Part shown: positions 1 to 64,000 of the stretch, one piece after another | Position numbering within the stretch: position 1 is the stretch's first letter | How the letters are laid out: each line of letters starts with the position of its first letter | Assembly: GCF_963921235.1 (NCBI RefSeq) | Contig: NC_086108.1 | Location: 5,022,001-5,086,000 of the forward strand | Reading direction: 5' to 3' | Source of the DNA: Mobula hypostoma | Taxonomy: Eukaryota | Length of the DNA: 64,000 nt | The notes under the pieces: generated by a model | Seen by the model: the letters and a program-made list of their open reading frames with translations, nothing else | Databases searched by the model: none | What the model was told of the DNA's origin: nothing | Translations under genes and position numbers: made by a program

Positions 1-249
1 TGCTTGGTGGGTGGAGGGTGCGGATGCTCTTTTTGCTGAAGTAAGTTGGGGGGGGAGGTTTGACGCTTTGCTGCTGCTTGTGCATGGGAGAGATAATGGG
101 GCTTTGGGGTTCTAATATTTTTATTGTCACTCATTCTTTGAAGTACTCTTCTGTTTTCGTTGATGTAAGCGAAGAACACAAATCTCTGTTTGTACAGTAT
201 ATTGTATACATTCTCTGATATTTAAATAGAACTATTGAACTTAATTGGG

Positions 250-790
250 ACATAGGGAGAGGGTCTCTTTTCTGATTGGTTGCGTGGTGAACTCCTGAAC
301 ATTGTCTGGAATTTTCCCTGCATTGGCTTACAAATGGCATCAAGGTCTACATGTCTGCTTATAGAATTGTATGTAGAAAAACAAGCTTCTAGGAACTCTC
401 TTGCATGCCGTGTGTTTGCTTGTGCCATGACTTCACAGATGCCCAGTCAAATTTCGATCTCCATGGGTCGAGACGAGGGGAGTTGGTCATGTCGGTTTAC
501 AGCCGGGTGATGTTGATGGATCCTTGCGGATAGTTTTCTCACACTTTGGTCGACTCGAGTGATCACATTAGTACTGAGGTCACTCAAGTCGAGTATGATG
601 TTCTCCTAAGGGGTTGTCTATTGGTGAGTCCTCAGGTGGCTGTAGAGCCGATCCGCCATCCATGTATTCTTGCAAAGCGCGGGCATGATAAGGTGGTGAC
701 ACTGTGGTTAGTGACTGGGTCTTTTGGTTGTCCGTCATTCCTTTTGCAGCTGCCCCTTGTTCAAAGGTTCAATGTACATTTATTACCAAG
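250..790 (-). mobile_element. Degenerate Penelope-like element fragment (GIY-YIG endonuclease C-terminus)
   Basis: Minus-strand translation gives RKLSARIHQHHPAVNRHDQL (about 480-540) and AQANTRHAREFLEACFSTYNSISRHVDLDAI (ORF 222..428). This matches the R-x-x-E/Q-H ... REFLEA ... IN pattern of PLE GIY-YIG domains; frameshifted. Boundaries approximate. Confidence 0.75.
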
Positions 791-1324
791 CGTGTAGGCA
801 GTAAACAACCCAGAGATTTGTCTTCCCACAGACAGCCACGAAACAAAGAAACGCAATTCCAAGAATAAATATCAAAACCTCTCCCACACACGCAAAAACA
901 AATTGCACAAACGGCAACAATAAAAACAAGCGAGAAACGCATAATATAAACCACAAAATTGAAAGAGTCCACGCATATTCAGTTCAGCTCAGTGTTTGTT
1001 ATCTACATTCAAAAGCAACAAAAAAAAGGAGTGGCCAAAAACCAGAAACCCACCATAATGTGAACTACAGAGTCCAATCCACAAGCCATGTCAATTAACC
1101 CTTACCTGTGACCCAAGACAGCAGCAAGGGAGAGAAAGACGATTTGAACACAGACACCTTCATCTGCAGGTGGGGGGAAGGACCGTCACACGCAGACTCG
1201 TTTCTCCTGCAGCAGCCAGCAAGAGGCTGGTAGACAGCGCTGAACACCAGCCCATCTTCCACATCCACCTCGATGATTTCAGTCTTCCTTGGTGCTTTAA
1301 TCGGTGTCACAGCAGAGGTCACTC

Positions 1325-1730
1325 ATACGTAGCTTTCCTCTAGATGTATCTACCGAGTGCAATGTCTTCCCAGATTTTAGGTGTAATGTTGAATTTTTTC
1401 AGGCTGATTTTGATGTTATCTTTGAAATGTTTCCTTCACCCACTAGGGTCTCGCTCCCCTTCCTTAACTGGGAGTAAAAGGATCTGTTTGGGGAGACGCA
1501 GGTTAGGCATCCAGATGACATGACCTAGGCATCAGAGTTGATATTGCTTTATTGTGGTGATGTTGTTCATGTTGGCCTCCTCCAGTACACTGGTGTTAGT
1601 GTGCAGGTCCTCCCAGATTATCTTCCAGTAATGTAGGAAGGACAACTGCTCTATAGACCCGAAGCTTCGTTTGCACCTGTAGATCACAGTCTTCAAAGGC
1701 TCTTTTCCTTAATCAAGGCATCCGAACGAA
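1325..1730 (-). mobile_element. RTE-clade LINE ORF2 C-terminal fragment
   Basis: Minus strand reads WEDLHTNTSVLEEANM...QL*CLGHVIWMPNLRLP...KHFKDNIK, resembling the RTE motif 'RWLGHVxRMxxxRLPKQ...KRFKDxLK'; contains stops and frameshifts. Confidence 0.75.
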
Positions 1731-1782
1731 CCACCAACACACTATGCACCTCTCACTTCCCAGCAGCCTTCGTTGTGTAGAA

Positions 1783-1862
1783 CAGGGGTTTCCAGTGTTT
1801 TGTATGCCATACAGCCTTACTATTAACTGAGGAGTCCACCGACCCCAGGTTGGGAACCTTTG
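1783..1862. mobile_element. ~80-bp hAT-type MITE
   Basis: Ends CAGGGGTTTCCA... and ...GGTTGGGAACCTTTG are imperfect Charlie-type TIRs. A related copy lies at about 17009-17083. Confidence 0.65.
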
Positions 1863-1874
1863 GTGCACAGTAGT

Positions 1875-2190
1875 ACATACAAAATGCTGGAGGGACCCGG
1901 CAGGTCAGGCGGCTGCAACAGCTGCAAGCAATAAACGGTTGACATTTTGGACCAAGACCTTCATCAGAACTGGACAGGAAGGGGGAAGAAACTGGAATAT
2001 AACAGGCGGGTAGAGGGGAAGGAGTACAAACTAGAAGGTGGTAGATGAAGCCAGGTGAGTAGGTGAGGGAGAGGCGATGAAGTGAGAAACTTGGACTGTT
2101 TACTCATTTCCACAGATGCTGTCTGGCCTGCTGAGTTCCTCCAGCATTTTGTGTGCATTGCTTTGGATTTCCAGCATCTGCAGAATCTCG
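1875..2190. mobile_element. Fold-back pair of PLE terminal fragments
   Basis: CAAAATGCTGGAGG...CAGGTCAGGC on the left and its reverse complement GCCTGCTGAGTTCCTCCAGCATTTTG on the right. A degenerate hammerhead core lies on the minus strand at about 1937-1972. Confidence 0.7.
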
Positions 2191-2714
2191 TGCTTCAAAT
2201 GTAAACAAGATATTTTTCTGTGTGTCAGTTCTCTCTAACTGTACAAAGTATTATGTTTACAATGGAGTGCAAAATGACACACAAACTATTTGCTTCAACA
2301 GAAAGTAGATTGCATTTGATAACAGTGCTGGGTTGTACAGCATTCCTCTGAATCAGGTGTGCTATATTTATCCCGGCACTCCTTAAAAGACAGAAAACAA
2401 TGGTGGTTCAGAGGATGCTTATTTCACCTGGTGGAAGTCAGAAAACAAAGTGGCACCTACGATCGATTCAGCAATTCCTCCATTAGCTTGTAGAGTCCTG
2501 GGCAGCAACCCAACGTGTTATACAAACAGGTTCTGCAGGAACACATCTGCCCTGTGTTGCCTCGACACACTGTTTTCAAAATAAGCAATACCATCATCCT
2601 CTAAGCAAAAACTTCTGAACAAAATATAACCAACTCCCTAGATTTCATCAGGCTTTGGAAAAACACCACCAGATATGTTTAGTGTTGGGTTTGAACACAC
2701 TTAAACGGTTGTAC

Positions 2715-2900
2715 CCAGGCCATGCTCTTTTCTCGCTGCTGCCATCAGGTAGAAGGCACAAGTGTTACACCACCAGGACTCACACCACCAGGTTCAGCAC
2801 AGTTACAACCCCACAACCCCCAGGCTCTTGAACAAAAGGGGGTAACTTCACTCATTCTATTTCTAGTGTTCCCACAACTGATGGTCTCATTTTGAAGTAT
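2715..2900 (+). mobile_element. Rex1/Babar-type LINE 3' fragment
   Basis: CATGCTCTTTTCTCGCTGCTGCCATCAGGTAGAAGG (HALFSLLPSGRR) followed by 3'UTR sequence shared with 19575-19900. Confidence 0.6.
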
Positions 2901-2902
2901 CT

Positions 2903-3886
2903 TTAACTGGTAGAGCCTCCTTTAGCAGCAATAACCTCCACCAAATGTTTCCTGCAGCTGCTGATCAAACTTGCACAATGGTGAGGAAGAATTTTAGACC
3001 ATTCCTCCATACAAAGCCTATTTCTGGGATGCCTTGCATGAACAGCCCTCTACAAGTCATGGGTTAAGGTCTGGACTCTGACTTTGCCATTCCAAAACAT
3101 GAATTTTCTTTTTTTTTTAAACCATTGTTGTTGATTTACTCTTGTGTTTCAGATCACTGTTTTGTTGCACCATCCACCTTCTATTTAGCTTCAGGTAACA
3201 GACTGCTACCCTGACATTCTCCTGTAAAATGTCTTAATACAATTTTGTAATCATTGATCCCTCAAAGATTACAAGATGTCCAGGCCCTGAGGCAGCAAAG
3301 TAGCTCCAAACCACGATGCTCCTTCCACCGTGCTTCACAGCTGGGATGAGCTTTTCATGTTGGTGTGCAGTGCACTTTTCGTCCAAACATAGCAGTGCGC
3401 TTTTCTATTAAAAAGTTCAACTTTTGACTCATCTGTCCACAGAACTTTGTCTCTGAAGCATTGTGGAACATCCACGTGGACTTTTGCATACTTGAGACAA
3501 TGCAGCAATGTTTTTTTTGGACAGCAGTGGTTTCCTCTGTGGTGTCCTTCCATGAACACCATTCTTGTTCAGTGTTTTTCAATAGTGGACACATGAACAG
3601 AGACTTTAGCAAGTTCTAGAGATTTCTGCAGGTCTTTTGCTGTTACCCTTGGGTTCTTTTTCACCTCCCTCAGCATTGCTCGTTGTGCTCTTTGTGTGAT
3701 CTTTGCTGGCTGCCCACTCCCAGGGAGAGTAGCAACAGTACTGAGATTTCTCCATTTGTAGACAATTTCTCTTCCTGTGGACTGATGAACACCCTCAGGT
3801 TTAGAAATGCTTTTGTAGCCTTTTCCAGCTTCATGCATCTCCACAATTCTTTTATGATCCTCTGAAAGTCGTTTTGACCGAGGCAT
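2903..3886 (-). pseudogene. Tc1/mariner transposase, near full length, frameshifted
   Basis: MPRSKRLSED...AGKGYKSISK (paired-like HTH), KVLWTDESKVELF (first D), VKHGGRSIVVW, LEWQSQSPDLNP, and C-terminal VIAAKGGSTS* with the stop at 2903-2905. The pieces are spread over several frames. Confidence 0.9.
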
Positions 3887-3909
3887 GGTGCACATAAACA
3901 AACCTTCCT

Positions 3910-4320
3910 GACATCCATGTGCATAACTAAATGTCTCCTGAAAGCCTCTAATGTATTGCACCATACCAGGCAGTGCATTCCAGGCACCAACCACTCGGAG
4001 TAAAAAAACTTACCCCTCACATCCTCTTTAAACCTACCTCCTCTCACTTTCAATGCATGCCCTCTGGTATTAAACACTTCTACCCTGGGAAAAAAGATAC
4101 TCTCTGTCTCTCTGTCTACCCTAAAACGTCTATCAGATCTCCCCTCAGTCCCTGCTGTTCCACAGAAAACAACCCAAGTTTATCCAGCCCCTCGTGATAG
4201 CATATGCCCTCTAAACCAGGCAGCATCCTGGTAAACCTCTTCTGCACCCTCTCCAAAGCCTCACCATCATTCCTATAGTGGGGCGACCAGAACTGTACAC
4301 AATACTCCAGATACGGGCTA
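3910..4320 (-). mobile_element. CR1 LINE ORF2 3' fragment
   Basis: YLEYCVQFWSPHYRND...LERVQKRFTRMLPGL...LGLFS...RGDLI and TRGHALKVRGGRF...VRGKFF are characteristic CR1 ORF2 C-terminal motifs. Confidence 0.9.
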
Positions 4321-4439
4321 TAAGAGTTGATAAAATTGGACATATCCTTCTTGAGAGAGTTGATAAAGATATACATAGGGTGGAGATGCGTCTCCACCAG
4401 AGGAGGAACATGTTGCTCCTTCCCTCTGCTGCTTGCTGT

Positions 4440-4700
4440 GCGAGGTGTAGCACCTGCTTAGCCCCCTCTCCCCAGTCAGGGTCACGTGAAGCCATGGGAG
4501 CAGGTGGCGGATGGTCATACAAGCAGCTGGTACATATCACAAGTCCTGGTTATGCGACCACTGATGCCAGGCAGACAATCTCTGAAGAGTATTGATAATG
4601 GGTTGGGGGGGGGGGTCACCCGTCTTGTAAGGACACTGCCCAGAAGGCAATGGCAAACCACTTCTGTAGAAATATTTGCCAAGAACAATCATGGTCATAG
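4440..4700 (+). repeat. Interspersed repeat, copy 1 (resembles an RTE 5' region)
   Basis: Closely similar to 11710-11960 (GGGTCACGTGAAGCCATG...CACAAGTCCTGGTTATG...CTCTGAAGAGTATT...GAAGGCAATGG). GAAGGCAATGGCAAACCACT resembles the BovA/RTE 5' motif. Confidence 0.65.
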
Positions 4701-5160
4701 ATGTAAAGGCCCAAGAGCCCATCTTTTCATTCAAGTGTCTGATAGAAGTGGTCCGTGAGCCCGGTGGTACATGCTTTCAGGGTTTAGTATCTTCAGTCTG
4801 ATGGAAGGGTGGGGGAGAAGAGAGAATGTCCAGTGTGGGTGAGGTCTCAGTTTCCATTAGCTACATTAACAGGTTTGGAAAAAAGCCCAGGTTGCTTTCT
4901 GCTGAATTTCTTCCTTGTTATGCTGGGAACCAAGTTAGTGGAGGCCTCATCTGTCCGGAAAAACCAGGTTCACATCTGTCTAACCTCCTCAACAAAATAC
5001 TTGATTGGGAACTAATATTTTGCCGGGAAAAGGAAGAGGAGCATGCCAAACTAATGTCATCAGCTAACCAACTCATTTGAAATCATATCTAACAGACTTC
5101 CCAACTGGTTTTAATCAGAAATTTAAACAAATACTTAAAATTATTATTTCACTGTGATGT

Positions 5161-5385
5161 ATACTTTGTGGCCACTTTATTAGGTACATCTGCTCGTTAA
5201 TGCAAATGTCTAATCAGCCAATCATGTGACAGCAACTCAATGCATAAAAGCAAGGTCATGAGGTTCAATTGTTTTTCAGACCAACATCACTATAGGGAAC
5301 AAATGTGATCTAAATGACTTTGACAGTGAAATTATTGTTGGTGCACGATGGGGTGTTTGAGTATCTCAGAAACTGTTGATATCTT
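5161..5385 (+). mobile_element. Tc1-like terminal fragment
   Basis: Starts ATACTTTGTGGCCACTTTATTAGGTACA, resembling a fish Tc1 TIR, followed by typical subterminal sequence (CTAATCAGCCAATCATGTG...CAACTCAATGCAT). Confidence 0.55.
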
Positions 5386-5394
5386 AGTATCACA

Positions 5395-6275
5395 AGCACA
5401 ATAAAATCTGAAGATGCTGGAAACCCAAGCAACACACACAAAATGTTGGAGGAACTCAGCAGGCCAGGCAGCCTCTATGGAAAAGAGTAAACAGTTTGAC
5501 ATTTCAGGCCAAGACCCTTCATCAGGATTGGAACAAAAAGATGAGAAGTCGGAGTAAGAGGGTGGGGGGAAGAGGAGGAAGAGTACAAAGTAGTGGACGA
5601 TAGGTGAAACCAGGAGAGGGGGAGTGGTGAAGTAAATAGCTGGGAAGTCGATTAGTGAAAAAAATAAAGGGCTGAAGAAGAGGGAATCTGATAGGAGAGG
5701 AGAGACGGCCATGGAAGAAAGGGAAGGGGAGGAACACCAGAGAGAGGTGGTGGGTAGGTAAGGAGGTAAGGTGAGAGAAGGAAAAGGGGATGGGGAATGG
5801 TGCAGGAGAGGGAGTGGGCCATTACCGGAAGTTTGAGAAATCAATATTCATGCCATCAGGGTCGCCTCACCTCGAAGGTCTGTTCGGGGCCTTGAATGGT
5901 AGCGAGGGGGGAGGTGTAGGGACAGGTATAGCACTTGTTCCGCTTACAAGGATAAATCTCAGGTTGGAAGGACAACACCTTATTTCTTTGCCTGCCCATC
6001 GCCTCCTTCTGGTGCTCCTCTCCCCTTTTCTTTCTTCCATGGCCTCCTGTTCCCTCCCATTGGACTCCCCCTTCTCCAGCCCTGTAGCTCTTTCACCAAT
6101 CAACTTCCCAGCTCTTTACTTTACCAACCCCCCAGCCGCCTCCCAATTTGTGTTTCTCTCCCCCCTCCCCCACCCTTTAAATCCACTTATCGAGTTTTCT
6201 CCAGTCCTGCCAAAGGGTTTTGGCCCGAAACGTCAATTGTACATTTTTTCCATTGATGCTGCCTGGCCTGCTGAG
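5395..6275. mobile_element. Neptune-type Penelope-like element remnant as an inverted (fold-back) pair
   Basis: Minus strand about 5860-5955 gives YPCKRNKCYTCPYTS...TIQGPEQTF (Cys linker preceding GIY-YIG) and about 5822-5860 gives PDGMNIDFSNFR*. Plus strand about 5958-5985 gives LRLEGQHLI. The purine-rich left arm is the reverse complement of the pyrimidine-rich right arm. Confidence 0.8.
5491..5530 (-). ncRNA. Minimal type-I hammerhead ribozyme motif in a PLE end
   Basis: Minus strand CAATC-CTGATGA-A-GGGT-CTTG-GCCT-GAAA-TG-TC-AAACTG has intact CUGAUGA and GAAA core boxes, a 4-bp stem II and a UC cleavage doublet. Stems I and III are decayed. Confidence 0.6.
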
Positions 6276-6276
6276 T

Positions 6277-6635
6277 TAGAAACATAAAACCTACAGCTCA
6301 ATACAGGCCTTTCGGCCCACAATGCTGTGCCGAACATGTACGTACATTAGAAATTACCTAGGGTTACCCAAAGCCCTCTATTTTTCCAAGCTCTTTTAAG
6401 AGACTCTTAAGAGGCCCTATCATATCTGTCTCCACCACCGTCCCTGGCACTCTCTGTGTAAAAAACTTACCCCTGACATCTCCTCTGTACCTACTTTCAA
6501 GCACCTTAAAACTATTCCCTCTCATGTTAGCCATTTCAGCCCTGGGAAAAAGCCTCTGACTATCCTCACGATCAAAGCCTCTCAACTTCTTATACACCTC
6601 CATCAGGTCACCTCTCATCCTCCGCCATTCCAACA
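6277..6635 (-). mobile_element. CR1 LINE 3' end
   Basis: ORF 6364..6636 LEWRRMRGDLMEVYK...RGNSFKV...RGDVRGKFFTQRV, followed by the CR1 3' tail (GGGCCGAAAGGCCTGTATT...TTTATGTTTCTA on the minus strand). Confidence 0.88.
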
Positions 6636-6639
6636 TTTA

Positions 6640-7051
6640 AGAGTATTGTCAACAGTCAATCAAACAGGCCATCATCGTCAGGCAATCCAAAGAACTTCCA
6701 CTGGGACCGGAGAAAATCACATGGAGGGCATTCAAGGATGTTGGTGGAAATTTTCTTGGCAGCTACAGAGCATCATACTATGTACACCTGGTTGACAGCA
6801 TGCTCCAACTATATAAAACCACGAAGTGCAACATGTCACTAAAGATTTATTTTCTGCATTCCTATTTAGACTCCTTCCTTGTAAACCTTGGTACTAGACA
6901 TGGAGAAAGGTTTCACCAGGACATTGCGGTCATGGAGAAACAATATCAGGGCAATTGAAATCCATCAGTGCTGGCTGATTATTGTTGGACACTTAAGCAA
7001 GAAGCCTCAGACACTGAGTACAAATGAAAATCATCAACAAAACATTTTTAG
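6640..7051 (+). pseudogene. Chapaev3-like (CMC superfamily) transposase C-terminal fragment
   Basis: Manual translation: ...GPEKITWRAFKDVGGNFLGSYRASYYVHLVDSMLQLYKTTKCNMSLKIYFLHSYLDSFLVNLGTRHGERFHQDIAVMEKQYQGN*NPSVLADYCWTLK..., with the MSLK ATG at 6833. It has two internal TGA stops, which is why the ORF track misses it. Confidence 0.8.
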
Positions 7052-7299
7052 CTTGTTGAACTGTTGCAAAGCATCAGCACCATTATGCAATTAAACTCAT
7101 TATATTCAATAAAAGTTAATTTCTTGTTTCTCCAAATTCCTAGTAGTCTGAAATTATATTTGTTTTCAGCTTCAAGTGGACTATTGTAAACAAAGAAATT
7201 TTTCTGAAGCAACACTTGAAAAATAACGTTGTCTAGTGTTATTGTAATGAAGAAAAACATAAAGCAAGGATTTTTAGATTTTAAATTTATGGATACACA

Positions 7300-7419
7300 T
7301 GGTTACAGGCCCTTCTGGCCCAACAAGCCCAACTATACACAGGTGTCCAATTAACCTGCTAGGCCCTACATCACTGGACAGTGAGAGTGAATTCAGAGCA
7401 TCCAACTAACCTACTAGGC
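7300..7419 (-). mobile_element. tRNA-derived SINE, 3' half (split by the hAT insertion)
   Basis: ACAGGCCCTTCTGGCCCAACAAG...AATTAACCT is a CR1-like SINE tail in reverse. It continues logically with 9742-9879. Confidence 0.6.
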
Positions 7420-7534
7420 CAGGGTTCCCCAATTAGTTTTCCACAAGGGCCAAATTATGTCAAGCATGCCAAGCCAAGGGCCAAAACGTCCAGGGTTTTT
7501 TTTTATTGCGCCAGTAAGCTGTTTTATGGGCAGA

Positions 7535-7609
7535 TGTTGTTGTTGCTGCTATTACCATTATTATTATTATTATTAGTAGTAGTAGTAGTTGTAGTTGTAG
7601 TAATAATTT
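7535..7609. repeat. Compound trinucleotide microsatellite (TTG/CTG/TTA/TAG) inside the hAT element
   Basis: TGTTGTTGTTGCTGCTATTACCATTATTATTATTATTATTAGTAGTAGTAGTAGTTGTAGTTGTAG read directly. Confidence 0.9.
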
Positions 7610-8041
7610 AGGCCTGGGATTCTCGAAGCATGTGTTGTGGGTCACACAAGAAAAAAAAATGCACTCTTGAAACAAAATAAGTCCAAAACCAACCATTTAA
7701 TTATGACTATGACTCTAGCTATCTCAACTGTCAGCTGTCACATTGAGAACTCATCTGGGACTTATAATACACACACACACACACTGTAAACATGGTAGTC
7801 TTCACCACTTCTCTTCCACACAGAGAACACTTCACCCCCACACAAAGAGTTTTAGTAGTACTGCCTTTTCCACTGTTTCTGTTCTCTCATTTAATCCATT
7901 TGTTCTTTTTAATTAAGCTATGTAGCATTTGAAGAATGAAGTGCAGCTATTAATGAAATTATCAGTATTACTGTTGTTGTAATATTATTATACCACAATA
8001 AGATTGACAAATGGACAAAAATAAATTGATTCACTCACCAA

Positions 8042-9560
8042 TCAGTGAGAGAAGTGACAGCGACGGGATGGGGCAATCCTTCTGATGTCGGGCCTGTATT
8101 CTGTTGTGGCAATCCGGAGGCACTGGCCAAGATGTGCATGGGAGAGTCTGTTTCTGTCCTGCCTTGATAGAGTTCATTGAAGACAACGATGACTCACATA
8201 TGTACGTGGAGGGAACAGTGTGAGTAGGAGCATTGCAATAGCTCTTGTGTTTTTGAATTGAGCTTGGGGAACCACGTAGATCCAAAAGTCACTCACTCCA
8301 ACGTCCTTGTGTTGTGCTTTGAGCAAATCAGATGTTCCCATTTCCAAGACCTCCATCTGAAGAGTTGCCTCATCTATGGAAGGCACCAGCCTTTTGGCCT
8401 CTGCAGTCCACTGGCCGTCAGCCGAAATGGAGAACGGCTGTCTCAGGAAGAGGAGGATGTCACCTGAGAGTTTAGGGGAGCTTTCAAATCATTCCCTGAA
8501 GTTTTTTGCCAGGCTCGTCACGAAGTCCTTCATCACTGGATCCTCCTGCATTTTGTTCTTCTGGCAATGCCCCCGCAGACATGGAAAGTGCAACTTTCTC
8601 CCATGAATGTCTCTCTCCAAAAGGTTCAGCTTTGACCGGAAAGCTTCAATCGCCTCGTACATGTCCGCAACAGTGTGGTTGTTGCCTTGTAATTGCAGAT
8701 TAAGTTGATTTAGATGAGACATGATGTCACACAAAAAAAGAACATGTGCCATCACCTTGTTGTCACTTAAAAACCTCTTAAATCCTTGGGCTTTTTGGCT
8801 CTGCAGGCTGGATAAAAATGACACAAGCTCATGGCGCAGGTCGCACACCCTCTCCAACACACGGCCTTTGCTCAGCCAGTGAACATCATTATGCAGCAAA
8901 AGATCTCTGTGTTCCGCTGACATTTCCTCCAGCAATGCTCCGAAAAGGCAATGTTGCAGACTAGAACTCTCAGGAACGAAATTTACCAGTCTCATCAGTA
9001 TCCATCGCCTCTTCCATTTCCCCACACAGTTTAGCGCACAACACTGATTTGTGAATAATGCAATGAAATGCCAAGAGTGCTGGGTTAACAGTGGCAAACC
9101 TGCTTACCAAGCCCTTGTGTTGTCCCACCATCAACGGAGCCCTATCGGTGACAACGGACACAATTCTGCTCACATCCAAGCCATTCTTCTCGAAGAACTG
9201 TGTCAATGCGTTAAAAATTATTTCCCCAGTTGCGCGCCCAGGCAGAGGAAGCAAACAAAGTAGCTCTTCCTGAAGGTCTTCCCATCAAAAAATCTTGCGA
9301 ACATAGATAGCTCTTCCATATTGGTTCGGTCACAGGACGAGTCTATGGCTAGTGATATGGCTTCTGCTTTCTCCAAGTAGATTGGAAAAACACTCCTCTG
9401 CTAAAACTTCTACTGTTCTTGTTGCTGTGTTAGCCGACAATGGCACCGTCTTTAATAGCTCCACAACCGTTTTCTTGGTTTTCTCATCATGACTTAAAAC
9501 TTCGCCAACCATATCAATTGCACACGTTTTAATCAATTCGGCATCGCGCACTCTACGGGG
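8042..9560 (-). pseudogene. hAT transposase pseudogene (GTF2IRD2/ZBED5-like family)
   Basis: VPLSANTATR, VVTDRAPLMVG...GLV, FHCIIHKSVLCAK, LLLHNDVHWLSKGRVLER, FLCDIMSHLNQLNLQLQG, PSTYICESSLSSMNSIK, C-terminal CHFSH*. Multiple frameshifts; N-terminus missing. Confidence 0.9.
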
Positions 9561-9741
9561 GCGTAGGTCAAGTGTACGGTGTGGGATGAGGTTAAAATCA
9601 ATTAGAGCAGCACACACTTTATTTACACGTTATGACAGGTGCGTTCACGTAAGTGCCAATGGGTCGGCCCGGTCCAGACACTTGGTTCTCGCTGTCCGGA
9701 CCTGGCCCGCGGTCTGCCTGTTGGGGTTGTCTGTACGAGGC

Positions 9742-9879
9742 CCTAGTGAGGGCGAATCCAGAGCACCCAAAGGGAAGCCACGGTCACGGGAAGAACGTCC
9801 AAACTCTTCACAGGCCGCGGCAGGATTTGAACCTGGGCCGCTGACAATGCGCTAACCACTATGCTGTCATGCCACCCCA
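9742..9879 (-). mobile_element. tRNA-derived SINE, 5' half
   Basis: Minus strand GGGTGGCATGACAGCATAGTGGTTAGCGC...CCCAGGTTCAAATCC has A-box and B-box-like Pol III motifs, followed by ...GAGTTTGGACGTTCTTCCCGTGACC. Confidence 0.7.
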
Positions 9880-10464
9880 TGTTTACTGACTTGAGACTGA
9901 AAATCTTCACCAGTAATTAGCACCAAAAGAAAGACTGCATTCATTGTCACTTTGACAGTTATTCATCTGAAATCCCTCCTGTGACATCTTTCAATCAACA
10001 CCACATGCATTGTTTTATTGTTGTTCTTTTAGATAGTAAGCAGTTTAATTAACTCAACATGCCACTTGCAATCACACTCTAGGTTCCTTGGGAAGAAGAT
10101 TAACAATACCCAAATCCGTAGACTTGGAGGATGTCAGCTAAGCACAGCTCAGCACCTGTGAAGCTCCCCAGCGTGCAGCGTCTGTTCAACAGTTGGGTTA
10201 AATCCCCTTTAAATTATAGACTAACAGCAGTGTTGGGCCTTCCCAACTGAGAGAGCAATAGTCATTGTCCTGAAAGAACAAAAATACTGCTGATGCTGGA
10301 AATCTCACCAGCTGACTAACAAGTAATGTGGACCACACACTCTTCTTTTCCTTCACAGCCCATCGCATGATGGATATAGGTCTCAGTCATAGCAACACGG
10401 CTCAGAACTGCGGTCTGCAAACTCTTACTTGGAGCCTTAATGAGAATCTGGTTTAGCATCCCTT

Positions 10465-11290
10465 ACAAATGTCATGAAATTTGTTGTTTTGCTGCAGCAG
10501 TACACAGTAATACATAAAAATCAGAACCAATCACAATCAGAATCAGGTTTATTATCACTGGCATATGTTGTGAAATTTGTTGTTTACGTGACAGCAGTAC
10601 AGTGAACTACATAATAATAGGGAAAAAAACTGAATTGCAGTAAATATATAAGTTAAATTACACAAGTAGTGAAAAGAAAAAGAAATTAAATAGGTATTGA
10701 GGTAGTGTTCATGGGTTCAATGTCCATTCAGAAATCAGATGGCAGTGGGAAAGAAGTTGTTTGTGAACTAGATAGATAGATAATTAAATTAAATAAGAAG
10801 TGCAAAATGAGAACAAAAATAGTGAGGTAGTGGTCATGGGCTGATTCATTGTCCATTCAGAAATCTGATGGGTAAGGGGAAAAATTGTTTGTGAAATGTT
10901 GTGTCTCCAGGCTCCTGGACCTCCTCCCTGATGGTAGCAATGAGAAGCGGGTGATGCGGGTCCTTAATGATTGGTGCCACCTTTTTGAGGCATCACCTTT
11001 TGAAGATGTCCTTGATGCTGAGGAGGCTGGTGGCCATTGAGTTTGCAATGCTGTGTCTTTTTCCATTCCTGTGCAGAGGCCCCTCCATGCCAGACAGTGA
11101 TGCAACCAGTCAGAATGCTCTCCACCAGTAGAAGTCTCTGGACACACCATATCTCCACAAATTCCTAATGAAATATAATGTAGCTACTGGTGTGCCTTCT
11201 TCATTATTACATCAATATGTTGGGCGCAGGATAGATCTTCAGAGATGCTGACACCCAGGGACTTGAATCTGCTCACCTTTCCACTGCTCC
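10465..11290 (-). mobile_element. Rex1/Babar-type LINE 3' fragment(s) with 3'UTR
   Basis: VESILTGCITVWHG and FSLLPSGRRSRSL motifs, then AATAAACCTGATTCTGATT tail on the minus strand. Part of the UTR is present twice. Confidence 0.75.
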
Positions 11291-11709
11291 AGTATCAATC
11301 AGAAACACTAGAGATTCTGCAGATGCTGGAAATCAGAGCAACACTCCCCTACATAGATGCTGCCTGACCTGCTGTGTTCCTCCATCATTTTACGTGTGTT
11401 GCTCCAGTACCACTTGTGTGCATGGAGGAATGGATGAACCACTTAATACAGAAACTCAGATTACAGATCATAAACTGAGCAGCCACACAAACCAGTAGCT
11501 GATGAAATGTTATCAGCCTGTAATATTCATTCATTTCCTTTTCCAACATATACTGCCTGACTGCATCTTCTAGTTTCATTGTATTTCAGATGATCAGCAG
11601 TTCTAATATTTTGCATTTGCGATGGTTTGAGAATTGGTTTAGTACTCATATTATAGGATGTTAGGGTAGAAATACATCACTACCAAAGGAGATACAAGGC
11701 CACCCTTGG

Positions 11710-11960
11710 GCAAAGTGTAGCATCTGCTTAGTCGCTCACCCCCCAAAATCAGGGTCACGTGAAGCCATGAAAGGAGGTGGTGGATGGTCGTATGAGCAGC
11801 CGGTGCAGATCACAAGTCCTGGTTATGTGACCACTGACACCAGGCAGACAGTCTCTGAAGAGTATTTATAATGGCTGGGGTTACCCGTCTTGTAAAGACA
11901 CTGCCCAGAAGAAGGCAATGGTAAATCATTTCTATAGGAAACCCACGGTCACCAGACTAT
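11710..11960 (+). repeat. Interspersed repeat, copy 2 (same family as 4440-4700)
   Basis: Direct sequence similarity to 4440-4700. Confidence 0.7.
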
Positions 11961-12733
11961 GACTGCCCATGCTATACGAGACTGTACTTAATGAATGAAC
12001 GAATGAAATTAAACATGGGTCTAGAGTCCCACATGTAGAGCACACTGGTAAGTGTGCAGATCTCCTTCTCCGAAGGACAAGATCGATATTTAGCAGCAAT
12101 CCATTACTGGTAAGTTTTATGCTTACTGTTACTGAGACCAGCATTTATGATTCTAAGCGTGACCTTACCTGTCATCTTTGGATTCAAACTTGTCTCTGAA
12201 TCAGTATCAGGTTTATAATTACTGACATACGTCATGAAATTGGTTGTTTTGTGGCAGTACAGTAGCAGACACTGTACATGACAAACGATCGTACCCATGT
12301 TATTCATAGAGAGCCCGGTGCTCTGGTCAGTTGGTTCAGACTTGTACTGTGGCTTGGTTGGAACTAGGCAGAATGGACCAAACTCAGATTGTCACAGTAG
12401 CAGCCTACTCAAATTACCTACCCACAATTTAATAAATTGCATGTGGAACTGTCGAATTTTTTTCAAGATTACACATTTTGGTTTACCACAATACGTCCAG
12501 TATTCTTTAAAGAGCTGGGTAAAAAGCCATCCTCAAGGGGAAACGGCAACCAGAAATGCCATTACAGTGGGGGTGGTATGCCTTCCTCAGAAACCATCAG
12601 TTAATTCGCCCACCAACTACTTCCTTGGCAGTAATGACATTATATTAAAAAAACTCTTTGTTAAATAAAATCTCCAACAAATCATTAGCATCTCAATAAA
12701 ATAAAAAAGTAAAGTATGCAGACACTGGAAACC

Positions 12734-15700
12734 CAGAGTAACACACACAAGATGCTGGAGGAACTCAGCAGGTCGGACAGTGTCGATGGTCAGAGTAACA
12801 ACACAAAATGCTGGAGGAACTCAGCAGGTCAGACAGTGTCGATGGTCAGAGTAACACACACAAAATGCTGGAGGAACTCAGCAGGTCAGACAGTGTCGAT
12901 GGTCAGAGTAACACACACAAAATGCTGGAGGAACTCAGCGGGTCAGACAGTGTCGATGGTCAGAGTAGCACACACAAAATGCTGGAGGAACTCAGCGGGT
13001 CAGACAGTGTCGATGGTCAGAGTAACACACACAAAATGCTGGAGGAACTCAGCGGGTCAGACAGTGTCGATGGTCAGAGTAGCACACACAAAATGCTGGA
13101 GGAACTCAGCAGGTCAGACAGTGTCGATGGTCAGAGTAACACACACAAAATGCTGGAGGAACTCAGCAGGTCAGACAGTGTCGATGGTCAGAGTAACACA
13201 CACAAAATGCTGGAGGAACTCAGCGGGTCAGACAGTGTCGATGGTCAGAGTAGCACACACAAAATGCTGGAGGAACTCAGCGGGTCAGACAGTGTCGATG
13301 GTCAGAGTAGCACACACAAAATGCTGGAGGAACTCAGCAGGTCAGACAGTGTCGATGGTCAGAGTAACACACACAAAATGCTGGAGGAACTCAGCGGGTC
13401 AGACAGTGTCGATGGTCAGAGTAACACACACAAAATGCTGGAGGAACTCAGCGGGTCAGACAGTGTCGATGGTCAGAGTAACACACACAAAATGCTGGAG
13501 GAACTCAGCCGGTCAGACAGTGTCGATGGTCAGAGCAACACACACAAAATGCTGGAGGAACTCAGCGGGTCAGACAGTGTCGATGGACAGAGTAGCACAC
13601 ACAAAATGCTGGAGGAACTCAGCAGGTCAGACAGTGTCGATGGTCAGAGTAACACACACAAAATGCTGGAGGAACTCAGCGGGTCAGACAGTGTCGATGG
13701 TCAGAGTAACACACACAAAATGCTGGAGGAACTCAGCAGGTCAGACAGTGTCGATGGTCAGAGTAACACACACAAAATGCTGGAGGAACTCAGCGGGTCA
13801 GACAGTGTCGATGGTCAGAGTAACACACACAAAATGCTGGAGGAACTCAGCAGGTCAGACAGTGTCGATGGTCAGAGTAACACACACAAAATGCTGGAGG
13901 AACTCAGCAGGTCAGACAGTGTCGATGGTCAGAGTAACACACACAAAATGCTGGAGGAACTCAGCAGGTCAGACAGTGTCGATGGTCAGAGTAACACGCA
14001 CAAAATGCTGGAGGAACTCAGCAGGTCAGACAGTGTCGATGGTCAGAGTAACACACACACAAAATGCTGGAGGAACTCAGCAGGTCAGACAGTGTCGATG
14101 GTCAGAGTAACACACACACAAAATGCTGGAGGAACTCAGCAGGTCAGACAGTGTCGATGGTCAGAGTAACACACACAAAATGCTGGAGGAACTCAGCAGG
14201 TCAGACAGTGTCGATGGTCAGAGTAACACACACAAAATGCTGGAGGAACTCAGCAGGTCAGACAGTGTCGATGGTCAGAGTAACACACACAAAATGCTGG
14301 AGGAACTCAGCCGGTCAGACAGTGTCGATGGTCAGAGTAACACACACAACATGCTGGAGGAACTCAGCAGGTCAGACAGTGTCGATGGTCAGAGTAATAC
14401 ACACAAGATGCTGGAGGAACTCAGCAGGTCAGACAGTGTCGATGGTCAGAGTAACACACACAAAATGCTGGAGGAACTCAGCAGGTCAGACAGTGTCGAT
14501 GGTCAGAGTAACACACACAAAATGCTGGAGGAACTCAGCAGGTCGGACAGTGTCGATGGTCAGAGTAACAACACAAAATGCTGGAGGAACTCAGCAGGTC
14601 AGACAGTGTCAATGGTCAGAGTAACACACATAAAATGCTGGAGGAACTCAGCAGGTCAGACAGTGTCGATGGTCAGAGTAACACACACAAAATGCTGGAG
14701 GAACTCAGCAGGTCAGACAGTGTCGATGGTCAGAGTAACACACACAAAATGCTGGAGGAACTCAGCAGGTCAGACAGTGTCGATGGTCAGAGTAACACAC
14801 ACAAAATGCTGGAGGAACTCAGCAGGTCAGACAGTGTCGATGGTCAGAGTAGCACACACAAAATGCTGGAGGAACTCAGCAGGTCAGACAGTGTCGATGG
14901 TCAGAGTAACACACACAAAATGCTGGAGGAACTCAGCAGGTCAGACAGTGTCGATGGTCAGAGTAACACACACAAAATGCTGGAGGAACTCAGCAGGTCG
15001 GACAGTGTCGATGGTCAGAGTAACAACACAAAATGCTGGAGGAACTCAGCAGGTCAGACAGTGTCGATGGTCAGAGTAACACACATAAAATGCTGGAGGA
15101 ACTCAGCAGGTCAGACAGTGTCGATGGTCAGAGTAACACACACAAAATGCTGGAGGAACTCAGCAGGTCGGACAGTGTCGATGGTCAGAGTAACACACAC
15201 AAAATGCTGGAGGAACTCAGCGGGTCGGACAGTGTCGATGGTCAGAGTAACACACACAAAATGCTGGAGGAACTCAGCGGGTCGGACAGTGTCGATGGTC
15301 AGAGTAACACACACAAAATGCTGGAGGAACTCAGCAGGTCGGACAGTGTCGATGGTCAGAGTAACACACACAAAATGCTGGAGGAACTCAGCAGGTCGGA
15401 CAGTGTCTATGGTCAGAGTAATACACACAAAATGCTGGAGGAACTCAGCAGGTCGGACAGTGTCGATGGTCAGAGTAACACACACAAAATGCTGGAGGAA
15501 CTCAGCAGGTCAGACAGTGTCGATGGTCAGAGTAACACACACAAAATGCTGGAGGAACTCAGCAGGTCGGACAGTGTCTATGGTCAGAGTAACACACACA
15601 AAATGCTGGAGGAACTCAGCAGGTCAGACAGTGTCGATGGTCAGAGTAACACACACAAAATGCTGGAGGAACTCAGCAGGTCGGACAGTGTCTATGGTCA

Positions 15701-16096
15701 GAGTAATACACACAAAATGCTGGAGGAACTCAGCAGGTTGGACAGTGTCTATGGTCAGAGTAACACACACAAAATGCTGGAGGAACTCAGCTGGTCAGAC
15801 AGTGTCGATGGTCAGAGTAACACACACAAAATGCTGGAGGAACTCAGCAGGTCAGACAGTGTCGATGGTCAGAGTAACACACACAAAATGCTGGAGGAAC
15901 TCAGCAGGTCAGACAGAGTCTATGGTCAGAGTAACACACACAAAATGCTGGTGGAACTCAGCAGGTCAGACAGTGTCGATGGTCAGAGTAACACACACAA
16001 AATGCTGGAGGAACTCAGCTGGTCAGACAGTGTCGATGGTCAGAGTAACACACACAAAATGCTGGAGGAACTCAGCAGGTCAGACAGAGTCTATGG
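12734..16096 (+). repeat. 57-bp tandem array (~59 units) derived from a PLE terminal segment
   Basis: Unit CAGAGTAACACACACAAAATGCTGGAGGAACTCAGCAGGTCAGACAGTGTCGATGGT repeated head to tail, with a few 56-bp and 59-bp variants. Confidence 0.97.
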
Positions 16097-16629
16097 AAAT
16101 TAATAAACAATCAATGTTTTGGGCAAGACCATCAAGATTGGAAAGGATGGGGGAAGAAGGTGCTGTGGGAAAGGGGGGAATTTTATATCCAGTTTAACGT
16201 TCTATTCCTAGCCAACAACAATGAAACAATTTCTCCTTTGTCTTATGGGAACTTGTGTTGTTACAACTGCTGATTTTGCCTATATTATTATTATACCCCC
16301 TCCCCCACTTCAAATAACCTTTTCACGTAAAATATTATGGCAAAATATGTCTATTGTGCAAGCCTTTTATATCTGTTTGTTTAAATCACATGCCTCTAGG
16401 GCACGACGCAATGAATACCATCACCTGTTGACGTCAGTTGCTGTGTTTCTCACAGCTACCTGCCGACCTGGCCTCTGAATGCCGTTCCCTCATGGGGAAC
16501 TATATCGCTTCAGCTTCTCACTAAGGCAGCCTGGCTGTGCCTGGTCATACAAACTCCTGCTCTGCCCTGTTACAACACAGTACGGACACAACATATTAAA
16601 CAATTACTTTGCAGTTTTGGAAACGTAAG

Positions 16630-17107
16630 CAGATCATACAGAGTCATCCAGCACAGAAACAGGCCTTCTAGTCCATCTGGTCTGTGCTGAGCTATTACTC
16701 TGCCTATTCTCAGCGACCTGCACACAGACCACTGCCCTCCATACCCCCCCCCACCCACGTACCTATGCAAACTTCTCCTTAATGTTGAAATCGAACCTGC
16801 ATCTAACACTTGTGCTGGCAGCTCGTTCCACACTCTCACCACCCTCTGAATGAAGTAGTTCCCCTTCAATATCTTAATTTTCACCCTGAACCTAATTCTT
16901 GTCTCACCCAACCTCAGTGGAAAAAGCCTGCTGCTCTTCCCCTACCTATAGCCCTCAAAATTTTATATACCTCTATCAAATCTCCCTTCATTCTTCAACG
17001 CTCGAGGGCAGCGGTTCCCAACCACCTCTACGCCATGGACCTTTACCATTAACCGAGGAGCCCCTTGAGCCCCAGGTTGAGAATGAAGTCCTAATCTATT
17101 CAACCTT
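16630..17107 (-). mobile_element. CR1 LINE 3' end interrupted by a hAT MITE (~17009-17083)
   Basis: GNYFIQRVVRVWNELPAQVLDAGSI motif in ORF 16570..16911, plus a CR1 tail. The MITE starts CAGCGGTTCCCAACC. Confidence 0.8.
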
Positions 17108-17399
17108 CAAAGTTCAAGGCAAATTTTATTAACAAAGAACATAGAAGTCACCACATACAACCCTGAGATTCATTTCCTTGCGGGCACACTAGCAAATCCT
17201 TAGAATTGTAACTATAACAGGATCAGTGAAAGATCAGCCCCAGAGTGCAGAAGACATCAGGCTGTAAAAACGAATATAAATAAATAACGAGAACATGAGA
17301 TAATGAAATACAGTCCTTCAAGTGAGATCATTGGTTGAGGGAACATTTCAATGCCGGGGCAAGTGGAGTTGAGTTTCCCTATAACTCAGGATCAAAGTA

Positions 17400-17765
17400 A
17401 GCTGCAAAACGATGCCTCAGAAAGGCAGAATCCATCATTACCACCCCATCACCCAGAACCTGCCCTCTCCTCATTGCTACCACCAGGGAGGAGGGACAGG
17501 AGCCTGAAGACACACACTCAACGATTCAGGAACAGCTTCTTCCCCTCTGCCATCCGATTTTTGAACGGACATTGAACCCATGAACACTACCTCACTACTT
17601 TTTATTTCTATTTTTGCACTACTTATTTAATTTAACTATTTTATATACATATACCAACTATAATTCCTGTGTTTTTCTATATTACCATGTATTGCATTGT
17701 ACTGCTGCCACAAGGTTAACACATTTCACAACATACGCTGGTGATATTACACCTGATTCTGATTT
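17400..17765 (+). mobile_element. Rex1/Babar-type LINE 3' end
   Basis: PHHPEPALSSLLPPGRRDRSLKTHTQRFRNSFFPSAIRFLN followed by a 3'UTR ending CCTGATTCTGATT. Confidence 0.8.
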
Positions 17766-18114
17766 AGATCCTAGCACTTATGTGTAGGCATTTTAAATGC
17801 CGACTTTGAAGTTGTTTACTTACAAAATAATGTTCAAATACATGTATTGTAAATAAAGCTCTCTTATTCCCCCTTCCAAACTACAAAATTGCTTACACCT
17901 CACCATCCTTACACAAATCTCTGCAATGAAAACTAAAAGCTTCAGAACTCCTTGGCATTTTCATATCACATCATAAGATAGCTGCTTGTGTAAGCAACTC
18001 AACATAAAGAGGAAATACTTTGCATCAGTTTATTTGGCCCCCTGGAAGAAGATCTGCTCGTTTTAAATGATGTTTTAAATATTATGTACATCCTCCATTA
18101 TAATAGTGAATCGT

Positions 18115-18265
18115 AAATCTGTACAGATGTACCATGAAGAGCATTCTAACTGGCTGCGTCACCATCTGGTATGGTGGGGGGCTACTACACAAGATCGAAA
18201 TAAGCTGCAGAACTGTAAACTCAGTCAGCTCCATCATGGGCACCAGCCTCCGTAGTATCCAGGAC
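18115..18265 (+). mobile_element. Rex1/Babar-type LINE internal fragment
   Basis: YRCTMKSILTGCVTIWYGG motif. Confidence 0.7.
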
Positions 18266-18330
18266 AGATTCTGGACGAACTTAGCAGGCCGGGCAGCATC
18301 CATGGAAAAAAAGTACAGTCAACGCACAGA

Positions 18331-18729
18331 ATTTCTTTATTGAACACTCAAGATTTACTTCAGGGATTTAAAAAAATTGAAAGAAATATTTTCAATTTCT
18401 CCAACACCAGCGGTACTGCAGATGCTAAAAATCTAGAACAATACACACAATGTGCTGGAGGAACTCAACAGGTCTGACAGCATCTATGGAAGGGAATAAA
18501 CAGCTGACGTTTCAGACCGAGACTTTTCAACGAGACTGCGTCAGCCCAAACCGTGGGCATTTTATTCCGATCCACAGATGCTGCCTGACCTACTGAGCTC
18601 CTCCAGCACGCTGGGTGTATTGCTCCAGATTTCCAGCTTCTGCAGTACCTCTTGACTTGCAGACATTGAAAATAATTATTTCAATTTTTTAAATCCCTTA
18701 GGTAAATCTTGAGCATTTACTAAAGAAAT
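18331..18729. repeat. ~400-bp imperfect palindrome centred on two inverted PLE ends
   Basis: Left ATTTCTTTATTGAACACTCAAGATTTACTTCAGGGATTTAAAAAAATTGAAA matches the reverse complement of right TTTCAATTTTTTAAATCCCTTAGGTAAATCTTGAGCATTTACTAAAGAAAT. Inner arms GTGCTGGAGGAACTCAACAGGTC and GACCTACTGAGCTCCTCCAGCAC also pair. Confidence 0.85.
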
Positions 18730-19574
18730 CATTGGCTATTTTCTGCTTAACCATAAAATATTTCAGCATCCAAATGAATTATATGTATTGCACTGGCCAA
18801 GAAACAAACTTTACTAGCTTCCATATGTCCCATTCCCTATCGCCACACTAGTTCCAGCAAGCACATTCATATCTAACAGAGATCAATTGTTCAGGGTCAA
18901 AGGGATGGTGTTAAGAGGTACCTATTCTCAGTTTTACCATCTCACACAAGTATTGCAACAATATTTCCTAACCTTTCACCTCCTGAGTAAGTCAGGATTC
19001 ATTTCACAGACAATGCACATTTTAATTGTATTTGTTTGTAGTTCAAAAATAGCAATATGGGTCAAAATAAAATTTATTATCAAAATATATATGTGACCAC
19101 ATACAAACCTGAGATTCATTTTCTTGCGGGCATACTCATAAATCTATAGAATAGTAATCATAACAGGGATCAATGAAAGATCAACCAGAGTGCAGAAGAC
19201 AACAAACTGTGCAAATCCAAATATAAATAAATAGCAATAAATAATGAGAACATGAGATAAAGATCTTGTGATTTACCTTTGAATCTACCTTGTGATTCAT
19301 TTTCTTGCTCACATTTACAGGCAAATATATAAATATAATATAATTTATGAAAACCTATACTCTACATAACTGACAAACAAGCAATGTGTAAAAGACAAAC
19401 TGTGTAAATAAAAAATTAAGATACTAAAAACATAAGTCGAAGAAAGTGAGTCTGAAAGAGTAGCATTGAACAAAATATGATTTTTAATTTTTTTTTAAAT
19501 CAAGCATGTTTTAAAAATCCCCTGCAAAGTTTAGAAATCGAACTCGAGTAAAACGGAGTCGGAATACATATCAG

Positions 19575-19902
19575 AGCCTCGGGGCTCACACCACCAGGTT
19601 CAGGAACCGTTCCAACCCCCTCAACCATCAGGCTCTTGAACAAAAGGGGAAAACTACACTCACTTGCCCATCCATTGAGATGTTCCCACAACCAATTATC
19701 TCAATTTTAAGGACTCTTTTTCTCATGTTCTTGTTATCTATTGCCATTTACTTACACTTGTATTCGTCCAATTTGTCGCCTTCTGCACTCTGGTTGATCG
19801 TTCATTGATCCTGTTACAGTTACTGTTCCACAGATGTGCTGAAAATGAATCTCAGGGATATAGGTGTACATCGGTAATAAAACATTACTTCTTTGAACTT
19901 TG
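19575..19902 (+). mobile_element. LINE 3'UTR fragment (Rex1/Babar-type family); opposite-orientation relatives at ~17108-17310 and ~19060-19260
   Basis: Shares CACCACCAGGTTCAG...CAGGCTCTTGAAC with 2715-2900. TCTGCACTCTGGTTGATC...GAATCTCAGGG is the reverse complement of the 19060-19260 segment. Confidence 0.65.
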
Positions 19903-19959
19903 AGTTGCAAAGAAAGGAGTAACCGTTTCAATGCATCGAAGGAGCACTGAGCATGAAAG

Positions 19960-20900
19960 GTGATTTCAGAGGACGGTGATCGCTCCGGGATGAAAGAGCG
20001 CTTGGCTGAGAGCCTTGGCACCTTCACTTCCCCATGTCACTGCTCCAGCCGCCAGTCAACTCACCTCTCACACCCCCAAGTCAGCCCGCTCCGTCCAAAC
20101 CACAGTCAATCCAGAAAACTTTCCTTCTCTGATTCCTCTGCTCGGACGCTCTGCGATCGCGCTCTCGCTTTCTCTCTCTCTCGCCTTTCCCCGGACACAG
20201 AGCGCCTCCCCGGCACCGACACTCAGCTCAATCGCCGTTCGCTCCGCCGGCCACACCGAGCGCTGCAGGGCCGGACTCAGCGCTCTGGGACTTGTAGTTC
20301 CGCGGTCCCACCCGCGTCGTGAAATCAACCTACAATACCCGTCATCCCCCATGAGAGAACACTCGGCCAGTGCCGCAGTGCCTGCCGGGAACTAGAGAAC
20401 CAATCAAACAGCATCCGCCGACTGCAAAATTGACTACAACTCCCGTCAGGAGCAGCGCGACAACCACGCATGCGCATCCTCCGCTCGGGGGGGGGGAGCC
20501 GGGGGGCTTTAATCTTTCCTCAAGAATATAAATGTCTTGAATTTAAAATCATCGCCTCAAAACCGCAACCGAAGCAACAGAGTAAAACGACACCGTTACC
20601 TCATCACAGCGGAGACAGGAATCTCCCGAACGGATGCGATGCCGACATTCCTTTCCTGAGCGTTTGAGGTAGAATCCCGGTTTATTTTGAGGTGAAGGGG
20701 TGAGAACCCACGAGGCTGCGCGCGCAGCCCCATATACGCGCCCCGCCCACTTTCAGATCGGCGCCGTGACGATCCCGGTCGTTGCGGAAGCACCGCCCGC
20801 TCGGTTGCTAACAATAAAACGGTTGCTACGCAACCACTGGAAGCACGATATTGCTCGCTTTCTGGACTGTCCAATGGGCGTCCAGTCAGTGTCCACAACC
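19960..20900. promoter_or_regulatory. CpG-island promoter
   Basis: Abrupt rise in CpG density relative to the preceding 20 kb. Motifs: ACTACAAGTCCCAG (minus, ~20285-20300), GACTACAACTCCC (20432-20444), CCAAT (20400, 20871), NRF1-like CGCATGCGCA (20467-20476), GC box CCCCGCCC (20741), X-box GGTTGCTACGCAACC (20821-20835). Confidence 0.85.
20065..20260 (-). other. Candidate non-coding first exon of an unidentified minus-strand gene
   Basis: Consensus donor AG|GTGAGT on the minus strand at 20065/20064, just downstream of the ZNF143-type motif cluster. No ATG in the exon; the 5' end is a guess. Confidence 0.5.
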
Positions 20901-23900
20901 AGGGGAATCCCTGTACGAGTGTCAGTGGTTACAGTGAGGGGGAGGGAATCCCTGTACGAGTGTCAGTGGTTACAGTGAGGGAGGGAATCCCTGTACGAGT
21001 GTCAGTGGTTACAGTGACGGGGGGGGGGGGGAATCCCTGTACGAATCTCAGTGGTTACAGGGGGGGGGATCCCTGTACCAGTGTCAGTGGTTACAGTGAG
21101 GGAGGGAATCCCTCTACGAGTGTCAGTGGTTACAGTGAGGGAGGGAATCCCTGTACGATTGTCAGTGGTTACAGTGACGGGGGGGGGGAATCCCTGTACG
21201 AGTGTCAGTGGTTACAGTGACGGGGGGGGGGGAATCCCTGTACGAATCTCAGTGGTTACAGGGGGGGGGATCCCTGTACCAGTGTCAGTGGTTACAGTGA
21301 GGGAGGGAATCCCTCTACGAGTGTCAGTGGTTACAGTGAGGGAGGGAATCCCTGTACGATTGTCAGTGGTTACAGTGACGGGGGGGGGAATCCCTGTACG
21401 AGTGTCAGTGGTTACAGTGAGGGAGGGAATCCCTGTACGAGTGTCAGTGGTTACAGTCAGTGGGGGGAATCCCTGTACGAGTGTCAGTGGTTACAGTGAG
21501 GGAGGGCATCCCTCTACGAGTGTCAGTGGTTACAGTGAGGGGGGGAATCCCTGTACGAGTGTCAGTGGTTACAGTGAGGGGGGGAATCCCTGTACGAGTG
21601 TCAGTGGTTACAGTGAGGGGGGGGAATCCCTGTACGACTGTCAATGGTTACAGTGAGGGGGGAATCCCTGTACGAGTGTCAGTGGCTACAGTGAGGGGGG
21701 GGGGTAATGCCTGTACGAGTGTCAGTGGTTACAGTCAGTGGGGGGAATCCCTGTACGAGTGTCAGTGGTTACAGTGGGGGGGAGGAATCCCTGTACGAGT
21801 GTCAGTGGTTACAGTGAGGGGGGATTCCTGTATGATTGTCAGTGGTTACAGTGAGGGGGGAATCCCTGTACGAGTGTCAGTGGTTACAGTGATGGGGGGG
21901 AAATCCCTGTACGAGTGTCAGTGGGGGGAATCCCTGTACGAGTGTCAGTGGTTACAGTCAGGGGGGATACCTGTACGATTCTCAGTGGTTACAGTGACGG
22001 GGGGGGGAATCACTGTACGAGTGTCAGTGGTTACAGTGAGGGAGGGAATCCCTGTACGAGTGTCAGTGGTTACAGTCACTGGGGGGAATCCCTGTACGAG
22101 TGTCAGTGGTTACAGTGGGGGGGGGGATCCCTGTACGAGTGTCAGTGGTTACAGTGAGGGAGGGAATCCCTCTATGAGTGTCAGTGGTTACAGTGAGGGG
22201 GGGAATCCCTGTACGAGTGTCAGTGGTTAGACTGAGGGAGTGAATCCCTGTACGAGTGTCAGTGGTTACAATGACGGGGGGAATCCCTGTACGAGTGTCA
22301 GTGGTTACATTCAGTGGGGGGAATCCCTGTACGAGTATCAGTGGTTACAGTGACGGGGGGGGGATCCTTGTACGAGTGTCAGTGGTTACAGTCAGTGGGG
22401 GGAATGCCTGTACGAGTGTCAGTGGTTACAGTGAGGGGGGGTAATCCCTGTACGAGTGTCAGTGGTTACAGTGAGGGGGGGAATCCCTGTACGAGTGTCA
22501 ATGGTTACAGTCAGTGGGGGGAATCCCTGTACGAGTGTCAGTGGTTACACTGGGGGGGGGGATCCCTGTACGAGTGTCAGTGGTTACAGTGAGGGAGGGA
22601 ATCCCTCTATGAGTGTCAGTGGTTACAGTGAGGGGGGGAATCCCTGTACGAGTGTCAGTGGTTAGAGTGAGGGAGGGAATCCCTGTACGAGTGTCAGTGG
22701 TTACAGTGAGGGGGGGAATCCCTGTACGAGTGTCAGTGGTTACAGTCAGTGGGGGGAATCCCTGTACGAGTATCAGTGGTTACAGTGACAGGGGGGGGAT
22801 CCCTGTACGAGTGTCAGTGGTTACAGTCAGTGGGGGGGAATCCCTGTACGATTGTCAGTGGTTACAGTGACGGGGGGGGGGAATCCCTGTACGAATGTCA
22901 GTGGTTACAGAGGGGGGGGGGATCCCTCTACGAGTGTCAGTGGTTACAGTGAGGGGGGGAATCCCTGTACGAGTGTCAGTGGTTACAGTGAGGGGGGGAA
23001 TCCCTGTACGATTGTCAGTGGTTACAGTGACAGGGGGGGGAATCCCTGTACGAGTGTCAGTGGTTACAGTGAGGGAGGGAATCCCTGTACGAGTGTCAGT
23101 GGTTACAGTGAGGGGGGACACCCTGTATGAGTGTCAGTGGTTACAGTCAGTGGGGGGAATCCCTGTACGTGTGTCAGTGGTTACAGTGAGGGAGGGCATC
23201 CCTCTACGAGTGTCAGTGGTTACAGTGAGGGGGGGAATCCCTGTACGAGTGTCAGTGGTTACAGTGAGGGGGGGGGGGAATGCATGTACGAGTGTCAGTG
23301 GTTACAGTCAGTGGGGGGAATCCCTGTACGAGTGTCAGTGGTTACAGTGAGGGGGGATTCCTGTACGATTGTCAGTGGTTACAGTGAGGGGGGAATCCCT
23401 GTACGAGTGTCAGTGGTTACAGTGATCGGGGGGGAATCCCTGTACGACTGTCAGTGGGGGGAATCCCTGTACGAGTGTCAGTGGTTACAGTCAGGGGGGA
23501 TACCACGATTCTCAGTGGTTACAGTGACGGGGGGGGGAATCACTGTACGAGTGTCAGTGGTTACAGTGAGGGAGGGAATCCCTGTACGAGTGTCAGTGGT
23601 TACAGTCAGTGGGGGGAATCCCTGTACGAGTGTCAGTGGTTACAGTGGGGGGGGGAATCCCTGTACGAGTGTCAGTGGTTACAGTGAGGGAGGGAATCCC
23701 TCTATGAGTGTCAGTGGTTACAGTGAGGGGGGGAATCCCTGTACGAGTGTCAGTGGTTAGAGTGAGGGAGGGAATCCCTGTACGAGTGTCAGTGGTTACA
23801 GTGACGGGGGGAATCCCTGTACTAGTGTCAGTTGTTACATTCAGTGGGGGGAATCCCTGTACGAGTATCAGTGGTTACAGTGACGGGGGGGGGATCCTTG

Positions 23901-26900
23901 TACGAGTGTCAGTGGTTACAGTCAGTGGGGGGAATGCCTGTACGAGTGTCAGAGGTTACAGTGAGGGGGTGTAATCCCTGTACGAGTGTCAGTGGTTACA
24001 GTGAGGGGGGGAATCCCTGTACGAGTGTCAGTGGTTACAGTGAGGGGGAGAATCCCTGTACGAGTGTCAGTGGTTACAGTGAGGGGGGGAATCCCTGTAC
24101 GAGTGTCAGTGGTTACAGTGACGGGGGGATTCCTGTACGATTGTCAGTGGTTACAGTGACGGGGGGGGTGGGAATCCCTGTACGAGTGCCAGTGGTTACA
24201 GTGAGGGAGGGAATCCCTGTACGAGTGTCAGTGGTTACAGTCAGTGGGGGGAATCCCTGTACGAGTGTCAGTGGTTACAGTGAGGGAGGGAATCCCTGTA
24301 CGAATGTCAGTGGTTACAGTGGGGGGGGGGTATCCCTGTACGAGTGTCAGTGGTTACAGTGAGGGAGGGAATACCTCTACGAGTGTCAGTGGTTACAGTG
24401 AGGGGGGGAATCCCTGTACGAGTGTCAGTGGTTACAGTGAGGGGGGGAATCCCTGTACGAGTGCCAGTGGTTACAGTGACGGGGGGAATCCCTGTACGAG
24501 TGTCAGTGGTTACAGTCCGTGGGGGGAATCCCTGTACGAGTATCAGTGGTTACAGTGATGGGGGGGGGGAATCCCTGTACGAGTGTCAGTGGTTACAGTG
24601 ACGGGGGGTGGAATCCCTGTACGAGTTTCAGTGGTTACAGTGAGGGGGGGTAATCCCTGTACGAGTGTCAGTGGTTACAGTGAGGGGGGGAATCCCTGTA
24701 CGAGTGTCAGTGGTTACAGTGAGGGGGAGAATCCCTGTACGAGTGTCAGGGGTTACAGTGAGGGGGAGAATCCCTGTACGAGTGTCAGTGGTTACAATGG
24801 GGGGGGGAATTCCTGTACGAGTGTCAGTGGTTACAGTGAGGGAGGGAATCCCTCTACGAGTGTCAGTGGTTACAGTGAGGAGGGGAATCCCTGTACGAGT
24901 GTCAGTGGTTACAGTGAGGGGGGGAATCCCTGTACGAGTGTCAGTGGTTACAGTGAGGGGGGATTCCTGTTCGATTGTCAGTGGTTTCAGTGACGGGGGG
25001 GGGAATCCCTGTACGAGTGTCAGTGGTTACAGTGGGAGGGGGAATCCCTGTACGAGTGTCAGTGGTTACAGTCCGTGGGGGGAATCCCTGTACGAGTATC
25101 AGTGGTTACAGTGATGGGGGGGGAATCCCTGTACGAGTGTCAGTGGTTACAGTGAGGGGGGGTAATCCCTGTACGAGTGTCAGTGGTTACAGTGACGGGG
25201 GGGGTGGGAATCCCTGTACGAGTGCCAGTGGTTACAGTGAGGGAGGGAATCCCTGTATGAGTGTCAGTGGTTACAGTCAGTGGGGGAAATCCCTGTACGA
25301 GTGTCAGTGGTTACAGTGAGGGAGGGAATCCCTGTACGAGTGTCAGTGGTTACAGTGGGGGGGGGGTATCCCTGTACGAGTGTCAGTGGTTACAGTGAGG
25401 GAGGGAATACCTCTACGAGTGTCAGTGGTTACAGTGAGGGGGGGAATCCCTGTACGAGTGTCAGTGGTTACAGTGAGGGGGGGAATCCCTGTACGAGTGT
25501 CAGTGGTTACAGTGACGGGGGACACCCTGTATGAGTGTCAGTGGTTACAGTCCGTGGGGGAAATCCCTGTACGAGTATCAGTGGTTACAGTGATGGGGGG
25601 GGGAATCCCTGTACGAGTGTCAGTGGTTACAGTGACGGGGGGGGAATCCCTGTACGAGTGTCAGTGGTTACAGTGAGGGGGGGTAATCCCTGTACGAGTG
25701 TCAGTGGTTACAGTGAGGGGGGGAATCCCTGTACGAGTGTCAGTGGTTACAGTGAGGGGGAGAATCCCTGTACGAGTGTCAGGGGTTACAGTGAGGGGGA
25801 GAATCCCTGTACGAGTGTCAGTGGTTACAGTGGGGGGGGGAATCCCTGTACGAGTGTCAGTGGTTACAGTGAGGGAGGGAATCCCTCTACGAGTGTCAGT
25901 GGTTACAGTGAGGAGGGGAATCCCTGTACGAGTGTCAGTGGTTACAGTGAGGGGGGGAATCCCTGTACGAGTGTCAGTGGTTACAGTGAGGGGGGATTCC
26001 TGTACGATTGTCAGTGGTTTCAGTGACGGGGGGGGGGAATCCCTGTACGAGTGTCAGTGGTTACAGTGACGGGGGGGAATCCCTGTACGAGTGTCAGTGG
26101 TTACAGTGAGGGGGGGAATCCCTGTACGAGTGTCAGTGGTTACAGTGACGGGGGGGAATCCCTGTACGAGTGTCAGTGGTTACAGTGAGGGGGGGGGTAA
26201 TCCCTGTACGAGTGTCAGTGGTTACAGTGAGGGGGGGAATCCCTGTACGAGTGTCAGTGGTTACAGTGAGGGGGAGAATCCCTGTACGAATGTCAGGGGT
26301 TACAGTGAGGGGGAGAATCCCTGTACGAGTGTCAGTGGTTACAGTGGGGGGGGGGAATCCCTGTACGAGTGTCAGTGGTTACAGTGAGGGAGGGAATCCC
26401 TCTACGAGTGTCAGTGGTTACAGTGAGGAGGGGAATCCCTGTACGAGTGTCAGTGGTTACAGTGAGGGGGGGAATCCCTGTACGAGTGTCAGTGGTTACA
26501 GTGAGGGGGGATTCCTGTACGATTGTCAGTGGTTTCAGTGACGGGGGGGGGGAATCCCTGTACGAGTGTCAGTGGTTACAGTGAGGGGGGAATCCCTGTA
26601 CGAGTGTCAGTGGTTACAGTCAGTGGGGGGAATCCCTGTACGAGTGTCAGTGGTTACAGTCAGTGGGGGGAATCCCTGTACGAGTGTCAGTGGTTACAGT
26701 CAGTGGGGGGAATCCCTGTACGAGTGTCAGTGGTTACAGTGAGGGAGGGAATCCCTGTACGAATGTCAGTGGATACAGGGGGGGGTGATCCCTGTACGAG
26801 TGTCAGTGGTTACAGTGAGGGAGGGAATCCCTCTACGAGTGACAGTGGTTACAGTGAGCGGGGGAATCCCTGTACGAGTGTCAGTGGTTACAGTGAGGGG

Positions 26901-29900
26901 GGGAATCCCTGTACGAGTGTCAGTGGTTACAGTGACGGGGGGAATCCCTGTACGAGTGTCAGTAGTTACAGTCAGTGGGGGGAATCCCTGTACGAGTGTC
27001 AGTGGTTACAGTGAGGGGGGGAATCCCTGTACGAGTGCCAGTGGTTACAGTGACGGGGGGAATCCCTGTACGAGTGTCAGTGGTTACAGTCCGTGGGGGG
27101 AATCCCTGTACGAGTATCAGTGGTTACAGTGGTGGGGGGGGGGAATCCCTGTACGAGTGTCAGTGGTTACAGTGACGGGGGGGAATACCTGTACGAGTGT
27201 CAGTGGTTCCAGTGAGGGGGGGTAATCCCTGTACGAGTGTCAGTGGTTACAGTGAGGGGGGGAATCCCTGTACGAGTGTCAGTGGTTACAGTGAGGGGGA
27301 GAATCCCTGTACGAGTGTCAGGGGTTACAGTGAGGGGGAGAATCCCTGTACGAGTGTCAGTGGTTACAATGGGGGGTGGGAATTCCTGTACGAGTGTCAG
27401 TGGTTACAGTGAGGGAGGGAATCCCTGTACGAGTGTCAGTGGTTACAGTGACGGGGGGGAATCCCTGTACGAGTGTCAGTGGTTACAGTGAGGGGGGCGG
27501 TAATCCCTGTACGAGTGTCAGTGGTTACAGTGAGGGGGGGAATCCCTGTACGAGTGTCAATGGTTACAGTGAGGGGGAGAATCCCTGTACGAGTGTCAGT
27601 GGTTACAGTGAGTGGGAGAATCCCTGTACGAGTGTCAGTGGTTACAGTGATCGGGGGGGAATCCCTGTACGACTGTCAGTGGGGGGAATCCCTGTACGAG
27701 TGTCAGTGGTTACAGTCAGGGGGGATACCACGATTCTCAGTGGTTACAGTGACGGGGGGGGGAATCACTGTACGAGTGTCAGTGGTTACAGTGAGGGAGG
27801 GAATCCCTGTACGAGTGTCAGTGGTTACAGTCAGTGGGGGGAATCCCTGTACGAGTGTCAGTGGTTACAGTGGGGGGGGGAATCCCTGTACGAGTGTCAG
27901 TGGTTACAGTGAGGGAGGGAATCCCTCTATGAGTGTCAGTGGTTACAGTGAGGGGGGGAATCCCTGTACGAGTGTCAGTGGTTAGAGTGAGGGAGGGAAT
28001 CCCTGTACGAGTGTCAGTGGTTACAGTGACGGGGGGAATCCCTGTACGAGTGTCAGTTGTTACATTCAGTGGGGGGAATCCCTGTACGAGTATCAGTGGT
28101 TACAGTGACGGGGGGGTGATCCTTGTACGAGTGTCAGTGGTTACAGTCAGTGGGGGGAATGCCTGTACGAGTGTCAGAGGTTACAGTGAGGGGGTGTAAT
28201 CCCTGTACGAGTGTCAGTGGTTACAGTGGGGGGGTAATCCCTGTACGAGTGTCAGTGGTTACAGTGAGGGGGAGAATCCCTGTACGAGTGTCAGTGGTTA
28301 CAGTGAGGGGGGGAATCCCTGTACGAGTGTCAGTGGTTACAGTGACGGGGGGAATCCCTGCACGAGTGTCAGTAGTTACAGTCAGTGGGGGGAATCCCTG
28401 TACGAGTGTCAGTGGTTACAGTGAGGGGGGATTCCTGTACGATTGTCAGTGGTTACAGTGACGGGGGGGGTGGGAATCCCTGTACGAGTGCCAGTGGTTA
28501 CAGTGAGGGAGGGAATCCCTGTACGAGTGTCAGTGGTTACAGTCAGTGGGGGGAATCCCTGTACGAGTGTCAGTGGTTACAGTGAGGGAGGGAATCCCTG
28601 TACGAATGTCAGTGGTTACAGTGGGGGGGGGGGGTATCCCTGTACGAGTGTCAGTGGTTACAGTGAGGGAGGGAATCCCTCTACGAGTGTCAGTGGTTAC
28701 AGTGAGGGGGGGAATCCCTGTACGAGTGTCAGTGGTTACAGTGAGGGGGGCAATCCCTGTACGAGTGCCAGTGGTTACAGTGACGGGGGGAATCCCTGTA
28801 CGAGTGTCAGTGGTTACAGTCCGTGGGGGGAATCCCTGTACGAGTATCAGTGGTTACAGTGATGGGGGGGGGAATCCCTGTACGAGTGTCAGTGGTTACA
28901 GTGACGGGGGGGGAATCCCTGTACGAGTTTCAGTGGTTACAGTGAGGGGGTGTAATCCCTGTACGAGTGTCAGTGGTTACAGTGAGGGAGGGAATCCCTG
29001 TACGAGTGTCAGTGGTTACAGTGAGGGAGGGAATCCCTGTACGAGTGTCAGTGGTTACAGTGACGGGGGGAATCCCTGTACGAGTGTCAGTAGTTACAGT
29101 CAGTGGGGGGAATCCCTGTACGAGTGTCAGTGGTTACAGTGAGGGGGGATTCCTGTACGATTGTCAGTGGTTACAGTGACGGAGGGGGGGGGGAATCCCT
29201 GTACGAGTGCCAGTGGTTACAGTGAGGGAGGGAATCCCTGTACGAGTGTCAGTGGTTACAGTCAGTGGGGGGAATCCCTGTACGAGTGTCAGTGGTTACA
29301 GTGAGGGAGGGAATCCCTGTACGAATGTCAGTGGTTACAGTGGGGGGGGGTATCCCTGTACGAGTGTCAGTGGTTACAGTGAGGGAGGGAATCCCTCTAC
29401 GAGTGTCAGTGGTTACAGTGAGGAGGGGAATCCCTGTACGAGTGTCAGTGGTTACAGTGAGGGGGGGAATCCCTGTACGAGTGCCAGTGGTTACAGTGAC
29501 GGGGGGAATCCCTGTACGAGTGTCAGTGGTTACAGTCCGTGGGGGGAATCCCTGTACGAGTATCAGTGGTTACAGTGATGGGGGGGGGAATCCCTGTACG
29601 AGTGTCAGTGGTTACAGTGACGGGGGGGGAATCCCTGTACGAGTGTCAGTGGTTACAGTGAGGGGGGGTAATCCCTGTACGAGTATCAGTGGTTACAGTG
29701 AGGGGGGGAATCCCTGTACGAGTGTCAGTGGTTACAGTGAGGGGGAGAATCCCTGTACGAGTGTCAGGGGTTACAGTGAGGGGGAGAATCCCTGTACGAG
29801 TGTCAGTGGTTACAATGGGGGGTGGGAATTCCTGTACGAGTGTCAGTGGTTACAGTGAGGGAGGGAATCCCTGTACGAGTGTCAGTGGTTACAGTGACGG

Positions 29901-32900
29901 GGGGGGAATCCCTGTACGAGTGTCAGTGGTTACAGTGAGGGGGCGGTAATCCCTGTACGAGTGTCAGTGGTTACAGTGAGCGGGGGAATCCCTGTACGAG
30001 TGTCAATGGTTACAGTGAGGGGGAGAATCCCTGTACGAGTGTCAGTGGTTACAGTGAGTGGGAGAATCCCTGTACGAGTGTCAGTGGTTACAGTGATCGG
30101 GGGGGAATCCCTGTACGACTGTCAGTGGGGGGAGTCCCTGTACGAGTGTCAGTGGTTACAGTCAGGGGGGATACCACGATTCTCAGTGGTTACAGTGACG
30201 GGGGGGGGAATCACTGTACGAGTGTCAGTGGTTACAGTGAGGGAGGGAATCCCTGTACGAGTGTCAGTGGTTACAGTCAGTGGGGGGAATCCCTGTACGA
30301 GTGTCAGTGCTTACAGTGGGGGGGGGAATCCCTGTACGAGTGTCAGTGGTTACAGTGAGGGAGGGAATCCCTCTATGAGTGTCAGTGGTTACAGTGAGGG
30401 GGGGAATCCCTGTACGAGTGTCAGTGGTTAGAGTGAGGGAGGGAATCCCTGTACGAGTGTCAGTGGTTACAGTGACGGGGGGAATCCCTGTACGAGTGTC
30501 AGTTGTTACATTCAGTGGGGGGAATCCCTGTACGAGTATCAGTGGTTACAGTGACGGGGGGGGGATCCTTGTACGAGTGTCAGTGGTTACAGTCAGTGGG
30601 GGGAATGCCTGTACGAGTGTCAGAGGTTACAGTGAGGGGGTGTAATCCCTGTACGAGTGTCAGTGGTTACAGTGGGGGGGTAATCCCTGTACGAGTGTCA
30701 GTGGTTACAGTGAGGGGGAGAATCCCTGTACGAGTGTCAGTGGTTACAGTGAGGGGGGGAATCCCTGTACGAGTGTCAGTGGTTACAGTGACGGGGGGAA
30801 TCCCTGTACGAGTGTCAGTAGTTACAGTCAGTGGGGGGAATCCCTGTACGAGTGTCAGTGGTTACAGTGAGGGGGGATTCCTGTACGATTGTCAGTGGTT
30901 ACAGTGACGGGGGGGGTGGGAATCCCTGTACGAGTGCCAGTGGTTACAGTGAGGGAGGGAATCCCTGTACGAGTGTCAGTGGTTACAGTCAGTGGGGGGA
31001 ATCCCTGTACGAGTGTCAGTGGTTACAGTGAGGGAGGGAATCCCTGTACGAATGTCAGTGGTTACAGTGGGGGGGGGGGTATCCCTGTACGAGTGTCAGT
31101 GGTTACAGTGAGGGAGGGAATCCCTCTACGAGTGTCAGTGGTTACAGTGAGGGGGGGAATCCCTGTACGAGTGTCAGTGGTTACAGTGAGGGGGGCAATC
31201 CCTGTACGAGTGCCAGTGGTTACAGTGACGGGGGGAATCCCTGTACGAGTGTCAGTGGTTACAGTCCGTGGGGGGAATCCCTGTACGAGTATCAGTGGTT
31301 ACAGTGATGGGGGGGGGAATCCCTGTACGAGTGTCAGTGGTTACAGTGACGGGGGGGGAATCCCTGTACGAGTGTCAGTGGTTACAGTCCGTGGAGGGAA
31401 TCCCTGTACGAGTATCAGTGGTTACAGTGATGGGGGGGGAATCCCTGTACGAGTGTCAGTGGTTACAGTGAGGGGGGGTAATCCCTGTACGAGTGTCAGT
31501 GGTTACAGTGAGGGGGGGAATCCCTGTACGAGTGTCAGTGGTTACAGTGAGGGGGAGAATCCCTGTACGAATGTCAGGGGTTACAGTGAGGGGGAGAATC
31601 CCTGTACGAGTGTCAGTGGTTACAGTGGGGGGGGGGAATCCCTGTACGAGTGTCAGTGGTTACAGTGAGGGAGGGAATCCCTCTACGAGTGTCAGTGGTT
31701 ACAGTGAGGAGGGGAATCCCTGTACGAGTGTCAGTGGTTACAGTGAGGGGGGGAATCCCTGTACGAGTGTCAGTGGTTACAGTGAGGGGGGATTCCTGTA
31801 CGATTGTCAGTGGTTTCAGTGACGGGGGGGGGGAATCCCTGTACGAGTGTCCGTGGTTACAGTGAGGGAGGGAATCCCTGTACGAGTGTCAGTGGTTACA
31901 GTCAGTGGGGGGAATCCCTGTACGAGTGTCAGTGGTTACAGTCAGTGGGGGGAATCCCTGTACGAGTGTCAGTGGTTACAGTCAGTGGGGGGAATCCCTG
32001 TACGAGTGTCAGTGGTTACAGTGAGGGAGGGAATCCCTGTACGAATGTCAGTGGATACAGTGGGGGGTGATCCCTGTACGAGTGTCAGTGGTTACAGTGA
32101 GGGAGGGAATCCCTCTACGAGTGACAGTGGTTACAGTGAGCGGGGGAATCCCTGTACGAGTGTCAGTGGTTACAGTGAGGGGGGGAATCCCTGTACGAGT
32201 GTCAGTGGTTACAGTGACGGGGGGAATCCCTGTACGAGTGTCAGTAGTTACAGTCAGTGGGGGGAATCCCTGTACGAGTGTCAGTGGTTACAGTGAGGGG
32301 GGATTCCTGTACGATTGTCAGTGGTTACAGTGACGGGGGGGGGGTGGGAATCCCTGTACGAGTGCCAGTGGTTACAGTGAGGGAGGGAATCCCTGTACGA
32401 GTGTCAGTGGTTACAGTCAGTGGGGGGAATCCCTGTACGAGTGTCAGTGGTTACAGTGAGGGAGGGAATCCCTGTACGAATGTCAGTGGTTACAGTGGGG
32501 GGGGGTATCCCTGTACGAGTGTCAGTGGTTACAGTGAGGGAGGGAATCCCTCTACGAGTGTCAGTGGTTACAGTGAGGGGGGGAATCCCTGTACGAGTGT
32601 CAGTGGTTACAGTGAGGGGGGGAATCCCTGTACGAGTGCCAGTGGTTACAGTGACGGGGGGAATCCCTGTACGAGTGTCAGTGGTTACAGTCCGTGGGGG
32701 GAATCCCTGTACGAGTATCAGTGGTTACAGTGATGGGGGGGGGAATCCCTGTACGAGTGTCAGTGGTTACAGTGACGGGGGGGGGAATCCCTGTACGAGT
32801 GTCAGTGGTTACAGTGAGGGGGGATTCCTGTACGATTATCAGTGGTTTCAGTGACAAGGGGGGGGAATCCCTGTACGAGTGTCAGTGGTTACAGTGAGGG

Positions 32901-35900
32901 AGGGAATCCCTGTACGAGTGTCAGTGGTTACAGTCAGTGGGGGGAATCCCTGTACGAGTGTCAGTGGTTACAGTGAGGGAGGGAATCCCTGTACGAATGT
33001 CAGTGGTTACGGGGGTGGGGGGGAGAATCCCTGTACGAGTGTCAGTGGTTACAGTGAGGGACGGAATCCCTCTACGAGTGTCAGTGGTTACAGTGAGGGG
33101 GTGAATCCCTGTACGAGTGTCAGTGGTTACAGTGACGAGGGGAATCCCTGTACAAGTGTCAGTGGTTACAGTCAGTGGGGGGAATCCCTGTACGAGTGTC
33201 AGTGGTTACAGTGAGGGGGTGAATCCCTGTACGAGTGTCAGTGGTTACAGTGACGAGGGGAATCCCTGTACGAGTGTCAGTGTTACAGTCAGTGGGGGGA
33301 ATCCATGTACGAGTGCCAGTGGTTACAGTGACGGGGGGGGGGAATCCCTGTACGAGTGTCAGTGGTTACAGTCAGTGGGGGGAATCCCTGTACGAGTGTC
33401 AGTGGTTACAGTGACGGGGGGGGAATCCCTGTACGAGTGTCAGTTGTTACAGTGAGGGGGCGGTAATCCCTATACGAGTGTCAGTGGTTACAGTGAGGGG
33501 GGGAATCCCTGTACGAGTGTCAGTGGTTACAGTGAGGGGGAGAATCCCTGTACGAGTGTCAGTGGTTACAGTGAGTGGGAGAATCCCTGTACGAGTGTCA
33601 GTGGTTACAGTGAGGGAGGGAATCCCTGTACGAGTGTCAGTGGTTACAGTGGAGGGGGGGGAATCCCTGTACGAGTGTCAGTGGTTACAGTGAGGGAGTG
33701 AATCCCTCTACGAGTGTCAGTGGTTACAGTGAGGGCGGGAATCCCTGTACGAGTGTCAGTGGTTACAGTGTGGGGGGGAATCCCTGTACGACTGTCAGTG
33801 GTTACAGTGACGGGGGGAATCCCTGAATGAGTGTCAGTGGTTACAGTCAGTGGGGGGAATACCTGTACGAGTGTCAGTGGTTACAGTGACGGGGGGCGGA
33901 ATCCCTGTACGAGTGTCAGTGGTTACAGTGACGGGGGGAATCCCTGTACGACTGTCAGTGGTTACAGTGAGTGGGGGAATCCCTGTACGATTGTCAGTGG
34001 TTACAGTGACGGGGGGGAGGGGAATCCCTGTACGAATGTCAGTGGTTACAGAGGGGGGGGGATCCCTGTACGACTGTCAGTGGTTACAGTGAGGGAGGGA
34101 ATCCCTCTACGAGTGTCAGTGGTTACAGTGAGGGGGGGAATATCTGTACGAGTGTCAGTGGTTACAGTGAGGGGGGGAATCCCTGTACGATTGTCAGTGG
34201 TTACAGTGAGGGGGGGGAATCCCTGTACGGGTGTCAGTGGTTACAGTGAGGGAGGGAATCCCTGTACGAGTGTAAGTGGTTACAGTCAGTGGGGGGAATC
34301 CCTGTACGAGTGTCAGTGGTTACAGTGAGGGAGGGAATCCCTGTACGAATGTCAGTGGTTACAGAGGGGGGGGGGGATACGTGTACGACTGTCAGTGGTT
34401 ACAGTGAGGGAGGGAATCCCTCTACGAGTGTCAGTAGTTACAGTCAGTGGGGGCAATCCCTGTACGAGTGTCAGTGGTTACAGTCAGTGGGGGGAATCCC
34501 TGTACGAGTGTCAGTGGTTACAGTGATGGGGGGGGAATCCCTGTAGGAGTGTCAGTGGTTACAGTAAGGGGGGGTAATCCGTGTACGAGTGTCAGTGGTT
34601 ACAGTGAGGGGGGGAATCCCTGTACGAGTATCAGTGGTTACAGTGAGGATGAGAATCCCTGTACGACTGTCAGTGGTTACAGTGAGGGAGGGAATCCCTG
34701 TACGAGTGTCAGTGGTTATAGTGAGGGGGGGAATCCCTGTACGAGTGTCAGTGGTTACAGTGAGAGGGGATTCCTGTACGATTGTCAGTGGTTACAGTGA
34801 CGGGGGGGGGAGGGAATCCCTGTACGAGTGTCAGTGGTTACAGTGAGGGAGGTAATCCCTGTACGAGTGTCAGTGGTTACAGTCAGTGGGGGGAATCCAT
34901 GTACGAGTCTCAGTGGTTACAGTGAGGGAGGGAATCCCTGTACGAATGTCAGTGGTTACAGGGGGGGTGGGATCCCTGTACGAGTGTCAGTGGTTACAGT
35001 GAGGGAGGGAATCCCTCTACGAGTGTCAGTGGTTACAGTGAGGGGGGATTCCTGTACGAGTGTCAGTGGTTACAGTGACGGAGGGCGGGAATCCCTGTAC
35101 GAGTGCCAGTGGTTACAGTGAGGGAGGGAATCCCTCTACGAGTGTCAGTGGTTACAGTCAGTGGGGGGAATCCCTGTACGAGTGTCAGTGGTTACAGTGA
35201 GGGGGGGAATCCCTGTACGAGTGTCAGTGGTTACAGTGACGGGGGGAATCCCTGTACGAGTGTCAGTGGTTACAGTCAGTGGGGGTAATCCCTGTATGAG
35301 TGTCAGTGGTTACAGTGAGGGAGGGAATCCCTGTACGAATGTCAGTGGTTACAGTGGGGGGGGGGATCCCTGTACGAGTGTCAGTGGTTACAGTTAGGGA
35401 GGGAATCCCTCTACGAGTGTCAGTGGTTACAGTGAGGGGGGGAATCCCTGTACGAGTGTCAGTGGTTTCAGTGATGGGGGGAATCCCTGAACGAGTGTCA
35501 GTGGTTACAGTGACGGGGGGAATCCCTGTACGAGTGTCAGTGGTTACAGTCCGTGTGGGGAATCCCTGTACGAGTATCAGTGGTTACAGTGATGGGGGGG
35601 GAATCCCTCTACGAGTGTCAGTGGTTACAGTGACGGGGGTGGGAATCCCTGTACGAGTGTCAGTGGTTACAGTGAGGGGGGGAATCCCTGTACGAGTGTC
35701 AGTGGTTACACTGAGGGGGAGAATCCCTGTACGAGTGTCAGGGGTTACAGTGTGGGGGAGAATCCCTGTACGAGTGGCAGTGGTTACAGTGGGGGGGGGG
35801 GAATCCCTGTACGAGTGTCGGTGGTTACAGTGAGCGAGGGAATCCCACTACGAGTGTCAGTGGTTACAGTGAGGAAGGGAATCCCTGTACGAGTGTCAGT

Positions 35901-38900
35901 GGTTACAGTGAGGGGGGCAATCCCTGTACGAGTGTCAGTGGTTACAGTGAGGGGGGATTCCTGTACGATTATCAGTGGTTTCAGTGACAAGGGGGGGGGA
36001 ATCCCTGTACGAATGTCAGTGGTTACAGAGGAGGGGGGATCCCTGTACGACTGTCAGTGGTTACAGTGAGGGAGGGAATCCCTCTACGAGTGTCAGTGGT
36101 TACAGTGAGGGGGGGAATCGCTGTACGAGTGTCAGTGGTTACAGTCAGTGGGGGGAATCCCTGTACGAGTGTCAGTGGTTACAGTGAGGGAGGGAATCCC
36201 TCTACGAGTGTCAGTGGTTACAGTGAGGGGGGAATCCCTGTACGAGTGTCAGTGGTTACACTGTGGGAGGGAATCCCTCTACGAGTGTCTGTGGTTACAG
36301 TGAGGGGGGGAATCCCTGTACGATTCTCAGTGGTTACAGTGACGGGGGGGAATCCCTGTACGTGTGTCAGTGGTTACAGTGAGGGAGGGAATCCCTGTAC
36401 GAGTGTCAGTGGTTACAGTCAGTGGGGGTAATCCCTGTACGAGTGTCAGTGGTTATAGTGAGGGAGGGAATCCCTGTACGAATGTCAGTGGTTACGGGGG
36501 TGGGGGATCCCTGTACGAGTGTCAGTGGTTACAGTGCTGGGGGGAATCCCTGTACGAGTGTCAGTGGTTACAGTCAGTGGGGGGAATCCCTGTACGAGTG
36601 TCAGTGGTTACAGTGAGGGGGGGAATCCCTGTACGAGTGTCAGTGGTTACAGTGACAGGGGGAATCCCTGTACGAGTGTCAGTGGTTACAGTCAGTGGGG
36701 GGAATCCCTGTACGAGTGTCAGTGGTTACAGTGAGGGGGGATTCCTGTACGATTGTCAGTGGTTACAGTGAGGGGGGGGGAATCCCTGTACGAGTGCCAG
36801 TGGTTACAGTGAGGGAGGGAATCCCTGTACGAGTGTCAGTGGTTACAGTCAGTGGGGGTAATCCCTGTACGAGTGTCAGTGGTTACAGTGAGGGAGGGAA
36901 TCCCTGTACGAATGTCAGTGGTTAAAGTGGGGGGGGGGATCCCTGTACGAGTGTCAGTGGTTACAGTTAGGGAGGGAATCCCTGTACGAGTGTCAGTGGT
37001 TACAGTGAGGGGGGGAATCCCTGTACGAGTGTCAGTGGTTACAGTGAGGGGGGGAATCCCTGTACGAGTGTCAGTGGTTACAGTGACGGGGGGAATCCCT
37101 GTACGAGTGTCAGTGGTTACAGTCCGTGGGGGGAATCCCTGTACGAGTATCAGTGGTTACAGTGATGGGGGGGGGGAATCCCTGTACGAGTGTCAGTGGT
37201 TACAGTGACGGGGGTGGGAATCCCTGTACGAGTGTCAGTGGTTACAGTGAGGGGGGGAATCCCTGTACGAGTGTCAGTGGTTACACTGAGGGGGAGAATC
37301 CCTGTACGAGTGTCAGGGGTTACAGTGTGGGGGAGAATCCATGTACGAGTGTCAGTGGTTACAGTGGGGGGGTGGGGAATCCCTGTACGAGTGTCAGTGG
37401 TTACAGTGAGGGAGGGAATCCCACTACGAGTGTCAGTGGTTACAGTGAGGAGGGGAATCCCTGTACGAGTGTCAGTGGTTACAGTGAGGGGGGGAATCCC
37501 TGTACGAGTGTCAGTGGTTACAGTGAGGGGGGATTCCTGTACGATTGTCAGTGGTTTCAGTGACAAGGGGGGGGAATCCCTGTACGAGTGTCAGTGGTTA
37601 CAGTGAGGGAGGGAATCCCTGTACGAGTGTCAGTGGTTACAGTCAGTGGGGGGAATCCCTGTACGAGTGTCAGTGGTTACAGTGAGGGAGGGAATCCCTG
37701 TACGAATGTCAGTGGTTACACTGAGGGGGTGAATCCCTGTACGAGTGTCAGTGGTTACAGTGACGAGGGGAATCCCTGTACAAGTGTCAGTGGTTACAGT
37801 CAGTGGGGGGAATCCCTGTACGAGTGTCAGTGGTTACAGTGAGGGGGTGAATCCCTGTACGAGTGTCAGTGGTTACAGTGACGAGGGGAATCCCTGTACG
37901 AGTGTCAGTGTTAACTTCAGTGGGGGGAATCCCTGTACGAGTGCCAGTGGTTACAGTGACGGGGGGGGGGAATCCCTGTACGAGTGTCAGTGGTTACAGT
38001 CAGTGGGGGGAATCCCTGTACGAGTGTCAGTGGTTACAGTGACGGGGGGGAATCCCTGTACGAGTGTCAGTGGTTACAGTGACGGGGGGAATCCCTGTAC
38101 GAGTGTCAGTGGTTACAGTCCGTGGGGGGAATCCCTGTACGAGTATCAGTGGTTACAGTGATGGGGGGGGGGGAATCCCTGTACGAGTGTCAGTGGTTAC
38201 AGTGACGGGGGTGGGAATCCCTGTACGAGTGTCAGTGGTTACAGTGAGGGGGGGAATCCCTGTACGAGTGTCAGTGGTTACACTGAGGGGGAGAATCCCT
38301 GTACGAGTGTCAGGGGTTACAGTGTGGGGGAGAATCCATGTACGAGTGTCAGTGGTTACAGTGGGGGGGTGGGGAATCCCTGTACGAGTGTCAGTGGTTA
38401 CAGTGAGGGAGGGAATCCCACTACGAGTGTCAGTGGTTACAGTGAGGAGGGGAATCCCTGTACGAGTGTCAGTGGTTACAGTGAGGGGTGGAATCCCTGT
38501 ACGAGTGTCAGTGGTTACAGTGAGGGGGGATTCCTGTACGATTATCAGTGGTTTCAGTGACAAGGGGGGGGAATCCCTGTACGAGTGTCAGTGGTTACAG
38601 TGAGGGAGGGAATCCCTGTACGAGTGTCAGTGGTTACAGTCAGTGGGGGGAATCCCTGTACGAGTGTCAGTGGTTACAGTGAGGGAGGGAATCCCTGTAC
38701 GAATGTCAGTGGTTACAGTGAGGGGGTGAATCCCTGTACGAGTGTCAGTGGTTACAGTGACGAGGGGAATCCCTGTACAAGTGTCAGTGGTTACAGTCAG
38801 TGGGGGGAATCCCTGTACGAGTGTCAGTGGTTACAGTGAGGGGGTGAATCCCTGTACGAGTGTCAGTGGTTACAGTGACGAGGGGAATCCCTGTACGAGT

Positions 38901-41900
38901 GTCAGTGTTAACTTCAGTGGGGGGAATCCCTGTACGAGTGCCAGTGGTTACAGTGACGGGGGGGGGGACACCCTGTATGAGTGTCAGTGGTTACAGTCAG
39001 TGGGGGGAATCCCTGTACGAGTGTCAGTGGTTACAGTGACGGGGGGGAATCCCTGTACGAGTGTCAGTGGTTACAGTGACGGGGGGAATCCCTGTACGAG
39101 TGTCAGTGGTTACAGTCCGTGGGGGGAATCCCTGTACGAGTATCAGTGGTTACAGTGATGGGGGGGGGGGAATCCCTGTACGAGTGTCAGTGGTTACAGT
39201 GACGGGGGTGGGAATCCCTGTACGAGTGTCAGTGGTTACAGTGAGGGGGGGAATCCCTGTACGAGTGTCAGTGGTTACACTGAGGGGGAGAATCCCTGTA
39301 CGAGTGTCAGGGGTTACAGTGTGGGGGAGAATCCATGTACGAGTGTCAGTGGTTACAGTGGGGGGGTGGGGAATCCCTGTACGAGTGTCAGTGGTTACAG
39401 TGAGGGAGGGAATCCCACTACGAGTGTCAGTGGTTACAGTGAGGAGGGGAATCCCTGTACGAGTGTCAGTGGTTACAGTGAGGGGGGGAATCCCTGTACG
39501 AGTGTCAGTGGTTACAGTGAGGGGGGATTCCTGTACGATTATCAGTGGTTTCAGTGACAAGGGGGGGGAATCCCTGTACGAGTGTCAGTGGTTACAGTGA
39601 GGGAGGGAATCCCTGTACGAGTGTCAGTGGTTACAGTTAGTGGGGGGAATCCCTGTACGAGTGTCAGTGGTTACAGTGAGGGAGGGAATCCCTGTACGAA
39701 TGTCAGTGGTTACAGTGAGGGGGTGAATCCCTGTACGAGTGTCAGTGGTTACAGTGACGAGGGGAATCCCTGTACAAGTGTCAGTGGTTACAGTCAGTGG
39801 GGGGAATCCCTGTACGAGTGTCAGTGGTTACAGTGAGGGGGTGAATCCCTGTACGAGTGTCAGTGGTTACAGTGACGAGGGGAATCCCTGTATGAGTGTC
39901 AGTGGTTACAGTCAGTGGGGGAAATCCCTGTACGAGTGTCAGTGGTTACAGTGACGGGGGGGGGAATCCCTGTACGAGTGTCAGTGGTTACAGTCAGTGG
40001 GGGGAATCCCTGTACGAGTGTCAGTGGTTACAGTGACGGGGGGGAATCCCTGTACGAGTGTCAGTGGTTACAGTGACGGGGGGAATCCCTGTACGAGTGT
40101 CAGTGGTTACAGTCCGTGGGGGGAATCCCTGTACGAGTATCAGTGGTTACAGTGATGGGGGGGGGGAATCCCTGTACGAGTGTCAGTGGTTACAGTGACG
40201 GGGGTGGGAATCCCTGTACGAGTGTCAGTGGTTACAGTGAGGGGGGGAATCCCTGTACGAGTGTCAGTGGTTACACTGAGGGGGAGAATCCCTGTACGAG
40301 TGTCAGGGGTTACAGTGTGGGGGAGAATCCATGTACGAGTGTCAGTGGTTACAGTGGGGGGGTGGGGAATCCCTGTACGAGTGTCAGTGGTTACAGTGAG
40401 GGAGGGAATCCCACTACGAGTGTCAGTGGTTACAGTGAGGAGGGGAATCCCTGTACGAGTGTCAGTGGTTACAGTGAGGGGGGGAATCCCTGTACGAGTG
40501 TCAGTGGTTACAGTGAGGGGGGATTCCTGTACGATTATCAGTGGTTTCAGTGACAAGGGGGGGGAATCCCTGTACGAGTGTCAGTCGTTACAGTGAGGGA
40601 GGGAATCCCTGTACGAGTGTCAGTGGTTACAGTCAGTGGGGGGAATCCCTGTACGAGTGTCAGTGGTTACAGTGAGCGAGGGAATCCCTGTACGAATGTC
40701 AGTGGTTACAGTGAGGGGGTGAATCCCTGTACGAGTGTCAGTGGTTACAGTGACGAGGGGAATCCCTGTACAAGTGTCAGTGGTTACAGTCAGTGGGGGG
40801 AATCCCTGTACGAGTGTCAGTGGTTACAGTGAGGGGGTGAATCCCTGTACGAGTGTCAGTGGTTACAGTGACGAGGGGAATCCCTGTACGAGTGTCAGTG
40901 TTACAGTCAGTGGGGGGAATCCCTGTACGAGTGCCAGTGGTTACAGTGACGGGGGGGGGGAATCCCTGTACGAGTGTCAGTGGTTACAGTCAGTGGGGGG
41001 AATCCCTGTACGAGTGTCAGTGGTTACAGTGACGGGGGGGGAATCCCTGTACGAGTGTCAGTGGTTAGAGTGAGGGGGCGGTAATCCCTATACGAGTGTC
41101 AGTGGTTACAGTGAGGGGGGGAATCCCTGTACGAGTGTCAGTGGTTACAGTGAGGGGGAGAATCCCTGTACGAGTGTCAGTGGTTACAGTGAGTGGGAGA
41201 ATCCCTGTACGAGTGTCAGTGGTTACAGTGAGGGAGGGAATCCCTGTACGAGTGTCAGTGGTTACAGTGGAGGGGGGGGGGAATCCCTGTACGAGTGTCA
41301 GTGGTTACAGTGAGGGAGTGAATCCCTCTACGAGTGTCAGTGGTTACAGTGAGGGCGGGAATCCCTGTACGAGTGTCAGTGGTTACAGTGAGGGGGGGAA
41401 TCCCTGTACGACTGTCAGTGGTTACAGTGACGGGGGGAATCCCTGAATGAGTGTCAGTGGTTACAGTCAGTGGGGGGAATACCTGTACGAGTGTCAGTGG
41501 TTACAGTGACGGGGGGCGGAATCCCTGTACGAGTGTCAGTGGTTACAGTGACGGGGGGAATCCCTGTACGACTGTCAGTGGTTACAGTGAGTGGGGGAAT
41601 CCCTGTAAGATTGTCAGTGGTTACAGTGACTGGGGGGAGGGGAATCCCTGTACGAATGTCAGTGGTTACAGAGGGGGGGGGATCCCTGTACGACTGTCAG
41701 TGGTTACAGTGAGGGAGGGAATCCCTCTACGAGTGTCAGTGGTTACAGTGAGGGTGGGAATATCTGTACGAGTGTCAGTGGTTACAGTGAGGGGGGGAAT
41801 CCCTGTACGAGTGTCAGTGGTTACAGTGAGGGGGGGGAATCCCTGTACGGGTGTCAGTGGTTACAGTGAGGGAGGGAATCCCTGTACGAGTGTAAGTGGT

Positions 41901-44900
41901 TACAGTCAGTGGGGGGAATCCCTGTACGAGTGTCAGTGGTTACAGTGAGGGAGGGAATTCCTGTACGAATGTCAGTGGTTACAGAGGGGGGGGGGATACC
42001 TGTACGACTGTCAGTGGTTACAGTGAGGGAGGGAATCCCTCTACGAGTGTCAGTAGTTACAGTCAGTGGGGGCAATCCCTGTACGAGTGTCAGTGGTTAC
42101 AGTCAGTGGGGGGAATCCCTGTACGAGTGTCAGTGGTTACAGTGATGGGGGGGGAATCCCTGTACGAGTGTCAGTGGTTACAGTAAGGGGGGGTAATCCC
42201 TGTACGAGTGTCAGTGGTTACAGTGAGGGGGGGAATCCCTGTACGAGTATCAGTGGTTACAGTGAGGATGAGAATCCCTGTACGACTGTCAGTGGTTACA
42301 GTGAGGGAGGGAATCCCTGTACGAGTGTCAGTGGTTATAGTGAGGGGGGGAATCCCTGTACGAGTGTCAGTGGTTACAGTGAGAGGGGATTCCTGTACGA
42401 TTGTCAGTGGTTACAGTGACGGGGGGGGGGGGAGGGAATCCCTGTACGAGTGTCAGTGGTTACAGTGAGGGAGGTAATCCCTGTACGAGTGTCAGTGGTT
42501 ACAGTCAGTGGGGGGAATCCCTGTACGAGTCTCAGTGGTTACAGTGAGGGAGGGAATCCCTGTACGTATGTCAGTGGTTACAGGGGGGGGGGGATCCCTG
42601 TACGAGTGTCAGTGGTTACAGTGAGGGAGGGAATCCCTCTACGAGTGTCAGTGGTTACAGTGAGGGGGGATTCCTGTACGATTGTCAGTGGTTACAGTGA
42701 CGGGGGGGGGGAATCCCTGTACGAGTGCCAGTGGTTACAGTGAGGGAGGGAATCCCTCTACGAGTGTCAGTGGTTACAGTCAGTGGGGGGAATCCCTGTA
42801 CGAGTGTCAGTGGTTACAGTGAGGGGGGGAATCCCTGTACGAGTGTCAGTGGTTACAGTGACGGGGGGAATCCCTGTACGAGTGTCAGTGGTTACAGTCA
42901 GTGGGGGTAATCCCTGTATGAGTGTCAGTGGTTACAGTGAGGGAGGGAATCCCTGTACGAATGTCAGTGGTTACAGTGGGGGGGGGGATCCCTGTACGAG
43001 TGTCAGTGGTTACAGTTAGGGAGGGAATCCCTCTACGAGTGTCAGTGGTTACAGTGAGGGGGGGAATCCCTGTACGAGTGTCAGTGGTTACAGTGATGGG
43101 GGGAATCCCTGAACGAGTGTCAGTGGTTACAGTGACGGGGGGAATCCCTGTACGAGTGTCAGTGGTTACAGTCCGTGTGGGGAATCCCTGTACGAGTATC
43201 AGTGGTTACAGTGATGCGGGGGGAATCCCTCTACGAGTGTCAGTGGTTACAGTGACGGGGGTGGGAATCCCTGTACGAGTGTCAGTGGTTACAGTGAGGG
43301 GGGGAATCCCTGTACGAGTGTCAGTGGTTACACTGAGGGGGAGAATCCCTGTACGAGTGTCAGGGGTTACAGTGTGGGGGAGAATCCCTGTACGAGTGGC
43401 AGTGGTTACAGTGGGGGGGGGGGGGAATCCCTGTACGAGTGTCGGTGGTTACAGTGAGCGAGGGAATCCCACTACGAGTGTCAGTGGTTACAGTGAGGAA
43501 GGGAATCCCTGTACGAGTGTCAGTGGTTACAGTGAGGGGGGCAATCCCTGTACGAGTGTCAGTGGTTACAGTGAGGGGGGATTCCTGTACGATTATCAGT
43601 GATTTCAGTGACAAGGGGGGGGGAATCCCTGTACGAGTGTCAGTGGTTAGAGTGAGGGAGGGAATCCCTCTACGAGTGTCAGTGGTTACAGTGAGGGGGT
43701 GAATCCCTGTACGAGTGTCAGTGGTTACAGTGACGAGGGGAATCCCTGTACAAGTGTCAGTGGTTACAGTCAGTGGGGGGAATCCCTGTACGAGTGTCAG
43801 TGGTTACATTGAGGGGGTGAATCCCTGTACGAGTGTCAGTGGTTACAGTGACGAGGGGAATCCCTGTACGAGTGTCAGTGTTACAGTCAGTGGGGGGAAT
43901 CCATGTACGAGTGCCAGTGGTTACAGTGACGGGGGGGGGGAATCCCTGTACGAGTGTCAGTGGTTACAGTCAGTGGGCGGAATCCCTGTACGAGTGTCAG
44001 TGGTTACAGTGACGGGGGGGGAATCCCTGTACGAGTGTCAGTGGTTACAGTGAGGGTGCGGTAATCCCTATACGAGTGTCAGTGGTTACAGTGAGGGGGG
44101 GAATCCCTGTACGAGTGTCAGTGGTTACAGTGAGGGGGAGAATCCCTGTACGAGTGTCAGTGGTTACAGTGAGTGGGAGAATCCCTGTACGAGTGTCAGT
44201 GGTTACAGTGAGGGAGGGAATCCCTGTACGAGTGTCAGTGGGTACAGTGGAGGGGGGGGGGAATCCCTGTACGAGTGTCAGTGGTTACAGTGAGGGAGTG
44301 AATCCCTCTACGAGTGTCAGTGGTTACAGTGACGAGGGGAATCCCTGTACAAGTGTCAGTGGTTACAGTCAGTGGGGGGAATCCCTGTACGAGTGTCAGT
44401 GGTTACAGTGAGGGGGTGAATCCCTGTACGAGTGTCAGTGGTTACAGTGACGAGGGGAATCCCTGTACGAGTGTCAGTGTTACAGTCAGTGGGGGGAATC
44501 CATGTACGAGTGCCAGTGGTTACAGTGACGGGGGGGGGAATCCCTGTACGAGTGTCAGTGGTTACAGTCAGTGGGGGGAATCCCTGTACGAGTGTCAGTG
44601 GTTACAGTGACGGGGGGGGAATCCCTGTACGAGTGTCAGTGGTTACAGTGAGGGGGCGGTAATCCCTATACGAGTGTCAGTGGTTACAGTGAGGGGGGGA
44701 AATCCCTGTACGAGTGTCAGTGGTTACAGTGAGGTTGAGAATCCCTGTACGAGTGTCAGTGGTTACAGTGAGTGGGAGAAACCCTGTACGAGTGTCAGTG
44801 GTTACAGTGAGGGAGGGAATCCCTGTACGAGTGTCAGTGGGTACAGTGGAGGGGGGGGGAATCCCTGTACGAGTGTCAGTGGTTACAGTGAGGGAGTGAT

Positions 44901-47900
44901 TCCCTCTACGATGTCAGTGGTTACAGTGAGGGCGGGAATCCCTGTACGAGTGTCAGTGGTTACAGTAGGGGAGGGAATCCCTCTACGAGTGTCAGTGGTT
45001 ACAGTGAGAGGGGGAATCCCTGTACGAGTGTCAGTGGTTACAGTGAGGGGGGGAATCCCTGTACGAGTGTCAGTGGTTACAGTGACGGGGGGAATCCCAG
45101 TACGAGTGTCAGTGGTTACAGTCAGTGGGGGGAATCCCTGTACGAGTATCAGTGGTTACAGTGACGGGGGGGAAATCCCTGTATGAGTGTCAGTGGTTAC
45201 AGTGACGGGGGGGGAATCCCTGTACGAGTGTCAGTGGTTACAGTGAGGGGGGGAATCCCTGTACGAGTGTCAGTGGTTACAGTGAGGGGGAGAATCCCTG
45301 TACGAGTGTCAGTGGTTACAGTAAGGGGGAGAATCCCTGTACGAGTGTCAGTGGTTACAGTCAGTGGATGGAATCCCTGTACGAGTGTCAGTGGTTACAG
45401 TGAGGGAGGGAATCCCTCTATGAGTGTCAGTTTTTACAGTGAGGGCGGGATTCCCTGTACGAGTGTCAGTGGTTACAGTGAGGGAGGGAATCCCTCTACG
45501 AGTGTCAGTGGTTACAGTGAGGGGGGGAATCCCTGTACTAGTGTCAGTGGTTACAGTGAGGGAGGGAATCCCTGTACGATTGTCAGTGTTTACAGTGACG
45601 GGGGGGGGGAATCCCTGTACGAATGTCAGTGGTTACAGAGGGGGGGGGATCCCTGTACGAGTGTCAGTGGTTACAGTGAGGGAGGGAATCCCTCTACGAG
45701 TGTCAGTGGTTACAGTGAGGGGGGAATCCCTGTACGAGTGTCAGTGGTTACAGTGAGGGGGGGAATCCCTGTACGATTGTCAGTGGTTACAGTGACGGGG
45801 GGGGGAAATCCCTGTACGAGTATCAGTGGTTACAGTGAGGAAGGGAATCCCTGTACGAATGTCAGTGGTTACAGGGGGGGGGGATCCCTGTACCAGTGTC
45901 AGTGGTTACAGTGAGGGAGGGAATCCCTGTACGAGTGTCAGTGGTTACAGTGAGGGGGGGAATCCCTGTACGAGTGTCAGTGGTTACAGTGAGGGGGGGA
46001 ATCCCTGTACGAGTGTCAGTGGTTACAGTGAGGGGGGGAATCCCTGTACGAGTGTCAGTGGTTACAGTGACTGGGGGAATCCCTGTACGAGTGTCAGTGG
46101 TTACACTCAGTGGGGGGAATCCCTGTACGAGAGTCAGTGGTTACAGTGAGGGGGGATTCCTGTACGATTGTCAGTGGTCACAGTGACGGGGGGGGGGGGA
46201 ATCCCTGTACGAGTGTTAGTGGTTACAGTCAGTCGGGGGAATCCCTGTACGAGTGTCAGTGGTTACAGTCAGGGGGGATTCCTGTACGATTGTCAGTTTT
46301 TACAGTGACGGGGGGGGGGGGAATCACTGTACGAGTGTCAGTGGTTACAGTGACGAGGGGAATCCTTGTACAAGTGTCAGTGGTTACAGTCAGGGGGGAT
46401 TCCTGTACGATTGTCAGTGGTTACAGTGACGGGGGGGGGAATCACTGTACGAGTGTCAGTGGTTACAGTGACGAGGGGAATCCCTGTACAAGTGTCAGTG
46501 GTTACAGTCAGTGGGGGGAATCCCTGTACGAGTGTCAGTGGTTACAGTGAGGGGGTGAATCCCTGTACGAGTGTCAGTGGTTACAGTGACGAGGGGAATC
46601 CCTGTACGAGTGTCAGTGGTACAGTCAGTGGGGGGAATCCCTGTACGAGTGTCAGTGGTTACAGTGAGGGGGGACACCCTGTATGAGTGTCAGTGGTTAC
46701 AGTCAGTGGGGGAAATCCCTGTACGAGTGTCAGTGGTTACAGTGACGGGGGGGGAATCCCTGTACGAGTGTCAGTGGTTACAGTGAGGGGGCGGTAATCC
46801 CTATACGAGTGTCAGTGGTTACAGTGAGGGGGGGAATCCCTGTACGAGTGTCAGTGGTTACAGTGAGGGGGAGAATCCCTGTACGAGTGTCAGTGGTTAC
46901 AGTGAGTGGGAGAATCCCTGTACGAGTGTCAGTGGTTACAGTGAGGGACGGAATCCCTGTACGAGTGTCAGTGGTTACAGTGGAGGGGGGGGGAATCCCT
47001 GTACGAGTGTCAGTGGTTACAGTGAGGGAGTGAATCCCTCTACGATGTCAGTGGTTACAGTGAGGGCGGGAATCCCTGTACGAGTGTCAGTGGTTACAGT
47101 GAGGGGGGGAATCCCTGTACGACTGTCAGTGGTTACAGTGACGGGGGGAATCCCTGTACGAGTGTCAGTGGTTACAGTCAGTGGGGGGAATCCCTGTACG
47201 AGTGTCAGTGGTTACAGTGACGGGGGGCGGAATCCCTGTACGAGTGTCAGTGGTTACAGTGACGGGGGGAATCCCTGTACGACTGTCAGTGGTTACAGTG
47301 AGGGGGAGAATCCCTGTACGAGTGTCAGTGGTTACAGTGAGGGGGGAATCCCTGTACGAGTGTCAGTGGTTACAGTCAGTGGGGGGAATCCCTGTACGAG
47401 TGTCAGTGGTTACAGTGAGGGAGGAAATCCCTCTACGAGTGTCAGTGGTTACAGTGAGGGGGGAATCCCTGTACGAGTATCAGTGGTTACAGTGATGGGG
47501 GGGGAATCCCTGTACGAGTGTCAGTGGTTACAGTGACGGGGGTGGGAATCCCTGTACGAGTGTCAGTGGTTACAGTGAGGGGGGGAATCCCTGTACGAGT
47601 GTCAGTGGTTACACTGAGGGGGAGAATCCCTGTACGAGTGTCAGCGGTTACAGTGTGGGGGAGAATTCCTGTACGAGTGTCAGTGGTTACAGTGGGGGGG
47701 GGGAATCCCTGTACGAGTGTCAGTGGTTACAGTGAGCGAGGGAATCCCACTACGAGTGTCAGTGGTTACAGTGAGGAGGGGAATCCCTGTACGAGTGTCA
47801 GTGGTTACAATGAGGGGGGCAATCCCTGTACGAGTGTCAGTGGTTACAGTGAAGGGGTATTCCTGTACGATTATCAGTGGTTTCAGTGACAAGGGGGGGG

Positions 47901-50900
47901 AATCCCTGTACGAGTGTCAGTGGTTACAGTGAGGGAGGGAATCCCTGTACGAGTGTCAGTGGTTACAGTCAGTGGGGGGAATCCCTGTACGAGTGTCAGT
48001 GGTTACAGTGAGGGAGGGAATCCCTGTACGAGTGTCAGTGGTTACAGTCAGTGGGGGGAATCCCTCTACGAGTGTCAGTGGTTACAGTGAGGGGGTGAAT
48101 CCCTGTACGAGTGTTAGTGGTTACAGTGACGAGGGGAATCCCTGTACAAGTGTCAGTGGTTACAGTCAGTGGGGGGAATCCCTGTACGAGTGTCAGTGGT
48201 TGCAGTGAGGGGGGGAATCCCTGTACGAGTGTCAGTGGTTACAGTGGAGGGGGGGGGAATCCCTGTACGAGTGTCAGTGGTTACAGTGAGGGAGTGAATC
48301 CCTCTACGATCTCAGTGGTTACAGTGAGGGAGGAAATCCCTCTACGAGTGTCAGTGGTTACAGTGAGGGGGGAATCCCTGTACGAGTATCAGTGGTTACA
48401 GTGATGGGGGGGGAATCCCTGTACGAGTGTCAGTGGTTACAGTGACGGGGGTGGGAATCCCTGTACGAGTGTCAGTGGTTACAGTGAGGGGGGGAATCCC
48501 TGTACGAGTGTCAGTGGTTACACTGAGGGGGAGAATCCCTGTACGAGTGTCAGCGGTTACAGTGTGGGGGAGAATCCCTGTACGAGTGTCAGTGGTTACA
48601 GTGGGGGGGGGGAATCCCTGTACGAGTGTCAGTGGTTACAGTAAGCGAGGGAATCCCACTACGAGTGTCAGTGGTTACAGTGAGGAGGGGAATCCCTGTA
48701 CGAGTGTCAGTGGTTACAGTGAGGGGGGCAATCGCTGTACGAGTGTCAGTGGTTACAGTGAGGGGGTATTCCTGTACGATTATCAGTGGTTTCAGTGACA
48801 AGGGGGGGAATCCCTGTACGAGTGTCAGTGGTTACAGTGAGGGAGGGAATCCCTGTACGAGTGTCAGTGGTTACAGTCAGTGGGGGGAATCCCTGTACGA
48901 GTGTCAGTGGTTACAGTGAGGGAGGGAATCCCTGTACGAGTGTCAGTGGTTACAGTCAGTGGGGGGAATCCCTCTACAAGTGTCAGTGGTTACAGTGAGG
49001 GGGTGAATCCCTGTACGAGTGTTAGTGGTTACAGTGACGAGGGGAATCCCTGTACAAGTGTCAGTGGTTACAGTCAGTGGGGGGAATCCCTGTACGAGTG
49101 TCAGTGGTTACAGTGAGGGGGTGAATCCCTGTACGAGTGTCAGTGGTTACAGTGACGAGGAGAATCCCTGTACGAGTGTCAGTGTTACAGTCAGTGGGGG
49201 GAATCCCTGTACGAGTGTCAGTGGTTACAGTGAGGGGGGACACCCTGTATGAGTGTCAGTGGTTACAGTCAGTGGGGGAAATCCCTGTACGAGTGTCAGT
49301 GGTTACAGTGACGGGGGGTGAATCCCTGTACGAGTGTCAGTGGTTACAGTGAGGGGGGGGGAATCCCTGTACGAGTGTCAGTGGTTACAGTGAGGGGGGG
49401 AATCCCTGTACGAGTGTCAGTGGTTACAGTGAGGGGGAGAATCCCTGTACGAGAGTCAGTGGTTACAGTGAGTGGGAGAATCCCTGTACGAGTGTCAGTG
49501 GTTACAGTGAGGGAGGGAATCCCTGTACGAGTGTGAGTGGTTACAGTGGAGGGGGGGGGAATCCCTGTACGAGTGTCAGTGGTTACAGTGAGGGAGTGAA
49601 TCCCTCTACGATGTCAGTGGTTACAGCGAGGGCGGGAATCCCTGTACGAGTGTCAGTGGTTACAGTGAGGGGGGGAATCCCTGTACGACTGTCAGTGGTT
49701 ACAGTGACGGGGGAAATCCCTGTACGAGTGTCAGTGGTTACAGTCAGTGGGGGGAATCCCTGTAGGAGTGTCAGTGGTTACAGTGATGGGGGGCGGAATC
49801 CCTGTACGAGTGTCAGTGGTTACAGTGAGGGGGAGAATCCCTGTACGAGTGTCAGTGGTTACAGTGAGGGGGGAATCCCTGTACGAGTGTCAGTGGTTAC
49901 AGTCAGTGGGGGGAATCCCTGTACGAGTGTCAGTGGTTACAGTGAGGGAGGGAATCCCTCTACGAGTGTCAGTGGTTACAGTGAGGGGGGAATCCCTGTA
50001 CGAGTGTCAGTGGTTACAGTGTGGGAGGGAATCCCTCTACGAGTGTCAGTGGTTACAGTGAGGGGGGGAATCCCTGTACGAGTGTCAGTGGTTACATTGA
50101 GGGGGGGAATCCCTGTACGAGTGTCAGTGGTTACAGTGAGGGGGGGGGAATCCCTGTACGAGTGTCAGTGGTTACAGTGAGGGGGGAATCCCTGTACGAG
50201 TGTCAGTGATTACAGTGAGGGGGAGGGAATCCCTGTATGAGAGTCAGTGGTTACAGTGACGGGGGGAATCCCTGTATGAGTGTCAGTGGTTACAGTGAGG
50301 GGGAGAGTCCCTGTACGAGTGTCAGTGGTTACAGTGAGGGGGGAATCCCTGTACGACTGTCAGTGGTTACAGTGAGGGGGGGAATCCCTGTACGAGTGTC
50401 AGTGGTTACAGTGAGGGGGGAATCCCAGTACGAGTGTCAGTGGTTACAGTGAGGGGGGGAATCCCTGTACGAGTGTCAGTGGTTACAGTGAGGGAGGGAA
50501 TCCCTGTACGAGTGTCAGTGGTTACAGTGAGGGGGGGAATCCCTGTACGAGTGTCAGTGGTTACAGTGAGTGGGGGAATCCCTGTACGATTGTCAGTGGT
50601 TACAGTGACGGGGGGGGGTGGAATCCCTGTACGAGTGTCAGTGGTTACAGTGGGGGGGGGGTAATCCCTGTATGAGTGTCAGTGGTTACAGTGAGGGAGG
50701 GAATCCCTCTACGAGTGTCAGTGGTTACAGTGAGGGGGGGAATCCCTGTACGAGTGTCAGTGGTTACAGTGAGGGGGGATTCCTGTACGATTGTCAGTGG
50801 TTTCAGTGACGGGGGGGGGGAATCCCTGTACGAGTGTCAGTGGTTACAGTGAGGGTGGATCCCTGTATGAGTGTCAGTGGTTACAGTGTGGGGGGAATCC

Positions 50901-53900
50901 CTGTACGAGTGTCAGTGGTTACAGTGAGGGAGGGAATCCCTGTACGAGTGTCAGTGGTTACAGTCAGTGGGGGGAATCCCTCTACAAGTGTCAGTGGTTA
51001 CAGTGAGGGGGTGAATCCCTGTACGAGTGTTAGTGGTTACAGTGACGAGGGGAATCCCTGTACAAGTGTCAGTGGTTACAGTCAGTGGGGGGAATCCCTA
51101 TACGAGTGTCAGTGGTTACAGTGAGGGGGTGAATCCCTGTACGAGTGTCAGTGGTTACAGTGACGAGGGGAATCCCTGTATGAGTGTCAGTGGTTACAGT
51201 CAGTGGGGGAAATCCTTGTACGAGTGTCAGTGGTTACAGTGACGGGGGGGGAATCCCTGTACGAGTGTCAGTGGTTACAGTCAGTGGGGGAAATCCCTGT
51301 ACGAGTGTCAGTGGTTACAGTGACGGGGGGGGGAATCCCTGTACGAGTGTCAGTGGTTACAGTGGGGGGGGGAATCCCTGTACGAGTGTCAGTGGTTACA
51401 GTGAGGGGGGGAATCCCTGTACGAGTGTCAGTGGTTACAGTGAGGGGGAGAATCCCTGTACGAGTGTCAGTGGTTACAGTGAGTGTGAGAATCCCTGTAC
51501 GAGTGTCAGTGGTTACAGTGAGGGAGGGAATCCCTGTACGAGTGTGAGTGGTTACAGTGGAGGGGGGGGGAATCCCTGTACGAGTGTCAGTGGTTACAGT
51601 GAGGGAGTGAATCCCTGTACGAGTGTCAGTGGTTACAGTGAGGGCGGGAATCCCTGTACGAGTGTCAGTGGTTACAGTGACGGGGGGAATCCCTGTACGA
51701 GTGTCAGTGGTTACAGTCAGTGGGGGGAATCCCTGTACGAGTGTCAGTGGTTACAGTGACGGGGGGGGAATCCCTGTACGAGTGTCAGTGGTTACAGTGA
51801 CGGGGGGAATCCCTGTACGAGTGTCAGTGGTTACAGTGAGGGGGAGAATCCCTGTACGAGTGTCAGTGGTTACAGTGAGGGGGGACACCCTGTACGAGTG
51901 TCAGTGGTTACAGTCAGTGGGGGAAATCCCTGTACGAGTGTCAGTGGTTACAGTGAGGGAGGGAATCCCTGTACGAGTGTCAGTGGTTACAGTGAGGGGG
52001 GAATCCCTGTACGAGTGTCAGTGGTTACAGTGAGGGAGGGAATCCCTGTACGAGTGTCAGTGGTTACAGTGAGGGGGGGAATCCCTGTACGAGTGTCAGT
52101 GGTTACAGTGAGGGGGGGAATCCCTGTACGAGTGTCAGTGGTTACAGTGAGGGGGGGGGAATCCCTGTACGAGTGTCAGTGGTTACAGTGAGGGGGGAAT
52201 CCCTGTACGAGTGTCAGTGATTACAGTGAGGGGGAGGGAATCCCTGTATGAGAGTCAGTGGTTACAGTGACGGGGGGAATCCCTGTACGAGTGTCAGTGG
52301 TTACAGTGAGGGGGAGAGTCCCTGTACGAGTGTCAGTGGTTACAGTGAGGGGGGAATCCCTGTACGACTGTCAGTGGTTACAGTGAGGGGGAGAATCCCT
52401 ATACGAGTGTCAGTGGTTACAGTGAGGGGGGAATCCCTGTACGAGTGTCAGTGGTTACAGTGATGGGGTGGAATCCCTGTACGAGTGTCAGTGGTTACAG
52501 TGAGGGAGGGAATCCCTGTACGAGTGTCAGTGGTTACAGTGAGTGGGGGAATCCCTGTACGAGTGTCAGTGGTTACAGTGAGGGGGGGGAATCCCTGTAC
52601 GAGTGTCAGTGGTTACAGTGAGGGGGGGGAATCCCTGTACGAGTGTCAGTGGTTACAGTGAGGGAGGGAATCCCTGTACGAGTGTCAGTGGTTACAGTGA
52701 GGGGGGGGAATCCCTGTACGAGTGTCAGTGGTTACAGTGAGGGAGTGAATCCCTCTACGAGTGTCAGTGGTTACAGTGAGGGCGGGAATCCCTGTACGAG
52801 TGTCAGTGGTTACAGTGAGGGGGGGAATCCCTGTACGAGTGTCAGTGGTTACAGTGAGGGGGGACACCCTGTATGAGTGTCAGTGGTTACAGTCAGTGGG
52901 GGAAATCCCTGTACGAGTGTCAGTGGTTACAGTGACGGGGGGCGGAATCCCTGTACGAGTGTCAGTGGTTACAGTGACTGGGGGAATCCCTGTACGAGTG
53001 TCAGTGGTTACAGTGAGGGGGGACACCCTGTATGAGTGTCAGTGGTTACAGTCAGTGGGGGAAATCCCTGTACGAGTGTCAGTGGTTACAGTGAGGGAGG
53101 GAATCCCTCTACGAGTGTCAGTGGTTACAGTGAGGGGGGAATCCCTGTACGAGTGTCAGTGGTTACAGTGTGGGAGGGAATCCCTCTACGAGTGTCAGTG
53201 GTTACAGTGAGGGGGGGAATCTCTGTACGAGTGTCAGTGGTTACATTGAGGGGGGGAATCCCTGTACGAGTGTCAGTGGTTACAGTGAGGGGGGGGGAAT
53301 CCCTGTACGAGTGTCAGTGGTTACAGTGAGGGGGGAATCCCTGTACGAGTGTCAGTGGTTACAGTGAGGGGGAGGGAATCCCTGTATGAGAGTCAGTGGT
53401 TACAGTGACGGGGGGAATCCCTGTACGAGTGTCAGTGGTTACAGTGAGGGGGAGAGTCCCTGTACGAGTGTCAGTGGTTACAGTGAGGGGGGAATCCCTG
53501 TACGACTGTCAGTGGTTACAGTGAGGGGGAGAATCCCTATACGAGTGTCAGTGGTTACAGTGAGGGGGGGAATCCCTGTACGAGTGTCAGTGGTTACAGT
53601 GAGGGAGGGAATCCCTCTACGAGTGTCAGTGGTTACAGTGAGGGGGGGAATCCCTGTACGAGTGTCAGTGGTTACAGTGAGTGGGGGAATCCCTGTACGA
53701 GTGTCAGTGGTTACAGTGAGGGGGAGGGGGAATCCCTGTACGAATGTCAGTGGTTACAGAGGGGGGGGGATCCCTGTACGACTGTCAGTGGTTACAGTGA
53801 GGGAGGGAATCCCTCTACGAGTGTCAGTGGTTACAGTGAGGGGGGGAATCCCTGTACGAGTGTCAGTGGTTACAGTGAGGGAGGGAATCCCTGTACGAGT

Positions 53901-56900
53901 GTAAGTGGTTACAGTCAGTGGGGGGAATCCCTGTACGAGTGTCAGTGGTTACAGTGAGGGAGGGAATCCCTGTACGAATGTCAGTGGTTACAGAGGGGGG
54001 GGGGATCCCTGTACGAGTGTCAGTGGTTACAGTGAGGGAATCCCTCTACGAGTGTCAGTAGTTACAGTCAGTGGGGGGAATCCCTGTACGAGTGTCAGTG
54101 GTTACAGTGGGGGGGGGGATCCCTGTACGAGTGTCAGTGGTTACAGTGAGGGAGGGAATCCCTCTACGAGTGTCAGTGGTTACAGTGAGGGGGGGAATCC
54201 CTGTACGAGTGTCAGTGGTTAGAGTGAGGGGGGGAATCCCTGTACGAGTGTCAGTGGTTACAGTGACGGGGGGAATCCCTGTACTAGTGTCAGTGGTTAC
54301 AGTCAGTGGGGGGAATCCCTGTACGAGTGTCAGTGGTTACAGTGGGAGGGGTGAATCCCTGTACGAGTGTCAGTGGTTACAGTGAGGGAGGGAATCCCTC
54401 TACGAGTGTCAGTGGTTACAGTGAGGGGGGGAATCCCTGTACGAGTGTCAGTGGTTATAGTGAGGGGGGGAATCCCTGTACGAGTGTCAGTGGTTACAGT
54501 GAGAGGGGATTCCTGTACGATTGTCAGTGGTTACAGTGAGGGGAGGGAATCCCTGTACGAGTGTCAGTGGTTACAGTGAGGGAGGTAATCCCTGTACGAG
54601 TGTCAGTGGTTACAGTCAGTGGGGGGAATCCCTGTACGAGTCTCAGTGGTTACAGTGAGGGAGGGAATCCCTGTACGAATGTCAGTGGTTACAGGGGGCG
54701 GGGGGGATCCCTGTACGAGTGTCAGTGGTTACAGTGAGGGAGGGAATCCCTCTACGAGTGTCAGTGGTTACAGTGAGGGGGGATTCCTGTACGAGTGTCA
54801 GTGGTTACAGTGAGGGAGGGAATCCCTGTACGAGTGTCAGTGGTTACAGTGAGGGGGGACACCCTGTATGAGTGTCAGTGGTTACAGTCAGTGGGGGAAA
54901 TCCCTGTACGAGTGTCAGTGGTTACAGTGAGGGAGGGAATCCCTGTACGAGTGTCAGTGTTTACAGTAAGGGGGGGGATCCCTGTATGAGTGTCAGTGGT
55001 TACAGTAAGGGAGGGAATCCCTGTACGAGTGTCAGTGGTTACAGTGACGGGGGGAATCCCTGTACGAGTGTCAGTGGTTACAGTGAGGGAGGGAATCCCT
55101 GTACGAGTGTCGGTGGTTACAGTGAGGGGGGACACCCTGTATGAGTGTCAGTGGTTACAGTCAGTGGGGGAAATCCCTGTACGAGTGTCAGTGGTTACAG
55201 TGACGGGGGGGTAATCCCTGTATGAGTGTCAGTGGTTACAGTGAGGGGGGGAATCCCTGTACGAGTGTCAGTGGTTACAGTGAGGGGGGGAATCCCTGTA
55301 CGAGTGTCAGTGGTTACAGTGAGGGGGGTAATCCCTGTACGAGTGTCAGTGGTTACAGTGAGGGGGAGAATCCCTGTACGAGTGTCAGTGGTTACAGTGA
55401 GGGGGAGAATCCCTGTACGAGTGTCAGTGGTTACAGTCAGTGGGGGTAATCCCTGTACGAGTGTCAGTGGTTACAGTGAGGGAGGGAATCCCTCTATGAG
55501 TGTCAGTGGTTACAGTGAGGGCGGGATTCCCTGTACGAGTGTCAGTGGTTACAGTGAGGGAGGGAATCCCTGTACGAGTGTCAGTGGTTACAGTGAGGGG
55601 GGGAATCCCTGTACGAGTGTCAGTGGTTACAGTGAGGGGGGGAATCCCTGTACGAGTGTCAGTGGTTACAGTGACGGGGGGGGGGAATCCCTGTACGAGT
55701 GTCAGTGGTTACAGTGGGGGGGGGGGTAATCCCTGTACTAGTGTCAGTGGTTACAGTGAGGGAGGGAATCCCTGTACGAGTGTCAGTGGTTACAGTGAGG
55801 GGGGGAATCCCTGTACGAGTGTCAGTGGTTACAGTGAGGGGGGGGAATCCCTGTACGAGTGTCAGTGGTTACAGTGACGGGGGGGAAATCCCTGTACGAG
55901 TGTCAGTGGTTACAGTGAGGGAGGGAATCCCTGTACGAATGTCAGTGGTTACAGGGGGGGGGGATCCCTGTACCAGTGTCAGTGGTTACAGTGAGGGAGG
56001 GAATCCCTCTACGAGTGTCAGTGGTTACAGTGAGGGGGGGAATCCCTGTACGAGTGTCAGTGGTTACAGTGAGGGGGGGAATCCCTGTACGAGTGTCAGT
56101 GGTTACAGTGAGGGGGGGAATCCCTGTACGAGTGTCAGTGGTTACAGTGACGGGGGGAATCCCTGTACGAGTGTCAGTGGTTACAGTCAGTGAGGGGAAT
56201 CCCTGTACGAGTGTCAGTGGTTACAGTGAGGGGGGATTCCTGTACGAGTGTCAGTGGTTACAGTGAGGGAGGGAATCCCTGTACGAGTGTCAGTGGTTAC
56301 AGTGAGGGGGGACACCCTGTATGAGCGTCAGTGGTTACAGTCTGTGGGGGAAATCCCTGTACGAGTGTCAGTGGTTACAGTGACGGGGGGGAATACCTGT
56401 ACGAGTGTCAGTGGTTACAGTGACGAGGGGAATCCCTGTACAAGTGTCAGTGGTTACAGTGAGGGGGGATCCCCGTACGAGTGTCAGTGGTTACAGTGAG
56501 GGGGGGAATCCCTGTACGAGTATCAGTGGTTACAGTGACGAGGGGAATCCCTGTACAAGTGTCAGTGGTTACAGTCAGTGGGGGGAATCCCTGTACGAGT
56601 GTCAGTGGTTACAGTGAGGGGGTGAATCCCTGTACGAGTGTCAGTGGTTACAGTGACGAGGGGAATCCCTGTACGAGTGTCAGTGGTTACAGTCAGTGGG
56701 GGGAATCCCTGTACGAGTGTCAGTGGTTACAGTGAGGGGGGACACCCTGTATGAGCGTCAGTGGTTACAGTCTGTGGGGGAAATCCCTGTACGAGTGTCA
56801 GTGGTTACAGTGACGGGGGGGAATCCCTGTACGAGTGTCAGTGGTTACAGTGAGGGGGGTAATCCCTGTACGAGTGTCAGTGGTTACAGTGAGGGGGGGA

Positions 56901-59900
56901 ATCCCTGTACGAGTGTCAGTGGTTACAGTGAGGGGGAGAATCCCTGTACGAGTGTCAGTGGTTACAGTGAGTGGGAGAATCCCTGTACGAGTGTCAGTGG
57001 TTACAGTGAGGGAGGGAATCCCTGTACGAGTGTCAGTGGTTACAGTGAGGGGGGGGGGGAATCCCTGTACGAGTGTCAGTGGTTACAGTGAGGGAGTGAA
57101 TCCCTGTACGAGTGTCAGTGGTTACAGTGAGGGCGGGAATCCCTGTACGAGTGTCAGTGGTTACAGTGAGGGGGGGAATCCCTGTACGAGTGTCAGTGGT
57201 TACAGTGACGGGGGGAATCCCTGTACGAGTGTCAGTGGTTACAGTCAGTGGGGGAAATCCCTGTACGAGTGTCAGTGGTTACAGTGACGGGGGGGGGAAT
57301 CCCTGTACGAGTGTCAGTGGTTACAGTGACGGGGGGAATCCCTGTACGACTGTCAGTGGTTACAGTGAGGGGGAGAATCCCTGTACGAGTGTCAGTGGTT
57401 ACAGTGAGGGGGGACACCCTGTATGAGTGTCAGTGGTTACAGTCAGTGGGGGAAATCCCTGTACGAGTGTCAGTGGTTACAGTGAGGGAGGGAATCCCTG
57501 TACGAGTGTCAGTGGTTACAGTGAGGGGGGAATCCCTGTACGAGTGTCAGTGGTTACAGTGAGGGAGGGAATCCCTCTACGAGTGTCAGTGGTTACAGTG
57601 AGGGGGGGAATCCCTGTACGAGTGTCAGTGGTTACAGTGAGGGGGGGAATCCCTGTACGAGTGTCAGTGGTTACAGTGAGGGGGGGGGAATCCCTGTACG
57701 ACTGTCAATGGTTACAGTGAGGGGAGAATCCCTGTACGAGTGTCAGTGATTACAGTGAGGGGGAGGGAATCCCTGTATGAGAGTCAGTGGTTACAGTGAC
57801 GGGGGGAATCCCTGTACGAGTGTCAGTGGTTACAGTGAGGGGGAGAATCCCTGTACGAGTGTCAGTGGTTACAGTGAGGGGGGACACCCTGTATGAGTGT
57901 CAGTGGTTACAGTGAGGGGGAGAATCCCTATACGAGTGTCAGTGGTTACAGTGAGGGGGGAATCCCTCTAAGAGTGTCAGTGGTTACAGTGAGGGGGGGA
58001 ATCCCTGTACGAGTGTCAGTGGTTACAGTGAGGGAGGGAATCCCTGTACGAGTGTCAGTGGTTACAGTGAGGGGGGGACACCCTGTATGAGTGTCAGTGG
58101 TTACAGTGAGTGGGGGAATCCCTGTACGAGTGTCAGTGGTTACAGTGACGGGGGGGAGGGGAATCCCTGTACGAATGTCAGTGGTTACAGTGCGGGGGGG
58201 GGATCCCTGTACGAGTGTCAGTGGTTACAGTGAGGGAGGGAATCCCTGTACGAGTGTCAGTGGTTACAGTGAGGGGGGCAATCCCTGTACGAGTGTCAGT
58301 GGTTACAGTGAGGGGGGATTCCTGTACGATTGTCAGTGGTTTCAGTGATGGGGGGGGGAATCCCTGTACGAGTGTCAGTGGTTACAGTGAGGGAGGGAAT
58401 CCCTGTACGAGTGTCAGTGGTTACAGTCAGTGGGGGGAATCCCTGTACGAGTGTCAGTGGTTACAGTGAGGGAGGGAATCCCTGTACGAGTGTCAGTGGT
58501 TACAGTGTGTGGGGTGAATCCCTCTACAAGTGTCAGTGGTTACAGTGAGGGGGTGAATCCCTGTACGAGTGTTAGTGGTTACAGTGACGAGGGGAATCCC
58601 TGTACAAGTGTCAGTGGTTACAGTCAGTGGGGGGAATCCCTGTACGAGTGTCAGTGGTTACAGTGAGGGGGTGAATCCCTGTACGAGTGTCAGTGGTTAC
58701 AGTGACGAGGGGAATCCCTGTACGAGTGTCAGTGTTACAGTCAGTGGGGGGAATCCATGTACGAGTGCCAGTGGTTACAGTGACGGGGGCGGAATCCCTG
58801 TACGAGTGTCAGTGGTTACAGTCAGTGGGGGGAATCCCTGTACGAGTGTCAGTGGTTACAGTGAGGGGGGAATCCCTGTACGAGTGTCAGTGGTTACAGT
58901 GAGGGGGCGGAATCCCTGTACGAGTGTCAGTGGTTACAGTGGGGGGGGGAATCCCTGTACGAGTGTCAGTGGTTACAGTGAGGGGGAGAATCCCTGTACG
59001 AGTGTCAGTGGTTACAGTGAGTGGGAGAATCCCTGTACGAGTGTCAGTGGTTACAGTGAGGGAGGGAATCCCTGTACGAGTGTCAGTGGTTACAGTGAGG
59101 GGGGGAATCCCTGTACGAGTGTCAGTGGTTACAGTGAGGGAGTGAATCCCTGTACGAGTGTCAGTGGTTACAGTGAGGGCGGGAATCCCTGTACGAGTGT
59201 CAGTGGTTACAGTGAGGGGGGGAATCCCTGTACGAGTGTCAGTGGTTACAGTGACGGGGGGAATCCCTGTACGAGTGTCAGTGGTTACAGTCAGTGGGGG
59301 GAATCCCTGTACGAGTGTCAGTGGTTACAGTGACGGGGGGAATCCCTGTACGACTGTCAGTGGTTACAGTGAGGGGGAGAATCCCTGTACGAGTGTCAGT
59401 GGTTACAGTGAGGGGGGAATCCCTGTACGAGTGTCAGTGGTTACAGTCAGTGGGGGGAATCCCTGTACGAGTGTCAGTGGTTACAGTGAGGGAGGGAATC
59501 CCTCTACGAGTGTCAGTGGTTACAGTGAGGGGGGAATCCCTGTACGAGTGTCAGTGGTTACAGTGTGGGAGGGAATCCCTCTACGAGTGTCAGTGGTTAC
59601 AGTGAGGGGGGGAATCCCTGTACGAGTGTCAGTGGTTACATTGAGGGGGGGAATCCCTGTACGAGTGTCAGTGGTTACAGTGAGGGGGGGAATCCCTGTA
59701 CGACTGTCAATGGTTACAGTGAGGGGGGAATCCCTGTACGAGTGTCAGTGATTACAGTGAGGGGGAGGGAATCCCTGTATGAGAGTCAGTGGTTACAGTG
59801 ACGGGGGGAATCCCTGTATGAGTGTCAGTGGTTACAGAGAGGGGGAGAGTCCCTGTACGAGTGTCAGTGGTTACAGTGAGGGGGGAATCCCTGTACGAGT

Positions 59901-62900
59901 GTCAGTGGTTACAGTGAGGGGGGAATCCCTGTACGAGTGTCAGTGGTTACAGTGAGGGGGGAATCCCTGTACGAGTGTCAGTGGTTACAGTGAGGGGGGG
60001 AATCCCTGTACGAGTGTCAGTGGTTACAGTGAGGGAGGGAATCCCTGTACGAGTGTCAGTGGTTACAGTGAGGGGGGGAATCCCTGTACGAGTGTCAGTG
60101 GTTACAGTGAGTGGGGGAATCCCTGTACGAGTGTCAGTGGTTACAGTGAGGGGGGGAATCCCTGTACGAGTGTCAGTGGTTACAGTGAGGGGGGGAATCC
60201 CTGTACGAGTGTCAGTGGTTACAGTGAGGGAGGGAATCCCTGTACGAGTGTCAGTGGTTACAGTGGAGGGGGGGGGAATCCCTGTACGAGTGTCAGTGGT
60301 TACAGTGAGGGAGTGAATCCCTGTACGAGTGTCAGTGGTTACAGTGAGGGCGGGAATCCCTGTACGAGTGTCAGTGGTTACAGTGAGGGGGGAATCCCTG
60401 TACGAGTGTCAGTGGTTACAGTGAGGGGGGACACCCTGTATGAGTGTCAGTGGTTACAGTCAGTGGGGGAAATCCCTGTACGAGTGTCAGTGGTTACAGT
60501 GACGGGGGGCGGAATCCCTGTACGAGTGTCAGTGGTTACAGTGACTGGGGGAATCCCTGTACGACTGTCAGTGGTTACAGTGAGGGGGAGAATCCCTGTA
60601 CGAGTGTCAGTAGTTACAGTGAGGGGGAAATCCCTGTACGAGTGTCAGTGGTTACAGTCAGTGGGGGGAATCCCTGTACGAGTGTCAGTGGTTACAGTGA
60701 GGGAGGGAATCCCTCTACGAGTGTCAGTGGTTACAGTGAGGGGGGAATCCCTGTACGAGTGTCAGTGGTTACAGTGTGGGAGGGAATCCCTGTACGAGTG
60801 TCAGTGGTTACAGTGAGGGGGGGAATCCCTGTACGAGTGTCAGTGGTTACAGTGAGGGGGGGAATCCCTGTACGAGTGTCAGTGGTTACAGTGAGGGGGG
60901 GGAATCCCTGTACGAGTGTCAGTGGTTACAGTGAGGGGGGAATCCCTGTACGAGTGTCAGTGATTACAGTGAGGGGGAGGGAATCCCTGTATGAGAGTCA
61001 GTGGTTACAGTGACGGGGGGAATCCCTGTACGAGTGTCAGTGGTTACAGTGAGGGGGAGAATCCCTGTACGAGTGTCAGTGGTTACAGTGAGGGGGGAAT
61101 CCCTGTACGACTGTCAGTGGTTACAGTGAGGGGGAGAATCCCTGTACGAGTGTCAGTGGTTACAGTGAGGGGGGGAATCCCTGTACGAGTGTCAGTGGTT
61201 ACAGTGAGGGAGGGAATCCCTGTACGAGTGTCAGTGGTTACACTGGGGGGGGGAATCCCTGTACGAGTGTCAGTGGTTACAGTCAGTGGGGGAAATCCCT
61301 GTACGAGTGTCAGTGGTTACAGTGACGGGGGGGGGAATCCCTGTACGAGTGTCAGTGGTTACAGTGGGGGGGGGAATCCCTGTACGAGTGTCAGTGGTTA
61401 CAGTGAGGGAGGGAATCCCTCTACGAGTGTCAGTGGTTACAGTGAGGAGGGGAATCCCTGTACGAGTGTCAGTGGTTACAGTGAGGGAGGGAATCCCTGT
61501 ACGAGTGTAAGTGGTTACAGTCAGTGGGGGGAATCCCTGTACGAGTGTCAGTGGTTACAGTGAGGGAGGGAATCCCTGTACGAATGTCAGTGGTTACAGA
61601 GGGGGGGGGATCCCTGTACGAGTGTCAGTGGTTACAGTGAGGGAGGGAATCCCTCTACGAGTGTCAGTAGTTACAGTCAGTGGGGGGAATCCCTGTACGA
61701 GTGTCAGTGGTTACAGTGGGGGGGGGGGGAATCCCTGTACGAGTGTCAGTGGTTACAGTGAGGGAGGGAATCCCTCTACGAGTGTCAGTGGTTACAGTGA
61801 GGGGGGGAATCCCTGTACGAGTGTCAGTGGTTACAGTGAGGGGGGGAATCCCTGTACGAGTGTCAGTGGTTACAGTGACGGGGGGAATCCCTGTACGAGT
61901 GTCAGTGGTTACAGTCAGTGGGGGGAATCCCAGTACGAGTGTCAGTGGTTACAGTGGGAGGGGTGAATCCCTGTACGAGTGTCAGTGGTTACAGTGAGGG
62001 AGGGAATCCCTCTACGAGTGTCAGTGGTTACAGTGAGGGGGGGAATCCCTGTACGAGTGTCAGTGGTTATAGTGAGGGGGGGAATCCCTGTACGAGTGTC
62101 AGTGGTTACAGTGAGAGGGGATTCCTGTACGATTGTCAGTGGTTACAGTGACGGGGGGGGGGGGGAGGGAATCCCTGTACGAGTGTCAGTGGTTACAGTG
62201 AGGGAGGTAATCCCTGTACGAGTGTCAGTGGTTACAGTCAGTGGGGGGAATCCCTGTACGAGTGTCAGTGGTTACAGTGAGGGAGGGAATCCCTGTACGA
62301 GTGTCAGTGGTTACAGTGAGGGGGGAATCCCTGTACGAGTGTCAGTGGTTACAGTGAGGGAGGGAATCCCTGTACGAGTGTCAGTGGTTACAGTGAGGGG
62401 GGAATCCCTGTACGAGTGTCAGTGGTTACAGTGACGGGGGGGGGGAATCCCTGTACGAGTGTCAGTGGTTACAGTGAGGGAGGGAATCCCTGTACGAGTG
62501 TCAGTGGTTACAGTCAGTGGGGGAAATCCCTGTACGAGTGTCAGTGGTTACAGTGACGGGGGGGGAATCCCTGTACGAGTGTCAGTGGTTACAGTGGGGG
62601 GGGGGAATCCCTGTACGAGTGTCAGTGGTTACAGTGAGGGAGGGAATCCCTGTACGAGTGTCAGTGGTTACAGTGAGGGGGGAATCCCTGTACGAGTGTC
62701 AGTGATTACAGTGAGGGGGAGGGAATCCCTGTATGAGAGTCAGTGGTTACAGTGACGGGGGGAATCCCTGTATGAGTGTCAGTGGTTACAGTGAGGGGGA
62801 GAGTCCCTGTACGAGTGTCAGTGGTTACAGTGAGGGGGGAATCCCTGTACGACTGTCAGTGGTTACAGTGAGGGGGAGAATCCCTATACGAGTGTCAGTG

Positions 62901-64000
62901 GTTACAGTGAGGGGGGAATCCCTCTAAGAGTGTCAGTGGTTACAGTGAGGGGGGGAATCCCTGTACGAGTGTCAGTGGTTACAGTGAGGGAGGGAATCCC
63001 TGTACGACTGTCAGTGGTTACAGTGAGGGAGGGAATCCCTCTACGGGTGTCAGTGGTTACAGTGAGGGGGGGAATATCTGTACGAGTGTCAGTGGTTACA
63101 GTGAGGGGGGGAATCCCTGTACGAGTGTCAGTGGTTACAGTGAGGGAGGGAATCCCTGTACGAGTGTCAGTGGTTACAGTGGGGGGGGGAATCCCTGTAT
63201 GAGTGTCAGTGGTTACAGTAAGGGAGGGAATCCCTCTACGAGTGTCAGTGGTTACAGTGAGGGGGGAATCCCTGTACGAGTGTCAGTGATTACAGTAAGG
63301 GGGAGGGAATCCCTGTATGAGAGTCAGTGGTTACAGTGACGGGGGGAATCCCTGTATGAGTGTCAGTGGTTACAGTGAGGGGGAGAGTCCCTGTACGAGT
63401 GTCAGTGGTTACAGTGAGGGGGGAATCCCTGTACGACTGTCAGTGGTTACAGTGAGGGGGAGAATCCCTATACGAGTGTCAGTGGTTACAGTGAGGGGGG
63501 AATCCCTCTAAGAGTGTCAGTGGTTACAGTGAGGGGGGGAATCCCTGTACGAGTGTCAGTGGTTACAGTGAGGGAGGGAATCCCTGTACGAGTGTCAGTG
63601 GTTACAGTGAGGGAGGGAATCCCTGTACGAGTGTCAGTGGTTACAGTGAGGGGGGGAATCCCTGTACGAGTGTCAGTGGTTACAGTGAGGGGGGGAATCC
63701 CTGTACGAGTGTCAGTGGTTACAGTGAGGGGGGGGAATCCCTGTACGAGTGTCAGTGGTTACAGTGAGGGAGGGAATCCCTGTATGAGTGTCAGTGGTTA
63801 CAGTCAGTGGGGGAAATCCCTGTACGAGTGTCAGTGGTTACAGTGACGGGGGGGGAATCCCTGTACGAGTGTCAGTGGTTACAGTGGGGGGGGGAATCCC
63901 TGTACGAGTGTCAGTGGTTACAGTGAGGGGGGGGGAATCCCTGTACGAGTGTCAGTGGTTACAGTGAGGGAGGTAATCCCTGTACGAGTGTCAGTGGTTA
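20901..64000 (+). repeat. ~39-bp G-rich satellite, >=43 kb, roughly 1,100 units, running off the window end
   Basis: Conserved core AATCCCTGTACGAGTGTCAGTGGTTACAGT (30 bp) plus a variable G-rich linker (GAGGGGGGG, GAGGGAGGG, GACGGGGGG, CAGTGGGGGG etc.). No inserted non-satellite sequence was seen. Confidence 0.99.

Follow-up and report, generated by a model that had tools for sequence, protein, structure and literature searches.

Several described systems resemble parts of this locus. For the HRAS1 minisatellite, binding of Rel proteins has been reported (PMC3618361, with reference to Trepicchio and Krontiris 1992). More generally, human VNTRs are described as over-represented in CpG islands and at less than 1 kb from genes (PMC8096271), and many of them are stated to track expression (bioRxiv 2020.12.16.423078), so that the adjacency of an array to a gene or an island is itself already known. 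Among promoters, SBS motifs were reported to be 2.4-fold enriched in bidirectional ones and to occur in 10% of unidirectional ones too (PMC3082894). Shark and ray genomes are described as rich in simple tandem repeats, which become commoner towards chromosome ends (bioRxiv 2025.06.08.657570; PMC10620051).

In the window, by which we mean the whole stretch of 64,000 nucleotides that was analysed, 20.9 kb of transposon-rich DNA is followed by one tandem array, and a CpG island forms the edge between them. Like the 28-bp HRAS1 VNTR, the array consists of GC-rich, non-identical units beside a gene, with a kB consensus in the unit. In contrast, the HRAS1 repeat lies 3' of the ORF, and binding and an enhancer effect were reported there, whereas here there is the kB sequence alone. 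The HRAS1 minisatellite is also far shorter than 43 kb. The promoter resembles bidirectional CpG-island promoters of the ZNF143/Staf type, as characterised in PMC3082894, in its ACTACAnnTCCC motifs, its NRF1-like and CCAAT elements and one spliced direction; it differs in that the second direction is just hinted at here and the motifs are known from sequence. Compared with human eVNTRs and mVNTRs, the array is at least 43 kb long and is known from one assembly. Its likeness to the simple tandem tracts of sharks and rays (PMC10620051; bioRxiv 2025.06.08.657570) is that of GC-rich tracts among genes, but the trends taken from these sources are genome-wide and do not deal with arrays that abut promoters. 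A literature search, with most subscription journals outside its coverage, turned up no described shark or ray array that abuts a promoter in a comparable way. The array is a large, well-preserved promoter-proximal or intronic minisatellite, of a kind already known.

Table. Features at the CpG island and the array, in window positions; a slash separates exon from intron.
Feature	Position	Strand	Basis or remark
CpG island	~19950..20901 (approximate limits)	.	AT-richer middle ~20500-20700
3' part of exon 1, leftward gene	20065..20129	-	donor GAG/GTGAGT, intron from 20064
ZNF143/SBS-type motif ACTACAANYCCC	20287..20298	- (points left)	0/2000 shuffles reach 2
Weaker third SBS-type copy	~20330-20344		sequence
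ZNF143/SBS-type motif	20433..20444	+ (points right)	inverted pair with 20287-20298
NRF1-like element	20468..20477	.	sequence; unaffected by the listed differences to organism B
Candidate non-coding first exon, divergent transcript	20508..20691	+ (strand inferred)	ends AG/GTGAAG, GT 20692-20693
Right-hand motif cluster	20718..20875	.	GCGC tract, GC boxes, X-box-like sites, AATAAA, CCAAT
GCGC tract	20718-20727	.	right-hand cluster
GC boxes	20743-20748, 20793-20798	.	right-hand cluster
X-box-like sites	20804-20810, 20822-20834	.	20822 site: 2 mismatches to consensus
AATAAA	20813-20818	+	right-hand cluster
CCAAT	20871-20875	+	right-hand cluster
39-bp minisatellite array	20902..64000	+ (G-rich on +)	TRF, own parse; uninterrupted, open at right end

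The bin 20001-21000 has a GC content of 0.58 and a CpG o/e of 0.97; in the remaining 20 kb-bins, which cover 1-20000, the o/e is 0.13-0.72. Within the island, 200-bp windows have a GC content of 0.47-0.65 and a CpG o/e of about 1, and the stretch is a CpG island under thresholds of GC >50-55%, CpG o/e >0.6 and length >500 bp. GC skew across it showed no clean flip and no mirror pattern. Searches returned no Rfam match at E<=1 in 19500-21300 and no Pfam family for 4 island reading frames.

We compared the contigs of 4 of the 22 listed runs with positions 19880-20960. A 781-nt contig from run X5, assigned to a related species (organism B), aligned to 20173-20942 with 50 substitutions and 12 gaps over ~770 bp, a divergence of ~6%. 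In the part from 20173 to 20778, where 39 of the 52 differences could be used, transitions were found at 2 of 57 CpGs and at 5 of 242 non-CpG C/G sites, which argues that there has been no methylation-driven CpG decay in the island. We infer from this substitution pattern that the island is probably unmethylated in the germline. Factor binding and transcription keep CpG islands unmethylated, and the same would apply here, with bound factors and transcription maintaining the island; an island so kept would have a sharp sequence edge against the array.

The alignment of organism B also bears on the junction itself. The island ends at 20901 and the array follows without spacer DNA, its first letter lying 26 bp beyond the CCAAT. 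The sequence-only reading had placed the island end at 20900, with the array beginning immediately, some 25 bp from the CCAAT, and both statements agree with the measured positions. The contig of organism B spans the junction and continues for 41 letters on the array side, all within unit 1, where it ends, so that it gives no reading of array length in that species. In four runs of a possible source sample, which are not independent of one another, 0.99 of 94 words drawn from 19950-20935 were present. Head-to-tail joints of the unit were found in 4/4 of the runs whose contigs were compared. Summed contig depth was far higher in unit 1 than in the island in the same 4/4 runs, a quantity that measures neither copy number nor expression. 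Organism C (run X11) gave two unspliced pieces within 19978-20390 and, among the contigs compared, no piece at the junction. The comparison with a related species, which the sequence-only reading left to further work, thus confirms that the junction is genuine and common to the species of the window and organism B, since a contig that crosses it shows that it was not misassembled. The 39-bp unit has stood at the island edge since before the two species split, as shown for unit 1.

TRF describes the array as a repeat of period 39 with 1091.8 copies and 88% matches. Our own parse gave 1085 unit starts; the 1084 complete units comprise 335 distinct ones, and their length differences arise mostly from a G-run. 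Divergence from the unit consensus is about 2-4% (mean 3.7% over the first 32 bases). Local higher-order blocks of 25, 61 and 192 units are present and imperfect, and they suggest that the array grew in blocks by slippage and unequal exchange. The array runs past the right edge of the window, and its 43 kb is a minimum; with that qualification the length given earlier was correct. It had also been called a giant satellite: the size stands at 43 kb or more, but the class does not, since head-to-tail units of ~10-100 bp with variant repeats define a minisatellite and the unit here has 39 bp. In the parse of 20902-64000 every stretch of at least 20 nt was repeat-like, which leaves no hidden exon of that size. 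A coding array was rejected; the longest frame has 286 codons and indels in the G-run break it. The unit shares no 12-mer with 1-20900, so that an origin from a nearby element is unsupported. We also considered the island flank as a decayed unit: at offset 36 it agrees with the unit at 10 of 16 positions, but the likeness is not significant (P=0.08-0.14 and 0.54) and the idea is unsupported. Folding of two units gave z=-1.85 on the plus strand and 0.38 on the minus strand, which indicates no structured RNA, and 2 canonical G-quadruplex matches occur in the 43 kb. By eye, the minus strand of the array (20902-64000) has a branch-point-like CTGAC followed by an acceptor-like TACAG/G in each consensus unit.

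CpG o/e falls from 1.23 (20701-20900) to 0.37 (20901-21100) at the junction, because of the composition of the 39-bp unit. Within the array, CpG transitions number 33.5 per site as compared with 14.7 for other C/G sites in 1065 of the 1084 units, the copies being non-independent; over 101 distinct cores the values are 5.5 and 2.9. This excess of about 2-fold is weak support for methylation of the array and does not extend to heterochromatin.

Transcript evidence was obtained from two runs, X7 and X8, taken by guess to be of RNA type. A 2671-nt contig of run X7 matches the leftward exon with 0 differences and departs exactly at its donor, which has 8 of 9 matches to the donor consensus. The next 30 letters of the contig were not found in the window even with 3 mismatches allowed. 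Thus, the next exon lies outside the window and intron 1 of the leftward gene exceeds 20 kb, so that it holds the 57-bp array at 12734-16096. Run X8 did not cover the leftward exon, and the splice was found in 1 of the 2 RNA-type runs. This one contig shows a spliced gene transcribed leftward, away from the array, and it supports the island as an active leftward promoter. The promoter had been judged apparently intact, a judgement that the spliced contig and the retention of CpGs in organism B bear out.

Further minus-strand signals were seen in this region. A donor GAG/GTAACG (20594-20602) is unchanged in organism B, and the sole contig over it is unspliced. As a sequence element, it might serve as the end of an alternative first exon farther upstream, under the control of the X-box cluster. 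Two stretches, ~17920-18030 and 16420-16570, have acceptor-like and donor-like borders by eye and are possible alternative exons of the leftward gene. The 57-bp array (59 copies, 97% matches) was amplified from the end of a dispersed element whose single copies lie at ~2130, 5427, 11371 and 18436; as its unit length is a multiple of 3, it yields long spurious plus-strand ORFs of up to 542 aa. Also on the minus strand are a broken Tc1/Sleeping Beauty-like transposase fragment at ~3300-3900 (PF25787, E=6e-12) and, at ~8000-9600, a frameshifted DNA-transposon-like coding remnant with a weak DUF659 match (E=0.007), which we presume to be hAT-like.

The island contains two motif clusters, a left one of ZNF143/NRF1 type and a right one of GC boxes, X-box-like sites and CCAAT; the NRF1, NF-Y and X-box assignments follow the consensus sequences of these elements. 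Two ACTACAANYCCC motifs were observed where 0.001 was expected, and none of 2000 dinucleotide shuffles reached two. The CCAAT is at chance level, with 2 observed and 1.77 expected in the island and P=0.27 in its last 162 bp. GC boxes gave P=0.28 over the island and 0.015 in the last 162 bp, with regions and motifs chosen after looking, and X-box half-sites gave P=0.0015 in the last 162 bp, where region and motif were likewise post hoc. Of the earlier description of intact GC-box, X-box and CCAAT motifs at the array end, the presence of the sites and a post hoc enrichment of the first two therefore hold, but the CCAAT is no more than chance would give. A cluster of the kind found in bidirectional promoters had also been noted. 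The SBS pair is significant, but the SBS-type cluster lies 458-615 bp from the array, with its nearest motif at least 458 bp away, and not at the CCAAT end. A single change in organism B makes the SBS at 20287-20298 identical with the second motif, and the SBS at 20433-20444 has no listed change. The two GC-rich, motif-bearing blocks 20279-20500 and 20711-20778 differ from organism B at 10-11% of positions, ~3x as much as neighbouring DNA; the SBS, NRF1-like and GC-box motifs are retained inside these fast-diverging blocks, and a CCAAT at 20400 is lost in organism B.

A bidirectional promoter calls for two stable transcripts from opposite strands whose starts are less than 1 kb apart, and on the rightward side we found one unstranded contig that ends at a plus-strand donor. 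This 184-nt contig of run X7 (depth 4, no loose end) covers exactly the candidate exon. With 6 free contig ends, the probability of one such end coinciding with AG/GT is ~0.02, calculated post hoc. Differences to organism B amount to 1/106 in 20173-278, 25/222 in 20279-500, 4/210 in 20501-710 and 7/68 in 20711-778, and 4 of 191 sites differ in 20501-20691 as against 32 of 309 in the flanks (P=0.0003). This low-high-low-high course fits an exon-promoter-exon-intron layout. However, 19880-20182 (10/303) is conserved equally well as the candidate exon (4/191; P=0.58), so that the pattern may reflect fast-evolving promoter blocks instead. The left end of the contig falls on a minus-strand ATTAAA and the contig crosses the minus-strand donor at 20599 unspliced; it could therefore be leftward RNA. 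Unlike the leftward contig, it also lacks letters of a next exon, which spliced RNA would normally show. On this one unstranded contig from one run, we rate the chance of a plus-strand first exon at 20508-20691 as slightly better than even. The array would then start 210 bp into the first intron of a divergent partner, for which the hint is weak, and this placement would be the commonest third option beside the two put forward earlier, a chromatin boundary and a satellite lncRNA. Among the pieces listed for X7 and X8, none covers 20694-20878, to which we attach no evidential weight. A coding exon from an ATG at 20874 to a donor at 20934 was demoted, as searches with it found no protein relative and no Pfam family.

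The explanation that we prefer, and to which we give an even chance, is that of an ordinary ZNF143/NRF1-type promoter for the leftward gene, with the array as a passenger that probably lies in a rightward intron. It draws on the exact splice, the bridged junction, the lack of CpG hypermutation in the island, the SBS pair and the contig end on AG/GT. The promoter would be an ordinary CpG island of this type whose demonstrated product is spliced leftward, and the array would most likely be tolerated. A rightward product would probably have a first exon ending at the 20692 donor, which would make the array intronic, although the indication for this is weak. Transcription could pass through an intron of this kind. 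The plus strand of the array has 576 ACA/GTGAG (U1-like) sites, and neither strand contains AATAAA or ATTAAA; hundreds of U1-like sites with no poly(A) signal make read-through plausible. U1 sites are held to promote elongation, and in human cells Integrator is described as more important for antisense termination than poly(A) signals (PMC11230626). Since poly(A) signals are reported there to play little role in antisense termination, less weight falls on the AATAAA at 20813. The 57-bp array inside leftward intron 1 likewise indicates that arrays in transcribed introns are tolerated here.

A different possibility, somewhat unlikely but to be taken seriously, is that the promoter is in effect leftward only and the array is intergenic DNA upstream of it that is probably methylated and may be heterochromatic, with a short divergent RNA that ends before the array; the right-hand cluster would then possibly hold a second, RFX/NF-Y-driven leftward start. 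This amounts to the sharp boundary proposed in the sequence-only reading, minus the satellite transcript. The splice that was seen is leftward only, an alternative first exon could consist of the right-hand cluster with the donor at 20599, a plus-strand AATAAA stands at 20813, and CpG o/e drops at the junction. However, this drop is explained by unit composition and array CpG transitions are raised just ~2-fold, the contig end at the 20692 donor would have to be left to chance, and the Integrator dependence of antisense termination (PMC11230626) weakens the AATAAA argument.

We consider it unlikely that the right-hand cluster fires rightward from ~20880-20960 into the array, to give a satellite lncRNA or a short first exon, together with the proposal that an exon-intron junction (ATG 20874, phase-0 donor ACA/GTGAGG at 20934) seeded the repeat. 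Such firing would fit the above-chance numbers of X-box half-sites and GC boxes in the final 162 bp of the island, and also the U1-like sites and missing poly(A) signals of the array plus strand. Contigs of the repeat unit occur in 2/2 RNA-type runs, and one X7 variant is found exactly 2x in the array. However, repeat contigs are not assignable to a locus or a strand, and DNA in the runs would look alike. All four loose-end variants tested from organism B lack an exact match in the array, which indicates that the repeat family is wider than the stretch in the window. The 40-aa frame to the 20934 donor gave 3 candidates, none at E<=10, which is weak evidence, and no Pfam family, and the CCAAT is at chance level.

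Very unlikely, in our estimation, is a functional array, in which ~620 kB sites would act as an NF-kB-responsive enhancer or sink and array length would tune the neighbouring gene or genes in the manner of HRAS1. The kB consensus GGGRNWYYCC, for which we used PMC6450194, is matched by the unit junction GGGGAATCCC; this holds for 619 of 1085 junctions, evenly along the array, and 531 of the matches are a near-palindrome that matches both strands. By comparison, 1-20901 contains 1 match and 0.3-0.4% of shuffled units contain one. The report of Rel/NF-kB binding to the 28-bp HRAS1 minisatellite (PMC3618361) and the description of human VNTRs near genes as expression QTLs (bioRxiv 2020.12.16.423078; PMC8096271) would agree with such a role. 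On the other hand, the choice of this motif was made post hoc among those of many possible factors, 466 of the 1085 junctions have no kB site, and the ATCCC columns are conserved no better than the rest of the unit. Consensus kB sites are, moreover, described as very numerous and mostly unbound (PMC6450194). That a length-variable cluster of >600 kB sites, 26 bp from an open CpG island and in a U1-protected, poly(A)-free first intron, might serve as an inducible mega-enhancer or NF-kB sink is a long shot.

Finally, that the assembler joined the array to the island is barely credible: the far end and full length of the array do depend on the assembly, but a contig of an independent species bridges the junction with 41 array letters and refutes a misassembly there, nearly all of the words tested were found in the runs of the possible source sample, and the higher-order blocks are imperfect rather than exact copies, the longest identical run being 14 units.

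Judged by sequence, the locus is an ordinary feature of a repeat-rich genome. If the functional array were true, a kB array would couple a housekeeping ZNF143 promoter to immune signalling, at a junction kept in at least two related species, and if the kB sites were bound, the array would be an extreme example among repeat-built enhancers. The finding means that a vertebrate CpG-island promoter can keep its integrity and activity next to tens of kilobases of minisatellite that start from its last base, and that such a junction can persist across ~6% divergence. The locus is thus a clean natural test site for asking if silencing spreads from large tandem arrays into islands.
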